Shown here: one piece after another, positions 1-37,085 of the stretch
Layout: the number at the start of each line of letters is the position of its first letter
Position numbering within the stretch: the stretch's first letter is position 1
Assembly (NCBI GenBank): GCA_017453405.1
Contig: JAFTKF010000148.1
Coordinates: forward strand, 1-37,085
Direction of reading: 5' to 3'
Length of the DNA: 37,085 nucleotides
Source of the DNA: Clostridia bacterium
GTDB taxonomy: Bacteria > Bacillota > Clostridia > Oscillospirales > CAG-272
Notes under the pieces: model-generated
What the model saw: the letters and a program-made list of their open reading frames with translations, nothing else
The model's database searches: none
What the model was told of the DNA's origin: nothing
Position numbers and translations under genes: made by a program

Positions 1-983
1 GTAACGATTATAGACCCAATATCACTTTCAATAGTTATAAAACCTGTGCGTTGCTCGCCGGCGTTTTCGTCAACGTATACTGTGATTTTTTTATTGCTGG
101 TTCCTCCGTCAGGAGATAGATGAATCCATTTTTTTGAAGCAGTGGCAGTCCATTGGTGACTGGAGGTCAAATCAATATAACCTGTACCCCCATCAGCTTC
201 AAAACTAAGTTCTTCGACATCGGCAATCAATTCTGGAGAAATATCAATGTGTATGGAAATGGAATCCCACTTTGAGTAAACATCGCCACAATATGCACGC
301 ACCTTAAATTTATAGGAATATCCAACTTTAAAAGTATCACCATCTATTGTAATTTTACGTTTAGAGGATGTAGTTCCTGATATTGAGCCATCATCAATGA
401 GCTTATCTAAATAATTTGTAGATGATTCATAAAGTTCCCATTGAAAACCTTCTGCATCCGATACAGTCCCCCACTTAAATGTAATATCTTCTCCAGCGTA
501 AAACGTGTCGTCTTCATCTGGAGAGTTTATGCTCGGCGCATCCAATTCGATTTCAGGCAGTGTGCTGGCATACTGTGTACCATTGACGACCTCATCCCTG
601 TCGCTTGCGTCTTTTGCAGTACCTGTGGAATTAACCGCATAAAAGTAATACCAAATTGTGGTATTCGGTTGCAATCCTGTTAATTCAAATTCCACTTCCT
701 TACCGGTTGTCAGATGCCCAGACCATTCTTTGGTTTCGGATGTTGAGCCGCCGACAATACCATATTGGAAGCCATATCTTTTAATCTCTGATCCGCCGTT
801 CGCTGTTATTTTTCCTCTAAGTGTTACAGCGCTGGTAGAATAGCTCTCAATAGGGGACAAAGTAACCGCTCCCGGCACAGTTCCGTCTTCCGCCCATACT
901 GCAAACGGCGGAATTGCCGCGAAAACCGATGTTACCATCACCACAGCAAGAAACAGGCTCAAAATTCTGCTTTTTATTTTCAT
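1..983 (-). CDS. Secreted cell-surface protein, partial (3' end runs off the left edge): signal peptide, FN3-like repeats, BACON-like C-terminal module
   Basis: Absent from the ORF track because no stop lies in the window. I checked the minus-strand frame codon by codon from ATG (981-983) down to position 3 and found no stop. RBS GGAGGA is the complement of 991-996. The N-terminus MKIKSRILSLFLAVVMVTSVFAAIPPFAVWA looks like a signal peptide. The segment LSFEADGGTGYIDLTSSHQWTATASKKWIHLSPDGGTSNKKITVYVDENAGEQRTGFITI resembles BACON domains. Confidence 0.6.
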   Translation of the reverse strand, partial: MKIKSRILSLFLAVVMVTSVFAAIPPFAVWAEDGTVPGAVTLSPIESYSTSAVTLRGKITANGGSEIKRYGFQYGIVGGSTSETKEWSGHLTTGKEVEFELTGLQPNTTIWYYFYAVNSTGTAKDASDRDEVVNGTQYASTLPEIELDAPSINSPDEDDTFYAGEDITFKWGTVSDAEGFQWELYESSTNYLDKLIDDGSISGTTSSKRKITIDGDTFKVGYSYKFKVRAYCGDVYSKWDSISIHIDISPELIADVEELSFEADGGTGYIDLTSSHQWTATASKKWIHLSPDGGTSNKKITVYVDENAGEQRTGFITIESDIGSIIV

Positions 984-1000
984 TCCATCGTCCTCCTTGA

Positions 1001-1681
1001 TTATTTCACGGTAACTTTACCGCTCACAATTTCAAATGTGATATTGGTTTCGGAGATATCATACACATCATCCGCCTGATAGCTCAGTGTAATGGGATGT
1101 GCGCCGACTTTGGCGTCGTCCTGCACCGTGAATGTCAGCGTGGCAAGGACAAAATCGTCCTCGGCGTTTGCCAAGCCGTTGATCCAGTACAGCTTGATCG
1201 GGCTGTCCATCGTCTGCGGCTGTACCGTATTGCCGCCGACCGTATGATTATAGTCCACCTTGGTCAAGGTCAAAGCGGTGTTGTCGAATGCGACCGACAA
1301 AATAATGGAGGCGACCCCCGGGTTATTCTTCAGCTGAATTGTGACCTTGACGGTATCACCTGCCTTTGCCGTTACGGAAGAAGCCTCGAAGCGCGGGGCG
1401 GTCGAGCTTTCCTGATACATCGCCGTAACCGTCAGATGGGAAGTCACCGCATCAAAGCTTTTGTCCCATCCGACAAATTCATAGCCTTCACGGGTGGGCG
1501 GCGTGGGCGCACTTGCCGCCTTGCCGCTTTCCACGCTGACCGTGGATCAGATCGCGCCGTCATAATCCTTGAAGGTGACCGTATACGTGGGATTCGAAGG
1601 GGTTGTCCCGATACACGCTGTCAGTACACACACAAGCACGAGACACGAAAGAACCGCTATACCTTTGGGAAAATTTTTCAT
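1001..1681 (-). pseudogene. Lipoprotein with a Listeria-Bacteroides (Flg_new) repeat and a cohesin-like domain, interrupted by an in-frame TGA at 1547-1549
   Basis: ATG at 1679-1681 follows RBS GAGGAG. MKNFPKGIAVLSCLVLVCVLTAC carries a lipobox. YTVTFKDYDGAI-TGA-STVSVESGKAASAPTPPTREGYEFVGWDK is one continuous repeat split by the stop. The C-terminal 130 aa (GDTVKVTIQLKNNPGVASIILSVAFDNTALTL...) are cohesin-like. The ORF track shows only the 1001-1534 fragment, starting at a GTG. Confidence 0.6.
1547..1549 (-). other. In-frame TGA stop codon inside the Flg_new repeat
   Basis: The plus strand reads tca at 1547-1549. This is 44 codons after the ATG at 1681 and in frame with ORF 1001-1534. Confidence 0.9.
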
Positions 1682-1943
1682 ATCATTGCTCCTCTTGAAT
1701 GGATTCTGATGCATTCTTTGCATCATTTATCAATATAATATCACAATATGAGATGAATGTCAATATCTCCTAGTGAGATTTTTGTATTAAAATTATACAA
1801 TTCTACAAGTATTCTGAAACTTTCGACACCGTTTTTTCGGTGTTAGCCTTCGGATTTGCGCCATTTCCCGTCATATCGCATCATATCAGGTCACTCGGTC
1901 TTGACCCGATACGGCATGACAATCGCCAAGGCGCAAAAAGCTA

Positions 1944-1972
1944 TTGACCGCAGGGGGATTTTGTTGTATAAT
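1944..1972 (+). promoter_or_regulatory. Sigma-70-type promoter TTGACC-17-TATAAT upstream of the sigma/serpin operon
   Basis: ttgacc at 1944-1949, 17-nt spacer, tataat at 1967-1972. This implies a leader of about 155 nt. Confidence 0.5.
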
Positions 1973-2132
1973 GAAAAGGGCGACAGTAGTGTTATGCTTG
2001 CTTTTTTGGTACAGTGCGCTATGATGAACATAGTAAGAATTTTAAAAATTTTCAAAAATCCGTGACCAACGGTGATTTTTTGCGATAGATAGGGTGAGGG
2101 GCAATCGCCGAAACCATTGGGAGGTATAGAGA

Positions 2133-2687
2133 ATGGAAGATCACGAAATCATCGCATTGTATGAAGCGCGCAATACCGATGCGATCGAAAAGACCCGCGA
2201 AAAATACGGCAAGCTTTGCTATCGGGTCGCTTATCATCTTTTGCATTCGCGTGAGGATGCCGAGGAGTGCGAAAACGATGCCTATCTGGATGCTTGGCAC
2301 GCAATTCCTCCCCAAAAGCCCGATCCCTTGTCGGCGTTTATGGCAATGCTGTCGCGACGCCGTGCGCTGGATCGTTACCGTAAGCGGACTGCTGAAAAAC
2401 GGCAGTATGTCTGTCTTTCACTTGCCGAACTGGATGAATGTATTCCCGACGGCAGGGCGTTCGACGAGACACTTTCGGAAAAGACACTTGTTGATATTCT
2501 CAATCGCTTTTTAAAAGAGCTGGACGAAGAGGAATGCGACATCTTTCTGCGCCGCTATTGGTATATGGATAACATCAAGGCAATTGCGCTTCGTTATGGC
2601 TATGGGCTGAGCCGCGTGAAAATGATTCTGAAACGCACGCGGGAGAAGCTTCTCAAAACGCTTGAAAGGGAGGGTATTTTCATATGA
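2133..2687 (+). CDS. RNA polymerase sigma-70 family factor, ECF-like (regions 2 and 4)
   Basis: 184 aa. RBS GGGAGG lies 8 nt upstream. Region-2-like segment EDAEECENDAYLDAWHAI; region-4 HTH DNIKAIALRYGYGLSRVKMILKRTREKL. Confidence 0.85.
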   Translation: MEDHEIIALYEARNTDAIEKTREKYGKLCYRVAYHLLHSREDAEECENDAYLDAWHAIPPQKPDPLSAFMAMLSRRRALDRYRKRTAEKRQYVCLSLAELDECIPDGRAFDETLSEKTLVDILNRFLKELDEEECDIFLRRYWYMDNIKAIALRYGYGLSRVKMILKRTREKLLKTLEREGIFI

Positions 2688-4108
2688 AATCCGATACATT
2701 ACAAAATGCACTGGGCGCGATCGATCCCGCTCTCGTTGCCCGTGCCGATCAAATGCCGAAGCGAGCGAGAAAACGCAAGCTTCGCATGGCATCGCTCGTC
2801 GCGGCAATGCTTGCGCTTGCCATCGGGCTTGGCGCGATCTTCGGCGGCGGCAGTGTTGTGCCGAGCCGCTACACATTGGCGGCGGCAATTTATCCCACAA
2901 TGGCACCATATCCCAAGGGGGAATGGCTGCCGGGCTTTGAATCCCGTTATGACGCGTGGCGGGACAGCATCAAAGAACGCCGCGCCTATTTCGGAAGCGG
3001 CAAGGATCTTGGCGACTTCTTTTCGCAAACCGCCTCGGCATTTCTTGCCGATAGCGGCGACGACAACCTTGTCTATTCACCGCTCAATGTCTATATGGCG
3101 CTCAGTATGCTGGCTGAGGTCACCGATACGGACACCCGCAAGGAAATCCTCACACTGCTTGGCTGTGACAGCATCGAAATGCTTCGCACCAAGGCAAACG
3201 CGATCTGGAACGCCAATTATTCCAATGACGGTGCCGTCACCAGCATTCTCGCAAGCTCACTCTGGCTGAGCGACAGCCTTTCCTACAACACCGATACCGT
3301 CAAGACGCTCGCCGAGACCTATTATGCCTCGTCCTTCAGCGGTAAAATGGGCAGTGCGGGCTATGACAAGGCATTCAGAAACTGGCTGAACGAGCAAACC
3401 GGCGGACTCTTGAAGGAGTATATCGATGAACTCAGCTTCACCCCCGAGACCCTGATGGCAATGGCGACCACCGTCTATTTCCAAGCCAAATGGGAAAATG
3501 AATTCCGCAAAAGCGAAAACCAAGACAAAATCTTTCACGCGCCGAGTGGGGATGTTACCTGCGAATTTATGCACGAGACCGAGGTCTACGGCGTTTATTA
3601 TTGGGGGGATTTGTTCTCCGCTACCCGCAAGCGCTTGGAGGACAGCGGCTATATGTGGTTGATCCTGCCCGACGAGGGTGTGACCTTCACCGAGCTTTTG
3701 CAAAGCGAAGAAGCGCTTCTGTTTCTTTCGTCAAACGGCGAGTGGGAGAACAAAAAAACGCTGAAGGTCAATCTGGCAGTTCCGAAATTCGAGGTATCAT
3801 CAAAGCTGGATCTTGCCAAAGGGCTGAAAGCCCTTGGGATCACAAGCTGTTTTGACAGCCGCAGAGCTGATTTTTCACCGCTGTTTGAGGAAGACACCGA
3901 GGTGTATCTTTCGAAGATCGAGCACGGGGCAACGGTTGCCATCGATGAAGAGGGCGTGATTGCCGCCGCGTATGTGGCAATGATGATGGCAGGGGGGGCA
4001 GAGCCACCCGAGGATGAGATCGATTTCGTTCTTGACCGTCCGTTTCTGTTTGTCATTACGGGCAGTGACGGTTTGCCGCTCTTTATCGGTACAGTTAACC
4101 TGCCTTGA
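2684..4108 (+). CDS. Membrane-anchored serpin (anti-sigma-like N-terminal tail, TM helix, extracytoplasmic serpin domain)
   Basis: The ATG overlaps the sigma stop (ATGA at 2684-2687). TM helix MASLVAAMLALAIGLGAIF covers aa 35-53. Serpin core: NLVYSPLNVYMALSMLAEVT. Reactive-centre-loop hinge EEGVIAAAYV at aa 422-431 (nt 3947-), followed by DRPFLFVI. Confidence 0.85.
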   Translation: MKSDTLQNALGAIDPALVARADQMPKRARKRKLRMASLVAAMLALAIGLGAIFGGGSVVPSRYTLAAAIYPTMAPYPKGEWLPGFESRYDAWRDSIKERRAYFGSGKDLGDFFSQTASAFLADSGDDNLVYSPLNVYMALSMLAEVTDTDTRKEILTLLGCDSIEMLRTKANAIWNANYSNDGAVTSILASSLWLSDSLSYNTDTVKTLAETYYASSFSGKMGSAGYDKAFRNWLNEQTGGLLKEYIDELSFTPETLMAMATTVYFQAKWENEFRKSENQDKIFHAPSGDVTCEFMHETEVYGVYYWGDLFSATRKRLEDSGYMWLILPDEGVTFTELLQSEEALLFLSSNGEWENKKTLKVNLAVPKFEVSSKLDLAKGLKALGITSCFDSRRADFSPLFEEDTEVYLSKIEHGATVAIDEEGVIAAAYVAMMMAGGAEPPEDEIDFVLDRPFLFVITGSDGLPLFIGTVNLP

Positions 4109-4204
4109 TGCGAATATTGACGCGTTGTGACTGGATATGGTGCGATATGGTGAAAAAGGCGAGAAAACAGGAGGCTGTAACGCTCATCTTTTCATAAAAT
4201 GTGC

Positions 4205-4233
4205 TTGACAACGGTGGGAAAATGTGCTATACT
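4205..4233 (+). promoter_or_regulatory. Consensus promoter TTGACA-17-TATACT
   Basis: ttgaca at 4205-4210 and tatact at 4228-4233, about 50 nt upstream of the 4285 start. Confidence 0.7.
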
Positions 4234-4284
4234 GTACCAAGCTACGAAATGTAGCCTAAAACAGAATTCACAAGGAGAAGTACA

Positions 4285-4860
4285 ATGAAAAAATTACTTT
4301 GCACACTTGCTGTTCTGGTGCTCTTAGTCGGTACGCTCGTTGTTATGAGTGCTTGCGGCGGAGCAGATACGACGGCAGAAGCAACCACCACAGCACCCGT
4401 CACCACCGTTCCCGTGATCGAAGCACCGATTCCCGATGACTACACCCTGTATGACAACGGCGATATCAGCTTTGCTTATCCCGAATCGTGGGCAAAGACC
4501 GACGGCAGTACGGTACTGCTTCAGGATGCTGTCACCGGCAACAACATCACGGTGGTCTATGAAGCGAAGAACCCCATTTACGCAACGCTTGACCTCGATG
4601 CTTACAACGAGTCCTTCAAGCCTGCATTTGAAGCAATGGGTATGACGATCACCGACGCGGCGGTTGCACAGACCGAAAACGCTTCCGGTCTTGCCATCAC
4701 CAAGATCAGCCACACCGCCACGATGTCGGGCGTGACGATGAAGCAGACAATGTACATCGCAACGGTAGGCACGAAGTCGTATACCGTAACGGTTACCGAA
4801 GTCAAAGCCGACAGCACGCTGGTATCGACAGTATTCGACACCCTGAAAGAAGTTAAATAA
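4285..4860 (+). CDS. Lipoprotein of unknown function
   Basis: RBS AAGGAG. MKKLLCTLAVLVLLVGTLVVMSACGG carries a lipobox and is followed by a Thr-rich linker. The gene has its own promoter and terminator. Confidence 0.7.
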   Translation: MKKLLCTLAVLVLLVGTLVVMSACGGADTTAEATTTAPVTTVPVIEAPIPDDYTLYDNGDISFAYPESWAKTDGSTVLLQDAVTGNNITVVYEAKNPIYATLDLDAYNESFKPAFEAMGMTITDAAVAQTENASGLAITKISHTATMSGVTMKQTMYIATVGTKSYTVTVTEVKADSTLVSTVFDTLKEVK

Positions 4861-4861
4861 C

Positions 4862-4899
4862 AAAAATCAACCGCTGTGCTTGCATAGCGGTTGATTTTT
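4862..4899 (+). terminator. Rho-independent terminator
   Basis: aaaaatcaaccgct (4862-4875) pairs with agcggttgattttt (4886-4899), and the 3' arm ends in a T-run. Confidence 0.75.
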
Positions 4900-4919
4900 G
4901 CATCGGGATATGGTATACT
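4891..4919 (+). promoter_or_regulatory. Promoter TTGATT-17-TATACT with an extended -10 (TGG), for the TIR gene
   Basis: ttgatt at 4891-4896 overlaps the 3' arm of the terminator. tatact at 4914-4919. Confidence 0.6.
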
Positions 4920-4939
4920 GAAGAAAAGGGGGCGATGGG

Positions 4940-5947
4940 ATGTTATATATCATTTACGGCTTAACTTCGGTTGTTGGCAAGGTCAGTCGACAGTATTTTA
5001 TGGGTCGCGGCATCAAGCAGATTGAAAAAATCACGTTTGAGACCGAAAACGTGCGTGTGCAACCGAGTGACGGGATTCTGCGCCGTGCGAAGAGTGAAAA
5101 AGAGGTCAGAGCCTGCGATTACGTTTATGAAAATCACGGCAGACTGGTGGGCTTCACGATGACGCAGATCGAAGAAGCGATTTCGGGCAGGCAGGATGCG
5201 TTTTTGACCTTTTCGTCCTATGACCTGTCATTTTTACGCGAGATCAAGGATGCCTGCGGCGAGCACGTGGCGATCATCTATGCGTTTTTGGAGGATGAAG
5301 CCCTGAAACGCCTGACCGATGCCATCGACACCGATGACGGGCAGAAAAGAGAACGCCTTCTGATGGGTCGCGCCATCAAGGAGCGCTATCTTGCCGAGCG
5401 CGAGCTGTTTGACGAGACGGTGATCTACTGCGGAGAAGATACGCAGTTCGATCTGGAAAGCCTGAAGGGGCAGTATGCACATATTATTCAGAAGTATAAG
5501 GGGCTTGAAAAAGAGCCGGTCCCTCTGCCGTACAAGGGCAACAAGCCCTATATTTTCGTCAGCTACGCGCGGGATGACAGCGACCGTGTGATTCCGTATC
5601 TGCGTATTTTGCAGAAGCGCGGCTGTCGCATCTGGTATGACAAAGGCATCAAAGCAGGCGATAACTGGATGACAACGCTGGCAATGAAGATCAAGGGCTG
5701 TGCGCAGTATCTTTTGTTCTCCTCCGAGATCTCAACGAAGTCAGTCTGGACACGCCGCGAAGCCTCGCGCGCCCTGCAATACCCTGAGCTTTCGATTCTG
5801 ACCGTGCGTATGGACAACGCCCGTTTTGACGAGGGTCTTGAATGGGGTCTTCAGGAATATCAGCAGCTCTTTATGAACGACCCCGACTTCGAATCCGATC
5901 TTCTGGAAAGCATCTCCGATGAAGTCATCGAACGAATCGGCGACTGA
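4940..5947 (+). CDS. TIR-domain protein with a degenerate guanylate-kinase-like N-terminal domain
   Basis: 335 aa. The TIR domain spans aa ~203-312: KPYIFVSYARDDSDRVIPYLRILQKRGCRIWYDKGIKAGDNW...LLFSSEISTKSVWTRREASRAL. The N-domain is co-linear with guanylate kinase but carries the non-canonical loop GLTSVVGK. Confidence 0.8.
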   Translation: MLYIIYGLTSVVGKVSRQYFMGRGIKQIEKITFETENVRVQPSDGILRRAKSEKEVRACDYVYENHGRLVGFTMTQIEEAISGRQDAFLTFSSYDLSFLREIKDACGEHVAIIYAFLEDEALKRLTDAIDTDDGQKRERLLMGRAIKERYLAERELFDETVIYCGEDTQFDLESLKGQYAHIIQKYKGLEKEPVPLPYKGNKPYIFVSYARDDSDRVIPYLRILQKRGCRIWYDKGIKAGDNWMTTLAMKIKGCAQYLLFSSEISTKSVWTRREASRALQYPELSILTVRMDNARFDEGLEWGLQEYQQLFMNDPDFESDLLESISDEVIERIGD

Positions 5948-5956
5948 TACAAGTAT

Positions 5957-6001
5957 AAAACCGCATCCCGACCAATTCCCGTTGGTCGGGGTGCGGTTTT
6001 A
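5957..6001 (+). terminator. Rho-independent terminator
   Basis: aaaaccgcatcccgaccaa (5957-5975) pairs with ttggtcggggtgcggtttt (5982-6000) with one G-U wobble, followed by a T-run. Confidence 0.8.
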
Positions 6002-6032
6002 TGAGAGAGAATCAAGGAGAAGGCGGCAGGAT

Positions 6033-6054
6033 CTCGGCGCGGATATGTGGTTTT
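6033..6054 (+). repeat. Intergenic repeat A, copy 1 (ctcggcgcggatatgtggtttt)
   Basis: 21 of 22 nt identical to the reverse complement of 9158-9179. Confidence 0.8.
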
Positions 6055-6062
6055 GAAACGAA

Positions 6063-6113
6063 GATTCAATCAAAAATTACCACAGAAGCCAAAAATAAGA
6101 AAAATTGTAGGGA
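6063..6113 (+). repeat. Intergenic repeat B, copy 1 (gattcaatcaaaaattaccacagaagcc...aaaattgtaggga)
   Basis: About 50 nt, in direct orientation and roughly 85% identical by eye to 15926-15975. Confidence 0.8.
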
Positions 6114-6189
6114 TTGCGGTTGGATTTTTGTATTCCTACACCCGGAGCAAATCGGTCGCGATTACATACCCAAGTGTTGATGGGGCGCG

Positions 6190-6210
6190 GACAGAGAACG
6201 CTTGTCCCTA
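6190..6210 (-). repeat. 21-nt module tagggacaRgcgtYctctgtc, inverted copy
   Basis: The reverse complement of 6190-6210 matches 15970-15990 at 19 of 21 positions. Confidence 0.7.
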
Positions 6211-6258
6211 TCGAAAATCTTGATTTTTTCTTTTCAATTCAATTTAAAATTACCGCCT

Positions 6259-6314
6259 GAAAAACAAATGCGCCGTTTTCAAACGCTGTCAGGGGGTGAA
6301 GGTTTGAAAACGGC
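6259..6314 (-). terminator. Rho-independent terminator of the AEC transporter gene (hairpin i of repeat C)
   Basis: gccgttttcaaac (6272-6284) pairs with gtttgaaaacggc (6302-6314). On the minus strand the stem is followed by gcatttgttttt. Confidence 0.7.
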
Positions 6315-6493
6315 TGATTTTGATAAAAGATATTGTTTTTCTTGGGGTGCTTTTTGAAAAAAGCTCCCGGAGTTGTTTACAACTCCAAATCCCACAAAAA
6401 CTTTTGAAATGGGTGGCAGAGGCGGTGTGTCAGCGAAAGCTTTTGCAACAAGTGACAGAGATATTGTATCAGCGAAAGCTTTTGAAATGGGTG
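6266..6493 (-). repeat. Repeat C, copy 1: conserved 3'-UTR element (39-bp tandem units, hairpin ii, terminator hairpin i)
   Basis: Aligns along its length with the reverse complement of 15628-15816. The 39-bp units start at 6401, 6440 and 6479. The element begins 13 nt after the AEC stop at 6507. Confidence 0.8.
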
Positions 6494-6506
6494 TTTCGGT
6501 CGGGTT

Positions 6507-7496
6507 TTACGCGAGGACGCCCAGGTAGCGGAGGAGGAAGGTGGCGAGAAAGACGGTGAAGGCGGAAACGATCGTGGTGAAAATGACGATCTGACCGGCG
6601 AGGGCAGTGTCGCTTTTCATTTCCTGCGCCATAGCAACACTGGATACGGCGACGGGTGTGGCAAAAACCGCAACGAGTGAGGCGAACTCCGCGCCGCCAA
6701 AGCTGTCGCGGAAGAAGGCATAGGCGATGCCAAGTCCTGCGGCGGGGACAACAATGCCGCGGATCACGGTTGCGAACAGGATCTCCTTTTTGTATTTCGA
6801 AACCGAGGAAAATTCAAACTGTGCGCCGAGCACGAGAAGCGCCATTGGCGTGGCAACACGCGAGAGGTATTCGAGAAGCGTATACAGCGGTGCGATGTCG
6901 GTTAGACGGAAGCGGATATCCGCAAGTACAAACAGCTTGCGCACAAGCAGTGTGACAAGTCCGACAAAAATGCTGATGATCAGGGGATTTCTGACAATAT
7001 CCAATACGATCTCCCGTACCGAGACCTTTTTGCCGTCCTTGTGAAAGAGGGACAGACTGATCACGCCGAGGATATTATACGTTGGCACGATCGCTGCCGA
7101 CAACAGCGAAGCCGCAATAGCGCCTTCTTCACCGAACAGCGCGGTCGCAAGCGGAATGCCGACCAGTGCGTAGTTGGAGCGGAATGTTCCCTGCAAAAGC
7201 GGACCGCGATGCTCGGCATCCTTGGTGATGAGCATCACGAGCAATGCGCCCACAAGAAAGATCACAGCGGTGAACACCGTGGCATACAGCACATAACCGA
7301 GATTCACAGCGGCAAGATTGCCGATTCCGTAGATATTCAAAAACAGCATCGCGGGCAAAAACACGCGAAAGACAAGCTTATTGGCAGCTTTGGCAAAGCT
7401 TTCGGAAATAAGACCGAGCTTTTTTAAGACGTATCCCAAGAGAACGGTAAGGATGATCGGCATCACGGCGTTAATAGCGAACAGTAAGGATTCCAT
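6507..7496 (-). CDS. AEC (auxin efflux carrier) family permease
   Basis: Start chosen at MESLLFAINAVMPIILTVLLGYVLKK (ATG at 7494-7496) after RBS AAGGAGGG. The protein is polytopic throughout. The longer ORF start at 7541 would lie inside the promoter. Confidence 0.85.
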   Translation of the reverse strand: MESLLFAINAVMPIILTVLLGYVLKKLGLISESFAKAANKLVFRVFLPAMLFLNIYGIGNLAAVNLGYVLYATVFTAVIFLVGALLVMLITKDAEHRGPLLQGTFRSNYALVGIPLATALFGEEGAIAASLLSAAIVPTYNILGVISLSLFHKDGKKVSVREIVLDIVRNPLIISIFVGLVTLLVRKLFVLADIRFRLTDIAPLYTLLEYLSRVATPMALLVLGAQFEFSSVSKYKKEILFATVIRGIVVPAAGLGIAYAFFRDSFGGAEFASLVAVFATPVAVSSVAMAQEMKSDTALAGQIVIFTTIVSAFTVFLATFLLRYLGVLA

Positions 7497-7529
7497 ATGC
7501 CCTCCTTTTTCAAAAGCTTTGATAGCAAA

Positions 7530-7558
7530 AGTATAGCACATCGGGTGCTGTTTGTCAA
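7530..7558 (-). promoter_or_regulatory. Consensus promoter TTGACA-17-TATACT for the AEC gene
   Basis: On the minus strand, ttgaca is the complement of 7553-7558 and tatact is the complement of 7530-7535. Confidence 0.7.
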
Positions 7559-7591
7559 GAATTCACGAAAAAGACTTGATTTGACAAACAG
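7548..7591. repeat. Perfect 11-bp inverted repeat ctgtttgtcaa / ttgacaaacag covering both divergent -35 boxes
   Basis: 7548-7558 is the reverse complement of 7581-7591, with 22 nt between them. Confidence 0.85.
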
Positions 7592-7609
7592 GAGAAAATA
7601 TGCTATACT
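7581..7609 (+). promoter_or_regulatory. Consensus promoter TTGACA-17-TATACT for the GH5 gene
   Basis: ttgaca at 7581-7586 and tatact at 7604-7609. Confidence 0.7.
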
Positions 7610-7638
7610 ATCCTATCAGATAAGGTGAGGTGATATGC

Positions 7639-8943
7639 GTGAAAAGGGCGTTTTTACAGTGTCTTATGATGCTGCTATTGGCAGCTGTTTTGGTATCCTG
7701 TGCGCAATCGGGCAACACGGACGAAACGGCACGGGATACGACAAAAGAAGCAATCGAAACGACAGTAACAGTGGAGGTAACGGTGGAAGATCGCATTTTA
7801 TACGTGGAAGACGGCAAGATCATCGACAAAAACGGGGACGAGGTGGTGCTTTGTGGCATCAATCTCGGCGGCTGGCTCTTGCAGGAAACTTGGATGTGTG
7901 CCGTTGTCGGCTCGGAATGCAACGAGGATTCCTTCAAGCTTTTGCAGGATCGCGGCTTTACCGATGACGAGATCGCGACGCTGTTTGCAAGCTACGCCGA
8001 TCACTACATCACCGAACGGGATATTAAAATCATTGCCGAGCTTGGCTTGAACTGTCTGCGCGTGCCCTTCTGGTATCGCAATTTTATGCGCGAGGATCTG
8101 ACCTACTACACAAGCGATCCCGACGAAAACCCGGGCTTTCGCTATCTTGACCGCGTGATTGCTTGGGCGGAGCACTATGGACTGTATGTCATTCTGGATA
8201 TGCACGGCGCGCCGGGTGGGCAGTCGACTGATCACTGCTGTGGCAGTATCGGCAAAAATGAACTGTACACAAGCGAGGACAATCTTGCCGCGATGGAAGA
8301 TCTGTGGGTGAAGCTTGCCACGCGTTACCGCGACAGCGTGACGGTTGCCGCCTATGATATTATGAATGAGCCGATGAACAACAGCACCGAGTTCGAAAAC
8401 GGTTGGGCGGCAGGCAGTGACGAGGCAATTGCCAAAACGCTTATGGTCTATCGCCGTATGATCCGCGCGATCCGCGCAATTGATCCCGAACATATCATCA
8501 CAATTGAGGGGATCTGGTCAATGACCTATCTGCCCGATCCTGCCAAAGAGGGCTGGACCAATATGATGTATCAGCTGCATCTTTACGACACGACCAAGGA
8601 AATGATCGATTACCGTATTGCCGAAATGGTCAAGGCGCGTGACGAATACGGGGTTGCCATCTATGTCGGCGAATACAATAATGGCGATGACAATCAGGTA
8701 TATGCGTATACGAAGTACCGCACCGAGAATATCTCCCGTACCGCGTGGACCTATAAGACCGCCAAGGGCAATCAGGGGAACTGGTCGCTGTATTATTCCT
8801 CCACCCCGCCCGCCGATCTCGCCAACGATTCCTATGACGAGATCCTCAGAAAGTGGGGCGACTGCCTTTTGACCGAATCCAATGGCTGGACACGCAACAC
8901 CACCCTGCGCGGCTGGCTGATGCGCTACAGCAAACCCACCTGA
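7639..8943 (+). CDS. GH5 family glycoside hydrolase (exo-beta-1,3-glucanase-like), lipoprotein
   Basis: I prefer the GTG at 7639 (MKRAFLQCLMMLLLAAVLVSCAQ, lipobox) because it sits 5 nt after GGTGAGGTGA. The track start at 7630 has no RBS spacing. GH5 motifs: LNCLRVPFWY, DMHGAPGGQS, YDIMNEP (acid/base Glu), YVGEYN (nucleophile Glu). Confidence 0.8.
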   Translation: MKRAFLQCLMMLLLAAVLVSCAQSGNTDETARDTTKEAIETTVTVEVTVEDRILYVEDGKIIDKNGDEVVLCGINLGGWLLQETWMCAVVGSECNEDSFKLLQDRGFTDDEIATLFASYADHYITERDIKIIAELGLNCLRVPFWYRNFMREDLTYYTSDPDENPGFRYLDRVIAWAEHYGLYVILDMHGAPGGQSTDHCCGSIGKNELYTSEDNLAAMEDLWVKLATRYRDSVTVAAYDIMNEPMNNSTEFENGWAAGSDEAIAKTLMVYRRMIRAIRAIDPEHIITIEGIWSMTYLPDPAKEGWTNMMYQLHLYDTTKEMIDYRIAEMVKARDEYGVAIYVGEYNNGDDNQVYAYTKYRTENISRTAWTYKTAKGNQGNWSLYYSSTPPADLANDSYDEILRKWGDCLLTESNGWTRNTTLRGWLMRYSKPT

Positions 8944-8953
8944 AAAGCGAACG

Positions 8954-8986
8954 AAAACGCCCTGAAGCCCGTCTTCAGGGCGTTTT
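8954..8986 (+). terminator. Rho-independent terminator
   Basis: aaaacgccctgaag (8954-8967) pairs with cttcagggcgtttt (8973-8986). Confidence 0.8.
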
Positions 8987-9055
8987 GCTGTCAGCGCCCA
9001 CAGCGCAAGTGCGAGCGAAGCAAACGCCACGGTGCGGCGTTTGCGTATGTCAACC

Positions 9056-9091
9056 GGAGTTCATTGTGCGGTATATCGCGCAATGAACTCC
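9056..9091. repeat. Orphan perfect hairpin ggagttcattg-N14-caatgaactcc
   Basis: An 11-bp perfect stem (9056-9066 with 9081-9091). The loop can pair further (gcg/cgc). Confidence 0.7.
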
Positions 9092-9157
9092 ACGCTGAGC
9101 CACACGAGGCGGGATCCAGCCCCACTTCGAGCGTAGACTTTTCTTGAAGTAACTTCG

Positions 9158-9179
9158 AAAACCACATATCTGCGCCGAG
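9158..9179 (-). repeat. Intergenic repeat A, copy 2 (inverted)
   Basis: The reverse complement, ctcggcgcagatatgtggtttt, matches 6033-6054 at 21 of 22 positions. Confidence 0.8.
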
Positions 9180-9194
9180 CGTTCCACGTTGTAT

Positions 9195-9228
9195 AAAATT
9201 ACACCCTCGACCGAGCGGTCGAGGGTGT
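9195..9228 (-). terminator. Terminator of the esterase gene
   Basis: acaccctcgacc (9201-9212) pairs with ggtcgagggtgt (9217-9228). On the minus strand the stem is followed by aatttta. Confidence 0.65.
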
Positions 9229-9249
9229 TGTGCGTATTTAGATATGAGA

Positions 9250-11898
9250 TCAGTCTTTTTGAATGGCTTCTACCAGCATTTCGGAAAGCAGGGCGTAGCC
9301 TTCTTCGTTGAGGTGGAGTTGATCGCGGAAGCCCATATTTGCCATATCCTTGCCTGCCTCCTTCATCGCGGCGGCAAAGTCGACGATCACGAGGTTGTCG
9401 TGATCGATGGCATAGTCGGCAACAATGGCGTTGGACACGGCGTATTCCTCCCATTTATCGGGGAAGCGCTCGTTGTCGCAGACCGTCACGTAGTACACTG
9501 TGGCATTGGGGAACAATTCCTGCAAGCCCTCGATGACCGCGATCACATCATAGCCGCAGACAGAGCCTGCTTTGCCGCGGTCGATGTCGTTGACACCGAT
9601 GTGCAAAACGATGTTTTCGGGATCATACAATGTCAGCTGAGACATTGCGGCAAACCAATCGCCGGTTTCTGTGCCGCCGACACCGATCGTAACCGCGTCG
9701 AGGACATTCATTTGTCTGTCAAAATGCTGCCACGAGGTCTTGGATGTATAGCTGTCACCAAGCACCAGCGTCTTGACGGCAAGCTTTTCTTCCTTCTCGG
9801 TATGAACAAGGCGCATGGTGTGTAGAATGGCACCATCCTCGCGGGCATAGAGATTGATCGTATGCTCACCGGCATAGGGGATCGTGATCTTCCAGGTTTC
9901 GTGCTGTAACATCTTGCCCGGACCGACCGCAATGGAATCGGTCAGCGCGATGATCGCGCCGCCATCCACGCTGATGAAGACAGAGTCGGCTGTCGCGCTC
10001 TTGAAGCTTGTCATCAGTGAAACATAGTATTCACCGGGTGTGGAAAAGTCGATCACATAGGATGCCTTGGGGGAAATATTGTTGGTTGCCCACTGTACGC
10101 CCGAATCGGGATAGATCTGAATACCGGGATAGGCAACGCTTCTTTCCCAAATAAAATCGTGCGCAATATTATTGGCTCTGCCGCTGACGGTATAAGCATA
10201 TTTTCCGTTTCGAAGGGCATCAACGAGATTCACCGTGACCTCGCCGTCCACTTCCCGATACAGTGCCGTTGTTTCGGCAGTCCCCCTCTCGCTCACCGTC
10301 TCTTCACTGCCGTCGGTAAAGCTTTCGTCTTCCGAGGTGGACAGCACGATCTGATGCAGCAGTACGCCGTCCTCACGCACAAATACCGTCACGGTGTGCT
10401 CGCCGGGGGTTTCGACATCCACATACCACAGCGTATTGCCGCTCCATCTGCCCTCGCCGACGATATCGCGGCTGTCGGTACAGGCGACAAGTGCGCCGCT
10501 GTCAAGGCTGACATAGACCGAATTGCTGGTGGTGTTGGGGTGGCTTGACAGGAAATAGAGATAATAGCGACCCGTCGTTTCGAATTTGACGGTATAATGA
10601 AGCTGGGGCGCTTCGGCAAAGGCATAGTTGGCTTCCCAGAAATTGTTGAAGGACGGTGTTTGTTCAATGCCGTCAAGAGTGGTTGCCGCGGCGGCAAACG
10701 AAAGGTTCGCGCCTGCCGAGGAATACGCGGCATAGGGCGACAGCTCAAGTGCCGACGAGGCGTTGATCACCACCTTGCCGTCCTTTTCAAGAAACGCGCC
10801 CGAGGCAATCTCTTCCTCTTCATAATAGCGCTGACAGTCGGGCTTTTTGCCGTTTTTGACGAAATACGCCATGTTGTTACCGGCATCCTTGCCGATCAGC
10901 TCATAGCCTGCCTGATTGAAATGGAATTCGTCCTTCATATAGCCATAGCGGTGAAGATCGGGCAGAATGAGCGAAAGGACGGTTGCATCCTCGCTGTCCT
11001 CGCAGAACAAGATCTGCGCATCGCGGATGGTATTGTATTTCGCGCGGCGACTGCCGTCACTGCCGTTATATGTGCCGATCGGGATCACAAAGGTTTCACT
11101 TGCGCCAATATCTTCCTTGAAGCCTTCGACGATGCGTGCAAGCGCTTCGGTATAGGTATCGCCTGCCACATTCTTGTCGCCGTCCGATTCGCCCTGCAGA
11201 AAGACCACATAGGTGTTCTTCAGCTTGAAGGCTTCCTTGCCGCTTTCATATTCCGCTTTCAAAAACGCCTTAGCGGCTTTGACGCGTTCGACGGCATCGT
11301 CATAGACTTCCGTGCCCACATCAAAGAAGCTGATCTGTTCTCCGCCCTTGGCGCAGGACACCGCCACAATGGGCGTGCCGGTTGCCTGATAGTAGCTTTC
11401 ACAGAATGCCGACACCAAAGAGCCGGTCTTTTTATTTTCGGTGACGCCGCTTGCGGCGTTATTTTCGTTCACGCCGAAGGGCTCGGTGACAGGATACAGC
11501 TTGGTCGGATCGGAGATCGCACGGAATTCATACGCGTGACCTTCGGGCACGACCGTGGCATCTGCCGCGTTGCCTCTGCCTGCCATATTGGACTGACCGA
11601 TAAAGAGCACAAGATCAACCCCTGCTTCGTCAGGCTCGGTGACCGGGGGCGTGATCGGGTCGGTCACGGCAGTCGTCGCGGTCGGCGTCGTGATCGGATC
11701 AACCTCGTCGGTCGTTTCGGGGGTGGTTTCGGTTGCTGTTTGTTGCGTAGTGGTACCCGGTGAGGTCACGGGATTTTTCACATCGTCGCTTGTCAATGCC
11801 GTCGTTGTCTCTCCGTCACCGCAGCCTACCAAAAGCATCGGCACTAAGAGAAGAAGTGCAAGGAGCAAAGTCAAAATCGCACGCAGTTGTTGTTTCAT
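9250..11898 (-). CDS. Multidomain carbohydrate esterase lipoprotein: SASA/DUF303-type acetylesterase, two beta-sandwich (CBM-like) repeats, SGNH/GDSL esterase
   Basis: Start at MKQQLRAILTLLLALLLLVPMLLVGCG (ATG at 11896-11898) after RBS GGAGAC. SASA motif LVLFIGQSNMAGRG. Internal duplicates lie at nt ~10336-10803 and ~9799-10263 (YYLYFLSS...EHTVTVFVREDGVLLHQIVL versus YYVSLMTS...EHTINLYAREDGAILHTMRL). SGNH motifs: LVLGDSYT, GVGGTETG, HIGVNDI, DQLHLNEEGY. Confidence 0.8.
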   Translation of the reverse strand: MKQQLRAILTLLLALLLLVPMLLVGCGDGETTTALTSDDVKNPVTSPGTTTQQTATETTPETTDEVDPITTPTATTAVTDPITPPVTEPDEAGVDLVLFIGQSNMAGRGNAADATVVPEGHAYEFRAISDPTKLYPVTEPFGVNENNAASGVTENKKTGSLVSAFCESYYQATGTPIVAVSCAKGGEQISFFDVGTEVYDDAVERVKAAKAFLKAEYESGKEAFKLKNTYVVFLQGESDGDKNVAGDTYTEALARIVEGFKEDIGASETFVIPIGTYNGSDGSRRAKYNTIRDAQILFCEDSEDATVLSLILPDLHRYGYMKDEFHFNQAGYELIGKDAGNNMAYFVKNGKKPDCQRYYEEEEIASGAFLEKDGKVVINASSALELSPYAAYSSAGANLSFAAAATTLDGIEQTPSFNNFWEANYAFAEAPQLHYTVKFETTGRYYLYFLSSHPNTTSNSVYVSLDSGALVACTDSRDIVGEGRWSGNTLWYVDVETPGEHTVTVFVREDGVLLHQIVLSTSEDESFTDGSEETVSERGTAETTALYREVDGEVTVNLVDALRNGKYAYTVSGRANNIAHDFIWERSVAYPGIQIYPDSGVQWATNNISPKASYVIDFSTPGEYYVSLMTSFKSATADSVFISVDGGAIIALTDSIAVGPGKMLQHETWKITIPYAGEHTINLYAREDGAILHTMRLVHTEKEEKLAVKTLVLGDSYTSKTSWQHFDRQMNVLDAVTIGVGGTETGDWFAAMSQLTLYDPENIVLHIGVNDIDRGKAGSVCGYDVIAVIEGLQELFPNATVYYVTVCDNERFPDKWEEYAVSNAIVADYAIDHDNLVIVDFAAAMKEAGKDMANMGFRDQLHLNEEGYALLSEMLVEAIQKD

Positions 11899-11946
11899 AA
11901 TCGTCTCCATTCTGCCGCATTGCGGCACAAAACTGTTCTTATCTGT

Positions 11947-11975
11947 ATTGTATCACGAAAAAACTGCGGTGTCAA
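11947..11975 (-). promoter_or_regulatory. Promoter TTGACA-17-TACAAT for the esterase gene
   Basis: On the minus strand, ttgaca is the complement of 11970-11975 and tacaat is the complement of 11947-11952. Confidence 0.65.
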
Positions 11976-12038
11976 GCGACGGCACAGTGCCAAGCATCCA
12001 AAGCTTTCGGCGAAAATGGGAAAAAAGCGCAAATTCTC

Positions 12039-12067
12039 TTGCATAATCCTCTCAGCTATGCTACAAT
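12039..12067 (+). promoter_or_regulatory. Promoter TTGCAT-17-TACAAT (extended -10 TGC) for the GH/phosphoesterase operon
   Basis: ttgcat at 12039-12044 and tacaat at 12062-12067. Confidence 0.6.
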
Positions 12068-12137
12068 GAAGCTACTGTCATCGCTTGATGATCGGCAGCT
12101 TTTCTTTTTTATAGCCTTCCGCAAATTTCAATGAAAG

Positions 12138-13667
12138 ATGAGTGATACCATGGAGCTTTACAAGGTCAATAACGATATGTCCTATTTTGACTCTCCCTAC
12201 GTCGGGCGAAACGTGTTTTTGAAAATGCCCGCCGAGGATGCGCCCCTTCCCCTTTACGAAAAGATCCGCCACCGCCTGCCCAAGCCGATCTGGCAGGGGC
12301 ACGAAACAGCCCTTGCCGCCTATGACTACGCGTGGCAGATCGCCTTCGGCAATTTGCGAAAAGCCGACCCCGTTTCGCGTTTTGTGTCGAATTATATCGA
12401 CACCGCCTTCAACGGCTTTCTGTTTATGTGGGATTCCTCCTTTATCGTGATGTTCGGCAAATACGCCTCGCGTATTTTCAATTTTCAAAAGACACTCGAC
12501 AATCTTTACTCCCATCAGCACCGTGACGGCTTCATCTGCCGTGAGATCTGTGAGTACGAGATCGGCGAGCACTTCACCCGACACGACCCCTCTGCCACGG
12601 GACCCAATATTATGGCGTGGTCGGAATGGGAATCCTTCTGCCAGACGGGCGATCTTGACCGCCTTGCCAAGGTCTTTGACCCCTTGCTCGGCTATCACCT
12701 TTGGTTGAAGGACAACCACACCTGGCGCGACGGCTCATATTGGTCGACCGGCTGGGGATGCGGTATGGACAATCAGCCCCGTCTTGAGCCGCAATATCAT
12801 TTCATTTTCTCGCACGGCCATATGATCTGGGCGGATACCTGCATTCAGCAGGTGCTGTCGGCAAAGATCCTTGTCGAAATGGCAAAGCTGCTCGGTCGAG
12901 AAGAGGATGACGGCATCAGGGCGCTCAAAGAGGAGATCAAGACCCTCACCGATGTGATCAACGAGAAGCTTTGGTGTGAGGAGGATGCCTATTATTACGA
13001 TCTCTACCGTAGCGGCAAATGGAACTATGTCAAGTCGATCGGTGCGTATTGGGCACTGATCGCCGATATCATTCCCGAAGACAGGCTTTCCGCCTTTGTC
13101 GCGCACCTCGACAACGAAAAGGAGTTCAAGCGTCCCTGCCGCGTGCCCTCGCTGTCCGCCGATCACCCCGATTACCGCGAAGGAGGCGACTATTGGCGCG
13201 GCTCGGTATGGGCGCCCACCAATTATATGATCCTGAAAGGGCTTGAGAAAAACGGCTATGAAGCCCTTGCCCACGATATTGCCTGCAACTGCCTTGACAA
13301 CGTGGTGAAAACCTTTGAAAAGACCGGCACGCTCTGGGAAAACTACGCGCCCGAATCCGCAAACCGCGGTGAGCGCGCCAAGGATGCCTTTGTGGGTTGG
13401 TCGGGACTTTTCCCGATCAGTGTGATGTTTGAATATGTCTTCGGCATCCGTCCCTACGCCCGGGAGAAAAAGATCGTCTGGCATATCCATCTGACCGAGG
13501 AGCACGGTGTGCGCGATTACCCCTTGGGGGATGTGACACTCGACCTTCTCTGTCACGCACGCGCATCAGAAGACGAAGAACCCACTGTTACCGTCAAAGC
13601 CGATGCGCCGATCACCCTTGAAATTCACTGGGGCGATCGGGTCAAAACGCTCTCGGTTTCACCATAA
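12138..13667 (+). CDS. (alpha/alpha)6-barrel glycoside hydrolase, GH63 / MGH1 / trehalase-like
   Basis: 509 aa with no signal peptide. Motifs FMWDSSFIVMF, GCGMDNQPR, YWRGSVWAPTNYMILKGL and WENYAPE recall this clan. The exact family is unresolved, and the start could be ATG 12138 or ATG 12150. Confidence 0.6.
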   Translation: MSDTMELYKVNNDMSYFDSPYVGRNVFLKMPAEDAPLPLYEKIRHRLPKPIWQGHETALAAYDYAWQIAFGNLRKADPVSRFVSNYIDTAFNGFLFMWDSSFIVMFGKYASRIFNFQKTLDNLYSHQHRDGFICREICEYEIGEHFTRHDPSATGPNIMAWSEWESFCQTGDLDRLAKVFDPLLGYHLWLKDNHTWRDGSYWSTGWGCGMDNQPRLEPQYHFIFSHGHMIWADTCIQQVLSAKILVEMAKLLGREEDDGIRALKEEIKTLTDVINEKLWCEEDAYYYDLYRSGKWNYVKSIGAYWALIADIIPEDRLSAFVAHLDNEKEFKRPCRVPSLSADHPDYREGGDYWRGSVWAPTNYMILKGLEKNGYEALAHDIACNCLDNVVKTFEKTGTLWENYAPESANRGERAKDAFVGWSGLFPISVMFEYVFGIRPYAREKKIVWHIHLTEEHGVRDYPLGDVTLDLLCHARASEDEEPTVTVKADAPITLEIHWGDRVKTLSVSP

Positions 13668-13682
13668 GGAGGCGATATCCCC

Positions 13683-15626
13683 ATGAAAAAACGACTTTTT
13701 TCGACAGTTTCCCTGCTTTTACTGCTTGCCCTTGTTTTCACTGCCGTCTTTCCCGCCTTTGCCGCGGAGGACGATAGCATATCGATCCTTGCCTGCTCGG
13801 ACTTCCAAGCCCCCGACGGCAACGCCCAAGGGCGCACGCAGGTCACTGCCATTCTCAGCGCAATGAAGCGTGACGGCATCACCAGTGCCGATGGCTTTTT
13901 CTGCTGTGGCGACTACGATTACGAATACACCGACACACGCGGCGGTATCAACACGCTGAAAAACACCGTCAGGGGCGTGGTTTCAGAAAATACCGTTTTC
14001 GTGCAGGGCAATCACGACTCCCCCATTGGCACAAACGGACTGTCAGACAGCGGCAACAATGACCCCGCAAACGGCAAATACGGCGTTTTCGTTATTAACG
14101 AGGACGATTATATGTGGTACAATTCGGATGAAGATACCGTCAAGCGTACCGCGCAGGAGCTGATCGACTACCTGAATCAAAAGCTCGCTGAGGGCTATTC
14201 AAAGCCGATCTTTGTGCTGTCGCACCTCGGACTCCACTACTCGATGCGCACACAGCTTGACGGCGACTGCAAATATGCCTACTATCTCTTTGATGTGCTG
14301 AACGAAGCCGCCAAGAAGGGCTTGAACCTTTTCTACCTTTACGGACACAACCACTCCAACGGCTGGGATGACTATCTCGGCGGCGCGGCGGTGTATCTGC
14401 AAAAGGGCGATACGATGCTCGTCGGTCAGGGCTCGAATATCAGCTTCAACAAAAAAACGCTTGCCTTCACCTATCTGAACGCAGGTTATACCGGCTATTA
14501 TTCCAATGTCAACAATCAGGACGATGCCCTCACGATGACTTATCTGACGATCACTGCGGACAGCGTTACCGTCACGCGCTATGACAAAAACGGCAAGCAC
14601 GCGATGAAATCCCAAGGCATCAGCAACGCCTATCACAACGAGGTGCGCTATCAGCCCAATACCGATACCTACCCCTCGCCTCAGACCGTTTCGCTGACCG
14701 CTGTCAGTGACAAAACACCAATCAAAAATCTCCTTACCATCGATAAGACCCTGCCCGCCTACCGCAAGCTGACTTCCCTTGACGAGATCAAAGACGGCGG
14801 CAAGTATCTGCTGGTTCAGAACAGCGCGCCCGACCGCGTGATGCTTCCTAAGGGAGTCGTGAAAGCCAATTCAAGCGGCTCGGAGCGCATCGGCTTTGAT
14901 GTCAGTCAGACCGCTGATTTCGGTTCCAGCATCGCCTACAGTAACATTGCCGACGCGCTTTGGACCTTCACCAAAACCGACGGCGGCTGGAAGCTTGGCA
15001 GTTCCGAGGGCTATGTGACCTATGAAGCCACCGCAAACCAAGGCATCGCCGCCAAATTCGCACCGAACGGAAGCGTTTTCACGGTTGAAGGCAGTCAGAA
15101 TGCCTTCACCTTCACGGCAGACAACTATGTTTTCAACTACAACGCCCGTACCTTAATCAATTTCTACACCTCCGACCCCGCTGCCTTTTATCTGTATGAG
15201 CCGATCGGCTACGCCGTCACGGTAGAGGGCGGCTCTGCCGCGGCAAACGGCAACAAGATCACACACGCCCATAAAGATACCGCATTGACACTTTCCCCCA
15301 CTACCGCCCCCGACGGCTACCGTTTCGATCATTGGGAAGTGACAAAAGGTACACTTGATCTTGGCGACCCCACCGCCGCAACATTGACCGTAACCATGCC
15401 CGATCACGCACTTTCAATCAAGGCGGTGTATGAAAAAGCCCCCGTTGTTACCACAGCGGTGGTGACAACCGATCCCCCGACGACCGACACACCCACCACC
15501 GAAACACCAAACGGTGAGCAACCGAACGACTTCCCGACCGCCGCTTGCGTGATCATCGCCGTCGTATTCGCGAGCGCCGCCGCAGTTACCGTTATCATCT
15601 TGTATCGGAAAAAGAAAGCCCGCTAA
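13683..15626 (+). CDS. Secreted calcineurin-like metallophosphoesterase with a C-terminal Flg_new repeat, Thr/Pro linker and TM anchor
   Basis: RBS GGAGG, 15 nt after the upstream stop. Signal peptide. MPE motifs: CCGDYDYE, VQGNHD, SHLGLH, YGHNHSNG. Flg_new repeat at GYRFDHWEV. C-terminal anchor FPTAACVIIAVVFASAAAVTVIILYRKKKAR. Confidence 0.75.
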   Translation: MKKRLFSTVSLLLLLALVFTAVFPAFAAEDDSISILACSDFQAPDGNAQGRTQVTAILSAMKRDGITSADGFFCCGDYDYEYTDTRGGINTLKNTVRGVVSENTVFVQGNHDSPIGTNGLSDSGNNDPANGKYGVFVINEDDYMWYNSDEDTVKRTAQELIDYLNQKLAEGYSKPIFVLSHLGLHYSMRTQLDGDCKYAYYLFDVLNEAAKKGLNLFYLYGHNHSNGWDDYLGGAAVYLQKGDTMLVGQGSNISFNKKTLAFTYLNAGYTGYYSNVNNQDDALTMTYLTITADSVTVTRYDKNGKHAMKSQGISNAYHNEVRYQPNTDTYPSPQTVSLTAVSDKTPIKNLLTIDKTLPAYRKLTSLDEIKDGGKYLLVQNSAPDRVMLPKGVVKANSSGSERIGFDVSQTADFGSSIAYSNIADALWTFTKTDGGWKLGSSEGYVTYEATANQGIAAKFAPNGSVFTVEGSQNAFTFTADNYVFNYNARTLINFYTSDPAAFYLYEPIGYAVTVEGGSAAANGNKITHAHKDTALTLSPTTAPDGYRFDHWEVTKGTLDLGDPTAATLTVTMPDHALSIKAVYEKAPVVTTAVVTTDPPTTDTPTTETPNGEQPNDFPTAACVIIAVVFASAAAVTVIILYRKKKAR

Positions 15627-15627
15627 C

Positions 15628-15816
15628 GCCCATTTCAAAAGTTTTTGCAGACACAATATCTCTATCACCCATTTTCAAAAGGTTTTAGAAAGGTGGAGCT
15701 GTAAACAGCTCCGAAAAATTTTTCAAAAAGTTTACCAAGAAAAACAAACCCTTTATCGCAAATCAGCCGTTGTCAAACGCTCACAATTCCTTCAAGCGTT
15801 TGACAACGGCGCATTT
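15628..15816 (+). repeat. Repeat C, copy 2: conserved 3'-UTR element
   Basis: Starts 2 nt after the stop at 15626. The 39-bp units start at 15629 and 15668. Hairpin ii lies at 15695-15712 and hairpin i at 15766-15810. Confidence 0.8.
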
Positions 15817-15823
15817 TTATTTT
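15766..15823 (+). terminator. Rho-independent terminator (hairpin i of repeat C)
   Basis: gccgttgtcaaacgc (15766-15780) pairs with gcgtttgacaacggc (15796-15810), followed by gcatttttatttt. Confidence 0.8.
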
Positions 15824-15925
15824 CCCTGCGGTAACTGTTTAGACGATCGATATTTCATACCCCAAACAGACACTTCGCATCCTACACCTCATCAGTAGGC
15901 TATGCTTTCCCATCTAGGAAACGCT

Positions 15926-15975
15926 GATTCAATCAGAAATTACCGCAGAAGCAAAAAGCAAGAAAATTGTAGGGA
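15926..15975 (+). repeat. Intergenic repeat B, copy 2
   Basis: gattcaatcagaaattaccgcagaagcaaaaagcaagaaaattgtaggga, in direct orientation relative to 6063-6113. Confidence 0.8.
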
Positions 15976-15990
15976 CAGGCGTCCTCTGTC
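15970..15990 (+). repeat. 21-nt module tagggacaggcgtcctctgtc, direct copy
   Basis: Matches the reverse complement of 6190-6210 at 19 of 21 positions. Confidence 0.7.
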
Positions 15991-16135
15991 AAGAGCGACA
16001 ACTTGAATTGTTTCTTTTCAAGATCAAGCGCATTTCATCATCGTTTTCTCAAGAGGAATCCTCGGCATATGACCGCAGACTTCGCACTATCTCACCGTAT
16101 CTTGTCAAAAATCTCGTCATATCCATTCAAATCCC

Positions 16136-16164
16136 TTGACAAAGGCTTTAAAATGGTGTATACT
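16136..16164 (+). promoter_or_regulatory. Consensus promoter TTGACA-17-TATACT
   Basis: ttgaca at 16136-16141 and tatact at 16159-16164. Confidence 0.7.
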
Positions 16165-16195
16165 GTGACAAGAGTGATAAGTTAGGAGAAACCGT

Positions 16196-17125
16196 ATGTG
16201 TTTGACAACCCATTTTGATTTTGAATCACAACCTGCCAAAGAGCAGAACCTTTCCTTTTCCGACAGCTCGTGGGAATTTGACCTGAAGGGGGTCTTTTTT
16301 AATCCCACCGCTTCGCCCTTCTGCACACCTGAGGGCAGCTATACCGCTCTTGCACTGCTCTTGTCCGACCAATGTCCCTTTTCGGTCAGGATCGTGCGCT
16401 TTGACGATACCTGCCGTTACCGTGTCACGGAAGAGCGTGTGTTCGGCGGATCGCTCCTTCGCCAGATCAACGATGTCAGAGATTATGTCGATATGCTCGT
16501 TGCAGACAGCACGAATGTCACCTACCCCGAAAACGCTCTGCACGAAGTGATTCTCAACGCGATCCTGCACCGCGATTACACGCTTTCTGCCGATATTTTC
16601 ATCAAGCTGTATCCCGATCAGCTGGAAATTCTCTCCCCCGGCGGTCTTTGTGAAGGGCTGACGGGCGAGGATATGGCAATGGGACTTTCCGTCTGCCGCA
16701 ATCCGCAGCTTTTCGAAATCTTCAAGCAACTGAAGCTTACCACCGGCTGTGGCGTCGGACACCGTATCCTGCTGGATGCCTACCGCAGCTTGAATACCCC
16801 CACGATCACCTGCAGTCCCCGTGCCGTCAGGGTCACGATGCCGCACGCCAATAAGGAAGTGCCCCCGCTTGCCAAAGCGCCCGCAGCACCCGTCAAGGAA
16901 GCGCCCGCAGTACCCGAAAAGACCGACACCGTCACCCCCTATACCTCCGAGGACGAAACCGTTCTCAGAATGGTACGCGCGTCGGGCAGTATCACCCGTC
17001 AGGATGTGGAAAAGGCATTCGGAACAAGCCCTTCCACCGCTTCCCGACTTCTGCGCCGTATGGCAGAAGCAGGCATCCTGAAGCCCATCGGTTCGGCAAG
17101 AAGCACCAAGTATATCTTGGCATAA
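16196..17125 (+). CDS. Putative regulator with an HATPase_c_4-like (RecG-C-like) domain and a C-terminal winged HTH; apparently lacks the usual N-terminal AlbA_2/Schlafen module
   Basis: RBS AGGAGA. Motifs: ENALHEVILNAILHRDY, LEILSPGGL, RNPQLFEIFKQLKLTTGCGVGHRILLDAY. The C-terminus ETVLRMVRASGSITRQDVEKAFGTSPSTASRLLRRMAEAGILK is MarR-like. Confidence 0.6.
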   Translation: MCLTTHFDFESQPAKEQNLSFSDSSWEFDLKGVFFNPTASPFCTPEGSYTALALLLSDQCPFSVRIVRFDDTCRYRVTEERVFGGSLLRQINDVRDYVDMLVADSTNVTYPENALHEVILNAILHRDYTLSADIFIKLYPDQLEILSPGGLCEGLTGEDMAMGLSVCRNPQLFEIFKQLKLTTGCGVGHRILLDAYRSLNTPTITCSPRAVRVTMPHANKEVPPLAKAPAAPVKEAPAVPEKTDTVTPYTSEDETVLRMVRASGSITRQDVEKAFGTSPSTASRLLRRMAEAGILKPIGSARSTKYILA

Positions 17126-17161
17126 CGCACCAAATCTCGCCATATGCAGTCATTTTTACAT

Positions 17162-17210
17162 AAAACACGCCATATCCCGTCAAATTGACGGGATATGGCG
17201 TGTTTTATTT
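17162..17210. terminator. Bidirectional rho-independent terminator between convergent genes
   Basis: aaaacacgccatatcccgtc (17162-17181) pairs with gacgggatatggcgtgtttt (17187-17206), with A/T runs on both sides. Confidence 0.85.
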
Positions 17211-17225
17211 TCCACTACGCACCAA

Positions 17226-17786
17226 TTATGTCAATTGCTGTGCCGCTTGGCGTATGACCTCGGTAACCGCTTGGGCACAGCAGGCAATCCCTGCCTCGGA
17301 CAGATGAATGGTATCCTCACAGATATAGGCATCAAGATCCTGCGCTACCAGCGAATACAGATCGTTGATCCAAACGCCGCGTGCGCGAAGAAGCGGAACG
17401 ATCCTGTCGTTATACCGCTTGATGTCCTCGTTTTTATTAAAGGTATTTTTCGGACTGACAGGTGTTGTGGTCGCGAAAATAACCCTGTCATAGCGTGACA
17501 GCAAAATGTCGGCAATCCGAAGCATCGTTGCCTCATATTCCTCTTCCGAGGTGAACAGCGCACCGTCCCCGAACAGCTCGCAGGAATCCCACAAGCCATT
17601 GTTCCAATGCACGATACGGCTTCCCGCCATATCCCCCTGCCAATCATACAAACAGCGAAGGGTATACTTGGCATATCTGCCGTTGTCCCCCGAGGAAAAG
17701 ATCGAGAACTCCTCCCCGAGAAGCTCTCCCACCTTCGGCGCATATTGCATCCGTATCGAATCGCCAAGAAATGCCACTTGAATCAT
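17226..17786 (-). CDS. SGNH/GDSL hydrolase family esterase
   Basis: Start at MIQVAFLGDSI (ATG at 17784-17786) after RBS AAAGGGG. The track start at 17831 lies upstream of the -10 box. Motifs: FLGDS, WNNGLWD, DTIHLSEAG. Confidence 0.8.
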   Translation of the reverse strand: MIQVAFLGDSIRMQYAPKVGELLGEEFSIFSSGDNGRYAKYTLRCLYDWQGDMAGSRIVHWNNGLWDSCELFGDGALFTSEEEYEATMLRIADILLSRYDRVIFATTTPVSPKNTFNKNEDIKRYNDRIVPLLRARGVWINDLYSLVAQDLDAYICEDTIHLSEAGIACCAQAVTEVIRQAAQQLT

Positions 17787-17821
17787 TGTAAACGCCCCTT
17801 TCGAACGGTTATTCTGATCGT

Positions 17822-17850
17822 ATTCTACCATACAACACGGGTAAAGTCAA
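17822..17850 (-). promoter_or_regulatory. Promoter TTGACT-17-TAGAAT
   Basis: On the minus strand, ttgact is the complement of 17845-17850 and tagaat is the complement of 17822-17827. Confidence 0.6.
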
Positions 17851-17939
17851 CAAAACCCGTCGGCTTATGCCCGAAAACGGTGCATTTTTTAGTAAGACAA
17901 GCGTTTTCGCCTCAGCGAGCACACCCGAGGCATCGTGCA

Positions 17940-18251
17940 TCAATCGTCCGACTTGCCGTCGGCGGTGTTTTGGCGCTTGGGATTGGCGGGAAACCAGCCC
18001 TTTCTCACACGCTCACGCTGTTCAAACAGCTCCTTGATCGACCAGAAGCAGGAACAGCCGGTCACACCGAGCGCGGAGGACAAAATGGGATTTTCAATAA
18101 AGAGCGAAAGTGTCACGAAGATCATACCCAACACCAAAAAAAGTGGCCAGATCTTGCAGGAAAAATAGTATTCGCATTTGATGACGATGGGGTGAAACAG
18201 CCCGATCGCGAGAAACGTGATCACAGCAATGATCAATCCGGTACTATGCAT
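17940..18251 (-). CDS. Small membrane protein (DUF4491-like)
   Basis: Start at MHSTGLIIAVITFLAIGLFHPIVIKCEYYF after RBS GAGGAG, 10 nt downstream of the preceding stop. Confidence 0.55.
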   Translation of the reverse strand: MHSTGLIIAVITFLAIGLFHPIVIKCEYYFSCKIWPLFLVLGMIFVTLSLFIENPILSSALGVTGCSCFWSIKELFEQRERVRKGWFPANPKRQNTADGKSDD

Positions 18252-18261
18252 CGGTAACTCC

Positions 18262-19071
18262 TCAGGAATTGGATTTTGGGGGAATCGTCTTGACAAAGAT
18301 TGCCATAGACAAAAGAAAGCCCGCATACAAAACGCCAAGCAGGATCAGCCCGACAAGGCTGTTTCTGACAAGAAAGGCGGCAAGGGCGATCTGCAGTGTG
18401 ACAAATACGATCAGGCAAAGCTTGACTTTTCTTGTCAGCCCACCTGCATCGAGATAGGGTTTCAGAAAACGCTGATACAAGCGGCTTTCTTTGAATTTCA
18501 GATAGAGCCGCTGAGAGCTTGACAAAAGGGCAACGGCGGTAAGGAGATAGAGGGGCACAGTGGGAAGAATGGGAAGAAAGATCCCCAATGTGCCCAGCGA
18601 GAACGCAACTGCCCCCACCGTCAGCCATATCACCTGACGTAAGGTCAGCCGAAAGCCGCGAACGAGAAAGCGAAGCCCCGAAAGAGACAGTGCCGAGCCA
18701 AGCCCCGTGTAGAAAAAGGCAAAGAAGAAATCAGGCAGAAGCTGAAAGCCCCTGAGAACAATACCCAGTGTCATCATAAACGCCATCAGCAGATAGCCCT
18801 TCACATCAAAGAAGCGAAAAACCGAGACCCGTTCGCCCTCGTAGCCAAGAATCCGCCGCTCGTTTTTTTGCACAATGCGGTAAAACATAAAAGAAAAGCC
18901 GACAAATATCAAAGCCGCAAGCGCAAGAATCCCCACATTGCGCCACAAGGCGTCGGGATTCCATAAAGATATAACAGCGAGAACGCCAATACGGGCAATA
19001 TTGACCCCCGCCGCAAGCCAGATGATCCCCGCAATGAAGAGGAGGACGCGTTTTTTAACCTTTACCATCAT
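18262..19071 (-). CDS. Polytopic membrane protein with a YbaN/DUF454-like C-terminal half
   Basis: 269 aa. The segment GIFLPILPTVPLYLLTAVALLSSSQRLYLKF is YbaN-like. The N-terminal half is unassigned. Confidence 0.6.
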   Translation of the reverse strand: MMVKVKKRVLLFIAGIIWLAAGVNIARIGVLAVISLWNPDALWRNVGILALAALIFVGFSFMFYRIVQKNERRILGYEGERVSVFRFFDVKGYLLMAFMMTLGIVLRGFQLLPDFFFAFFYTGLGSALSLSGLRFLVRGFRLTLRQVIWLTVGAVAFSLGTLGIFLPILPTVPLYLLTAVALLSSSQRLYLKFKESRLYQRFLKPYLDAGGLTRKVKLCLIVFVTLQIALAAFLVRNSLVGLILLGVLYAGFLLSMAIFVKTIPPKSNS

Positions 19072-19125
19072 ACATCCTTTGTTCGGTGAATTTCATTTGG
19101 TCACATCTCCATTGCATACGATTTA

Positions 19126-19154
19126 ATTATACACAATTCATTGGGTCTTGTCAA
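19126..19154 (-). promoter_or_regulatory. Consensus promoter TTGACA-17-TATAAT for the membrane-protein operon
   Basis: On the minus strand, ttgaca is the complement of 19149-19154 and tataat is the complement of 19126-19131. Confidence 0.7.
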
Positions 19155-19362
19155 GTCCTTTCTTCCCCGCCGCGCAAAAGCACCTCTCGCACAGGCAGGT
19201 TTTTCTGCTGTCGTTTTGCATACTTTCCGCAATTTGGCACGTTCCGCAAGCGAGATATTTCTTTCGTTCACTTTGCGATTTTGTGCCAATGCGGGGCTTC
19301 ACAAAACGGTGTCGTTTTTTATCGATATCGGTTGACTTTGTCACAAAAAAGAACAAAATCGC

Positions 19363-19391
19363 TTGAAATTGATGGGGGTTTGTGATATACT
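19363..19391 (+). promoter_or_regulatory. Promoter TTGAAA-17-TATACT
   Basis: ttgaaa at 19363-19368 and tatact at 19386-19391. The promoter lies inside the longest-ORF extension, so the real start codon must be downstream. Confidence 0.65.
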
Positions 19392-19473
19392 GATAAAAAC
19401 GTGTGATGACACCGATACACAACCGCCAAGGACGGCAGAGACATCCTGCCGCCAAAACAAACGGGAGATGTTT

Positions 19474-20697
19474 ATGAAAAACAGTGCTGATATGACCACG
19501 CTGTCACGGTATATGTACCGCACCGCGACAAGCAAAAAGCTGTCCTTGCAGAATGCCGTCAAGCTGCTGCAAAGCACCGCCTACGTGCGCACAACTAAGG
19601 ATATTCTGATGAAATTTTCCCGTCTTGACCCCGCAAAGGAGTCCGAGCTGCAGGCATATGTCTTGGATGCCTTGCTGAAGACATCGGATGCGATCGGTCG
19701 GGACAGTCTGCGCCGTAAGGTCAGCATCTGGATCAAGGAAGGCGGCGCGATCGGCAAGGATGCCGCCATTCAGCTTGCCTTTGCCTTCGGGCTTTCGCAC
19801 GATCAGGCAGATGAGCTTTTGAAATACACACGCTCCGAAGGCTTTCACTGGCGCGATCCCGAAGATATCGTGTTCAGCTATGCCCTTCTCAAAGGGCTGT
19901 CCTATCAAAAGGCGTGTGAGCTGAAGGACCGTATGGCGCAAGCAGGCTTGCTAAGCCCCGTGGACACGGGCGCGGAAGCCGCGGTGGCAAGAACCGAGCA
20001 GATCCGGCAAAAAGCAGAGAATCTTGACAGCGAAGAGGAATTGATCGCCTTTCTGACAGCCAACCAAAGCAGCTTGGGCACGCTTCATAACACGGCGTAT
20101 GGCTACTTCACACAATACCTGAAGCTCCTGCAAGAGCCTGAGCCGGACCATTCCTTTACCGATGCGTGGTTTTCGGAGCAAGACGGCAAAAAGCCCTCGG
20201 AGGAATACGACGCGTTCGGTCGGTTTGATACCTATTCCATCCGCGATGTGCTGATCGAATACCTTCACAGCGAGCGTATTCCGAAGGAATCACGCCCCCG
20301 AAAGGACAAGCAAACGAGTGAGCGATCAGCACTGATCCTTTCCGCGATGCAAAAGAGCATCCGCAACCACTGGCCGGACGAGATCGCCCTATCCAAAATG
20401 AAAAACCGTGCGACAGATGTCACACGAAAGGTTTTGATCCTCTTATTCATAGCAACCGACGGCTATGCCGTCACCGAATATGATGAGTTTGAAACCGATC
20501 TGTCCCGCGAGGAAGAATTTGAGGATATGTACGAGCGTATGAACAATATGCTGAACGAATGCGGCTTTGCGCCCCTTGATCCCCGCGCGCCCTTTGACTG
20601 GATGATGCTGTTCTGTATGTGCGCAGGCGCAAAGGATTTTATCGATCTCCGCATTGAACGCTTCTTACAGGCAATCTTCCCCGATACGCCCCAATAA
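19474..20697 (+). CDS. Hypothetical cytosolic protein (407 aa), no domain recognised
   Basis: Start at MKNSADM, 5 nt after GGGAGA. No TM helix or signal peptide. Acidic, helical-looking sequence (…FHWRDPEDIVFSYALLKGLSYQKACEL…, …LDPRAPFDWMMLFCM…). Confidence 0.6.
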   Translation: MKNSADMTTLSRYMYRTATSKKLSLQNAVKLLQSTAYVRTTKDILMKFSRLDPAKESELQAYVLDALLKTSDAIGRDSLRRKVSIWIKEGGAIGKDAAIQLAFAFGLSHDQADELLKYTRSEGFHWRDPEDIVFSYALLKGLSYQKACELKDRMAQAGLLSPVDTGAEAAVARTEQIRQKAENLDSEEELIAFLTANQSSLGTLHNTAYGYFTQYLKLLQEPEPDHSFTDAWFSEQDGKKPSEEYDAFGRFDTYSIRDVLIEYLHSERIPKESRPRKDKQTSERSALILSAMQKSIRNHWPDEIALSKMKNRATDVTRKVLILLFIATDGYAVTEYDEFETDLSREEEFEDMYERMNNMLNECGFAPLDPRAPFDWMMLFCMCAGAKDFIDLRIERFLQAIFPDTPQ

Positions 20698-20704
20698 CCC
20701 TTCC

Positions 20705-20729
20705 CCAAGCGGAAACGCTTTTTAAAACC
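20705..20729 (+). repeat. 25-bp perfect direct repeat, left copy (ccaagcggaaacgctttttaaaacc)
   Basis: Identical to 25114-25138, and the flanking bases differ on both sides. Contains the mini-hairpin aagcg-gaa-cgctt followed by T5. Confidence 0.95.
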
Positions 20730-20767
20730 GTCAGAGACAACGTGGTATCCTACAACCGCGACGATAA

Positions 20768-20808
20768 AACCGCTCTCCCGCACAAAGGCATCTGTCGGGA
20801 GAGCGGTT
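20768..20808 (+). promoter_or_regulatory. Strong leader hairpin 10 nt upstream of the kinase-NACHT RBS
   Basis: aaccgctctcccg (20768-20780) pairs with cgggagagcggtt (20796-20808) around a 15-nt loop. No clear U-tract follows. Confidence 0.5.
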
Positions 20809-20830
20809 GTGATACACAGGAGGTGTCATT

Positions 20831-23770
20831 ATGGATCTCAGAACCGCTTTGCCAAACGGCTCGCAGTTACAGTTTCCCTCAATGACGGTAACGCTGGAAT
20901 GCGAGGTCGGGCGTGGCTCTAATGCCATCGTATACCGAGGAACGTATCCCGATCTGCAAAGCCATACGCTTCATCATATTCTGATTAAAGAACTCTTTCC
21001 CCTTCATCCCGAGGCAAGGATCTACCGAACCGAGGATGGCTCGCTTTGCTATGCGGAGGCTGAGGACTTTTTTCGCTTTCACAAGCTGAGCTTTGAGAAA
21101 GGCAATACCGTCCATCTGAAGATCTTATCGCACAGTCCCGACGGCGCAGGCGGCAATGTCAATACCTTCTCTTATAACCGCACGCTGTATACGGTGCTGC
21201 AGTATAACGGCGGCAGAAGTCTTGCCGACGAGCTTGACGCCCATACCTTCACACTCGCGCAGGTCGTCAAAGCGATGAAAGGCATTTTGTACGCGCTGAG
21301 GGATTTCCACCAAAACGGCTTTCTTCATCTGGATATCGCGCCCGACAATATTATGCTTCTCGGCACAAATGAGCGCGAGCGCATTATGCTGATCGATTAT
21401 AACAGCGCCATGGAGCAGTCGGTATGGCAAACGCATTTCAGTATCAAGCAAGGCTATTCCGCCCCCGAGGTACAGCGCGGCGATGTCGCCGCCTTTACCC
21501 CTGCCACCGATCTCTATTCGGTTGCCGCCGTCTTTTTCAGATGCATCAGGGGATATGCGCTTCAGCCCTTTGAAGTCCACCGGAAAACGCCCCCTGCCGT
21601 TTCTCACTGCAAGATCCTGCAGGGCTTGCCCGAGACCTGCATCAGTATGGTCAAAGAGATCCTGTATCGCGGCTTATCCGCGATCGGGGCAAGGCGCTAC
21701 GCTACCGTAGACGAAATGCTCGTTGCCTTTGAGGAGCTTGACGACCGCATCCAAGGTGTCGGCATTACCCATTGGGCGCTTTGGGAGGCAGGCAAGCGAA
21801 CCGTGCAAAGCTTGATTCAAAGCAACACCGCTCTTCGGTATCTGCGCGACGGGGAATCGCTCTTCCCTATGTTCACGCAGTCCGAGACCGATGGGCGAAA
21901 ATCAATGGATGCTTCCATCCGTGCGCTCACAGACGGCGAAAGCCATCTGTTCGTGAGTGCGCCCGGCGGTATGGGCAAAACCACCTCGATGCTTTATGCG
22001 CTTTTGCAGAGCAGTAAGCGCTATTCTCCCCAATCGCCTGCCATCGTGTATCTGTCGTTACACGGCGCTTGCGCGGATTCTCATACCGTTACCGATAAAA
22101 TTCTTGAAAATCTTCACTTCAAAGCCAATGTTCAAAACTACCGTGAGGCGCGTCACGCACTGCACCAACTGCTGACAAAGCCCTTGGTGCACGACGGCGG
22201 TACACGCCCTTGTGTCGTACTGTTCCTTGACGGGCTGAACGAAGTCAGCGAAGGCGTTTCCTATCTTCTTGACGAGATCGCCTCGCTTGCAAGGCTTGAC
22301 GGCATCCGACTGTACATCACCTCGCGCACCGACTGCGCGCTTGAGGGCTTTCGTCACCTGCAGCTCTCACCTCTCACGCTTGGCGAGGTACAGACCGTCC
22401 TCACACGCCATCACTTGCTGATGCCCGATTCCCCCACGATGCAAGAGCTTTTGAGAACACCGATCATGCTTTCGATGTTTCTCGGGCTTTCCGAGCAAAA
22501 CGGCACACAGCCGCAGGCAAAAAGCGGCGAGGAGCTGGTGGAAGCCTATCTCGACTCTCTTGTTCAGAAAGAGCTTGCCACTCTGCCCGAGGACAGCTCC
22601 CTGCGCCTGAAGATCGAAGTCGCCGTACAGCTTGTGCTTCCGAGAATTGCCGCAAGGCTTCAGAAATCGGGACTGCCCTGCGACGATGCCGCGCTGTTCA
22701 AGGAAAGCGCCGCCGCGTATCGCCTGATCCGCTCGCCCCTTCTCATTAAAGCCTTTCCGCAGTGGATCGGACACAAACGCACGATCCTCGACGGGATCGA
22801 ATCCGCCGACGACTGGTATGATATCCTTGTACGGAAATTACTGTGGCAACGGCTCGGACTGCTGATCAAAAACGAGCAAGGGCAATATGTGCTCGCGCAT
22901 CAGATCATCACCGACCATCTCGCGGCGGGGCATACCGCCATAAAAAAAAGGATTGTTCGCTATCAGGCGATCAAGCACAGCCTGATCGCTGTCATTTGCC
23001 TTGTGCTTGCGGGAGCGATCGCCCTCGCCTGTGTGAAGAGCGCTCCCGACCCCGCCATTCCCTATCAGGAATCTTACGCCATAACGGTATTGACCGACGC
23101 ATTGAACGCCTATCAGGTGTCAAGCCTGCAGTACAGCGCGATCCGCAAGCTGACCGATGCCCTTGCCGAAACGCCCGAGGCGTATGCCGCATCCCTTGCG
23201 GAATATGAGCATTCGTCAAAGTTTATCAGCGCCAACCTGCCCTCCGGCGCCTATCAGAGCCGAGTCGAGCTGCTTCTTGCAAGCGGCGAGGTGTTTGAAT
23301 GGACACAGCAGGAGCTGCAAACCGAAGAATATCTCCAATTATTCACCCTGATCGAAGAACGAGAGGTGCAATATGCCGATATCGTAGGCGCGTTTTCGTA
23401 TATGATGCACGATGATACCGTCTTTTCAAAATACGGCGAGGCGTATACAAAAACGGTGTCGGACCTCATCGAGCTTGATGCCGAGATCACCGCTACCCTG
23501 TATGCCATCGCCTGCCGCGCCCATTTGTACGCGGCAATGGATGCCTTTTCGCAAAGCGGCGACGAGGTCAAAGCAATGCACGTCAACAGCTGGACTGCCG
23601 TTTTAAGCGCAACCCATCCGATCAACGACCGTGTTCCCACCGAGGAAAGCCCCATTGCCTTACGCGACCGCTTGCAGAACCTTATGGGAAAACGAAAGGA
23701 TCAATACCTTAATTTACAAAGCCAAGGGGCTTATATTCTCTATCAAAATCAAAAGGAGACACCATCATGA
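20831..23770 (+). CDS. Protein kinase / NACHT (STAND) NTPase / TM helix / extracytoplasmic C-terminal domain protein
   Basis: RBS AGGAGG. Kinase motifs: VGRGSNAIVY, ILIKE, HLDIAPDN, DYN, SAPE. NACHT motifs: SAPGGMGKTT, VVLFLDGLNE, YITSR, LLRTPIMLSMF. TM helix SLIAVICLVLAGAIALACV at aa 717-735 (nt 22979-23035). Confidence 0.85.
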   Translation: MDLRTALPNGSQLQFPSMTVTLECEVGRGSNAIVYRGTYPDLQSHTLHHILIKELFPLHPEARIYRTEDGSLCYAEAEDFFRFHKLSFEKGNTVHLKILSHSPDGAGGNVNTFSYNRTLYTVLQYNGGRSLADELDAHTFTLAQVVKAMKGILYALRDFHQNGFLHLDIAPDNIMLLGTNERERIMLIDYNSAMEQSVWQTHFSIKQGYSAPEVQRGDVAAFTPATDLYSVAAVFFRCIRGYALQPFEVHRKTPPAVSHCKILQGLPETCISMVKEILYRGLSAIGARRYATVDEMLVAFEELDDRIQGVGITHWALWEAGKRTVQSLIQSNTALRYLRDGESLFPMFTQSETDGRKSMDASIRALTDGESHLFVSAPGGMGKTTSMLYALLQSSKRYSPQSPAIVYLSLHGACADSHTVTDKILENLHFKANVQNYREARHALHQLLTKPLVHDGGTRPCVVLFLDGLNEVSEGVSYLLDEIASLARLDGIRLYITSRTDCALEGFRHLQLSPLTLGEVQTVLTRHHLLMPDSPTMQELLRTPIMLSMFLGLSEQNGTQPQAKSGEELVEAYLDSLVQKELATLPEDSSLRLKIEVAVQLVLPRIAARLQKSGLPCDDAALFKESAAAYRLIRSPLLIKAFPQWIGHKRTILDGIESADDWYDILVRKLLWQRLGLLIKNEQGQYVLAHQIITDHLAAGHTAIKKRIVRYQAIKHSLIAVICLVLAGAIALACVKSAPDPAIPYQESYAITVLTDALNAYQVSSLQYSAIRKLTDALAETPEAYAASLAEYEHSSKFISANLPSGAYQSRVELLLASGEVFEWTQQELQTEEYLQLFTLIEEREVQYADIVGAFSYMMHDDTVFSKYGEAYTKTVSDLIELDAEITATLYAIACRAHLYAAMDAFSQSGDEVKAMHVNSWTAVLSATHPINDRVPTEESPIALRDRLQNLMGKRKDQYLNLQSQGAYILYQNQKETPS

Positions 23771-25011
23771 AGCACCGTTTTCTCGTCCTCTGCGTGCTTT
23801 TGCTTCTTTTCGCTGTGACGCTCTCCCTCGTCGCTTGCAACGATACCCCTGCGACAAGCACGCCCACCACAAGCGCGTCCTCCGTAAGCACACCCGAAAC
23901 CACCGAAGCACCCCCTTCGACAGATGCCGTCGATGAAGCCTTCCGACGCACGTTTGCCGCAGACTGGTCTAAGTATCTGGTTCACAAGGAAAGCCTGTGC
24001 CTTGATATGTCCTGGATGCTTTCGTATGTGGAAGCCTTTTATGAACAGCCAAGCCTTTCCACACTGACCAACGCAAGAGCCGCCCTCGGTTCTCTGGAAG
24101 CACATTGGGCAGAGCTCAGCTTTCCCACCTACACGCTCACGCCCGAACAGCACACCGAGCTTATCGCGGCAGGCTATGATGTGAGCGGCATATGGGAGGA
24201 AATGAATCGCTGGGAGAGCAGTATGACAGAATTTCTTGACACCTGCCAGATCCTTTTTTCCGACCTTTACTTCAACGCCTTCTTCACGCCCTCCTTTCAG
24301 GGCTGTCAAAAATATACCCAAAATGCCATCACAGGTGTGGAGATCACGCTGGAGCAATTGGCGGTATTTACCGACAACGTGATCCTTTCTCTGAAAAGCG
24401 AGACCATCAGAGACGACTTTTTGGCATTCATTCAGGAGAACACGCCTGCCGTGGCAAAGTATTTGCCCGCATTCTCCCAAACGCTTTCGGCAAATGCCGA
24501 ACGTCAGGAGGCGGTGCTCGATAAGCTGGAAGCCAATATCAACGAGCTGAACACGATCGTGGGTGAGCTTACGGTCGCGGCAGATCAGCTTGCCGATCTC
24601 TTCGCCACCAATAATATCGAACAGCTCACCGCATCGCTCGTCGATCTCGGGGACGGTTTTTGTTTCCCGCTTCCCTTCTTTGATTACAGCAAGGACACCT
24701 TCTTCTATTTCTATTCGGACGGTGACACTCAGGATATCTTCGCCCCCCAAGCACCCATCACCCTGACACCGAACCGTTTGGTGATCGAATCGGCGGTTTC
24801 CAAAGAAGACCATACAGAGTATCTTGAAATCTTACTCTTGCTCGGCTTCACCCCCGTCCTCACCGACGACAGCGATACAGCCCTCCTCTCTTACTACAAG
24901 CTTGACGACGACAACAGCGTCCTGATTGAGTGGGAAGATCAGGTGATGACCTTCATCATTGTCGGCGCGGATATTTATCCTCTCCCGCAGTACTGCTTCT
25001 ACGCTTCCTGA
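23767..25011 (+). CDS. Lipoprotein of unknown function, translationally coupled to the kinase-NACHT gene
   Basis: ATGA overlap at 23767-23770, with RBS AAGGAGA. MKHRFLVLCVLLLLFAVTLSLVAC carries a lipobox, followed by a Thr/Ser/Pro linker, then a helical region and a beta-rich tail. Confidence 0.75.
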   Translation: MKHRFLVLCVLLLLFAVTLSLVACNDTPATSTPTTSASSVSTPETTEAPPSTDAVDEAFRRTFAADWSKYLVHKESLCLDMSWMLSYVEAFYEQPSLSTLTNARAALGSLEAHWAELSFPTYTLTPEQHTELIAAGYDVSGIWEEMNRWESSMTEFLDTCQILFSDLYFNAFFTPSFQGCQKYTQNAITGVEITLEQLAVFTDNVILSLKSETIRDDFLAFIQENTPAVAKYLPAFSQTLSANAERQEAVLDKLEANINELNTIVGELTVAADQLADLFATNNIEQLTASLVDLGDGFCFPLPFFDYSKDTFFYFYSDGDTQDIFAPQAPITLTPNRLVIESAVSKEDHTEYLEILLLLGFTPVLTDDSDTALLSYYKLDDDNSVLIEWEDQVMTFIIVGADIYPLPQYCFYAS

Positions 25012-25041
25012 CGCGCCCCATCACAAGAACTGCATAAAAAC

Positions 25042-25083
25042 GGTTGCACACGCCCCCAACGGGACTGTGCAACCCTTTTTTTA
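25042..25083 (+). terminator. Rho-independent terminator
   Basis: ggttgcaca (25042-25050) pairs with tgtgcaacc (25066-25074), followed by cttttttt. Confidence 0.75.
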
Positions 25084-25113
25084 TTGTGTTCTCCCCTCTC
25101 TCCGCCGGTTTTT

Positions 25114-25138
25114 CCAAGCGGAAACGCTTTTTAAAACC
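25114..25138 (+). repeat. 25-bp perfect direct repeat, right copy
   Basis: Identical to 20705-20729. Confidence 0.95.
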
Positions 25139-25160
25139 TGCAAGCTCGCTGTGCTACAAT
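25131..25160 (+). promoter_or_regulatory. Extended -10 promoter (TGCTACAAT) with a weak -35
   Basis: tacaat at 25155-25160 with TG at 25152-25153. The candidate -35, ttaaaa (25131-25136), lies inside the 25-bp repeat. Confidence 0.45.
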
Positions 25161-25279
25161 GAAGTCACCAAAGCAAAAGAAACAAACGTACCGGAAACAC
25201 CTTTTAAAAAAGCAAAAAGACTTGTGCTAAACTACAGTCACAAACACAAAAGACCACAAATCAAAAAGGAGAAATACAA

Positions 25280-25702
25280 ATGAAAACGAGAACGATCGTA
25301 TGCAGCACCACTTCGGAACAGGAGATCATAAACGCCGCCAGAACCTACTTCCTCGAAGAAGGCTTTGACATTCAGGATGTCATCACCGAAAACGGCGAGA
25401 TCGGCATTCAGGCTCGCAAGAGCAGCTGGATCCGCAAATGCTCGGGCACATCCTACGCCCTGCAGGTCATTGTCAGCCATCCGTCCGAAAACCGCTATGT
25501 CGTCACCGCAGGCTGGGGCGAATGGTTTCTGAAAAGCACCGTAGCCACCTTTGCAACCTTTATCGCCCTGTGGTGGATGATCATTCCGTCCGTCGTCGGT
25601 ATGGTCAATCAGGCAAAGCTGCCGAACGCGTGCCTTGACCGTATGAGCGCAACCGTCGCAGAGCAAAATCCGCAGTGCCGGATCTACATTGACGCAAAAT
25701 AA
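25280..25702 (+). CDS. Small membrane protein, paralog A (soluble N-domain, TM segment, Cys-containing tail)
   Basis: RBS AAGGAGA. Shares TENGE..QARK.SW.R...G.SYA, AGWG.W, IP..VG..NQ..LP..CLD and P.CRIY with the 25931-26347 product. Confidence 0.7.
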   Translation: MKTRTIVCSTTSEQEIINAARTYFLEEGFDIQDVITENGEIGIQARKSSWIRKCSGTSYALQVIVSHPSENRYVVTAGWGEWFLKSTVATFATFIALWWMIIPSVVGMVNQAKLPNACLDRMSATVAEQNPQCRIYIDAK

Positions 25703-25764
25703 CAAAAACTCGCGATCCCTTCACCAATCACCAACCGTATACCGATAACAAAGGAGTATTGACT

Positions 25765-25902
25765 ATGACACAGATCTATAAGAATATCGCAAGACTGATC
25801 CCCCGCGCAACCGCAGGAGACCCGACCGCACTGGCTCTACTTGCCGCCTTGGGCGTTTGCGCCTTGGGCAAGTACATTTACGACACTGTCAAAGACAGCT
25901 AA
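25765..25902 (+). CDS. 45-aa micro-ORF, predicted single-pass membrane peptide
   Basis: Below the ORF-track cutoff. RBS AAGGAG lies 8 nt upstream of the ATG. MTQIYKNIARLIPRATAGDPTALALLAALGVCALGKYIYDTVKDS. It sits between the two paralogs. Confidence 0.4.
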   Translation: MTQIYKNIARLIPRATAGDPTALALLAALGVCALGKYIYDTVKDS

Positions 25903-25930
25903 CCCGATCAAAAGAAAAAGGAGACTACCG

Positions 25931-26347
25931 ATGAAAAAAATAATTGTCAAATGCAACACCACCGAGGAAGAGATCCTGCAAAGCGCCACCGCCTATTATG
26001 AAAGCCTCGGCTACGAAACCCAGCAGTGTGTGACCGAAAACGGCGAGACTTGTATGCAAGCCCGAAAAACAAGCTGGGTCCGCAACGCCACAGGCATGTC
26101 CTATGCCATTCGCCTGGTCGTTCGCCGCACCAAGGACAACAGCTACGAGCTGAGCGCGGGATGGGGCAAGTGGGCGGATAAGGTCATCGTGGGAGGCATC
26201 GCCGTGTTCATCGCCTTCGGCGTTCTTGTGATCCCCACCTGCGTCGGCATCATCAATCAGATCAGACTGCCCAAGCAATGCCTCGACTATGTTTCCCAAG
26301 CATTGAAGCTTGCGCATCCCGAATGCAGAATCTATCAGGTGGTATAA
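25931..26347 (+). CDS. Small membrane protein, paralog B
   Basis: Start at MKKIIVKCNTTEEEIL after RBS AAGGAGA. The track's upstream extension overlaps the micro-ORF. Confidence 0.7.
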   Translation: MKKIIVKCNTTEEEILQSATAYYESLGYETQQCVTENGETCMQARKTSWVRNATGMSYAIRLVVRRTKDNSYELSAGWGKWADKVIVGGIAVFIAFGVLVIPTCVGIINQIRLPKQCLDYVSQALKLAHPECRIYQVV

Positions 26348-26373
26348 ATTCACCCCACCCGACAGCACAGCGT

Positions 26374-26406
26374 AACACCCCGACAAGACGGTCTTGTCGG
26401 GGTGTT
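26374..26406 (+). terminator. Terminator-like hairpin
   Basis: caccccgacaag pairs with cttgtcggggtg. The U-tract is weak. Confidence 0.55.
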
Positions 26407-26443
26407 GCCGTATCCGTGATACGTTCTCCACAGAAGCCTGCTC

Positions 26444-26472
26444 TTGCTTTTCGGGGAATCTTGTGATAGAAT
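26444..26472 (+). promoter_or_regulatory. Promoter TTGCTT-17-TAGAAT
   Basis: ttgctt at 26444-26449 and tagaat at 26467-26472. This excludes the track start at 26444. Confidence 0.55.
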
Positions 26473-26512
26473 AAAGAAAACTCCGACGACCCAATCAAAA
26501 GGAGAGGCAACT

Positions 26513-29239
26513 ATGAACGATCAGAAAACCCTAACCGATACGACCCCAAGAGCCACAGGACTTTCTGCCTATGCGCTACGGGTAAACGGACTGCACGCAC
26601 CGATGGGAATCGACAGCGAGATCCGTTTTTCCTGGCTTCTGCGCGGCGAAGGCTATCATCGATCGCAAAGCGCCTATCGCATTCTGGTTTCCTCTTCTCT
26701 AAAAAAGGCAGAATGTCTGTGCGGCGACCTTTGGGATTCCGGAAAAACCGAAGATGACAGCAATTACGATATTGCCTATCGCGGCAAGCCCCTGACATCC
26801 CGCAGCCGTTATTACTTCCGCGTTGCCGTTTGGGATGAAAACGGCAGGGCGGGAGACTTTGGCGAGATCGGCGTGTTTGAAACCGGTATCCTGCATCCGA
26901 GCGAATGGCAGGGCATCTGGATCACCGCGCCCCGTGAGGGGGATGGGACGGAATCAGCCCCGATGTTCAGAAAAACCTTTTTGCTAAGAAGCACGCTTGC
27001 GTCTGCCCGCCTTTATCTTTCGGGCTTGGGGCTGTATGAAGTCAAAATCAACGGCGCTTTTGCAGATGATACCGTTTTGAATCCCGCCCATACGCAATAC
27101 GAGGACACCGTTCACTATCGGGTATTCGATCTCAGTACCCTTCTGACAAGCGGGAGCAATGTCCTGACCGTAGAGCTTGGTGACGGTTTTTATCACAACG
27201 ATGTGGGTGTATGGAATTGGCAAAACGCCGTTTGGCGGGATCGTCCGAAGCTTCGCGCGATGCTGTATCTGACTTACGCGGACGGTACGGAGGATACCAT
27301 CGTCACCGATGAAAGCTGGCGGGTGAAGACCGACGGTCCGATCCTTTCAAACAATATTCTTTTGGGCGACCGTTATGATGCAAGACGGGAGGAGGGCGGT
27401 TGGCTGAATGCCGATTTTGACGACAGCCATTGGGCGTTTGCCACCGCCGCCGCAGAGCCGCAAGGCAAGCTTGTTTTCGGAGAAATGGAGCCTATGCGCC
27501 GCCTGCAAAGCTTTGTGCCCGAGGTGAGTCGCCTGAGTGACGGCACGTATCTGATCAAAGCCCCCGTGATGACGACCGGCTGGGTGAAGCTTTGCCTCGA
27601 CGCCCCCGAAGGCGAAACGATCACGGTCACCTACGGCGAACAGCTGCAAAAGGACGGCTATCTGAAAAAGCCAACCGATTTCGGTATTGCCTTTCAGATC
27701 GATCACTATACCGCCAAGGGTGTCAAGGGAGAATGCTATGAGCCGAAGTTCAGTTATAAAGGCTATCGCTATGTGCAGGTAGAAAACTACAGCGGCAGTC
27801 TTACGCCCGAGGATGTCACCTGTTATTTCATTGCCAACGATGTGGCATCAAGTGCCACGCTTGAAACGGGAAACGCGCTGATCAACCGCCTGCACTTAGC
27901 AATGCGCCGCACCGTGCATAACAATCTGCAGGGCAAGCCCACCGATACCCCCGTATGGGAGAAGAACGGTTGGACGGGGGATTTTCACGTATCCTTGGAA
28001 TCCATCTGCTTCAACTACGCCATCTTGCCCTTCACCCTCAAATTCCTGAAGGATCTGGAGGATGCCGCCGATGAAAGGGGCGTTGTCCCCGTGATCGCGC
28101 CCACGGCAAACTGGGGGCTGGGTAATCAGGTGGTATGGAACGGCGTTCTGATCAATGCGGTATATGAGATGCTATGCTTTTACGGCTCTCGCAGTACGGT
28201 GGAACGCTTCTGGCAAGCGATGACAAGGCAGGTGGCGGCATATCTTTGTGAGCTTGAAAAACGGGATCTGATCTGGCAAAACGATCAGCTTGCCGACTGG
28301 GTAGCGCCCTTTGGCGGTATGGACCCCGATGCCCCCACTGCCGCCTGCCCCTCGGAAGGCTCTTCGATCTGCGGAACGGGTTATGTCTATCTGATCCTTT
28401 CGCGAATGGCGGAAATGGCAAGCCTTTTGGATAAGCAGGAAGAAGCGGCATTTTACAAAAAAAGCGCCGAGAGACTTTACACCGCCTTCCATAACGCCTT
28501 CTATAACGCCGAAAAGGGCATATACGAAAGTGCCTTCTGGGACGGTTCTTCCTCCCGTAGCCGATACCGTCAGACATCAAACCTAGTCCCCCTTGCCTTC
28601 GGGCTCTGCCCCGAGGAGCACCGCGGTCGCGTGATCGAAAATCTGGTGCGTGATATTGCCGCCAAAAACAATCACCTTGACACCGGTATGGTGGGAACGA
28701 AGCTGTTACTCCCGATCCTCAGCGAGGCAGGACATCACGAGCTTGCCGTAGACATCCTCACCAACACCACCTATCCCTCTTGGGGCTACTGGATCGAGCA
28801 GGGCTCGGATACCACGTGGGAGGGCTTTGAAAACACCGCGCGCTCGCACAATCACTATTTTCTCGGTACATACGACGAATGGCTGTTCCGCTATCTTGCG
28901 GGCGTTCACGATATGACCGATGGCTTCAAGACCGTAACACTCTTTCCGAGAATCACACCGCGCGTGGGTTATGTCCGTTGTCACTTACAAACGGTGCGAG
29001 GCGAGCTTGTCAGCGACTGGGAGCTGCAAAAAGACAGCTCTCTTCTGATAAGACTTCGCATACCGATCGGAACAACCGCAAGGGTGATCCTTCCCTGCCG
29101 GGATGCTTCCTTTCTGAAAACACAAGGCGCTCTTTTCTCCCCCGATGCATACGCTTTTGAAAACAACCGCCTTGCCCTGACGCTGGAGAGCGGCAACTAC
29201 CGTTTTCTTATTACCCCCGAGGGTGTCGTCACGGGCTGA
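26513..29239 (+). CDS. GH78 alpha-L-rhamnosidase
   Basis: Start at MNDQKTL after RBS AAAGGAGAG. LRVNGLHAPMGIDSEIRFSWLL is a typical N-terminus for this family. Also GKPTDTPVWEKNGWTGD and an (alpha/alpha)6 catalytic region. Confidence 0.85.
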   Translation: MNDQKTLTDTTPRATGLSAYALRVNGLHAPMGIDSEIRFSWLLRGEGYHRSQSAYRILVSSSLKKAECLCGDLWDSGKTEDDSNYDIAYRGKPLTSRSRYYFRVAVWDENGRAGDFGEIGVFETGILHPSEWQGIWITAPREGDGTESAPMFRKTFLLRSTLASARLYLSGLGLYEVKINGAFADDTVLNPAHTQYEDTVHYRVFDLSTLLTSGSNVLTVELGDGFYHNDVGVWNWQNAVWRDRPKLRAMLYLTYADGTEDTIVTDESWRVKTDGPILSNNILLGDRYDARREEGGWLNADFDDSHWAFATAAAEPQGKLVFGEMEPMRRLQSFVPEVSRLSDGTYLIKAPVMTTGWVKLCLDAPEGETITVTYGEQLQKDGYLKKPTDFGIAFQIDHYTAKGVKGECYEPKFSYKGYRYVQVENYSGSLTPEDVTCYFIANDVASSATLETGNALINRLHLAMRRTVHNNLQGKPTDTPVWEKNGWTGDFHVSLESICFNYAILPFTLKFLKDLEDAADERGVVPVIAPTANWGLGNQVVWNGVLINAVYEMLCFYGSRSTVERFWQAMTRQVAAYLCELEKRDLIWQNDQLADWVAPFGGMDPDAPTAACPSEGSSICGTGYVYLILSRMAEMASLLDKQEEAAFYKKSAERLYTAFHNAFYNAEKGIYESAFWDGSSSRSRYRQTSNLVPLAFGLCPEEHRGRVIENLVRDIAAKNNHLDTGMVGTKLLLPILSEAGHHELAVDILTNTTYPSWGYWIEQGSDTTWEGFENTARSHNHYFLGTYDEWLFRYLAGVHDMTDGFKTVTLFPRITPRVGYVRCHLQTVRGELVSDWELQKDSSLLIRLRIPIGTTARVILPCRDASFLKTQGALFSPDAYAFENNRLALTLESGNYRFLITPEGVVTG

Positions 29240-29245
29240 ATACAC

Positions 29246-29293
29246 CAAAAACCAATCCCATCAAGCCTCGGCTTGTATGCGGATTGGTTTTTG
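29246..29293. terminator. Bidirectional terminator between the convergent rhamnosidase genes
   Basis: caaaaaccaatcc (29246-29258) pairs with ggattggtttttg (29281-29293), with an inner hairpin caagcc/ggcttg. Confidence 0.75.
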
Positions 29294-29295
29294 TA

Positions 29296-31440
29296 TTACA
29301 CGAGCGATTCTTTGGATATGACCGTTTTGCCGACGGGCGCAACGGTACGTTTATTTTCAAGAATCACCTCAATGGGAAACTCGGTTTCTACCGTAACGGT
29401 GCCGTCTTCCACGCGCACAGAAAGGCTTCCCTGCGAAAGCGTAAGACTTCCCTGCGCATAGGCAAGCCCCGTATTCAGACTGGGCGCAAGAAACACGTTG
29501 CCGCCCGACAGCTTCACGCCGAGAATTCCGGTAAACAGCGTGTGCACGCAACCGCCGAACATATGGTGATTGTGGCTTGCGTGAACAGAGTCCATACATT
29601 CCCACAAGGTGGTCGCGCCGTGCTTGCGCATAAAGTGAAAGCCCACCGTTTCGCTGTCGCTTCCCATCAGCTTGACGGCAAGATCCCCCCGTCCAAGCGC
29701 AAAGAGCTGATCGCAAAGGATCTCGGTTGCAAGAAAGCCGGTGTCAAAGGTATCCCTCGCTTCATAGCGGCGCAGTAAGGCTTCCCGAAGCCCGTCTCCC
29801 GTAAGCCCTGCCCAAAGCGCAAAGGCATCCGCGCCCTGTTCGCCCTCAAGATAACTGCCGTTCTGATAAAAAGCGTCAAACAACGCCTTTTTGTGAAGCT
29901 CCTTTTGCCCCTGCAGTTCGGGCGTGTCGATCGAAAGCCTTGCGGATATTTCCTCCATCAGGGAAATCGCCTTCACAAGACAAGCGGTATTGACAAATTC
30001 CGCAGGCAATCGGGTCTCGGAAGGGGCGCACCAGTCGCCAAGACACCAACCGCCCGCTTCCTCGCGCACCACAAGTCCGTTTTCACAGCGGCTTTCAAGA
30101 TACGAAAGCCAGCGAAGCATTGAAGGAAACGCGCCTCGCAAAAGCGCCTCGTCGCCGAACACCTTGTCATATTGATACACAACGAATACAATGGCACAGC
30201 CCCATCCGCCCGGACCGCCACCGCCGCCGCCAAAGGGAGCGGTATGCTGTACGTGTCCGCTCTTTTGGCACTGACAGTCCAGAATATCGTCGATCCACTT
30301 GCGGTAAGCTTCGCGGGAACGAAGCGTCAGCATTCCCGCAAGAGACGTAACCTGACCGTCTCCCGTATAGCCCAAGCGCTCTCTGTGCGGACAGTCGGAC
30401 GGGATCGAGCCGTGAAAATTGGACAAAAGCGAGCGAAGAAAGGCGTCGTACAGCCAATTGACCGTCTCATTGGAGCAGGAAAACGAGGATGTGACGGGAA
30501 GGTCGGTATGAATGACCTCCACCGTAAGCGAAAGCACCTGACAGTTTCCCTCCACCTTGAAATAGCGAAAGCCGTGATAGGCAAATTCGGGGCAAAGCGT
30601 CTGTTCGCCGCCACTCAAAATATACCGATCCTGCTGCAGCTGAGGCATACCGCTTTGACAGCGGTATCCGCCGCCGCACGAGGCGTGATCAAGATCGTTT
30701 TCACAAATCTCCTCGGCGTGGAAAACGCTGACGGTATCGCCTGCGCTTCCGCGGACGGTCAAGCAGACTCTGCCGCTCACATTTTCTTTGGCATCATATA
30801 AGCCTCCGCCCAAGGACGCGGGAACGATATGCCGAATCACACGATCGGGTGGGCAGGTCTGCCGAACAAGCGTACCCAAGCGGCTTCCGTCAAACAAATA
30901 CGTGGGCGCTTCGGGAAGGGGCGAGCGGAACATTCGGGTATCGATCACATCCCCCAAAAAAAGATTGCTTTCCAAGATCGGATACACGAAGCAGTCCTCA
31001 CTGCCATCCGAATATACCGTTTGGCGAGTTCCGGAAGCGTCCTCGATCTCTATCGTAAACCACGCGCAAAGTGTGTCGCTGTAGTCGGTCTTTCCCTCGG
31101 CGATCCGCTCCGGCTGACGAAACCATCCGTTTCCCACCACCACTTCGAGCGTATTTTCACCCGAGGAGACAAACGCCGTGATATCGTATTCAAGATACAA
31201 CACCTTGTGCGTCAGGGTATCGTGAATGGGGTAGGTAAAGCTTGCCGTATCTCTCGGCATATAATCGGTCTGCGCGGGCGTGAACAGATCCCGACTCACG
31301 CGCTGTCCGTTGACGGTAAAAAAGAAATACCCAAGCCCCGTGATCGAAAGCCGCACCCGTTTCGGGGAATCGACAGTAAAGCGCTTGACAAACATCGGGG
31401 TCGTCACCTCGGGACTTGTTGTGATCCATTTTCCTATCAT
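29296..31440 (-). CDS. GH78 alpha-L-rhamnosidase (second, shorter paralog)
   Basis: Start at MIGKWITTSPEV (ATG at 31438-31440), downstream of the promoter at 31471-31499. Motifs: LSITGLGYFFFTVNGQRV, DCPHRERLGYTGDGQ. Confidence 0.85.
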   Translation of the reverse strand: MIGKWITTSPEVTTPMFVKRFTVDSPKRVRLSITGLGYFFFTVNGQRVSRDLFTPAQTDYMPRDTASFTYPIHDTLTHKVLYLEYDITAFVSSGENTLEVVVGNGWFRQPERIAEGKTDYSDTLCAWFTIEIEDASGTRQTVYSDGSEDCFVYPILESNLFLGDVIDTRMFRSPLPEAPTYLFDGSRLGTLVRQTCPPDRVIRHIVPASLGGGLYDAKENVSGRVCLTVRGSAGDTVSVFHAEEICENDLDHASCGGGYRCQSGMPQLQQDRYILSGGEQTLCPEFAYHGFRYFKVEGNCQVLSLTVEVIHTDLPVTSSFSCSNETVNWLYDAFLRSLLSNFHGSIPSDCPHRERLGYTGDGQVTSLAGMLTLRSREAYRKWIDDILDCQCQKSGHVQHTAPFGGGGGGPGGWGCAIVFVVYQYDKVFGDEALLRGAFPSMLRWLSYLESRCENGLVVREEAGGWCLGDWCAPSETRLPAEFVNTACLVKAISLMEEISARLSIDTPELQGQKELHKKALFDAFYQNGSYLEGEQGADAFALWAGLTGDGLREALLRRYEARDTFDTGFLATEILCDQLFALGRGDLAVKLMGSDSETVGFHFMRKHGATTLWECMDSVHASHNHHMFGGCVHTLFTGILGVKLSGGNVFLAPSLNTGLAYAQGSLTLSQGSLSVRVEDGTVTVETEFPIEVILENKRTVAPVGKTVISKESLV

Positions 31441-31470
31441 AGCACACGATCCTTTCTTTGCTTTGTCATC

Positions 31471-31499
31471 ATTATACCACCCCGATCGCCCCTTGTCAA
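31471..31499 (-). promoter_or_regulatory. Consensus promoter TTGACA-17-TATAAT
   Basis: On the minus strand, ttgaca is the complement of 31494-31499 and tataat is the complement of 31471-31476. Confidence 0.7.
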
Positions 31500-31580
31500 T
31501 TCCCAAAGCCATAGCCGCCATCCCAAAGATCATCACCACTTGCGGCAAATCCGCTCTCGGCAAAACTGAATGATACACAC

Positions 31581-31622
31581 AAAAAAGTAACCCCCGACAG
31601 ACCGTCAAAAATCTGTCGGGGG
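31581..31622 (-). terminator. Rho-independent terminator of the GH43 gene
   Basis: cccccgacag (31591-31600) pairs with ctgtcggggg (31613-31622). On the minus strand the stem is followed by ttactttttt. Confidence 0.75.
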
Positions 31623-31692
31623 TATCGGTTTCTTCACACAGAAAAGCTTTGCCGCTGCCATAAGAGAGCCGCTGTTTTCTCTTTCCTGAGGA

Positions 31693-34512
31693 TTACTTTT
31701 CGCAAAGGAGATAAATATAGTCTACGCAGCTATCCGCATCGCCTGCCGTGATCACAAAGGTATGGCTTCCTGCCTTCAGATCAAGATACAGACCGTCTCC
31801 GTTCGGCGAATCATACAGACAGGACGGCATGGCACGCAGATCACCGATCGCCTGCGAGCTTTGGTTGGCATTCAGTCGGTTCATACTCTGCTTCAGCTTA
31901 TATTCCGTGCCGTCAACGGAAATCAACTGCGATACATCCTTCTGATAGACACCGCTGCCGATCACGCTGATCAGATATCTGCCATCTTCTGGGACATTGA
32001 TCGTAAAGGTAATGTCGGATTGGCGCGATGCAGAAAGCAGAACGCTCTTTTTGTTTGCCGCACGGGTATCCGCAATGATGCGTGTTCCCGCTCCTCTTAC
32101 CGCGTATTCCGCTTCATATCGGAGAGCAACCGCACCGTCCGTACTGCCCGAAGGTGCCGTTTGCAAAACATCAAAGGCAATCGGATTGCCCATAACGGGC
32201 ATTCCGTTTTCATCCCATTCAATTTTCAGTGCACGGGCACAGCGAGCCTCCTGTTCACCGCTCAGACTTTCGGTATTGCCGTCAAACGCGTGATAGATCA
32301 ACCAATCTTCCTTGCCGTCGGGGGACTTCACCGTGCAGGCGTGACCGGGTGCCAGCGTGTCATCATCCGGAACAAGAGATTTATTGAGAAGAGGTCCTTC
32401 AATTTTGGTCCAGCTGTTCGGATCTAACAGATCACTGCTTTCATCCGCATACAGAGCGCAGACCTGATACCACTGATAATTGGACATATCGGTGGAATAC
32501 AGAACAAACACCTTACCGTTATGACGGAGGATCTGCGGTCCTTCGCAGATCGGGTCGCCGATATCGCACATCTGCTCCCAGCGCGTACCGCCTGCGGGAA
32601 GCTTCACGCGACTGCCCATCAGGGTAACTGCATCTGCCATTTCATTGATGAAAAGCTGCTGGGTCGTTACGCCCTTGGCTTTGTGAGCGGAATAGATGAA
32701 ATACTTGCGATCACCAAGATCAAGCACCGTTCCGTCAAGTGCATAAATATCCTCATTGGGATCAAGCTCCCACGTTTCGGTTGTTTCGTTGTAGACGGTG
32801 GGTCCCATCTGTCCCACCATTTCGTAAGGCGCTTGGGCATTTTCAGGCTCGGTCGAGCGCAGAACAAACATACGGCGGCTGTTCAACGCCTTGGATTTCG
32901 GCGCAAAATACACATACCAGCAACCGTCAACAAAGTGAAGCTCGGGTGCCCAATATTCCGAATAATTCGCGCTATCCGACCAGACGGGGATCAAGGGCGC
33001 GGCACCGATATCCTGCAGACGGCGCGCCTTGGCTATACAGATCTTACCCACCGAGGTCTTCACGTAATAATAATAGCCCTCGTGATAGGTGATATACGGG
33101 TCGGGTGAGGAGGGTACCATAAGAGGATTTTCGAAAAGATCGTCGCGGACGATCACCGTAGCAGAAACCTTTGTGCCGTCGGATGCCGTGCCGTCCACCG
33201 TAAAGCTGCCGGGTGTGGCACATAGCGTGGCGTACTGATCGGCTTTCGGCGTTTCCCACGCCACCGAAAGAGAGGCACTGCCGTTATTGGCAGAGATCAC
33301 CTCGGGCAAGGTCGGACAGTTGCCGATACAGGTAGGGATCTCCAAACGGTCGGGAACGATACTGCCCTTTGGCTTCACCGTTACGGGAACGGTATGCGTA
33401 TATGTCAAAGTTCCCCGCTTCATTTCCAGCGTAAGCGCAATTGAAGTTGCGGCAGTGGGATCGGAAAAAGCGCCGTCATCGCCAAGCACGGCGGAATTAC
33501 TGCTCGTCCATTTCAGCGAATCCAGCGAAAGACTCGAAAAATCCTTTTTGTCGGGCAAGGTGATGCTCTGCATCACCGCATCAAGCTTTGTCATACCATT
33601 AAAGCTTGCCAGTGAAAAGCTCTCGGCGGCGGTTTGCATCAGATCCTTAAAGCCCTGATTGGTCATCAAGGAGATCTCGTCCTCTGTCAAGGCACGGGAA
33701 TATACCTTGAAATCGTCCATATATCCGTAAAAATCATGCATCGCCACACGCTCGGCACGGCCAAGCGTATTTTCGGTCGTAAGACCCAGCGAACGCAATG
33801 CGGAACCCGCATTCACGGATGCTTGCTTCACACCGTCCTCATAGACTGTAAGCGTTCGTCCGTCCTCACCGCTATAGGTAACAACAATATGCTTCCAGGC
33901 ATTCTTGGCAAAGGTCTGCGGAGATTCTGCTTTTTTGGTAGATCCGCTGACTTTCAACATACCGGCATACGTGCTCGTCTCACCCGAAGGCGCAAGAAGA
34001 GCAAAGGATGTGTCGGTTGAGGGGCTGAATACCCATACACGCGTGTTTTTCGTGGCGCGCAGGGGGCAAACCCAGATCGAAACACTGAAATTCTGCACAT
34101 TGGAAAAATCAAGATCGGGCATATCCACATAACCGCCGCTGAAAAACAGCGCATCGCCCCAGACACCGGAAACGGTGTCCATCGTGCCGTAGACACTGCC
34201 GCTTCTGTCATTTCCCGAAACATCGTTCGCCTGTCCGTTTTCAAAGTCATACCAGAGCATAAGCCCTTCCTGAGAAATCGGATCGGTTTGCGGCGGAAGG
34301 GGCTTTTCGGTTGTGATCGGAGCCGTAGTGGTTGCGGGCGTCTCGGTCGTTGTGGGTGTTTTTGTCGTTGTCGGTATTTTTGTCGTTGTGGGTGTCTCGG
34401 TGGTTGTCAGCTCAGATGTATCGCCTCCGCCGCAGGCGACAAAAAGCATCGAAGCCGTACCGAGCAACATCAAAAACGACAAAACTGTTGATAAAAATCG
34501 AATCAAACGCAT
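31693..34512 (-). CDS. Multidomain lipoprotein: Thr/Pro linker, LamG-like domain, Ig-like domains, GH43 catalytic domain, CBM6/35-like domain
   Basis: Start at MRLIRFLSTVLSFLMLLGTASMLFVACGG (ATG at 34510-34512) after RBS AGGGAGG. GH43 motifs: SSPDPYITYHEGYYYYV, WAPELHFVDGCWYVYF, LDGTVLDLGDRKYFIYS, CEGPQILRHNGKVFVLYS. The tail carries YEAEYA, which is CBM-like. Confidence 0.8.
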   Translation of the reverse strand: MRLIRFLSTVLSFLMLLGTASMLFVACGGGDTSELTTTETPTTTKIPTTTKTPTTTETPATTTAPITTEKPLPPQTDPISQEGLMLWYDFENGQANDVSGNDRSGSVYGTMDTVSGVWGDALFFSGGYVDMPDLDFSNVQNFSVSIWVCPLRATKNTRVWVFSPSTDTSFALLAPSGETSTYAGMLKVSGSTKKAESPQTFAKNAWKHIVVTYSGEDGRTLTVYEDGVKQASVNAGSALRSLGLTTENTLGRAERVAMHDFYGYMDDFKVYSRALTEDEISLMTNQGFKDLMQTAAESFSLASFNGMTKLDAVMQSITLPDKKDFSSLSLDSLKWTSSNSAVLGDDGAFSDPTAATSIALTLEMKRGTLTYTHTVPVTVKPKGSIVPDRLEIPTCIGNCPTLPEVISANNGSASLSVAWETPKADQYATLCATPGSFTVDGTASDGTKVSATVIVRDDLFENPLMVPSSPDPYITYHEGYYYYVKTSVGKICIAKARRLQDIGAAPLIPVWSDSANYSEYWAPELHFVDGCWYVYFAPKSKALNSRRMFVLRSTEPENAQAPYEMVGQMGPTVYNETTETWELDPNEDIYALDGTVLDLGDRKYFIYSAHKAKGVTTQQLFINEMADAVTLMGSRVKLPAGGTRWEQMCDIGDPICEGPQILRHNGKVFVLYSTDMSNYQWYQVCALYADESSDLLDPNSWTKIEGPLLNKSLVPDDDTLAPGHACTVKSPDGKEDWLIYHAFDGNTESLSGEQEARCARALKIEWDENGMPVMGNPIAFDVLQTAPSGSTDGAVALRYEAEYAVRGAGTRIIADTRAANKKSVLLSASRQSDITFTINVPEDGRYLISVIGSGVYQKDVSQLISVDGTEYKLKQSMNRLNANQSSQAIGDLRAMPSCLYDSPNGDGLYLDLKAGSHTFVITAGDADSCVDYIYLLCEK
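34337..34408 (-). repeat. 18-bp tandem repeat x4 encoding a (TTT[E/K]xP)n linker
   Basis: Units start at 34337, 34355, 34373 and 34391: ggcgtctcggtcgttgtg / ggtgtttttgtcgttgtc / ggtatttttgtcgttgtg / ggtgtctcggtggttgtc. Confidence 0.85.
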
Positions 34513-34562
34513 TGCAAGATACCTCCCTGAAAACAATAAGAATTGTGTATTCTGTTATGGAT

Positions 34563-34591
34563 AGTATAGCATACCTCCTACTGCTTTTCAA
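34563..34591 (-). promoter_or_regulatory. Promoter TTGAAA-17-TATACT for the GH43 gene
   Basis: On the minus strand, ttgaaa is the complement of 34586-34591 and tatact is the complement of 34563-34568. Confidence 0.65.
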
Positions 34592-34635
34592 TAATTTTTA
34601 CGAATTTTGCAACAATTTTCATAATAATCCGGAAA

Positions 34636-34707
34636 GGCTTTGAAGAAATATCCGGCGAATATTTCTTCAAAGCCTTTGCCCGTGTCGGATGCTTTGATCC
34701 GACACGG
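34636..34707 (-). terminator. Two tandem perfect hairpins downstream of the LRR gene
   Basis: One 16-bp stem: ggctttgaagaaatat (34636-34651) with atatttcttcaaagcc (34659-34674). One 11-bp stem: ccgtgtcggat (34680-34690) with atccgacacgg (34697-34707). U-tracts are weak. Confidence 0.6.
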
Positions 34708-34717
34708 CATAAAAAGA

Positions 34718-35653
34718 TCACTCGATCAGCCCGTCTGTGCAGACAACGGTGTACTGCGGCATACCAAGATCCCATTGCGAAGATTTGTCGATCTTCTCCC
34801 ATTCCGCGCAGGTGCCGCGGTAGGTGATACGGGTAAGCTTTTCACAACCGGCAAAAACACCCCTGCCCAGACTGACCACACTTGCGGGAACGGTGACCTG
34901 CACAAGATTGCGGCATCCGTGGAAGGCGCTGTAGCCAATGACCGTCACGCGATCGGGAACGGTGATCTCTGCTAAGGCAACACAGTCGCGAAAGGTGTTG
35001 CACCCGATATCCGAAAGATTCTCGGGAAGGGTGATCAAGGAAAGGCTGCGGCATCCCCGAAATGCACCGTAGCCGATCAGGCAGACGCTTGCGGGAATCT
35101 CAAGCTCAGAAAGCTGCGTGCAATCCTGAAACGTGCCACTGCCAATATCGGTGATGTGCACGGGGAGAGAAATACGCGAAAGCGCGGTACAGCCCTTGAA
35201 AGCACCAATGCCAATGCGGCGGACACTGTCGGGAATCGTGACCGCCTCCAGGTGCACAGCCCTCGCAAATGCCTCTTTTTCGATGGACTTCACTTCACTC
35301 GGAATGACAACCGATGCCGATGAGCCGATGTACTTCACCAGCGCGTCTTTTTGGATTTCAAAATTCTGATCGTTTGACACAGTACGTTCCCCCTTTTTGG
35401 AATAGACAATTCTTTTAATGGATTCAACAGAAAGAAAGTATTCTTCGGAAAGCGCAAAAACCGAACTGCCGTTTTGGAATTTGGTCTTGATCTCCCGATT
35501 TCGCTTCTCGATCTGCCGTTTATATCCCGATGCTTCTCCCCAGGATCGCCGCGTTTCCTTTGCCGGAATATAGACCGATCTGCCCGACACATATTTCTGT
35601 ATCTGCTTCAGAAGCTTTTCGGGAAAAATATCCTTTCCGTTCGGATGCTTCAT
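34718..35653 (-). CDS. Mor/CD3324-like HTH domain fused to BspA-type leucine-rich repeats (LRR_5)
   Basis: Start at MKHPNGKDIF after RBS AAAGGAGCGGAGG. N-terminal segment: FPEKLLKQIQKYVSGRSVYIPAKETRRSWGEASGYKRQIEKRNREIKTKFQNGSSVFALSEEYFLSVESIKRIVY. About 8 repeats follow, of the form IP.SV..IG..AF..C..L. No signal peptide. Confidence 0.7.
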   Translation of the reverse strand: MKHPNGKDIFPEKLLKQIQKYVSGRSVYIPAKETRRSWGEASGYKRQIEKRNREIKTKFQNGSSVFALSEEYFLSVESIKRIVYSKKGERTVSNDQNFEIQKDALVKYIGSSASVVIPSEVKSIEKEAFARAVHLEAVTIPDSVRRIGIGAFKGCTALSRISLPVHITDIGSGTFQDCTQLSELEIPASVCLIGYGAFRGCRSLSLITLPENLSDIGCNTFRDCVALAEITVPDRVTVIGYSAFHGCRNLVQVTVPASVVSLGRGVFAGCEKLTRITYRGTCAEWEKIDKSSQWDLGMPQYTVVCTDGLIE

Positions 35654-35684
35654 ACCTCCGCTCCTTTCTTCCTTTTGTAAGTCC

Positions 35685-35713
35685 ATTATACCACGGCTGT
35701 CAAAAGAAATCTA
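35685..35713 (-). promoter_or_regulatory. Extended -10 promoter (TGGTATAAT) with a weak -35 (TAGATT)
   Basis: On the minus strand, tataat is the complement of 35685-35690, followed by a 17-nt spacer and tagatt as the complement of 35708-35713. Confidence 0.4.
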
Positions 35714-35794
35714 TAGCAAAAACAATGGAAGAAGTTTTTGAACACCCCTTCAAGCGTGTCTGTATCCGTTTTTGATGCAAGGAAAACCGAGCCT

Positions 35795-37085
35795 TCACCA
35801 AATTTCCTTCAGGGTATGCAGTGTGACGGTAACATCGGGCAATGCCTCGCCGGTCAGGGAAGCTACCGTTAGATAACGGATGCCGTAATCGGCAAGCGAG
35901 CCGATGACCGAATAGACAAAACCGCCGTCAGAGAAGACTTCAAGCCCCAGAACATCCGAAATCAGGCGCAGTGTAATATCGCCGCCCGTATAGGACAGCG
36001 GCATCACCACATCGTGATAGGACAAGGTGTTTTCCGATGGCTTCACCCATAGTTCATAGCCGAAAAAGCGTATCACAAAATCCGCCGTTTCCTTCGGTGC
36101 TTTCACTTCGATCTCATACGGCAAACGGGAGAGTGGATGGCGAAGACCCAAGGAAGAATCAATCGAAAGGCACTCGCTCTTGACCCGAAGCGAGGAAAAT
36201 TCCGCCACGGGAAGGGTGGATAGGCGATAGTCCTCCCCGATGCGATACAGCTTGACCTCGGTGGGAATGCCCATCTGATTTTCAAACACCGATTCAGGCG
36301 CGTGAAGCACATCCCACGCGATCTTGACACGGCGATCGGAAAGACCCGAAAAGGTCTGGGCGGCATAGCTTGTGCGATGACCGTAGAAATAGGGCTTTGA
36401 TTCCTGAGAGGGAACGAAGCGAGAGCCTTTGATATTGCCGACAAGATAGCGATCGGATGCGCCGCTGAATACCCATTTTCTCACATTTTCCTCGTTTTCC
36501 ACCGCAAGCGGATAGAAAGCGGGGCATTCCCCGTCACCCACAAGATGCAGACGCTGAAGCTCGGTGAAATGTAGAAGATCCTCTGAACGAAACAGCGCGT
36601 ATTCATCCCGATCAAGATAGAGTGCCAGAAGATAACAGCCCATTTCCTCACACCACACGACCTTGGGGTCACGGTTGCCGCTTTCAATATGTCCGATCAC
36701 GGGATTGCCCGCGTATTTTTGAAAGGTCACGCCGCCGTCAAGCGAATATGCCATACATTGGGTAAAGGGCTTGCCGTGCGAAATGGCGGAATTGCCACCT
36801 GCCGCGGTATAATAAAGCAGGATCGGATCGTGATCCCCTTCCTTCAGCCCCGTGACATTGCGCGTATCCACGATCGCACTGCCCGAAAACATCGTACCGA
36901 GGCTGTCGGGCTGCAGCGCCGCATACAGCTCCTTCCAGTGCACAAGATCGGTGGAAACGGCGTGTCCCCAAGTCATATTGCCCCAATTGCTGTCGGCAGG
37001 ATTGTGCTGGAAAAACATATGATACCTGCCCTCGGCATACACAAGACCGTTGGGGTCGTTGATCCAGCCAAGCTTCGCGGAAAAA
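35795..37085 (-). CDS. GH32 beta-fructofuranosidase / sucrose-6-phosphate hydrolase-like, partial (5' end runs off the right edge)
   Basis: The frame stays open to 37085 and reads ...GWINDPNGLVYAEGRYHMFFQHNP. Further motifs: WGHAVSTDLVHW, FSGSA, RDPKV, GECP. The track's M at 37042 is internal. Confidence 0.85.
   Translation of the reverse strand, partial: FSAKLGWINDPNGLVYAEGRYHMFFQHNPADSNWGNMTWGHAVSTDLVHWKELYAALQPDSLGTMFSGSAIVDTRNVTGLKEGDHDPILLYYTAAGGNSAISHGKPFTQCMAYSLDGGVTFQKYAGNPVIGHIESGNRDPKVVWCEEMGCYLLALYLDRDEYALFRSEDLLHFTELQRLHLVGDGECPAFYPLAVENEENVRKWVFSGASDRYLVGNIKGSRFVPSQESKPYFYGHRTSYAAQTFSGLSDRRVKIAWDVLHAPESVFENQMGIPTEVKLYRIGEDYRLSTLPVAEFSSLRVKSECLSIDSSLGLRHPLSRLPYEIEVKAPKETADFVIRFFGYELWVKPSENTLSYHDVVMPLSYTGGDITLRLISDVLGLEVFSDGGFVYSVIGSLADYGIRYLTVASLTGEALPDVTVTLHTLKEIW

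Follow-up and report, generated by a model that had tools for sequence, protein, structure and literature searches.

A putative protease-responsive signalling module in gut Clostridia: an ECF-type sigma factor gene overlapping the gene of a membrane-anchored serpin

Analysis of a 37,085-nucleotide stretch of DNA from a Clostridia bacterium (Oscillospirales; contig JAFTKF010000148.1; hereafter the window) identified an ECF-type sigma factor gene that overlaps the gene of a single-pass, inhibitory-type serpin. It seems probable, by a modest degree, that the two genes form a signalling module in which the 34-aa cytoplasmic tail of the serpin is the cognate two-helix anti-sigma partner of the sigma factor. 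In the most plausible reading, the tail would bind and silence the sigma factor until capture or cleavage by a protease frees it. The unit of sigma factor and membrane-tethered serpin is carried by many gut Clostridia and points to a possible, hitherto undescribed form of protease sensing combined with restocking of the inhibitor.

Organization of the sigma-serpin operon

The two genes and the predicted parts of the serpin are located as follows.

2133-2687, forward strand: gene for an ECF-type sigma factor of 184 aa that has only regions 2 and 4
2666-2673, forward strand: Shine-Dalgarno-like AGGGAGGG for the serpin, within the 3' end of the sigma gene, read from the sequence
2684-2687, forward strand: ATGA start/stop overlap (ATG 2684-2686, TGA 2685-2687), translational coupling
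2684-4108, forward strand: membrane-anchored serpin gene, 474 aa
2684-2785, forward strand: cytoplasmic tail, aa 1-34, motif MKSDxLQxAxGxxDxxLxxRA plus basic patch; candidate minimal anti-sigma element
2786-2842, forward strand: single TM helix, aa 35-53, from hydropathy (AlphaFold2 helix 33-52)
2843-2869, forward strand: juxtamembrane linker, aa 54-62, low pLDDT, length and sequence variable among relatives
2870-3025, forward strand: conserved pre-serpin extension, aa 63-114 (~52 aa), YPxMAxYP...RYDAWR, pLDDT 82-88
3026-4105, forward strand: serpin domain, aa 115-474, Pfam PF00079, E 1.4e-60

The ATGA overlap and the coordinates and frames of both genes, as given in a preliminary description of this DNA, agree with the sequence. 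The same description had called the first gene an ECF-type sigma factor, which Pfam, TIGR02937 and a best PDB match to SigW support. In the Pfam search the protein matched Sigma70_r2 (1.1e-10) and Sigma70_r4 (2.9e-7) but not region 3, and regions 2 and 4 without 1.1 or 3 is the arrangement of group 4 (ECF) sigma factors. The TIGR02937 sigma70-ECF model was matched at 65 bits (cut-off 42.9) and Sigma70_ECF (PF07638) is annotated on many homologues. A PDB search with the lone sigma sequence gave no match and a family profile was required, for which B. subtilis SigW (5wuq) was the top match (E 6e-13) and CnrH was also among the matches.

The proposed layout of the serpin protein, a 34-aa tail, a TM helix at aa 35-53 and a full serpin, was likewise recovered by Pfam, hydropathy and AlphaFold2. 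The tail (MKSDTLQNALGAIDPALVARADQMPKRARKRKLR) is basic immediately ahead of the TM helix (MASLVAAMLALAIGLGAIF, aa 35-53), whose orientation is predicted to be N-in by the positive-inside rule. Within the helix A40 and L43 are invariant and A41 is present in at least 90% of sequences. AlphaFold2 modelled two short helices in the tail (5-11 and 15-22) at low confidence, and its confidence was low across aa 1-59. The linker, in which insertions reach ~55 aa in relatives, is a candidate site-1 cleavage region, and the pre-serpin extension that follows is common to TM-anchored and lipoprotein forms of the family; in tengpin the N-terminal extension touches the A-sheet (PMC8233489). The PF00079 match spans aa 115-473 (model positions 9-369 of 370) and 173 PDB serpin sequences matched the window serpin at E <= 1e-10. 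The AlphaFold2 model (pLDDT 79.5, pTM 0.76) agrees with the serpin fold, which is defined by sheets A and B, helices A-I and the s1C DRPF motif, and its Foldseek matches included tengpin, conserpin, alpha-1-antitrypsin, CBG and PAI-1, with E values of about 1e-29 to 1e-28 and TM scores of 0.8-0.86 on the target.

Promoter and genomic neighbourhood

2062-2088, forward strand: ECF-type promoter, -35 GTGACC (2062-2067), T-rich 15-nt spacer, -10 CGAT(AG) (2083-2088)

ECF sigma factors typically autoregulate through an AAC-N16/17-CGT-type promoter before their own operon. A conserved site of this kind, with the family consensus TGTGACC-N15/16-(G)CGTCTATA, was found in 45 of the 56 upstream regions of orthologous sigma genes, and its form TGTGACC-N15-CGTC is conserved ahead of the operon. 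The distance from promoter to sigma ATG is 24-50 nt across the family, with one case of 66 nt. In the 37-kb window the promoter pattern has one match, which lies ahead of the operon, and a stricter pattern has 37 matches in 760 kb of loci, 26 of them upstream of sigma genes. Further copies in the window and in the +/-5 kb flanks of the loci were limited to weak, atypical matches, and no regulon members were identified there. We infer that the promoter depends on the operon's own sigma factor.

No neighbouring genes were conserved among related loci beyond the closest relative, and no protease gene was found near the operon, which counts against the proposed module. Two wider contexts, a larger operon or island and a phage-defence setting suggested by an adjacent TIR gene, were rejected, as neither the neighbours in general nor the TIR gene is conserved. 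Because the promoter is found at the operon and the neighbouring genes are not conserved, the sole visible output is the operon itself, and for the same reasons the sigma-serpin module is self-contained and probably autoregulated.

Conservation of the sigma-serpin pair

The preliminary description placed the serpin in the anti-sigma position and proposed a survey of serpin genes behind ECF sigma genes, which we carried out on 80 species-level related loci from other species. A sigma gene was directly upstream of all serpins possessing the tail and TM helix (57/57) in comparison to none of the family's serpins of lipoprotein or signal-peptide type (0/25; Fisher p = 1e-21 for sigma linkage against anchor type, phylogeny ignored). 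On the serpin tree, TM-anchored and lipoprotein forms are intermixed, with ~7 independent switches between them, and the 4-bp overlap is kept in 53 of 55 measured pairs. Carriers of the pair include the cultured Pseudoflavonifractor phocaeensis An507 (L047) and Flavonifractor porci (L048). The pairing is far beyond chance neighbourhood, and the anti-sigma position of the serpin proved to be widely conserved. Tandem copies of the module in three loci (L023, L025 and L026) differ jointly in reactive-centre loop (RCL), tail, sigma factor and -35 element, as would be expected for insulated channels.

This distribution also bears on an alternative that we regard as rather unlikely, in which the tail does work as an anti-sigma element and the serpin is only its cargo or output, so that the operon would run as a homeostatic loop or answer a generic envelope signal in which proteases have no direct role. 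As a point against the module proposed above, the RCL shows conservation and no diversification and is the same in lipoprotein serpins that occur without any sigma factor, and since these forms carry an identical RCL the serpin clearly functions without signalling. Locus L081, with the gene order sigma factor, small tail and TM protein, lipoprotein serpin, shows that a serpin gene can lie downstream of a sigma/partner pair of this kind; because the tail and TM protein and the serpin are separate there, sensing and inhibition appear to be separable. In L083 several serpins with tail and TM helix lie behind one sigma gene, which can be interpreted in the same direction. However, the promoter has no visible target besides its own operon, and the natural input of such a loop would therefore be the demand for inhibitor. 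A mere cargo role is also at odds with the recruitment of the same serpin ectodomain by two unrelated sigma/tail cassettes, and with an RCL that in tandem copies diverges along with sigma factor, tail and -35 element.

The tail as probable partner of the sigma factor

Conservation of tail residues 1-22 (0.76) was higher than that of the serpin core (0.70). Tail distances correlated with sigma distances (r 0.77), also once the core was taken into account (partial r 0.70, permutation p <= 0.0005), while the partial correlation of sigma factor and serpin core given the tail was only 0.13. Co-variation of tail and sigma factor could partly stem from the adjacency of their coding regions, as recombination would more often separate the tail from the core.

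Outside the serpins, the tail motif and TM helix follow paralogous sigma factors (46-51% identity) on unrelated ectodomains, namely Big_14 and unknown proteins of 165, 195, 343 and 394 aa, and four of these five non-serpin partner genes abut or overlap the sigma stop codon. The tail of a further non-serpin protein (P0271, 322 aa) is nearly identical. Every sigma factor of this clade that was examined has a tail and TM partner encoded downstream, the usual place of an ECF regulator. Conversely, in L058 and L076 a second, unrelated ECF sigma factor is accompanied by a different tail fused to the same serpin ectodomain. By these comparisons the tail belongs with the sigma factor and not with the serpin, and its presence on non-serpin ectodomains after paralogous sigma factors identifies tail and TM helix as the generic module that is paired with sigma factors of this ECF clade. 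A search with the tail and TM helix (59 aa) against 1.84 billion representatives at E <= 1e-3 returned 17 matches only, mostly serpins or truncated serpins, and a profile search of a 5.8-billion-protein set returned ~20 short, mostly uninformative fragments, as TM-like words swamped the index.

The preliminary description had recognized in the short tail and TM helix the architecture of a sigma-factor partner. This view is retained in the form of the generic partner module, but neither tail type significantly matched a known anti-sigma family in Pfam or NCBIfam. The window tail gave only sub-threshold Pfam matches (DUF3040, ETRAMP and DUF7396), and the NCBIfam 'antisigma' model NF052375, aligned over the TM region, reached only 14 bits where its cut-off is 100. 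Class I anti-sigma factors include the RsiW, RseA, zf-HC2 and RskA types. They are recognized by a profile-detectable N-terminal four-helix domain of ~50-130 aa, in comparison to 34 aa for the tail, and class I domains (ASDI) average 101 aa (PMC7406223).

The shortness of the tail, its lack of homology to known anti-sigma domains and its low-confidence AlphaFold2 model could also be explained if tail and TM helix were a mere signal-anchor, with a sigma factor that transcribes the operon unbound by the tail and a co-inheritance that reflects operon structure only. We consider this improbable. In a plain anchor a conserved 22-aa motif would be superfluous, whereas conservation of the tail here exceeds even that of the serpin core; the motif tracks the sigma clade over unrelated ectodomains, and a sigma factor of a different clade comes with a different tail. 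Moreover, serpins of this family that require tethering alone use a lipobox and are without a sigma factor.

Reactive-centre loop and probable inhibitory character

3947-3976, forward strand: hinge P17-P8, EEGVIAAAYV (aa 422-431); family logo E-E-G-V-T-A-A-A-Y-T, nearly invariant, n=99
3977-4003, forward strand: distal loop P7-P2', AMMMAGG/AE (aa 432-440), from alignment to Serpin-ZX and the P17+16 rule

The hinge had been described as inhibitory in appearance, and the family alignment strengthens that impression. Among 99 sequences Glu at P17, Gly at P15 and Ala at P12 are each found in 99, Ala at P10 is found in 97 and P14 is Val or Ile. Even hinge positions are free of proline and charge, loop length is fixed across the family, and both the window serpin and its relatives conform to the inhibitory hinge consensus. 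Departures from the textbook hinge are Val at P14 and Tyr at P9, the latter an odd, outward-facing position; where any small uncharged P14 is allowed, with an Ala-rich P12-P9, P9 Tyr is the sole departure. Judged by these residues, the hinge is of inhibitory type and nearly invariant. AlphaFold2 places P15-P4 as an inserted strand and the best Foldseek matches are latent or cleaved serpins, which gives a hint that the loop may insert as in inhibitory serpins.

The count from P17 Glu to the proline of DRPF (within DRPFLFVI, aa 451-458) is 27 residues in alpha-1-antitrypsin and 31 in the window serpin, and the surplus of about four residues reported previously is thus correct, although the conclusion then drawn, that P1 could not be assigned, can be relaxed. 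The window loop aligns nearly without gaps to Arabidopsis Serpin-ZX (...IKLRGLLMEEDEIDFVADHPF), an alignment that places the extra length on the P' side, where plant serpins have it too. As the surplus residues fall on that side, P1 is provisionally assigned by P17+16 to Gly438 (3995-3997). The loop logo of the 99 sequences has Gly at P2 (97/99), Ala, Ser or Gly at P1, Ala at P1' and Pro-Pro at P3'-P4', and in most relatives P1 is Ala or Ser, in comparison to Gly438 in the window serpin.

A non-inhibitory ectodomain that binds a non-protease ligand as a sensor domain, or that serves as a chaperone-like surface protein, could be proposed from the unusual P14 Val and P9 Tyr, from the latent-like AlphaFold2 model (P15-P4 placed as an inserted strand, with latent or cleaved serpins as best Foldseek matches) and from the non-inhibitory serpins known in other lineages. 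This appears very improbable in view of the nearly invariant P17 Glu, P15 Gly and P12-P10 Ala-Ala-Ala, the fixed loop length, the absence of proline and charge from even hinge positions, the inhibitors Serpin-ZX, tengpin and conserpin among near relatives with solved structures, and the inhibition of elastase-type proteases by siropins of gut Clostridia (PMC5127057).

Proposed mechanism

We infer tail-sigma binding, protease inhibition, a protease trigger, intramembrane proteolysis and autoregulation as the steps that would join these parts. Through the ATGA overlap, sigma factor and serpin would be made in coupled amounts, and the tail would keep the sigma factor at the membrane. On the outer face of the cell the tethered serpin would act as a suicide inhibitor of proteases that accept a small P1 residue (elastase-like or subtilisin-like). 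Protease attack would use up or clip the ectodomain, either by RCL capture with its stressed-to-relaxed (S-to-R) change or by a cut in the exposed juxtamembrane linker after the inhibitor is exhausted. Regulated intramembrane proteolysis would then remove the leftover stub, and the freed sigma factor would transcribe its own operon from the TGTGACC-N15-CGTC promoter, so that, as proposed, the inhibitor would be re-made as fast as it is consumed.

A stronger version, which we hold only tentatively, takes the suicide mechanism itself as the signal: capture and the S-to-R shift would displace the extension or linker, license site-1 and site-2 cleavage, release the sigma factor and give a one-for-one replacement pulse. 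If true, this would be the first serpin to act as a transmembrane receptor and the first protease-specific ECF input, and paralogous modules differing in RCL, tail, sigma factor and -35 element would be separate channels for individual proteases.

Comparison with known systems

One close parallel is SigV/RsiV of B. subtilis and Clostridioides difficile (PMC4183432, PMC5014341, PMC6066255, PMC9044953), where an ECF sigma factor likewise has a single-pass membrane partner, in that case the anti-sigma factor RsiV. RsiV doubles as a lysozyme receptor (PMC4183432, PMC5014341); its ectodomain directly engages the host-derived enzyme and SigV output counters the same threat. The SigV/RsiV system is activated by site-1 cleavage followed by intramembrane proteolysis, a route proposed for the serpin by analogy only. 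The RsiV ectodomain is a lysozyme-binding fold whereas that of the window protein is a serpin with no RsiV-like domain in Pfam, and the cytoplasmic part of RsiV has no detectable similarity to the serpin tail. RsiV also binds its ligand reversibly, while the serpin would be consumed covalently.

SigI/RsgI pairs of cellulolytic clostridia (PMC7826278) are similar in being Clostridial, with swappable extracellular sensors and many paralogues per genome. However, SigI-like sigma factors carry SigI-C in place of region 4, whereas the window sigma factor is an ECF type with region 2 and a canonical region 4 in which no SigI-C was found. RsgI has its own N-terminal domain, and RsgI_N was not found in the serpin, and no RsgI model matched the serpin's tail. 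In CnrY, two helices form a very short anti-sigma element that contacts regions 4 and 2 of the sigma factor. Any likeness of the window tail to CnrY would be architectural only (two short helices, predicted at low confidence, before one TM helix), the tail being too short for a homology test.

Serpin transcription in Bifidobacterium is induced by proteases (PMC8201313), and B. breve and B. longum thereby offer a gut commensal serpin raised by proteases in an autoregulated loop. Their sensor is a histidine kinase/response regulator with a separate, secreted serpin, unlike the window serpin, which is fused to the presumed ECF signalling element. Siropins 1 and 2, tengpin and the cellulosomal PinA and PinB (PMC5127057, PMC8201313, PMC8233489) belong to the same superfamily and have the same kind of hinge. 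Tengpin is a top match in sequence and structure and has an N-terminal extension as in the window family. Cellulosomal serpins are also tethered to the surface, but tethering among these characterised serpins is by dockerin or lipid and not by an anti-sigma-like anchor, and none of these serpins has been described with a cytoplasmic tail and TM helix or with sigma coupling. Our literature search returned nothing, within the library covered, that links serpins to anti-sigma factors, ECF sigma factors or membrane anchoring.

Implications

If the proposed module is real, it would add a suicide protease inhibitor to the input domains of ECF signalling, together with an uncurated short partner module of ~22 conserved residues and a TM helix that carries swappable ectodomains across a whole Clostridial ECF clade. 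We could find no earlier description of a serpin that is both integrated in the membrane and coupled to transcription, and in serpin biology the module would thus be a first. The gut balance of proteases and serpins is tied to inflammatory bowel disease (PMC8201313, PMC5127057), and the module would offer a testable route by which abundant, largely uncultured Oscillospiraceae and related commensals detect luminal host or microbial proteases and adjust a surface shield. A compact, apparently autoregulated module with insulated paralogues might also be put to use as a genetic switch that responds to proteases.

Additional features of the leader region

2090-2101, forward strand: conserved element past the -10, TAGGGTGAGGGG in the window and TATAGGTGAAAGG in the family
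1944-1972, forward strand: sigma-70-type promoter-like site, TTGACC-17-TATAAT, 11/12 consensus

Consensus folding of 5' leaders gave no conserved structure for the GGTGAAAGG element, and an Rfam search of the whole window gave no match. The element itself holds ~1.0-1.6 bits per position, outside the positions fixed by the search pattern. The sigma-70-type site, identified as a consensus match only, lies ~160 nt upstream of the sigma ATG and may be a basal promoter.

Sigma factor and serpin gene pair

By family membership, the two proteins encoded at 2133-4108 are assigned as an ECF sigma factor and a serpin. The features of the gene pair and its leader are listed here.

1944-1972: sigma-70-like promoter
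2062-2088: ECF-type promoter of the sigma-serpin operon, TGTGACC-type consensus
2090-2101: conserved GGTGAAAGG (family form TATAGGTGAAAGG(A/C)C(T)TT), right after the -10 (CGTC) in the related loci
2133..2687 (+): sigma ORF, 184 aa
2666-2673 (+): Shine-Dalgarno-like AGGGAGGG, read from the sequence
2684-2687 (+): ATGA shared by both ORFs, read from the sequence
2684..4108 (+): serpin ORF, 474 aa
2870-3025 (aa 63-114): pre-serpin extension YPxMAxYP...PGF..RYDAWR, confidently modelled

Pfam matches in the sigma protein were confined to sigma-70 regions 2 and 4, its score exceeded the TIGR02937 (sigma70-ECF) cut-off, and its best solved relative in a search with a profile of 29 orthologues was B. 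subtilis SigW (5wuq; E 6e-13), ahead of other ECF sigmas, CnrH among them; these results together identify it as ECF-type, as the preliminary description had it, and the ATGA overlap described there is present. The layout claimed for the second protein was likewise recovered: a 34-aa tail, here seen to close with a basic patch, one hydrophobic helix of 19 residues (aa 35-53; 33-52 in the AlphaFold2 model) and a full serpin domain (aa 115-473; PF00079, E 1.4e-60). Between helix and serpin domain lie a short variable linker and a conserved extension of about 52 aa. The positive-inside rule predicts an N-in/C-out topology. The extension is common to the sigma-linked serpins and to lipoprotein forms of the same family, and recalls tengpin, in which an N-terminal extension contacts the A-sheet (PMC8233489); by analogy, aa 63-114 may likewise be stabilising. 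Because the lipoprotein forms, too, are tethered at the N-terminus and share the reactive-centre loop (RCL), such tethering is compatible with the function of the family.

Conservation of the linkage

The sigma-serpin pair is conserved and its linkage strict. Uncultured Clostridia yielded more than 100 protein clusters with the full-length architecture, at 50-64% identity. When one genome per species was scanned, 467 stretches contained relatives, and the best 80 loci, holding 85 serpin ORFs (three of them truncated), were analysed. The tail motif and TM helix were present in 55 of the 85, every one preceded by an orthologue of the window sigma, while 23 carried a lipoprotein signal (e.g. ...LTACS, ...VGCAG) and two a plain signal peptide, with a sigma gene before none of these 25. 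The remaining two (loci L058 and L076) had a different tail, MNRYKEANDRL..., with a TM helix; each overlaps by 4 bp the preceding gene, which encodes another, shorter ECF sigma without BLASTP similarity to the window sigma. Sigma linkage was therefore found for 57/57 tail+TM serpins in comparison to 0/25 lipoprotein or signal-peptide serpins (Fisher p = 1e-21, with loci treated as independent although they are not), and the 4-bp overlap was retained in 53 of 55 measured pairs. Sigma-linked and sigma-less forms interleaved in a neighbour-joining tree of the serpin core, with approximately seven state changes. No conserved flanking genes were found around the related loci, and the unit is therefore the two genes alone.

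Two complete modules stood in tandem in L023, L025 and L026 (about 2100-6580), their sigmas, tails, -35 elements (GTGACC vs GTAACA) and distal RCLs having diverged together. In L083 (3501-7567) a single sigma gene was followed by three consecutive serpin genes, at least two with their own tail and TM helix, and with widely different RCLs.

Promoter and leader

In 45 of 56 cases the sigma gene was preceded by TGTGACC, a T-rich spacer of 15-16 nt and (G)CGTCTATATAGGTGAAAGG, at 24-50 nt from the ATG (66 nt in one case). The geometry AC-N16-CGT is that of ECF promoters in Bacillota. The element at 2062-2088 was the sole match in the window, and in 760 kb of loci the promoter was essentially limited to sigma upstream regions, which indicates that the module is very probably autoregulated; no other target was visible nearby in the window or within the +/-5 kb flanks of the loci. 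The element at 2090-2101 is strongly conserved and lies around the expected transcription start. Neither a common RNA fold nor an Rfam match was found for it, and it might serve as an operator, act as the initial transcribed sequence or stabilise the 5' end.

Association of the tail with the sigma factor

Four lines of sequence comparison (constraint, co-variation, modularity and independent recruitment) point to the tail belonging with the sigma factor and not with the serpin. Tail residues 1-22 had a mean majority fraction of 0.76 vs 0.70 for the serpin core, with lower conservation in the adjoining basic stretch (0.43) and linker (0.52). Among 55 pairs, distances over the 24-aa tail correlated with sigma distances at r 0.77 vs 0.53 with the serpin core; the sigma-tail partial correlation given the core was 0.70 (permutation p <= 0.0005) and that of sigma and core given the tail 0.13. 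Part of this co-variation could stem from the tail codons lying directly beside the sigma gene.

Five more distant sigma homologues (46-51% identity) were also sampled. Behind four of them lies a gene, either abutting the sigma stop codon or overlapping it, whose product carries the same N-terminal motif and TM helix on another ectodomain; these products are proteins of 394 aa (MKPDDILNAIGDVDDSYIRKA...), 343 aa (encoded on a mobile element) and 165 aa, and one with Big_14. In L081, the gene of a 195-aa tail+TM protein overlaps by 4 bp the end of a divergently encoded sigma gene, and P0271, a 322-aa non-serpin protein, has a tail almost identical to that of the window (MKSDKLQNALGKVDPALIARAD). 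The type-B sigma/tail cassette of L058 and L076 is joined to the same serpin ectodomain, an independent recruitment. In L085 (1-6561), a phage-type integrase and Mob_Pre, TnpV and NikA-like genes lie on either side of the sigma gene and its 343-aa tail+TM partner, a version of the module carried by a mobile element.

Neither tail type was covered by any Pfam or NCBIfam model. The tail did not score as a class I anti-sigma domain; such domains have four helices and a mean of 101 aa (PMC7406223), and the 34-aa tail is far shorter. Two short helices are predicted in it (5-11 and 15-22), resembling in outline only the two-helix class II factor CnrY.

Hinge and reactive-centre loop

Across 99 aligned relatives the hinge reads E-E-G-V-T-A-A-A-Y-T, with P17 E, P15 G and P12 A invariant and P10 A nearly so, which argues against the serpin being non-inhibitory. 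In the same alignment, P7-P3 were variable and hydrophobic, P2 was Gly in 97/99, P1 was Ala, Ser or Gly, P1' was Ala, P3'-P4' were Pro-Pro, and loop length was fixed. The window loop is four residues longer than that of alpha-1-antitrypsin, just as had been counted earlier, and aligns nearly gap-free to Arabidopsis Serpin-ZX, which places the extra residues on the P' side; P17+16 then gives Gly438 as a provisional P1. So small a residue at this position points to elastase-like or subtilisin-like targets, and Met/Leu at P4-P6 could be alternative cleavage sites, as reported for siropins (PMC5127057). In the AlphaFold2 model (pLDDT 79.5) P15-P4 formed an inserted strand, and the best Foldseek matches were latent or cleaved serpins, including latent tengpin, latent conserpin and cleaved CBG; this outcome is compatible with an insertion-competent loop and is not evidence of inhibition.

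Proposed mechanism

The best-supported reading, from sequence and modelling, is that the two proteins form an ECF sigma/anti-sigma pair, with a surface-displayed suicide inhibitor as the ectodomain of the anti-sigma factor. The operon itself is the only evident output, and the sensible input would therefore be demand for inhibitor. Protease attack might act through RCL capture driving the stressed-to-relaxed change, or through clipping of the variable juxtamembrane linker after inhibitor exhaustion; after either, the stub would undergo intramembrane proteolysis, sigma would be freed and the serpin made anew. We infer that the tail binds sigma, that the serpin inhibits, what the trigger is and how proteolysis proceeds, and all functional statements draw on comparative genomics and modelling. 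Rival readings keep the tail as anti-sigma element and make the serpin cargo only, reduce the tail to an anchor, or take the serpin as non-inhibitory.

In the L081 operon (679-3199, -), the gene for an ECF sigma (224 aa) precedes those for the 195-aa tail+TM protein, whose ectodomain linker is acidic and probably disordered, and for a 415-aa lipoprotein serpin; the operon may be related to the module in unfused form. Context in support of the mechanism comes from this gene order, with a serpin encoded downstream of a sigma/tail+TM pair, and from the tandem modules of L023, L025 and L026, in which RCL, tail, sigma and -35 element have changed jointly.

The nearest functional precedent is SigV/RsiV, where the anti-sigma RsiV is itself the lysozyme receptor (PMC4183432, PMC5014341), and swappable ectodomains occur on Clostridial anti-sigma factors in SigI/RsgI (PMC7826278). 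Protease-induced serpin transcription in Bifidobacteria proceeds via a two-component system, unlike the ECF sigma here, and a 2021 review puts the number of characterised serpins from gut microbes at just four (PMC8201313). In the open-access and preprint literature searched, no relevant work turned up on serpins tied to anti-sigma factors, ECF sigmas or membrane anchoring.

Genomic context

The window derives from a plant-glycan-degrading gut Clostridium, with genes for GH5, GH43, two GH78, GH32 and esterases; its closest relative among the analysed loci is a sheep-colon MAG (L001). Cultured carriers of the module are Pseudoflavonifractor phocaeensis An507 (L047) and Flavonifractor porci P01024 (L048). 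A 335-aa protein encoded two genes beyond the serpin (4940-5947, +) carries TIR_2 at its C-terminal end (aa 205-318, E 2.5e-14), with no assignment for the N-terminal half; this neighbour is not conserved in the related loci. The region 20831-25011 (+) encodes a 979-aa protein in which a protein-kinase domain occupies the N-terminus only, and the overlapping ORF that comes next (414 aa) gave no Pfam match. Shortly before the sigma-serpin pair and on the other strand (1001-1726, -), a 177-aa ORF with a cohesin domain and Listeria-Bacteroides repeat adjoins a 59-aa ORF with a lipoprotein-like signal; a stop codon or sequencing error may have split a single gene into these two.

Follow-up and report, generated by a model that had tools for sequence, protein, structure and literature searches.

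The window analysed here, a stretch of 37,085 nucleotides from a Clostridia bacterium (Oscillospirales, CAG-272; contig JAFTKF010000148.1), encodes a 335-aa protein in which an N-terminal domain with the fold of guanylate kinase, stripped of the kinase motifs, is joined to a TIR domain retaining the catalytic residues of NAD+-cleaving TIR enzymes. The protein belongs to a small, hitherto undescribed family: the earlier note on this DNA could put no name to such an architecture, and in fact it is catalogued in none of Pfam, NCBIfam and PADLOC, and a literature search returned no paper on it. With moderate confidence, we propose that the protein is a switch on a single polypeptide, with the dead guanylate kinase as sensor and the TIR domain as NADase, probably acting in defence of the abortive infection type. 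The gene and its parts are as follows.

4861-4900, + strand: intrinsic terminator hairpin of the upstream gene (18-bp perfect stem, then a U-tract)
4891-4919, + strand: sigma-70-like promoter candidate TTGATT, 17 nt, TG-n-TATACT (consensus match only)
4925-4932, + strand: ribosome-binding site AAAGGGGG, 7 nt 5' of the ATG (sequence inspection)
4940-5947, + strand: coding sequence of the guanylate kinase-like-TIR protein (from the list of open reading frames; product 335 aa)
4940-5500, + strand: N-terminal domain (aa 1-187), guanylate kinase fold without the Walker A lysine; proposed sensor or regulatory module
5501-5551, + strand: linker (aa 188-204) with the family-invariant motif L-P-Y-x-G, just ahead of TIR strand A
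5552-5893, + strand: TIR domain (aa 205-318, Pfam TIR_2), proposed NAD+-cleaving effector
5759-5761, + strand: GAA codon of E274, the predicted catalytic Glu of W270-x-x-x-E274 (aligns with E208 of AbTir)
5955-6002, + strand: intrinsic terminator of the TIR gene (22-bp stem, then UUUUAU)

The TIR gene is set apart from the lipoprotein-like gene upstream (4285-4860) by the hairpin at 4861-4900 (dG -26.7 kcal/mol, z -7.4), and a second hairpin follows it at 5955-6002 (dG -36.9 kcal/mol, z -10.0). The promoter candidate agrees with the consensus at 9 of 12 positions and carries an extended -10 TG. The proposal that the gene forms an independent transcription unit, with its own promoter and with terminators on both sides, agrees with these two hairpins and, by consensus match, with the promoter candidate. 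Position 4891, where the earlier note let the feature begin, is a promoter-like site; the coding sequence begins only at 4940. The GC content of the gene is the same as that of its surroundings, and a search of the window for Rfam families and tRNAs found none.

The N-terminal domain was identified through a fold search and a bridging homologue; identification from sequence only gave nothing. Indeed, residues 1-200 have no match in Pfam (even at E<=1), NCBIfam or PADLOC, and the sole match of a profile of the domain in the PDB is a marginal one to the guanylate kinase domain of Dlg1 (E=0.55). The AF2 model (mean pLDDT 89, pTM 0.75) was compared with the PDB using Foldseek, and guanylate kinases occupy ranks 1-42 with probability 1.0 (E about 1e-6, TM by target 0.6-0.68, about 16% identity). 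The top named matches in the viral structure library BFVD are guanylate kinases as well. The co-linearity of the first ~190 aa with guanylate kinase, originally read from the letters, is thus confirmed, and in the same search the domain does match a P-loop kinase fold. The distant relative P0106 serves as a sequence bridge, as it passes the Pfam model Guanylate_kin (PF00625) and keeps the motif GAPGCGKS. A direct hhalign comparison of the domain with E. coli Gmk aligns residues 63-169 to 75-174 (E about 1e-3, probability 12-20%).

The domain shares with guanylate kinase (Gmk) the overall fold and the order of the core, NMP-binding and lid elements, and several motifs can be aligned: G-x-x-x-G-[FT], the 'FD' before the last strand (F157-D158, opposite Y163-D164 of Gmk), and the invariant R139, which corresponds to the conserved lid Arg (R149 in E. 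coli). However, judged by its residues, the domain is kinase dead. It does not contain the Walker A motif G-x-x-G-x-G-K-[ST], having lost both its Lys and its Ser. When the domain is aligned with relatives that carry a P-loop and with E. coli Gmk, G13 falls in the column of the Walker Lys and K14 is one position out of register, which agrees with the degenerate P-loop described earlier; family members conserve neither G13 nor K14, and ahead of helix 1 only Y-G-L-T is kept. The GMP-binding motif S-x-T-T-R-x-P-R, of which the S-x-T-T-R segment had already been noted as missing, is absent from the alignments too, and the GMP-phosphate ligands Y82 and T84 of Gmk appear to be replaced by V70 and F72 in the hhalign alignment, whose probability is low (12-20%). 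A further difference is that Gmk stands alone, whereas the domain studied here is fused to TIR. Note that a structure of a Firmicute GMK with ppGpp was among the fold matches, which prompted the idea of (p)ppGpp sensing; this idea was rejected, as the GMP-site residues used for ppGpp are not conserved.

Both domains are nevertheless maintained: dN/dS is 0.09 for the N-terminal domain and 0.07 for the TIR domain (one unsaturated orthologue pair), and because of this purifying selection both are considered functional. The family-wide loss of the Lys, the low dN/dS and the fusion of the same domain to a second effector-like domain (see below) strengthen the earlier suggestion that the domain serves for sensing or as a scaffold and does not work as an enzyme.

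The TIR domain, placed by the earlier note at residues ~203-312, is recognised by Pfam TIR_2 (PF13676) at aa 205-318 (E=2.5e-14, 54.3 bits, cutoff 28). The enzymatic subclass of TIR NADases is characterised by a Ser in beta-A, an Asp at the start of the BB-loop and WxxxE in alpha-C, and all of these are present. In AbTir, E208 is the catalytic Glu of the WxxxE motif ('WTNYE'), mutation has shown S140, D167, W204 and E208 each to be required for NADase activity, and R151 is needed for activity as well (PMC11374754). Four of these five residues are retained (S208=S140, D234=D167, W270=W204, E274=E208), and the fifth, R151, has no conserved counterpart, with I218 at the equivalent position. E274 thus occupies the place assigned to it, that of the catalytic Glu, and it is invariant in two family alignments (30/30 and 20/20 members). 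S208 and D234 are also invariant across the family; W270 is kept in the close family and replaced by Val in more distant members, in which E274 is still invariant. P197, Y198 and G200 of the preceding linker are invariant or nearly so in alignments A1 and A2. Taken at the level of sequence, this pattern indicates that the TIR domain probably destroys NAD+.

Among TIR proteins, the closest experimentally tested one that we found is the Sel1-TIR protein HMPREF0367_01592 of Eubacterium cylindroides, for which ADPR was identified as the NADase product in vitro (Weagley et al. 2022, PMC9092222). The two TIR domains fall in the same subfamily, are 35% identical over 117 aa and have 'KPYIFVSY...RIW[YF]D.GI.AG..W' in common; the N-terminus of the Eubacterium protein, however, consists of Sel1 repeats and not of a guanylate kinase-like domain. 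A TIR_2-type domain with S, D and WxxxE and the logic of a sensor joined to TIR are also shared with AbTir, TIR-STING, TIR-SAVED and TIR-APAZ/SPARTA, and the SPARTA TIR (8spo) is among the fold matches. In those systems the sensors are STING, SAVED, APAZ-Ago or a coiled coil, whereas here the corresponding position is held by a dead guanylate kinase fold, and neither a cyclase nor an Argonaute nor any other partner gene accompanies it. For the CBASS/Pycsar TIR effectors, the SAVED_TIR and CAP12 models align to the TIR region only.

There are 32 full-length homologues with 36-73% identity, and the family is rare (73 cluster representatives among 1.8 billion). Its hosts are about 27 species of gut Clostridia and one of the Eggerthellaceae; note that the genome scan was seeded with alignment A1, as A2 was too divergent to be used as a seed. 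The distribution is patchy and not limited to one phylum (Oscillospirales, Lachnospirales and the one Eggerthellaceae). Tandem paralogues are present at locus L029 and a split pseudogene at L022. The N-terminal domain is found fused to TIR alone, to TIR-helical/TPR-TIR in proteins of about 700 aa, or to a C-terminal domain other than TIR. The latter carries the motifs 'SALExELK' and 'YRNxAAH' (Rx4H) and is elsewhere joined to Sel1, LRR and REC N-termini. Its match to Pfam HEPN_Swt1 has an E value of only 0.17, and its model (pLDDT >90) has no significant match in the PDB, the best relevant one being RnlA (probability 0.54, E=2.3); we tentatively regard this effector domain as HEPN-like. Such combinatorial shuffling of sensors and effectors is characteristic of immune proteins.

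The genomic surroundings differ between close and distant members. The window gene and its closest relatives (60-73% identity) are located among housekeeping and carbohydrate-utilisation genes (e.g., the S10 ribosomal operon with proS, asnB with glgB, CAZymes), with no mobile-element or defence genes directly beside them. In several species the gene is found at the same place, between the S10 operon and proS, and in one lineage it is syntenic across species and behaves as a stable chromosomal gene. At a syntenic site the protein has 62% identity versus 69-95% for the neighbouring enzymes and so diverges faster. Among the neighbours of distant members are Card1-like nuclease proteins (L017, L018), a protein with a DUF4062 NADase domain (L023) and GmrSD (L035), and further ones match SspE, type IV REase, HEC-06 and SoFic. 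Defence-type neighbours occur at at least 4 of ~20 distant-relative loci, and PADLOC families are matched by a handful of 132 neighbour proteins, both being raw counts with no background rate. The earlier note had asked whether homologues always occur in non-defence contexts; this holds for the closest homologues, which have housekeeping neighbours, but not for some of the distant ones, which stand beside defence genes. All-against-all clustering of the neighbours at 28 loci gave no conserved partner gene. Three ORFs that seemed to be shared (L013, L015, L019) proved to be antisense artefacts of the gene itself, and the similarity of a 979-aa kinase of the window to a large kinase beside the homologue in L032 was rejected as generic kinase-domain similarity.

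The stable location of the close relatives can also be read without immunity. The protein could be a physiological enzyme of gut Clostridia that metabolises NAD+ or signals with it, a reading that we consider rather unlikely. The guanylate kinase-like domain would then report the metabolic state, e.g. guanine-nucleotide or alarmone levels, and TIR would adjust NAD+ or make ADPR/cADPR isomers, by which the cell would regulate itself or interact with the host or the community. This would suit the housekeeping neighbourhoods with the conserved S10 operon-proS position, the strong purifying selection on both domains and the absence of any compositional anomaly. Furthermore, neither the phage and plasmid collections searched with the N-terminal domain nor the viral contigs searched for the family gave a match, and TIR proteins of gut commensals with measurable NADase products and an unproven defence role are documented (PMC9092222). 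Against it stand the patchy rather than clade-wide distribution, the pseudogene and the tandem duplications, as well as the divergence exceeding that of the neighbouring enzymes. Moreover, the residues with which real guanylate kinases contact GMP or ppGpp are not retained, and the exchange of TIR for an RNase-like effector is hard to square with a physiology specific to NAD.

It is still less probable that the protein is a signal generator resembling Thoeris, whose messenger of the cADPR or His-ADPR type would activate an effector encoded elsewhere. The best matches of the TIR part in PADLOC and NCBIfam are indeed the ThsB and ThcB4 models, and W270, conserved in the close family, corresponds to the Trp that AbTir requires for the production of cADPR isomers (PMC11374754). 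However, the matches are weak. ThcB4 scores 26.8 bits versus a cutoff of 220, and the PADLOC models ThsB and PDC-S66 give weak to moderate matches to the window protein, with E values of 1e-5 to 1e-7 (1e-19 for the 700-aa relatives) and in its TIR part only, covering positions 134 to 244 of a 282-position profile and leaving the N-terminal domain uncovered. W270 gives way to Val in the more distant members, and no neighbouring gene recurs in the 28 loci. As the earlier note had stated, no known TIR partner is adjacent: genes for ThsA, SIR2, SAVED, STING, a SLOG or Macro partner or a cyclase are not found in the window, so that neither the ThsB matches nor the gene content amounts to Thoeris (ThsA plus ThsB).

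That the N-terminal domain is still an enzyme, i.e., a kinase or phosphotransferase for nucleotides or other small molecules whose phosphate-binding loop is atypical and whose modification of nucleotides would be coupled to the TIR chemistry, is very improbable, since the retained fold, the aligned R139 and F157-D158 and the intact Walker A motifs of the distant relatives P0106 and P0107 are opposed by a non-conserved Gly in the Walker Lys column, by the replaced GMP-phosphate ligands and by the failure of any kinase-family sequence model to match.

For the switch that we favour, the following course can be envisaged. The N-terminal domain descends from guanylate kinase, has lost ATP-dependent phosphotransfer, is retained by selection and would serve as the input module. 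The trigger may bind to the former NMP-binding cleft and may be a nucleotide-like ligand, a protein or a peptide, comparable to the guanylate kinase domains of eukaryotic MAGUK proteins (PSD-95, Dlg, ZO-1). Alternatively or in addition, the N-terminal domain may hold TIR inactive until the trigger arrives. The TIR domain would be the effector, an NAD+ glycohydrolase with E274 as the catalytic residue, and would become active only on self-association, as is the case for other bacterial TIR NADases. In this way the trigger would lead to oligomerisation, NAD+ breakdown and finally growth arrest, most likely as a defence of the abortive infection type directed at phages or other invaders.

The analogy with MAGUK proteins consists in a guanylate kinase fold that no longer catalyses and has been put to a new use in binding; the MAGUK structures 3wp1 and 4wsi are among the fold matches of the N-terminal domain. 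The fusion partners there are SH3/PDZ rather than TIR, and the lineage studied here is bacterial and independent. The likeness is one of mechanism and should not be taken as a sign of any homology other than the common guanylate kinase ancestry. A broader and rather doubtful generalisation is that the dead guanylate kinase fold is a portable immune sensor in gut Clostridia, mounted on a TIR NADase, a double TIR or a HEPN-like RNase. Bacteria may then have repeated independently the conversion of an enzyme to a binding module seen in MAGUK proteins. In the boldest form, the domain may stand in as a decoy for the Gmk that is essential to the host, so that a phage factor targeting guanylate kinase or guanine-nucleotide metabolism would set off NAD+ depletion.

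TIR enzymes are a currency common to bacterial, plant and animal immunity, and the systems differ in how they are switched on. The family described here is a compact case, with a single gene for 335 aa whose putative switch would be a pseudo-enzyme with a kinase of core nucleotide metabolism as its ancestor. Apart from the one Eggerthellaceae, its hosts are little-studied gut Clostridia, whose defence repertoires are largely uncharted. If the guanylate kinase-like domain is the receptor of the trigger, it would represent a new class of sensor in bacterial immunity and a second, independent conversion of guanylate kinase to a binding module. The protein would also be a tractable system for finding the signal by which a commensal gut anaerobe would fire NAD+ depletion.

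The gene for the guanylate kinase-like (GK-like) TIR protein, GK-TIR, and its flanking signals were located as follows:

4861-4900: hairpin 5' of the GK-TIR gene, dG -26.7 kcal/mol, z -7.4, with a U-run after it
4891-4919 (+): promoter-like site, TTGATT, 17 nt, TG-n-TATACT (9/12 positions, consensus match only)
4925-4932 (+): good Shine-Dalgarno sequence, AAAGGGGG, preceding the GK-TIR ORF
4940-5947 (+): GK-TIR ORF, 335 codons (ORF list)
5955-6002: hairpin 3' of the GK-TIR gene, dG -36.9 kcal/mol, z -10.0, with a U-run after it

The gene lies between two very stable hairpins with U-runs and therefore forms its own transcription unit, as the earlier note had proposed; the promoter-like site and the Shine-Dalgarno sequence agree with this. 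Its GC content (0.50-0.52) is the same as that of the flanks. The ~500 nt (5990-6506) that separate the GK-TIR terminator from the end of the Mem_trans gene, which is convergent, contain neither a convincing ORF nor a tRNA or Rfam match; the minus strand has two terminator-like hairpins there (6389-6366 and 6286-6270).

The C-terminal domain (residues 205-318) belongs to the TIR_2 family (Pfam, 54.3 bits, cutoff 28) and has the NADase residue constellation. A phmmer search of PDB sequences aligned residues 205-274 with the TIR domain of AbTir, an experimentally studied bacterial NADase, and placed W270-T-R-R-E274 over AbTir W-T-N-Y-E. In AbTir, W204 and E208 make up the WxxxE motif, and NADase activity is lost on mutation of S140, D167, W204 or E208 (PMC11374754). 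Their counterparts in GK-TIR are S208, D234, W270 and E274, of which S208, D234 and E274 are invariant throughout the family alignments; AbTir R151 is not kept (I218 in GK-TIR). The TIR domain with a catalytic Glu, read earlier from the sequence alone, was thus recovered, including the E274 codon (GAA) at 5759-5761. The closest experimentally tested TIR found is that of the Sel1-repeat protein HMPREF0367_01592 from Eubacterium cylindroides, whose NADase product is given as ADPR (Weagley et al. 2022). It shares 35% identity over 117 residues with GK-TIR and the signature KPYIFVSY...RIW[YF]D.GI.AG..W. With its conserved catalytic residues and this related active enzyme, the TIR domain of GK-TIR is probably an NADase.

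Full-length homologues (n = 32, 36-73% identity) originate from metagenomic Clostridia of the gut or rumen. When each GTDB species was represented by one genome, full-length copies were detected in ~27 species, including Oscillospiraceae, Acutalibacteraceae, Ruminococcoides, Faecousia, Faecalibacterium, Fusicatenibacter, Eubacterium, Dorea and Blautia as well as one Eggerthellaceae. The family is small and, apart from the one Eggerthellaceae, belongs to gut Clostridia; its distribution is patchy and cross-phylum within a single habitat. Phage, plasmid and IMG/VR collections contained no homologue. Among the loci carrying homologues in other genomes (L numbers), L029 has tandem paralogues and two (L025, L017) have further TIR genes nearby. 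In an Acutalibacteraceae MAG (L022, 10001-11032), the copy is split into ORFs of 114 and 220 aa, through either pseudogenisation or misassembly.

No gene accompanies the family when all ORFs within 6 kb at 28 loci are clustered; what recurs is only synteny of close relatives, and GK-TIR is a single-gene unit. Around it in the window lie genes for an ECF sigma factor together with a membrane serpin, the Mem_trans permease, GH5 and other CAZymes, and a lipoprotein-like ORF. The sigma factor gene (2133-2687, +) overlaps by 4 nt that of a 474-aa protein (2684-4108, +), which has a membrane anchor at its N-terminus and a complete serpin domain (Pfam Serpin, 1.4e-60). It would be unusual for a sigma factor to be paired with an anti-sigma-like serpin. 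Farther away, a 309-aa Schlafen/AlbA_2-like regulator (16196-17125, +; HATPase_c_4 and MarR-type HTH) weakly matches PADLOC models of pAgo-associated PNTD proteins (E=2.5e-10). A 979-aa protein (20831-23770, +) carries an N-terminal Ser/Thr protein-kinase domain that the PADLOC models of the PD-T4-6, mad6 and MkoA kinases recognise (best E=1.7e-19); its long C-terminal part is uncharacterised. The stop codon of the kinase gene overlaps the start of a 414-aa ORF (23767-25011, +) without a match to any family. The kinase gene lies 15 kb from that of GK-TIR and is a candidate defence gene of the kinase type.

In three species, close relatives of GK-TIR are flanked by the S10 ribosomal-protein operon and proS; others adjoin asnB and glgB, or genes for an SNF transporter and a PHP phosphoesterase. 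The copy at the S10-proS site is kept across species but diverges faster (62% identity) than its neighbours (AroE and DHQS, 69-73%; ProRS, L2 and L3, 95-98%). Three distant members adjoin related proteins of ~1000-1500 aa: one with a Card1-like endonuclease domain (L018, 6684-9707, ~1000 aa, upstream of the homologue), a Card1-like relative of it (L017, 6637-9639, ~1000 aa, also upstream) and one with a protein-kinase domain (L032, 11907-16340); two of the three match PADLOC CARF_PDDEXK models. Another distant member lies beside GmrSD (L035). At L023, a homologue (9968-11002) is divergent to the gene of a 1395-aa protein (5671-9855, -) that starts with DUF4062. DUF4062 is described in two 2026 preprints as a TIR-like NADase of Swarozyc, a defence system, so that two NADase-type genes would stand side by side. 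Among 132 neighbour proteins, single matches to SspE, type IV REase, HEC-06, SoFic, WYL and PDC-S11 were counted. As raw counts, these make an association with defence islands suggestive rather than established. The contexts are not always non-defence ones, which the earlier note had named as evidence against its reading, since several distant members stand beside defence-type genes, but that objection is not comfortably escaped. A physiological function in NAD or ADPR signalling in commensal metabolism appears unlikely to us, though it deserves consideration.

Thoeris, CBASS, Pycsar and SPARTA were ruled out, because partner genes are absent and their models align to the TIR region only; so was PADLOC PDC-S66, as its profile likewise covers only this region. 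That GK-TIR generates a signal for an unlinked effector, in the manner of Thoeris, is improbable.

In the N-terminal domain, residues 1-200 match no model in Pfam, NCBIfam or PADLOC. AlphaFold2 modelling from 30 family members gave a confident structure (mean pLDDT 89, pTM 0.75), and in a Foldseek search against the PDB with it, ranks 1-42 were all guanylate kinases (E ~1e-6, probability 1.0, TM by target 0.6-0.68, identity 13-19%), followed by MAGUK GK domains (3wp1, 4wsi) and the SPARTA TIR. Those of the top matches in a viral structure library that have a name were guanylate kinases too. Of 1.84 billion cluster representatives searched exhaustively by phmmer with residues 1-197, 73 were retrieved. 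The most distant of these, P0106 and P0107, have an intact Walker A (GAPGCGKS and GTSGCGKS), and P0106 exceeds the Pfam Guanylate_kin cutoff (27.1 vs 25.2 bits). Both (387 and 540 aa) contain tandem duplicated GK-like domains and are the closest P-loop-bearing relatives of the N-domain. The N-domain profile aligned with E. coli guanylate kinase (Gmk; sequence identical to PDB 2an9) in hhalign with E ~1e-3, residues 63-169 being paired with Gmk 75-174, at a low hhalign probability of 12-20%. As fold and sequence evidence agree, the co-linearity with guanylate kinase noticed earlier is real.

The N-domain is the same as guanylate kinase at the fold level but fails the tests for the enzyme, i.e., model match, Walker A and GMP motif. 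G7-L-T-S-V-V-G13-K14 lies over G/A-x-x-G-x-G-K-S (MAFFT with P-loop relatives; hhalign with Gmk), so the P-loop is indeed degenerate: the Walker lysine column holds G13, and K14 comes one position late. Both are variable, the family having SR, TK, GW, RR, GE, GN or GA at this pair. Ahead of helix 1 only Y-G7-L-T is conserved, and the DSSP helix starts at residue 10; the phosphate-binding loop is therefore predicted to be collapsed. The S-x-T-T-R-x-P-R GMP motif is missing, in line with the absence of S-x-T-T-R claimed before, and V70 and F72 stand where 'Y-G-T' of GK has Tyr and Thr (profile alignment, low probability). The residues conserved are G7, K30, Y63, G67, G71, F72, G83, K103, R139, G143, F157 and D158, with R139 aligned to the Gmk lid Arg R149. 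For the unsaturated orthologue pair L002 vs L006, dN/dS was 0.09 in the N-domain and 0.07 in the TIR domain, i.e., purifying selection on the N-domain is as strong as on the effector. Judged from these sequences, the domain would be dead as a kinase but functional, the pattern of a pseudo-enzyme with a binding or regulatory function; that it is a still-active atypical kinase is highly improbable. A precedent is the GK domain of MAGUK scaffold proteins, whose former GMP site accommodates phosphopeptides.

The N-domain was found in at least three architectures:

GK-like-TIR, ~335 aa
GK-like-TIR-helical/TPR-TIR, ~690-820 aa
GK-like-coiled coil-270-aa all-helical domain, ~500 aa (cluster representatives P0076, P0077, P0089, P0101, P0110)

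The all-helical domain has invariant 'DFSG..I.ATSALE.ELK' and 'YRN.AAH' (Rx4H) motifs. This Rx4H motif and weak matches to HEPN_Swt1 (E=0.17) and the RnlA HEPN toxin fold (probability 0.54) led us to call it HEPN-like; the label is tentative, as its confident AF2 model (pLDDT above 90) gave no significant fold match in the PDB. The five proteins share it with ~45 relatives (alignment A5), and it may represent an undescribed HEPN-like effector family. Elsewhere it is joined to Sel1, LRR_5, receiver and large unknown N-termini; the E. cylindroides protein, with its TIR of this subfamily on Sel1 repeats, is a parallel to the Sel1 case. LRR_5 is an N-module in P0112, and the window itself encodes a 322-aa protein (34718-35686, -) with a Mor transcription-activator-like N-terminus and BspA-type LRR_5 repeats. 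Conflict systems characteristically combine one N-module with various toxic-type C-modules, and one C-module with various N-modules; the exchange seen here speaks for the GK-like domain as an input module.

The best-supported model is that of a one-protein sensor-effector, in which the TIR domain would be a latent NADase with E274 as the catalytic residue, requiring self-association to form the active site. Active sites formed through TIR self-association are familiar from AbTir filaments, TIR-STING, TIR-SAVED and SPARTA. The dead GK-like domain would bind a trigger in the former NMP cleft and/or restrain the TIR until the trigger arrives; firing would then deplete NAD+ and arrest growth. The invariant L-P-Y-x-G linker abuts TIR strand A and, together with a pTM of 0.75 (high for a two-domain chain), hints at a fixed arrangement of the predicted domains. 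We consider it likely that the TIR consumes NAD+ under regulation and that the GK-like domain is its non-catalytic input; an additional role against invaders is slightly favoured.

A full-text literature search found no description of a GK-like-TIR fusion, the nearest mention being sporadic SLOG-guanylate kinase fusions in phages (PMC9503650). The feature first read from the sequence is real and was read correctly: GK-TIR is probably a TIR effector whose input domain is a pseudo-kinase not described before. Sensor-TIR fusions are numerous; here, a dead GK module together with effector swapping offers a clean, testable hypothesis.

Follow-up and report, generated by a model that had tools for sequence, protein, structure and literature searches.

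A kinase-lipoprotein cassette with a NACHT-like switch and a linked module of small membrane proteins in gut Clostridia

Do six consecutive genes that share a strand and resist functional assignment form one sensor/effector system, or several? The case arises in a contig of a Clostridia bacterium, of which we analysed a stretch of 37,085 nt (the window). A sequence-only reading of the window had proposed a single 7-kb unit beginning at a promoter at position 19363 and punctuated by hairpins that could allow graded read-through. The genes, as called from open reading frames, and the signals around them are as follows:

19363-19391, + strand: promoter-like site of sigma-A type 5' of gene A, TTGAAA-17-TATACT with TG before the -10 (10/12 match)
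19474-20697, + strand: gene A, 407 aa
20768-20808, + strand: hairpin 3' of the module -10 (see below), within the predicted 5' UTR of B, 13-bp stem, no U tract, z -6.06
20831-23770, + strand: gene B, 979 aa
23767-25011, + strand: gene C, lipoprotein of 414 aa
25036-25086, + strand: intrinsic terminator after C, GC-rich stem followed by U7, z -4.63
25280-25702, + strand: gene D, 140 aa
25765-25902, + strand: micro-ORF, 45 aa
25931-26347, + strand: gene E, 138 aa
26374-26406, no strand assigned: palindromic hairpin, perfect 16 bp, z -4.56

All six reading frames were verified at these positions on the + strand, and the expected promoter-like site was indeed found. A gene for a TIR protein lies 14 kb from the locus, within the window.

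Two linked units

One way to delimit such a locus is to ask which of its genes travel together. Among 80 genome loci fetched by kinase B, clustering of reading frames recovered B in 68, A in 64 and C in 50, with every other family present in 9 or fewer; by tblastn, A was found in 66 of the 80. Gene A nearly always lies directly upstream of B, and when the test was reversed, B and C followed A in all three independently chosen A homologs. The order A>B>C is kept in variable contexts in Oscillospiraceae, Lachnospiraceae and Christensenellaceae. On this comparative evidence, A-B-C is a conserved, self-contained and so far undescribed cassette of gut Clostridia.

The expectation that all components co-occur thus holds for A, B and C but fails for the rest, since D, the micro-ORF and E are optional. 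Only 5 of the 80 loci have a D-like gene beside the cassette, and D-family modules with two to five tandem promoter copies also exist with no cassette nearby (loci L085-L087 and L091-L096), these cassette-free genes lying on 12-16-kb contigs behind the same promoter modules. The 7-kb block is therefore two linked units, the A>B>C cassette and the D/45-aa ORF/E module. In the closest clade, where D/E stand beside the cassette, three gene orders were seen: A-B-C-D, D-E-A-B-C, and an inverted cassette beside D.

The proteins of the second unit are much as first described. D and E are paralogous membrane proteins (43% identity, E 7e-45), D having a soluble N-terminal domain and one TM segment, and members of the unannotated D family are always preceded by tandem copies of the promoter-like module described below. 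In some contexts D modules adjoin AbiE. The micro-ORF is conserved outside the window, and gene calling recovers it in sister contigs (L127-L130); its product is basic and hydrophobic, with the conserved motif GDPTAL..LAA.GVCALG. Homologs follow D-family genes in L085 (49% identity, E 3e-6) and tandem modules in L029, and a similar 51-aa ORF in L091 shares the motif as judged by eye.

The signals between the genes also separate the two units. An intrinsic terminator was recognised by a GC-rich stem, a U tract and stability above that of shuffled sequence, and of the four hairpins tested only that at 25036-25086 qualified, so that the terminator proposed at 25042-25083 is canonical. The palindrome at 26374-26406, described earlier as terminator-like, is perfect but lacks a U tract on either strand; it may mark the end of the D-E transcript or act as an RNA-stability element. 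The leader hairpin at 20768-20808 is strong but is not conserved in the five other module-carrying loci compared (L002, L031, L055, L089 and L072). A mini-terminator postulated inside a 25-bp repeat was not significant (-5.8 kcal/mol, z -1.0), and its palindrome is not conserved in relatives. Graded read-through finds no support in these results: the repeat is promoter-like, and B-C and D-E have separate promoters each, with the canonical terminator between them.

The proteins of the cassette

Gene B encodes the most readily interpreted product, with the following predicted architecture:

residues 1-310: Hanks-type Ser/Thr kinase
residues about 345-515: NACHT-like STAND NTPase
residues 516-690: helical and putative winged-helix region
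residues about 700-735: one TM helix
residues 747-976: all-helical ectodomain

The kinase domain scores 61.3 bits against PF00069 (Pkinase; cut-off 31.7), which was matched in 17 of 17 relatives. In 73 sequences the catalytic residues G27/G29/V34, K53, H166-L167-D168, N173, D189, P212-E213, D227 and R289 are all invariant except P212 (at least 90%); D189 sits in DYN, at the DFG position. The AF2 model of the fold (pLDDT 91) retrieved PpkA, PknI and PknB with Foldseek at E 3e-10 to 3e-9 and TM(target) 0.74-0.78, followed by PknG (TM 0.63) and Stk1. The domain is thus, from sequence and model, a Hanks-type Ser/Thr kinase predicted to be catalytically competent. The PADLOC matches of B (PD-T4-6, mad6 and MkoA) cover only kinase residues about 110-305.

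For the NTPase, the designation of B as a kinase-NACHT-TM protein stands as regards the kinase, a P-loop NTPase and one TM helix, but NACHT is supported at the level of the family only. The window protein misses Pfam NACHT (PF05729) and matches NPHP3_N and AAA_22 alone, both below threshold, whereas NACHT was detected in 8 of 17 relatives (best E 1.5e-8), and three of the five long paralogs scanned exceed its cut-off of 26.7 bits. Walker A is GGMGKTT (379-385), invariant except M381 (at least 90%). Walker B is DGLNE (D467-G468-L469-N470-E471), in which D, G, N and E are invariant and L469 is conserved in at least 90%; compared with the NACHT signature D[GAS]hDE (Kibby et al., bioRxiv 10.1101/2022.07.19.500537), it carries Asn in place of the first acidic residue of the pair. 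Helices at 517-674 and a beta-hairpin at 678-688 follow the NTPase core in the model, the Foldseek list being saturated by kinase matches.

The single TM helix is conserved in the B family and separates two sides that evolve at different rates, with median identity among relatives falling from 51% in the kinase and 39% in the NTPase to 22-28% in the ectodomain. The lipoprotein C, which is acidic, diverges further still (median 18.5%). Its assignment was confirmed: in the N-terminus MKHRFLVLCVLLLLFAVTLSLVAC, residues 5-23 form a hydrophobic core and a lipobox, LVAC, ends in Cys24, in agreement with the criterion [LVI][ASTVI][GAS]C at the end of a signal peptide, and this Cys predominates at its position among 41 homologs. 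In the window the stop codon of B overlaps the start codon of C by 4 nt (ATGA), an overlap found in 15 of 48 loci, and C is, to judge from this overlap, translationally coupled to B. In five loci B is a long ORF of 1299-1374 aa with at most one TM segment each, and a C-like match lies inside the B ORF in L030 and L038; such B::C fusion in some genomes argues for a physical interaction between the two. There are also B paralogs in which PQQ/WD40 beta-propellers replace the helical ectodomain. Because of the fusions and of these extracellular propellers, we read the outside part of B and C as the sensor, and its standing as the fastest-evolving part would mark it as such.

Gene A encodes an acidic, cytosolic protein, as had been stated (pI 5.2, with a family median of 4.9, and no TM segments), for which AF2 gives an all-helical model (pLDDT 81). 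Its family is large (225 word-indexed matches; 1486 representatives) and has a median identity of 40% among relatives. No Pfam, NCBIfam or PADLOC match was obtained for A, and Foldseek gave no structural match at E<0.28; more broadly, no known family or fold was matched by A, C, D or E. An XRE-type HTH factor was considered and found no support, as there was no Pfam HTH in 34 members and hhalign against an XRE alignment gave a probability of 0.5%; the local Foldseek matches to XRE-HTH proteins are non-significant (E 5-8; best TM 0.62 over 81 columns, BFVD HTH_XRE), as are those to DdrO and CI repressors. A sigma-70 factor likewise found no support, with no Pfam region 2/4 domain in family members and sigma-A chains among the top PDB matches only at a non-significant E of 1.5-9 and TM of about 0.1. 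In sum, profile and structure searches detected no DNA-binding, sigma or enzymatic domain. One residue, T174, is invariant and starts a helix after a low-confidence linker, making it a candidate phospho-site.

The promoter-like module

The 25-bp repeat, with exact copies at 20705-20729 and 25114-25138, belongs to a conserved promoter-like module with the consensus CGGAAAC..TTTTCAAAAC..TGnTAnAAT. The window holds three copies:

20707-20758, + strand: copy 1, in the A-B spacer, CGGAAACGCTTTTTAAAACC-N13-TGGTATCCT, containing the 25-bp repeat (nhmmer E 5.8e-9)
25116-25171, + strand: copy 2, upstream of D, CGGAAACGCTTTTTAAAACC-N13-TGCTACAAT-GAAGTCAC, with promoter elements TTAAAA-18-TACAAT and a TG (nhmmer E 3.3e-12)
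25189-25244, + strand: copy 3, degenerate, in tandem with copy 2 at a period of 73 nt (nhmmer E 3.8e-7)

By chance the motif would be matched about 30 times in the whole metagenome collection. Of 49 nhmmer matches, 17 lie no more than 200 nt upstream of B, where about 0.3 would be expected, and the remainder precede D-like, c4, c63 and micro-ORF genes and the genes of a trypsin-like (HtrA-like) protease and an SH3_3 protein. Downstream of C, small membrane genes behind the module (c4, c63 and the micro-ORF) also recur in distant lineages such as L029, L043, L050 and L055. The proposed tie of the kinase to the small membrane proteins therefore gains support from a common rare promoter-like module and from the several D/E arrangements. 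To this extent the proposed sensor/effector system is partly supported, with the A-B-C cassette as its core, although not as a single block; effector or immunity functions of the small membrane proteins are putative. The occurrence of D-family genes with the same modules away from the cassette indicates that the module is not exclusive to it, and it could be merely a lineage-typical strong promoter of small envelope genes.

Proposed mechanism and alternatives

The reading we prefer, to which we give about an even chance (probability roughly 0.5), is that of two linked units in which an extracytoplasmic cue switches a NACHT kinase, A serves this kinase in the cytosol as partner or output, and the small membrane proteins are co-regulated outputs. 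B would hold its kinase and NACHT-like STAND switch in the cytoplasm, and its fast-evolving helical domain would work outside with co-translated C. Together, the ectodomain and C would read a cue, for which a phage, a competitor or envelope stress are candidates; the cue would lead to nucleotide-dependent switching or oligomerisation of the NACHT module and so activate the N-terminal kinase through proximity, A being the partner, substrate or output of the kinase. Since the module stands before B, D-like and other envelope-protein genes, the small membrane proteins are likely to be co-regulated outputs acting on the envelope.

Parts of this wiring have precedents. The Gram-positive Hanks receptor kinases (PrkC/PknB/Stk1) share with B a cytoplasmic kinase, a single TM helix and an extracellular sensor, and PpkA, PknI, PknB and Stk1 are its closest structural matches; however, B carries a NACHT/STAND module of roughly 400 aa between kinase and membrane and a helical bundle in place of PASTA ectodomains, and its cassette is patchy, accessory and multi-paralog. 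Envelope-stress two-component systems pair a sensor kinase with an accessory lipoprotein from the same operon, as the cassette does, but B is a Ser/Thr kinase carrying a STAND switch, not a histidine kinase, and a response regulator is absent.

Less probable, but the strongest of the alternatives, is that A-B-C is an anti-phage or conflict NLR/STAND system of the abortive-infection type, in which infection (for example, envelope perturbation at adsorption or injection) triggers the kinase, whose targets would be proteins of the host or the phage, and in which the small membrane proteins would act as membrane-damaging effectors. B has the layout of bacterial NACHT defence proteins and NLR-related STAND proteins, namely an N-terminal effector, a central P-loop switch and a variable C-terminal sensor that diversifies quickly; its relatives match Pfam NACHT, and both Pkinase and TM segments occur in the published list of domains joined to NACHT modules in bacteria (Kibby et al., bioRxiv 10.1101/2022.07.19.500537). 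The distribution of the kinase is patchy, tblastn having confirmed 208 stretches across a collection of 185,579 species genomes, and several paralogs can share a MAG (three in UBA3386, two each in RUG375 and RUG12263, and two in tandem in L070). Some contexts are defence islands: an R-M system and Hachiman HamA/helicase in L136, AbiE beside D modules, and the distant TIR gene in the window. Yet the sensor of B lies outside the cell, past a TM helix and paired with a co-translated lipoprotein, unlike the characterised cytosolic bNACHT/Avs sensors; Walker B departs from the signature; the cassette has A as an obligatory upstream partner; and PADLOC models match B through its generic kinase domain only and A, C, D and E not at all. 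Metabolic or housekeeping genes make up most of the 136 immediate neighbours, a heterogeneous set with only a handful of defence matches. No relative was found on viral contigs, a result that does not speak for defence either.

We regard as doubtful a further reading, in which A would read the module directly, as a transcription factor under phospho-regulation or as a sigma-like factor of high divergence, in parallel with the kinase-sigma pairs PknT-EcfP and PknS-EcfK (PMC13147305). The likeness to those pairs, a wiring analogy only, lies in a membrane Ser/Thr kinase, a helical acidic cytosolic partner and a dedicated promoter motif, and this kinase-to-sigma precedent is joined by local evidence: A is the sole constant gene of the loci besides B and C, and the module follows A directly, before B. 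Module matches also occur only in loci with A (21 of 58, against 0 of 7 without it), but this is a trend only (Fisher p = 0.086). The weak XRE-HTH matches and the recurring sigma-A chains point the same way, but all structure and profile matches are non-significant (E of at least 0.28), Pfam detects neither a sigma nor an HTH domain in any member, in particular no sigma-70 region 2/4, and the protein is acidic.

An extended form of the preferred reading seems to us about as doubtful. Here B would be a transmembrane NLR-like receptor kinase, its NACHT oligomerisation switch driven from outside by the ectodomain with the lipoprotein as co-receptor; the kinase would phosphorylate A, a protein of new fold, which would turn on the private module, and the module would autoregulate the receptor and drive a shuffling set of small membrane-active proteins. 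If true, this would be a bacterial counterpart of the surface receptor-NLR pairing of plants and animals, and a third type of wiring next to the two-component and ECF-sigma systems.

Chance juxtaposition, with A-B-C serving an unrelated output and D/micro-ORF/E forming an independent small-membrane-protein (or bacteriocin/immunity-like) module under its own promoter, fits the cassette-free D modules, the rarity of D-like genes at kinase loci and the terminator between C and D, but is the least probable reading, given the same rare module before B in 17 loci of diverged lineages, the persistence of D/E beside the cassette through three rearrangements and the recurrence of module-bearing small genes downstream of C.

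Bacterial NACHT/STAND proteins have so far been understood as cytosolic sensors of phage proteins. In the cassette, a NACHT switch appears instead to be plumbed to the cell exterior and to a Ser/Thr kinase, locked to two unannotated partner families and apparently in possession of its own promoter element. If the preferred wiring is true, three to six hypothetical families that are common in human and ruminant gut Clostridia would gain a testable role, and it would provide a handle on the sensing of envelope or external threats by these anaerobes, as well as an inducible promoter module of compact size for Clostridia that are hard to manipulate. The cassette is carried by cultured strains, namely Dorea acetigenes Sanger_03, Clostridium sp. 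AM58-1XD and Clostridium sp. chh4-2, which makes the model directly testable.

The A-B-C cassette and the separable D-E module

The ORF calls agreed with the sequence-only reading that every gene between 19363 and 26406 is on the + strand, all credible ORFs there having that orientation. That reading also took the interval as a single 7-kb locus around a kinase-NACHT cassette.

Features of the interval in the window
19363, +: predicted sigma-A-like promoter, for A
19474-20697, +: A, acidic cytosolic protein, 407 aa, pI 5.2, without a hydrophobic segment
20768-20808, +: strong hairpin in the predicted 5' UTR of B
20831-23770, +: B, kinase-NACHT-like protein with a TM helix, 979 aa
23767-25011, +: C, lipoprotein, 414 aa, with signal peptide and lipobox LVAC; ATGA overlap with the B stop
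25036-25086, +: canonical terminator, end of the B-C unit
25280-25702, +: D, small membrane protein, one TM segment near residue 90-109
25765-25902, +: 45-aa micro-ORF between D and E
25931-26347, +: E, small membrane protein, one TM segment near residue 90-109
26374-26406: perfect 16-bp palindrome, AACACCCCGACAAGAC/GTCTTGTCGGGGTGTT, between E and a GH78 gene; no U tract on either strand

Relatives of B were collected by a pattern scan in which each species was represented by a single genome; 208 were confirmed, and 80 loci were kept. The hosts belong to Oscillospiraceae, Lachnospiraceae, Christensenellaceae, Acutalibacteraceae and Blautia, and include the cultured carriers Dorea acetigenes and Clostridium spp. 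AM58-1XD and chh4-2. By tblastn, a homolog of A was found in 66 of the 80 kinase loci, nearly always directly upstream of B on the same strand; most of the loci where A went undetected had no upstream sequence to inspect. A homolog of C lay immediately 3' of B in 39 of the 80. When all ORFs were clustered without supervision, only three families recurred (68 of the 80 loci had B, 64 had A and 50 had C), every other family being present in at most nine. The reverse test gave the same order: all three of the A homologs picked from the A search were followed by a kinase of 975-992 aa and then by a protein of 393-458 aa. A-B-C is therefore a conserved cassette amid variable surroundings. It is not described in the literature that we searched, nor are its lipoprotein partner, the position of the sensor outside the cell, the A family or the promoter module treated below. 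Fusions of bacterial NACHT modules to kinases and to TM segments have already been catalogued, in general terms (10.1101/2022.07.19.500537).

The window spans an entire 37,085-bp MAG contig annotated "Clostridia bacterium", and sister contigs from other samples have an identical gene order. The genes that flank the cassette here (DUF454, DUF4491, an SGNH hydrolase and a HATPase_c_4/wHTH protein upstream, GH78 rhamnosidases downstream) are not kept beside it in other loci. A search through the flanking DUF454 gene for a sister strain with the site unoccupied returned no record. In a set of Lachnospiraceae loci (L017, L020-L022, L024, L025, L047, L075, L078 and L131-L133), a gene for a 107-aa XRE-HTH protein recurrently adjoins the cassette, mostly right after C, but ahead of A in L020 and L022, and is divergently paired with a gene of ~101-125 aa (ORF cluster c7); the window lacks this pair.

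D and E are paralogs, as had been proposed (43% identity, E 7e-45). Among the 80 kinase loci, an HMM of their family found members in just five, in one case as the C-terminal domain of an Hsp70-like/zinc-ribbon protein, and a word-indexed search gave only 19 close relatives. In the clade nearest the window, where the kinase is 54-58% identical, D/E genes stand beside the cassette in the order A-B-C-D or D-E-A-B-C, or with an inverted cassette (C<B<A< by D>). Further D genes are on contigs of 12-16 kb without any cassette, and small ORFs of 62-68 aa and 48-51 aa come after them there. The 48-aa ORF is a homolog of the window micro-ORF (49% identity, E 3e-6), the 51-aa ORF has the micro-ORF motif in common with it by eye, and another copy is found 3' of the cassette in locus L029; these homologs elsewhere argue that the micro-ORF is real. 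D, the micro-ORF and E are a separable module: in the comparison of sub-blocks with the whole block, A-B-C held together but D-micro-ORF-E did not stay joined to it, and the single 7-kb unit must be given up.

Two observations concern individual D/E loci. At L071 (6970-8760), ~1.3 kb downstream of an A-B pair and with two other ORFs between, a 596-aa fusion joins an Hsp70/actin-like ATPase and a zinc ribbon to a C-terminal D/E-like domain with a TM segment. Over 1-6507, the L081 and L082 sequences are exact reverse complements of each other, with the D side collinear (kinase 58% identical to the window B), so that the entire cassette is found in either orientation relative to the neighbouring D gene: one way in three contigs and the other way in one. 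The cassette is bracketed there by ~227-bp inverted repeats, 91% identical, each made up of promoter modules and the initial ~57 nt of one of two divergently oriented D paralogs. Because both long contigs stop exactly at the outer repeat, the inversion could be an assembler artefact.

Protein B, its outward-facing end, and protein A

The AF2 model of B (mean pLDDT 91) has the following parts.

Predicted parts of B
1-310: kinase
about 345-515: alpha/beta NTPase
517-688: helical region, with a beta-hairpin at its end
one long TM helix
747-976: all-helical ectodomain

The Pfam Pkinase score of B is 61 bits against a cut-off of 31.7, and the catalytic set comprises the Gly-rich loop, K53, H166-L-D168, N173, D189, P212-E213, D227 and R289. 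In an alignment of 73 full-length relatives these residues are invariant except for P212 (at least 90%), and the kinase active site is intact. Foldseek searches with full-length B were led by the bacterial Hanks kinases PpkA, PknI, PknB and Stk1 (E about 1e-10 to 1e-9, TM 0.78); these saturated the search, which is uninformative on the NACHT and ectodomain parts. The P-loop GGMGKTT and the Walker B motif DGLNE are likewise invariant save for M381 and L469 (at least 90%). Compared with the published NACHT Walker B signature D[GAS]hDE, DGLNE is a near-variant with Asn replacing Asp. The window B itself has no match to Pfam NACHT, which is matched by 8 of 17 B relatives (best E 1.5e-8); the curated threshold is passed by three of the five long paralogs scanned. 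In nearly all full-length members one TM segment is detected, somewhere between about 710 and 830 and for the most part near 715-750. Of the label kinase-NACHT-TM, the kinase and TM parts stand for the window protein, and NACHT holds at the level of its relatives only; the NTPase motifs of B are best called NACHT-like.

Three sets of evidence bear on the part beyond the membrane. At five loci (L018, L030, L038, L049 and L057), the B ORF, at 1299-1374 aa, is longer by about one C-length, yet no more than one TM segment is found in it. The C-like match falls within the B ORF in L030 and L038, in one polypeptide, and such B::C fusions are Rosetta-stone evidence for an interaction between B and C. 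In paralogs of 1640-1880 aa the kinase, NACHT and TM parts are kept, and PQQ/WD40-type beta-propellers lie beyond the TM helix. Relative to the window, median identity drops from 51% in the kinase to 39-42% in the NTPase, the helical region and A, then to 22-28% in the ectodomain and 18.5% in C. The longer B ORFs, the propeller paralogs and this gradient together indicate that the variable, ligand-facing end of B is placed outside the cell, with C as its probable partner.

L057 has a separate C gene after its long B ORF. The propellers replace the helical ectodomain extracellularly in L050, L051, L061, L063, L070 and L077; no A gene precedes the paralog in L061, L063 and L077, which have enough upstream flank to judge, and A comes after B, not before it, in L050 and L051. 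C was considered as a paralog of the B ectodomain and this was rejected, the two not being homologous. Profile searches of both against PDB sequences gave no relative among solved structures.

The A family returned 225 word-indexed matches, none named and none with a Pfam domain. An exhaustive profile search extended it to 1486 cluster representatives at E<=1e-3, of which 855 reach E<=1e-10; almost all are stand-alone proteins of 360-450 aa, and a scan of the longer members for extra known domains found none. Conserved motifs are GEGFHWRDPED, LGxLHNTAY, NWPDE, DVTRKVLILLF and CGFAPLDPRxPFDWM; T174 is invariant; in the AF2 model it opens a helix that follows a linker of low confidence. This model is all-helical and confident (pLDDT 81, pTM 0.78). 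The remote-homology search that had been suggested for A gave no significant relative, either by profile against PDB sequences or by Foldseek against PDB and BFVD (nothing below E 0.28). The non-significant structure matches repeatedly include XRE-HTH proteins and sigma-A chains; A as an XRE-HTH protein was not supported by hhalign (probability 0.5%). Nor was an internal duplication supported: an alignment of the RDPEDIV segment with the RxPFDWM segment has an E of 0.33. Neither A nor C, D or E scored above noise against Pfam, NCBIfam and PADLOC. A is best described as a kinase partner with a new fold or one diverged beyond recognition.

A promoter-like module and the implied transcription units

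The 25-bp repeat, exact at 20705-20729 and 25114-25138, had been read as containing a mini-terminator. Its AGCG/CGCT palindrome is insignificant (z -1.0) and unconserved in relatives, and a terminator was rejected. The repeat is the upstream half of a ~55-nt element of the form CGGAAAC-N2-4-TTT(T/A)CAAAAC-N13-14-TGnTAnAAT-G(A/G)AGTCAC, within which there is an extended -10; judged by sequence, it belongs to a promoter-like module. Of the three copies in the window, one is in the A-B spacer and two stand in tandem ahead of D with a period of 73 nt. In relatives, 2-5 tandem copies with a period of 79-80 nt precede nearly every D-family gene examined, and such amplification, which is unusual, might set the expression level by copy number. 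Tandem modules upstream of small membrane-protein genes can be seen at L085 9463-9900, L091 1705-1860 and 3428-3660, L029 7661-7887 and window 25116-25244.

An nhmmer model of the module had 49 matches (E<1) across the window and the 80 loci. Seventeen lie within 200 nt 5' of B, each in a different locus, against about 0.3 expected, since the zone upstream of B is 0.6% of the search space. Most others precede D-like genes, a ~186-aa Gly-rich membrane protein (cluster c4), a 183-aa protein (c63), the micro-ORF family, a trypsin-like protease or an SH3_3 protein. Of the 58 loci that have A, 21 carry a module match, and of the 7 that lack A none does, a trend only (p = 0.086). A metagenome-wide regex scan gave 30 single matches, as many as chance would yield with 18 fixed bases, which makes the motif an intrinsically rare one; none of these is beside A, B, C or D, and the scan serves to calibrate that rarity.

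Three units are implied. A would be read from the sigma-A-like site at 19363, where a promoter had been placed and is again predicted. B-C would be read from the module, with possible read-through from A, until the terminator, which had been proposed at 25042-25083 and is canonical. D, the micro-ORF and E would be read from the two tandem modules and end near the palindrome at 26374-26406. The hairpins fared unevenly: the leader hairpin at 20768-20808 is strong but specific to this genome and was rejected as a conserved attenuator, and the supposed terminator-like hairpin after E is a perfect palindrome but lacks the U tract; it may mark a transcript end, stabilise the RNA or bind a protein. 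A search of 18500-27000 against Rfam gave no RNA family.

Possible function and other genes

We propose that an external or envelope cue would be bound by the B ectodomain and C, that the STAND module would then switch or oligomerise, and that the resulting proximity would activate the kinase. A would be the substrate or output of the kinase, and is the only invariant candidate for a reader of the module; the response would consist of module-driven small envelope proteins. To this generic model, in which a kinase cassette is triggered from outside and the envelope outputs are regulated together with it, we give a probability of about one half.

A specifically anti-phage role, which overlaps with the generic model, seems rather unlikely. 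The NACHT layout, the diversified sensor, the patchy distribution and the presence of several paralogs in one MAG would fit a conflict system, as would a context that is in part that of defence islands (R-M and Hachiman in L136, AbiE by D modules, a TIR protein in the window). However, the sensor is extracytoplasmic, defence-model matches are limited to the kinase domain, the neighbours are heterogeneous and there are no viral copies, points that are either neutral or against such a role. Neither a phage-borne cassette nor one systematically within defence islands was supported, no relative being on viral contigs and the 136 neighbours being heterogeneous.

In addition to the cassette, several genes in the window and at related loci may be recorded. 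The TIR gene (4940-5947, +), defence-type and 14 kb upstream of the cassette, encodes a 335-aa protein with TIR_2 at the C-terminus (E 2.5e-14) and an N-terminal half without assignment. A 184-aa ORF (2133-2687, +), an ECF-type sigma factor by eye only, overlaps by 4 nt a gene (2684-4108, +) for a 474-aa protein with a full serpin domain (E 1e-60) and an apparent N-terminal membrane anchor; the pair is reminiscent of an anti-sigma arrangement whose ectodomain is a protease inhibitor. A similar gene cluster 3' of the cassette in two diverged lineages (L081 9744-12416 and L136 12819-15122) encodes a SAM methyltransferase, an ADP-ribosyl glycohydrolase or PARG-like protein and an RNA ligase, with an HD/AAA_33 kinase-like protein seen in L081, and resembles an RNA-repair (Pnkp/Hen1-like) or ADP-ribosylation-reversal set. 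Finally, a weak module match (E 0.18) at 35699-35673 is just 5' of a gene (34718-35686, -) for a 322-aa protein with a Mor transcription-activator-like N-terminus and BspA-type leucine-rich repeats.

Follow-up and report, generated by a model that had tools for sequence, protein, structure and literature searches.

The window, by which we mean the whole 37,085-nucleotide stretch of Clostridia DNA that we analysed, contains a cassette of three co-oriented genes (19474..25011, + strand), conserved in gut Clostridia and previously uncharacterised: up, a kinase-NACHT-TM-ectodomain gene, and a gene for an exported partner. The first, up (19474..20697, +), encodes a soluble all-alpha protein of 407 amino acids and has the ribosome-binding site (RBS) GGGAG 6 nt before its ATG at 19474; the second (20831..23770, +) encodes 979 amino acids, with AGGAGG 7 nt before the ATG; and the third (23767..25011, +) encodes a 414-residue lipoprotein, with AGGAGA 7 nt before the ATG. 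The latter two reading frames are those of a first-pass annotation of this DNA, and the ORF list and sequence confirm both, along with the ATGA at 23767-23770, read directly in the sequence, where the kinase gene stop overlaps the lipoprotein gene start. That annotation described a two-gene cassette, however, and overlooked up. A promoter-like site ~80 nt 5' of the first cassette gene (19363..19391, +; TTGAAA-17-TATACT with an extended TG) is a 10/12 match in a consensus scan and, as a pattern match only, carries no functional weight. At the junctions of the three genes the + strand shows no terminator-like site; with this single promoter-like site and good RBSs at the cassette genes, we read the three as a putative operon.

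The cassette recurs far beyond chance: we scored 597 homologues of the 979-residue protein, the best 120 of which are near full-length (877-1363 amino acids), and the sources named for some of these 120 are Clostridia, Oscillospiraceae, Oscillibacter, Blautia and Eubacteriales. The kinase-NACHT family was found at 76 genomic loci. The up gene lies directly 5' of the kinase gene and is co-oriented with it in 45/45 core loci, and it is also upstream in L082, L084 and L085 (three independent look-ups, same gene order). The lipoprotein had been proposed as a dedicated partner, and it is indeed linked to the kinase-NACHT gene in 48 of 50 loci, being adjacent in 43 and fused in five, with the same 4-nt overlap as in the window in 11. 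The partner is found only with the helical ectodomain type, and up also accompanies paralogues with beta-propeller ectodomains. Neither a phosphatase nor an FHA partner was observed among the cassette genes.

The 979-residue protein does have the four-part architecture first described for it (kinase, NACHT, one TM helix and a helical tail); every motif listed lies at the residues assigned to it when re-read in the sequence, and profile searches recover both the kinase and, across the family, the NACHT domain. A Hanks-type Ser/Thr kinase domain of non-RD (HLD) type (20888..21760, +; aa ~20-310) matches Pfam Pkinase at 61.3 bits (cut-off 31.7; 1.2e-16), with its G-loop at 26-35, K53, HLDIAPDN at 166-173, DYN at 189-191 and SAPE at 210-213. 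All 31/31 homologues retain G27, G29, K53, D168, N173, D189, E213 and D227, together with S204 and [ST]210 of the activation segment, and the domain is predicted to be cytosolic and catalytically competent. It is followed by a NACHT-like STAND NTPase module (21764..22966, +; aa 312-712) made up of a nucleotide-binding domain, a helical domain and a winged-helix domain with a conserved His. Walker A (376-385), Walker B (462-471), YITSR (495-499) and LLRTPIMLSMF (540-550) are all present, and 31/31 homologues keep K383, T384, D467, E471, R499, P544 and H690 unchanged. The window's own NTPase matches only NPHP3_N and AAA_22, both below Pfam cut-offs, and PDB sequence profiles give weak ORC1 and Avs4 matches only; among 17 family members, PF05729 NACHT matches 15 (best 1.3e-7) and nSTAND_NTPase5 matches 13, and a remote tblastn match lands on an annotated 'NACHT domain-containing protein'. 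From these residues and profiles, the module looks like an active, NACHT-type switch.

A single predicted TM helix (22979..23035, +; aa 717-735), with the basic stretch KKRIVRYQAIK just before it, is the sole segment with KD19>=1.6 in the 979-residue protein. A TM segment occurs at the same position in 31/31 homologues, with hydrophobicity but not sequence retained, and in all 31 the preceding 15 residues carry a net charge of +2 to +7, with a net charge no higher than +1 on the far side; the segment is kept in beta-propeller paralogues as well. The partner, for its part, has the signal peptide, lipobox and S/T/P linker noted earlier: signal peptide and lipobox (LVA|C, Cys24) occupy 23767..23838 (+), and the S/T/P-rich tether (aa 25-54) and mature domain (aa 55-414), of an orphan family, occupy 23839..25011 (+). 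An N-terminal export signal is present in 48/50 stand-alone partner homologues, with a strict lipobox in at least 26, and the partner is thus predicted to be exported, either lipid-anchored or secreted. Six independent fusions of the form kinase-NACHT-TM-ectodomain-partner contain one TM only, and in them the entire mature domain of the partner follows the ectodomain via a 39-75-residue linker without a hydrophobic segment. Because the partner domain follows the ectodomain in these six proteins without a second TM, the tail (aa 736-979) would lie outside the cell. The N-in/C-out topology originally proposed is therefore supported by hydropathy, flanking charge bias and the fusions, in keeping with export of the partner; and since partner and ectodomain are one polypeptide in some species, they probably belong to the same extracytoplasmic assembly.

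The predicted extracytoplasmic, fast-evolving ectodomain (23036..23767, +; aa 736-979) is modelled by AF2 as an all-helical bundle (pLDDT 96.3, pTM 0.92), which agrees with its description as a helical-looking tail of ~245 residues. This model has no significant match in the PDB by Foldseek (best E 0.56), and a sequence-profile search of the PDB returned nothing. Profile searches found no enzymatic or wall-binding domain in ectodomain or partner, no periplasmic-binding-protein signature in the partner, and no partner relatives in Pfam, NCBIfam, PADLOC or PDB. The fold suggested to be shared by ectodomain and lipoprotein is rejected by profile-profile comparison (hhalign probability 0.35%, E 0.17). 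Up to four paralogues occur per genome, in which the helical ectodomain is swapped for beta-propeller-like regions and the kinase-NACHT-TM part is kept; the helical ectodomain first described is thus real but just one of several alternatives, which suggests exchangeable sensors on a common receptor family. Median pairwise identity is 49% for the kinase, 42% for the NTPase and 38% for up, compared with 24% for the ectodomain and 21% for the partner, so that the external modules appear to diverge twice as fast as the cytosolic modules and up is better conserved than either external module. Mirror-tree correlation of ectodomain and partner is weak and non-specific (partial r 0.33, versus 0.51 for up and partner).

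The up family comprises 1,495 representatives at E<=1e-3, none annotated. Its AF2 model (pLDDT 87.6, pTM 0.86) has 21 helices and no match in PDB or BFVD, no fold or motif family was recognisable in profile and structure searches, and no TM segment is predicted. T174, which follows a flexible loop, is invariant in 72/72 members, and many polar residues are invariant as well (H125, R127, H205, N206, R312, D369, R371, D375 and W376).

The cassette shares features with several known systems. Like bNACHT proteins, it joins a NACHT-type STAND module to an N-terminal enzymatic domain. Kibby et al. (bioRxiv 10.1101/2022.07.19.500537) include Pkinase among bNACHT N-terminal domains and define a 'TM regions' class of C-termini with predicted intramembrane or periplasmic sensing; the initial premise, which made every bacterial NACHT protein cytosolic with a repeat sensor, was thus too strong. 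The TM class is described as having multiple TM regions, whereas the cassette protein has one TM and a folded ectodomain; about four entries in the survey's table are from Clostridia by term search, and of the rows shown, three (NACHT+NCH3, NACHT+SNaCT, NACHT) are without a kinase, while the two kinase rows are eukaryotic. The cassette further differs from bNACHT systems in its dedicated exported partner and third conserved cytosolic protein, and its family has no known antiphage phenotype. Avs proteins share the tripartite layout, in which an effector is joined to a STAND NTPase and a variable sensor and oligomerisation brings about activation. They use cytosolic, TPR-like sensors to recognise phage terminase or portal proteins, and nucleases or comparable enzymes as effectors; similarity of the cassette NTPase to Avs is marginal (Avs4 PDB E 0.11; PADLOC Avs4 in 2/17 members at 1.8e-4). 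PASTA-type Hanks kinases (PrkC/PknB/StkP) likewise link an N-in Ser/Thr kinase through a single TM to a ligand-binding domain outside the cell, and the beta-propeller ectodomain of M. tuberculosis PknD parallels the beta-propeller paralogues of the cassette family. In contrast to these kinases, the cassette protein has no PASTA domains (NCBIfam PknB_PASTA_kin 42.8 versus a 450-bit cut-off), has a ~400-residue NACHT module in place of the juxtamembrane linker between kinase and membrane, and has obligatory partner genes on both sides. TorS-TorT and LuxQ-LuxP also pair a membrane sensor bearing a helical periplasmic domain with a separately exported partner encoded alongside, and TorS sensor-domain structures (3i9w, 3o1i) are among the weak, non-significant Foldseek matches of the ectodomain (E 1.6-2.8, TM about 0.13-0.2); those systems, however, are two-component histidine kinases. 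Finally, M. tuberculosis PknK and the actinobacterial kinase-STAND conflict proteins fuse a Ser/Thr kinase to a STAND or AAA+ switch, but such fusions are cytosolic and mostly actinobacterial, and their kinase domains are in many cases inactive (Kaur et al. 2020, PMC7159879), whereas the cassette kinase has intact residues, Clostridia hosts and a sensor end predicted to be extracytoplasmic.

We modestly favour reading the locus as a three-gene, outside-in transmembrane receptor STAND kinase that senses environmental or envelope conditions. We propose that the ectodomain and partner together would bind or sense an external or envelope cue, altering how the single TM helix packs or clusters; only ~20 residues separate this helix from the NACHT winged-helix domain before it. 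The NACHT module would then swap nucleotide and oligomerise, gathering the N-terminal kinases for trans-activation, and the activated kinases would phosphorylate targets. Foremost among candidate targets or adaptors would be the strictly co-encoded soluble up, with its invariant Thr174; that up serves the kinase as substrate or adaptor is our guess. We infer that signalling runs outside-in rather than inside-out, and TM-type bacterial NACHT proteins are themselves predicted to sense periplasmic signals (Kibby et al., bioRxiv 10.1101/2022.07.19.500537).

The same architecture could instead serve immunity, which we regard as possible but rather unlikely. Here the ectodomain and partner would form a surface-surveillance, NLR-like defence that detects adsorbing or ejecting phages, attacks on the envelope or toxins of competitors, with the NACHT-activated kinase causing growth arrest or abortive infection and up acting as effector or antitoxin-like brake. 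A STAND NTPase with an N-terminal enzyme and a variable sensor follows Avs/bNACHT logic, and the rapid divergence of external modules and multiple paralogues with swapped ectodomains fit this reading too. About 10% of immediate neighbours match defence models (LeoA/BC-like, SIR2, mad3, pVip-like); locus L003 is flanked by RNA-repair and HSP70 conflict-type genes, in L004 a second NACHT gene adjoins the cassette, in L085 Terminase_4 and ANT genes follow the cassette at a distance of 0.7-1.5 kb, and 9/72 up members weakly match the Rv0078B antitoxin. The best PADLOC kinase matches are to the defence kinases PD-T4-6 (1.7e-19) and mad6 (7e-19), but these appear to be generic Hanks-kinase similarity, the NTPase matches to PDC-S49 and Avs4 are weak, and the cassette belongs to no PADLOC system, in line with the initial view that the pair lies outside any characterised defence family. 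The window context is one of carbohydrate-degrading enzymes (glycoside hydrolases, esterases) rather than a defence island, contexts at other loci are mixed, without any integrase or transposase recurring among the neighbours, and no copies of the cassette were found on phages, viral contigs or plasmids. To our knowledge, moreover, there is no precedent for a STAND defence protein that senses infection from the outer side of the membrane. The defence half of the initial suggestion of a signalling or defence module is not established by these genomic contexts.

Improbable in our judgement is a reversed or anchoring arrangement, in which the cytosolic part responds to a cue inside the cell, up being the sensor or adaptor, and the TM, ectodomain and lipoprotein act as a localisation or output device (a wall or septum tether, or envelope remodelling). 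The strict linkage of up, its presence regardless of ectodomain type, and its many invariant polar residues, which suggest a specific binding or catalytic site, would suit such a role, and a trans-acting cytosolic partner is plausible where the NACHT winged-helix abuts the membrane without an intracellular sensor domain. Yet the variable C-terminus of a STAND protein is normally its sensor, and here the variable, exchangeable, fast-evolving parts are the ones predicted to be outside; beta-propeller or helical ectodomains with an exported binding partner resemble ligand-binding modules of TorS/TorT type (the Foldseek echoes being non-significant), and neither ectodomain nor partner has an enzymatic or wall-binding domain. 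Least credible of all, and very improbable, is that the hydrophobic segment is a buried helix of a cytosolic PknK/MalT-like kinase-STAND protein beside an unrelated lipoprotein: cytosolic fusions of this kind are known in actinobacteria (Kaur et al. 2020, PMC7159879), but the hydrophobicity kept without sequence conservation, the charge asymmetry in 31/31 homologues, the exported partner family, its C-terminal fusion to the tail in six proteins with no hydrophobic segment between, and the near-absolute gene linkage all speak against it.

Between the two outside-in roles, we lean toward environmental or envelope sensing over dedicated phage defence for this receptor STAND kinase. Sensing by NLR-type switches is commonly assumed to be confined to the cell interior. 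In the cassette, an NLR-type switch fused to a kinase would expose its sensing end on the outer side of the cell, next to a secreted partner.

The kinase-NACHT protein and the lipoprotein encoded beside it are two parts of a conserved three-gene cassette. The first-pass annotation had placed their reading frames exactly (20831-23770, 979 aa, and 23767-25011, 414 aa, both on the forward strand), the ATGA overlap of stop and start can be read in the sequence, and the residue numbers it assigned to the kinase and NTPase motifs are all correct. Its pairing of kinase-NACHT protein and partner stands, but its view of a module of only two genes does not: a ~400-aa gene that we call 'up' (19474-20697, forward, 407 aa in the window) immediately precedes the kinase-NACHT gene, in the same orientation, in 45/45 loci. 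Our HMM-iterated analysis drew on metagenomic loci and on 76 genomic loci found in GTDB species representatives, and gave 53 non-redundant loci of the window type, in which a single reading frame encodes kinase, NTPase and helical ectodomain; neighbours were counted in those loci with long enough flanks. The linkage of partner to kinase-NACHT gene proposed from the window is general: in 50 loci the partner is directly downstream in 43, fused in five, and 1-3.6 kb downstream in the remaining two, and 11 loci share the window's 4-nt overlap. Three further look-ups, starting from 'up' homologues or a fusion protein, confirm the gene order, and no other gene family recurs near the cassette in more than nine loci. 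In the window, which comes from a metagenome-assembled genome in which the kinase-NACHT protein is named 'hypothetical protein IJW46_04155', a promoter-like site (19363-19391) lies upstream of 'up', whose start at 19474 follows a GGGAG ribosome-binding site at 6-nt spacing, and a scan found no terminator-like site within the cassette.

Several other elements accompany individual copies of the cassette. We rejected as core components a recurrent 186-aa membrane protein (nine loci) and a 140-aa protein (five loci). The former, predicted to be membrane-embedded, is encoded downstream on the same strand (for example L001 11062-11625, L004 10519-11100 and L052 13549-14166) and is absent from the window. 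The latter is represented in the window by two paralogous genes immediately downstream of the cassette (25280-25702 and 25928-26347, both forward), whose products have a soluble N-terminal half, a C-terminal hydrophobic segment and no Pfam match; relatives lie near the cassette in L004, L040, L067 and L076, and the family might be an accessory of sporadic occurrence. The window's spacer from 'up' to the kinase gene holds a perfect 11-bp GC-rich inverted repeat (20770-20807; ccgctctcccg / cgggagagcgg, 16-nt loop), 10 nt ahead of the kinase ribosome-binding site and lacking a T-tail, and the surrounding 76-nt region has a minimum free energy of -34.6 kcal/mol (z = -5.0). This hairpin was discarded as a conserved element, with a median z of -1.1 across loci and z <= -3 in 4/40. 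The corresponding spacer in an uncultured Blautia (L013 8679-9040) is exceptionally long at 362 nt, with a minimum free energy of -152 kcal/mol (z = -9.3), and may represent either structured RNA or the insertion of a repeat element.

The N-terminal domain of the window protein scores 61.3 bits for Pfam PF00069 (Pkinase; E 1.2e-16), where the cut-off is 31.7. When 31 homologues with 36-59% identity to the window protein are aligned, G27, G29, K53, D168, N173, D189, E213 of the APE motif and D227 prove invariant, and within the activation segment so do S204 and [S/T]210. The DFG motif reads DYN with its aspartate (D189) retained, and the catalytic loop has HLD in place of HRD, making this a non-RD kinase. 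From this conservation the domain looks like a catalytically competent Hanks-type Ser/Thr kinase. Its PADLOC and NCBIfam matches (PD-T4-6, mad6, MkoA, LanL and PknB) reflect generic kinase-domain likeness and fall far under every equivalog cut-off. The protein differs from PASTA kinases in that NCBIfam NF033483 (PknB_PASTA_kin), whose cut-off is 450 bits, scores 42.8 and aligns with nothing beyond the kinase region, and Pfam and PDB sequence-profile searches found no PASTA repeats in the ectodomain. One homologue from an uncultured Oribacterium (P0088, locus L041) carries a triple tandem ~27-aa repeat (IYPAGVSLSQDSERSKATLTDEP...) at aa ~355-430, between the kinase and Walker A, that breaks its NTPase HMM match in two.

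Taken across its members, the kinase-NACHT family appears to be NACHT-like, an assignment we base on family-wide profile matches and on motifs. The window NTPase by itself stays below Pfam cut-offs (NPHP3_N 19.5-22.4 bits, cut-off 24.8; AAA_22 and AAA_16 likewise sub-threshold). Across the family, profile searches match PF05729 NACHT in 15/17 members (best 1.3e-7), nSTAND_NTPase5 in 13/17, NPHP3_N in 8/17 and NB-ARC in 3/17, and a remote tblastn match falls on a protein annotated NACHT. Walker A (GGMGKTT), Walker B (DGLNE; D467, E471), the sensor-1 arginine R499 ([ST]SR), P544 (TP[LIM]MLS) and H690 (HQII-EYL) are invariant or nearly so in the 31 homologues; we take Walker A (GxxGxGK[ST]), Walker B (hhhhDGhDE-like, with a second acidic residue; here LLLDGLNE), the sensor-1 arginine, a helical-domain PLxL and the winged-helix histidine to be NACHT motifs. 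PDB sequence-profile searches with the NTPase return weak matches only (ORC1, 7.5e-3; Avs4, 0.11).

The NTPase is followed by a single predicted membrane span. Each of the 31 homologues has one segment with a Kyte-Doolittle (19-residue) score of at least 1.6, at a constant alignment position (aa ~715-745), and in this segment hydrophobicity is kept while sequence varies. Net charge in the 15 residues before it is +2 to +7, and after it at most +1. Decisive evidence that the tail lies outside the cell comes, at the level of sequence, from natural fusions of the partner onto the ectodomain C-terminus (loci L026, L030, L035, L048 and L066, and the metagenomic protein P0061): these match the entire mature-domain HMM, join it through a 39-75-aa linker without a hydrophobic segment, and keep the single predicted span. 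As a separate protein the partner thus depends on a signal peptide, yet in the fusions it follows the transmembrane helix, which places the ectodomain tail outside. Together with the co-occurrence of the two genes, the fusions indicate that ectodomain and partner are physically and functionally coupled.

We scored as lipoproteins those sequences with a K/R-containing n-region, a hydrophobic h-region and a lipobox [LVI][ASTVI][GAS]C. The window partner, whose N-terminus reads MKHR-FLVLCVLLLLFAVTLS-LVAC, has all three features and is thus a predicted bacterial lipoprotein (Lgt/Lsp substrate). Among 50 stand-alone partner homologues, 48 carry an N-terminal export signal, with a strict lipobox in at least 26 and other signal peptides in 22. 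No relatives of the partner were found in Pfam, NCBIfam, PADLOC or the PDB, nor did a Pfam scan of 40 members reveal any recurrent weak match; two apparent relatives from a PDB profile search, 3k4x and 5i8l, were treated as spurious, with no stretch passing by itself. A fold common to ectodomain and lipoprotein, suspected by eye from the window, was rejected for want of support in an hhalign comparison of two 40-sequence profiles (probability 0.35%). An AF2 model of the ectodomain is a bundle of long helices (pLDDT 96.3, pTM 0.92), with nothing significant in the PDB by sequence profile and no Foldseek match there with E < 0.3. The TorS sensor, the chemoreceptor 4HB domain and AhlB come up only at Foldseek E > 0.5, which is non-significant; the first two are analogies at most.

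The 'up' protein is predicted from sequence to be soluble, is without annotation and has many invariant polar residues. It has 225 relatives among 90% clusters, and a 50% library yields 1,495 representatives at E <= 1e-3; nearly all are stand-alone proteins of 360-450 aa, and no fused domains were found in the longer homologues (474-585 aa). The AF2 model has 21 helices (pLDDT 87.6, pTM 0.86); sequence profiles find nothing significant in the PDB, and Foldseek finds no match with E < 0.3 in the PDB or BFVD. Echoes of XRE-HTH and CI-repressor folds are non-significant and have analogy value only, and an identity with the Rv0078B antitoxin (9/72 members by Pfam scan, best E 0.0038) was not accepted. 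Thr174 is invariant in 72/72 members and comes after a variable, lower-confidence loop, which makes it a candidate phospho-acceptor.

Among the 76 genomic loci the kinase-NACHT family occurs solely in Clostridia sampled from gut and rumen, and within it the external parts diverge most. Over 45 loci, median pairwise identity is 49% for the kinase, 42% for the NTPase, 38% for 'up', 24% for the ectodomain and 21% for the partner, and in 988/990 pairs conservation is lower for the ectodomain than for the NTPase; mirror-tree analysis with partial correlation gives a weak and non-specific signal of co-evolution between ectodomain and partner. Paralogues of 1,555-1,879 aa keep kinase, NACHT and the single predicted span, and have in place of the helical ectodomain 730-1,110 aa with PQQ_2/BamB-like and WD40-like beta-propeller signatures. 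They are without the partner gene; 'up' is present beside many of them, sometimes downstream. Several genomes hold two to four loci, including UBA3386 (L025, L062, L065, L079) and RUG12263 (L053, L068, L070), and L054 is a tandem pair.

We lean toward the cassette encoding a receptor that senses cues from the environment or the envelope. The main alternative is that it acts in immunity, which we consider unlikely. Several properties do recall immune systems: the layout of STAND, effector and variable sensor, the fast evolution of the external parts, the expansion of paralogues, and PADLOC matches in ~10% of immediate neighbours, including dynamin/LeoA-like, SIR2, mad3 and pVip-like proteins. 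One copy sits in a setting that is conflict-island-like, with RNA-repair and HSP70 conflict genes around it: a cluster of RNA-ligase, two NADAR, HD+AAA_33 and methyltransferase genes on one side and of AAA and HSP70 genes on the other (L003 1-4474 and 10160-14889). Another is followed, 0.7-1.5 kb downstream and in the opposite orientation, by genes for Terminase_4 and an ANT antirepressor (L085 7395-8212), which suggests a prophage border beside that copy. Against an immune role, the cassette belongs to no PADLOC system, in keeping with the first-pass annotation, which could assign the architecture to no described system: in PADLOC-DB v2, 'up' and the lipoprotein have no matches, the kinase domain alone accounts for PD-T4-6, mad6 and MkoA, and the NTPase module reaches only weak PDC-S49 (6/17) and Avs4 (2/17) matches. 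Neighbours across loci are heterogeneous (123 Pfam families among 134 proteins) with no recurrent mobile-element genes, and searches of phage genomes, IMG/VR contigs and plasmids found no relatives. In the window the neighbours are ordinary metabolic genes: the cassette is flanked at 9250-17831 and 26444-37042 by densely packed genes for carbohydrate-active enzymes, namely a SASA/GDSL/GH115_C esterase, a GH63-like MGH1 protein, two GH78 rhamnosidases, a GH43+Laminin_G protein and a GH32 protein, and also by a DUF454 membrane protein gene, and the window holds no integrases or known defence genes. Carbohydrate-active enzyme genes show no consistent linkage to the cassette in other loci.

Two neighbouring genes deserve separate mention. 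At 34718-35686 (reverse) the window encodes a protein in which BspA-type leucine-rich repeats (LRR_5, 2.7e-54) are paired, unusually, with an N-terminal domain resembling the Mor transcription activator, and the closest well-assembled relative (L004/L005) has a gene for a second, unrelated NACHT/NPHP3_N protein of 1,271 aa ~3 kb upstream of the cassette (1-2749).

The idea of a membrane-associated bacterial NACHT protein is not new. Kibby et al. (bioRxiv 10.1101/2022.07.19.500537) catalogue Pkinase N-termini in bacterial NACHT proteins and make a general prediction of transmembrane-type NACHT sensors, which corrects the first-pass premise that bNACHT proteins are cytosolic; among the Clostridia entries listed by a term search of their representative table, none carries a kinase. 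Kinase effectors of actinobacterial conflict systems are for the most part catalytically dead (Kaur et al. 2020, PMC7159879). Our literature search on kinase-NACHT and transmembrane STAND proteins found no description of a single-pass kinase-NACHT protein that carries a folded ectodomain and is accompanied by an exported partner and 'up', and the three-gene system, the evidence for its topology and its orphan partners appear to be undescribed.

What the analysis shows of this putative receptor is its domain order, intact catalytic sites, single predicted span, exported partner and obligatory 'up' gene. To our knowledge, all mechanistically understood STAND/NLR proteins sense their ligands in the cytoplasm, and the sensor domain of a STAND/NLR protein normally packs directly on the nucleotide-binding module. 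With a sensor across the membrane, joined by a single helix, activation must differ from that of known STAND/NLR proteins, and by analogy with receptor kinases it probably proceeds through clustering. We propose that the assembly of ectodomain and partner senses an extracytoplasmic cue. Since the transmembrane helix begins only ~20 residues past the winged-helix histidine motif, clustering or re-packing of these helices is the simplest route of signal transfer; such a ligand- or partner-dependent change would license nucleotide exchange and oligomerization of the NACHT module, and the oligomers would gather kinases for trans-activation. First in line after the kinase, as its substrate, adaptor or effector, would then come 'up'. 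We infer from this a mechanism that joins the logic of receptor kinases to that of STAND switches.

A bolder form of the immune reading, which we hold to be doubtful, is that the cassette encodes the first outward-looking NLR/STAND immune receptor, a single polypeptide that unites an NLR with a receptor kinase for pattern recognition at the cell surface, whose kinase is fired through NACHT oligomerization and for which 'up' is a new kind of downstream effector. If so, contact with a phage or an attack on the envelope would be sensed, ahead of entry or while it takes place, by the fast-evolving pair of ectodomain and lipoprotein or, in the paralogues, by the beta-propellers. For the receptor of environmental or envelope cues that we favor, as for this alternative, the interest lies in a family that occurs widely in Clostridia of the gut and rumen, with 597 kinase-STAND protein clusters scored, has exchangeable ectodomains, and brings together three orphan protein families, two of them with confident models and no PDB relative. 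Its study bears both on STAND/NLR mechanism and on signaling in gut commensals: solving how it works would provide a new signaling or immunity paradigm for abundant commensals, and a tractable bacterial model of a NOD module driven through the membrane.
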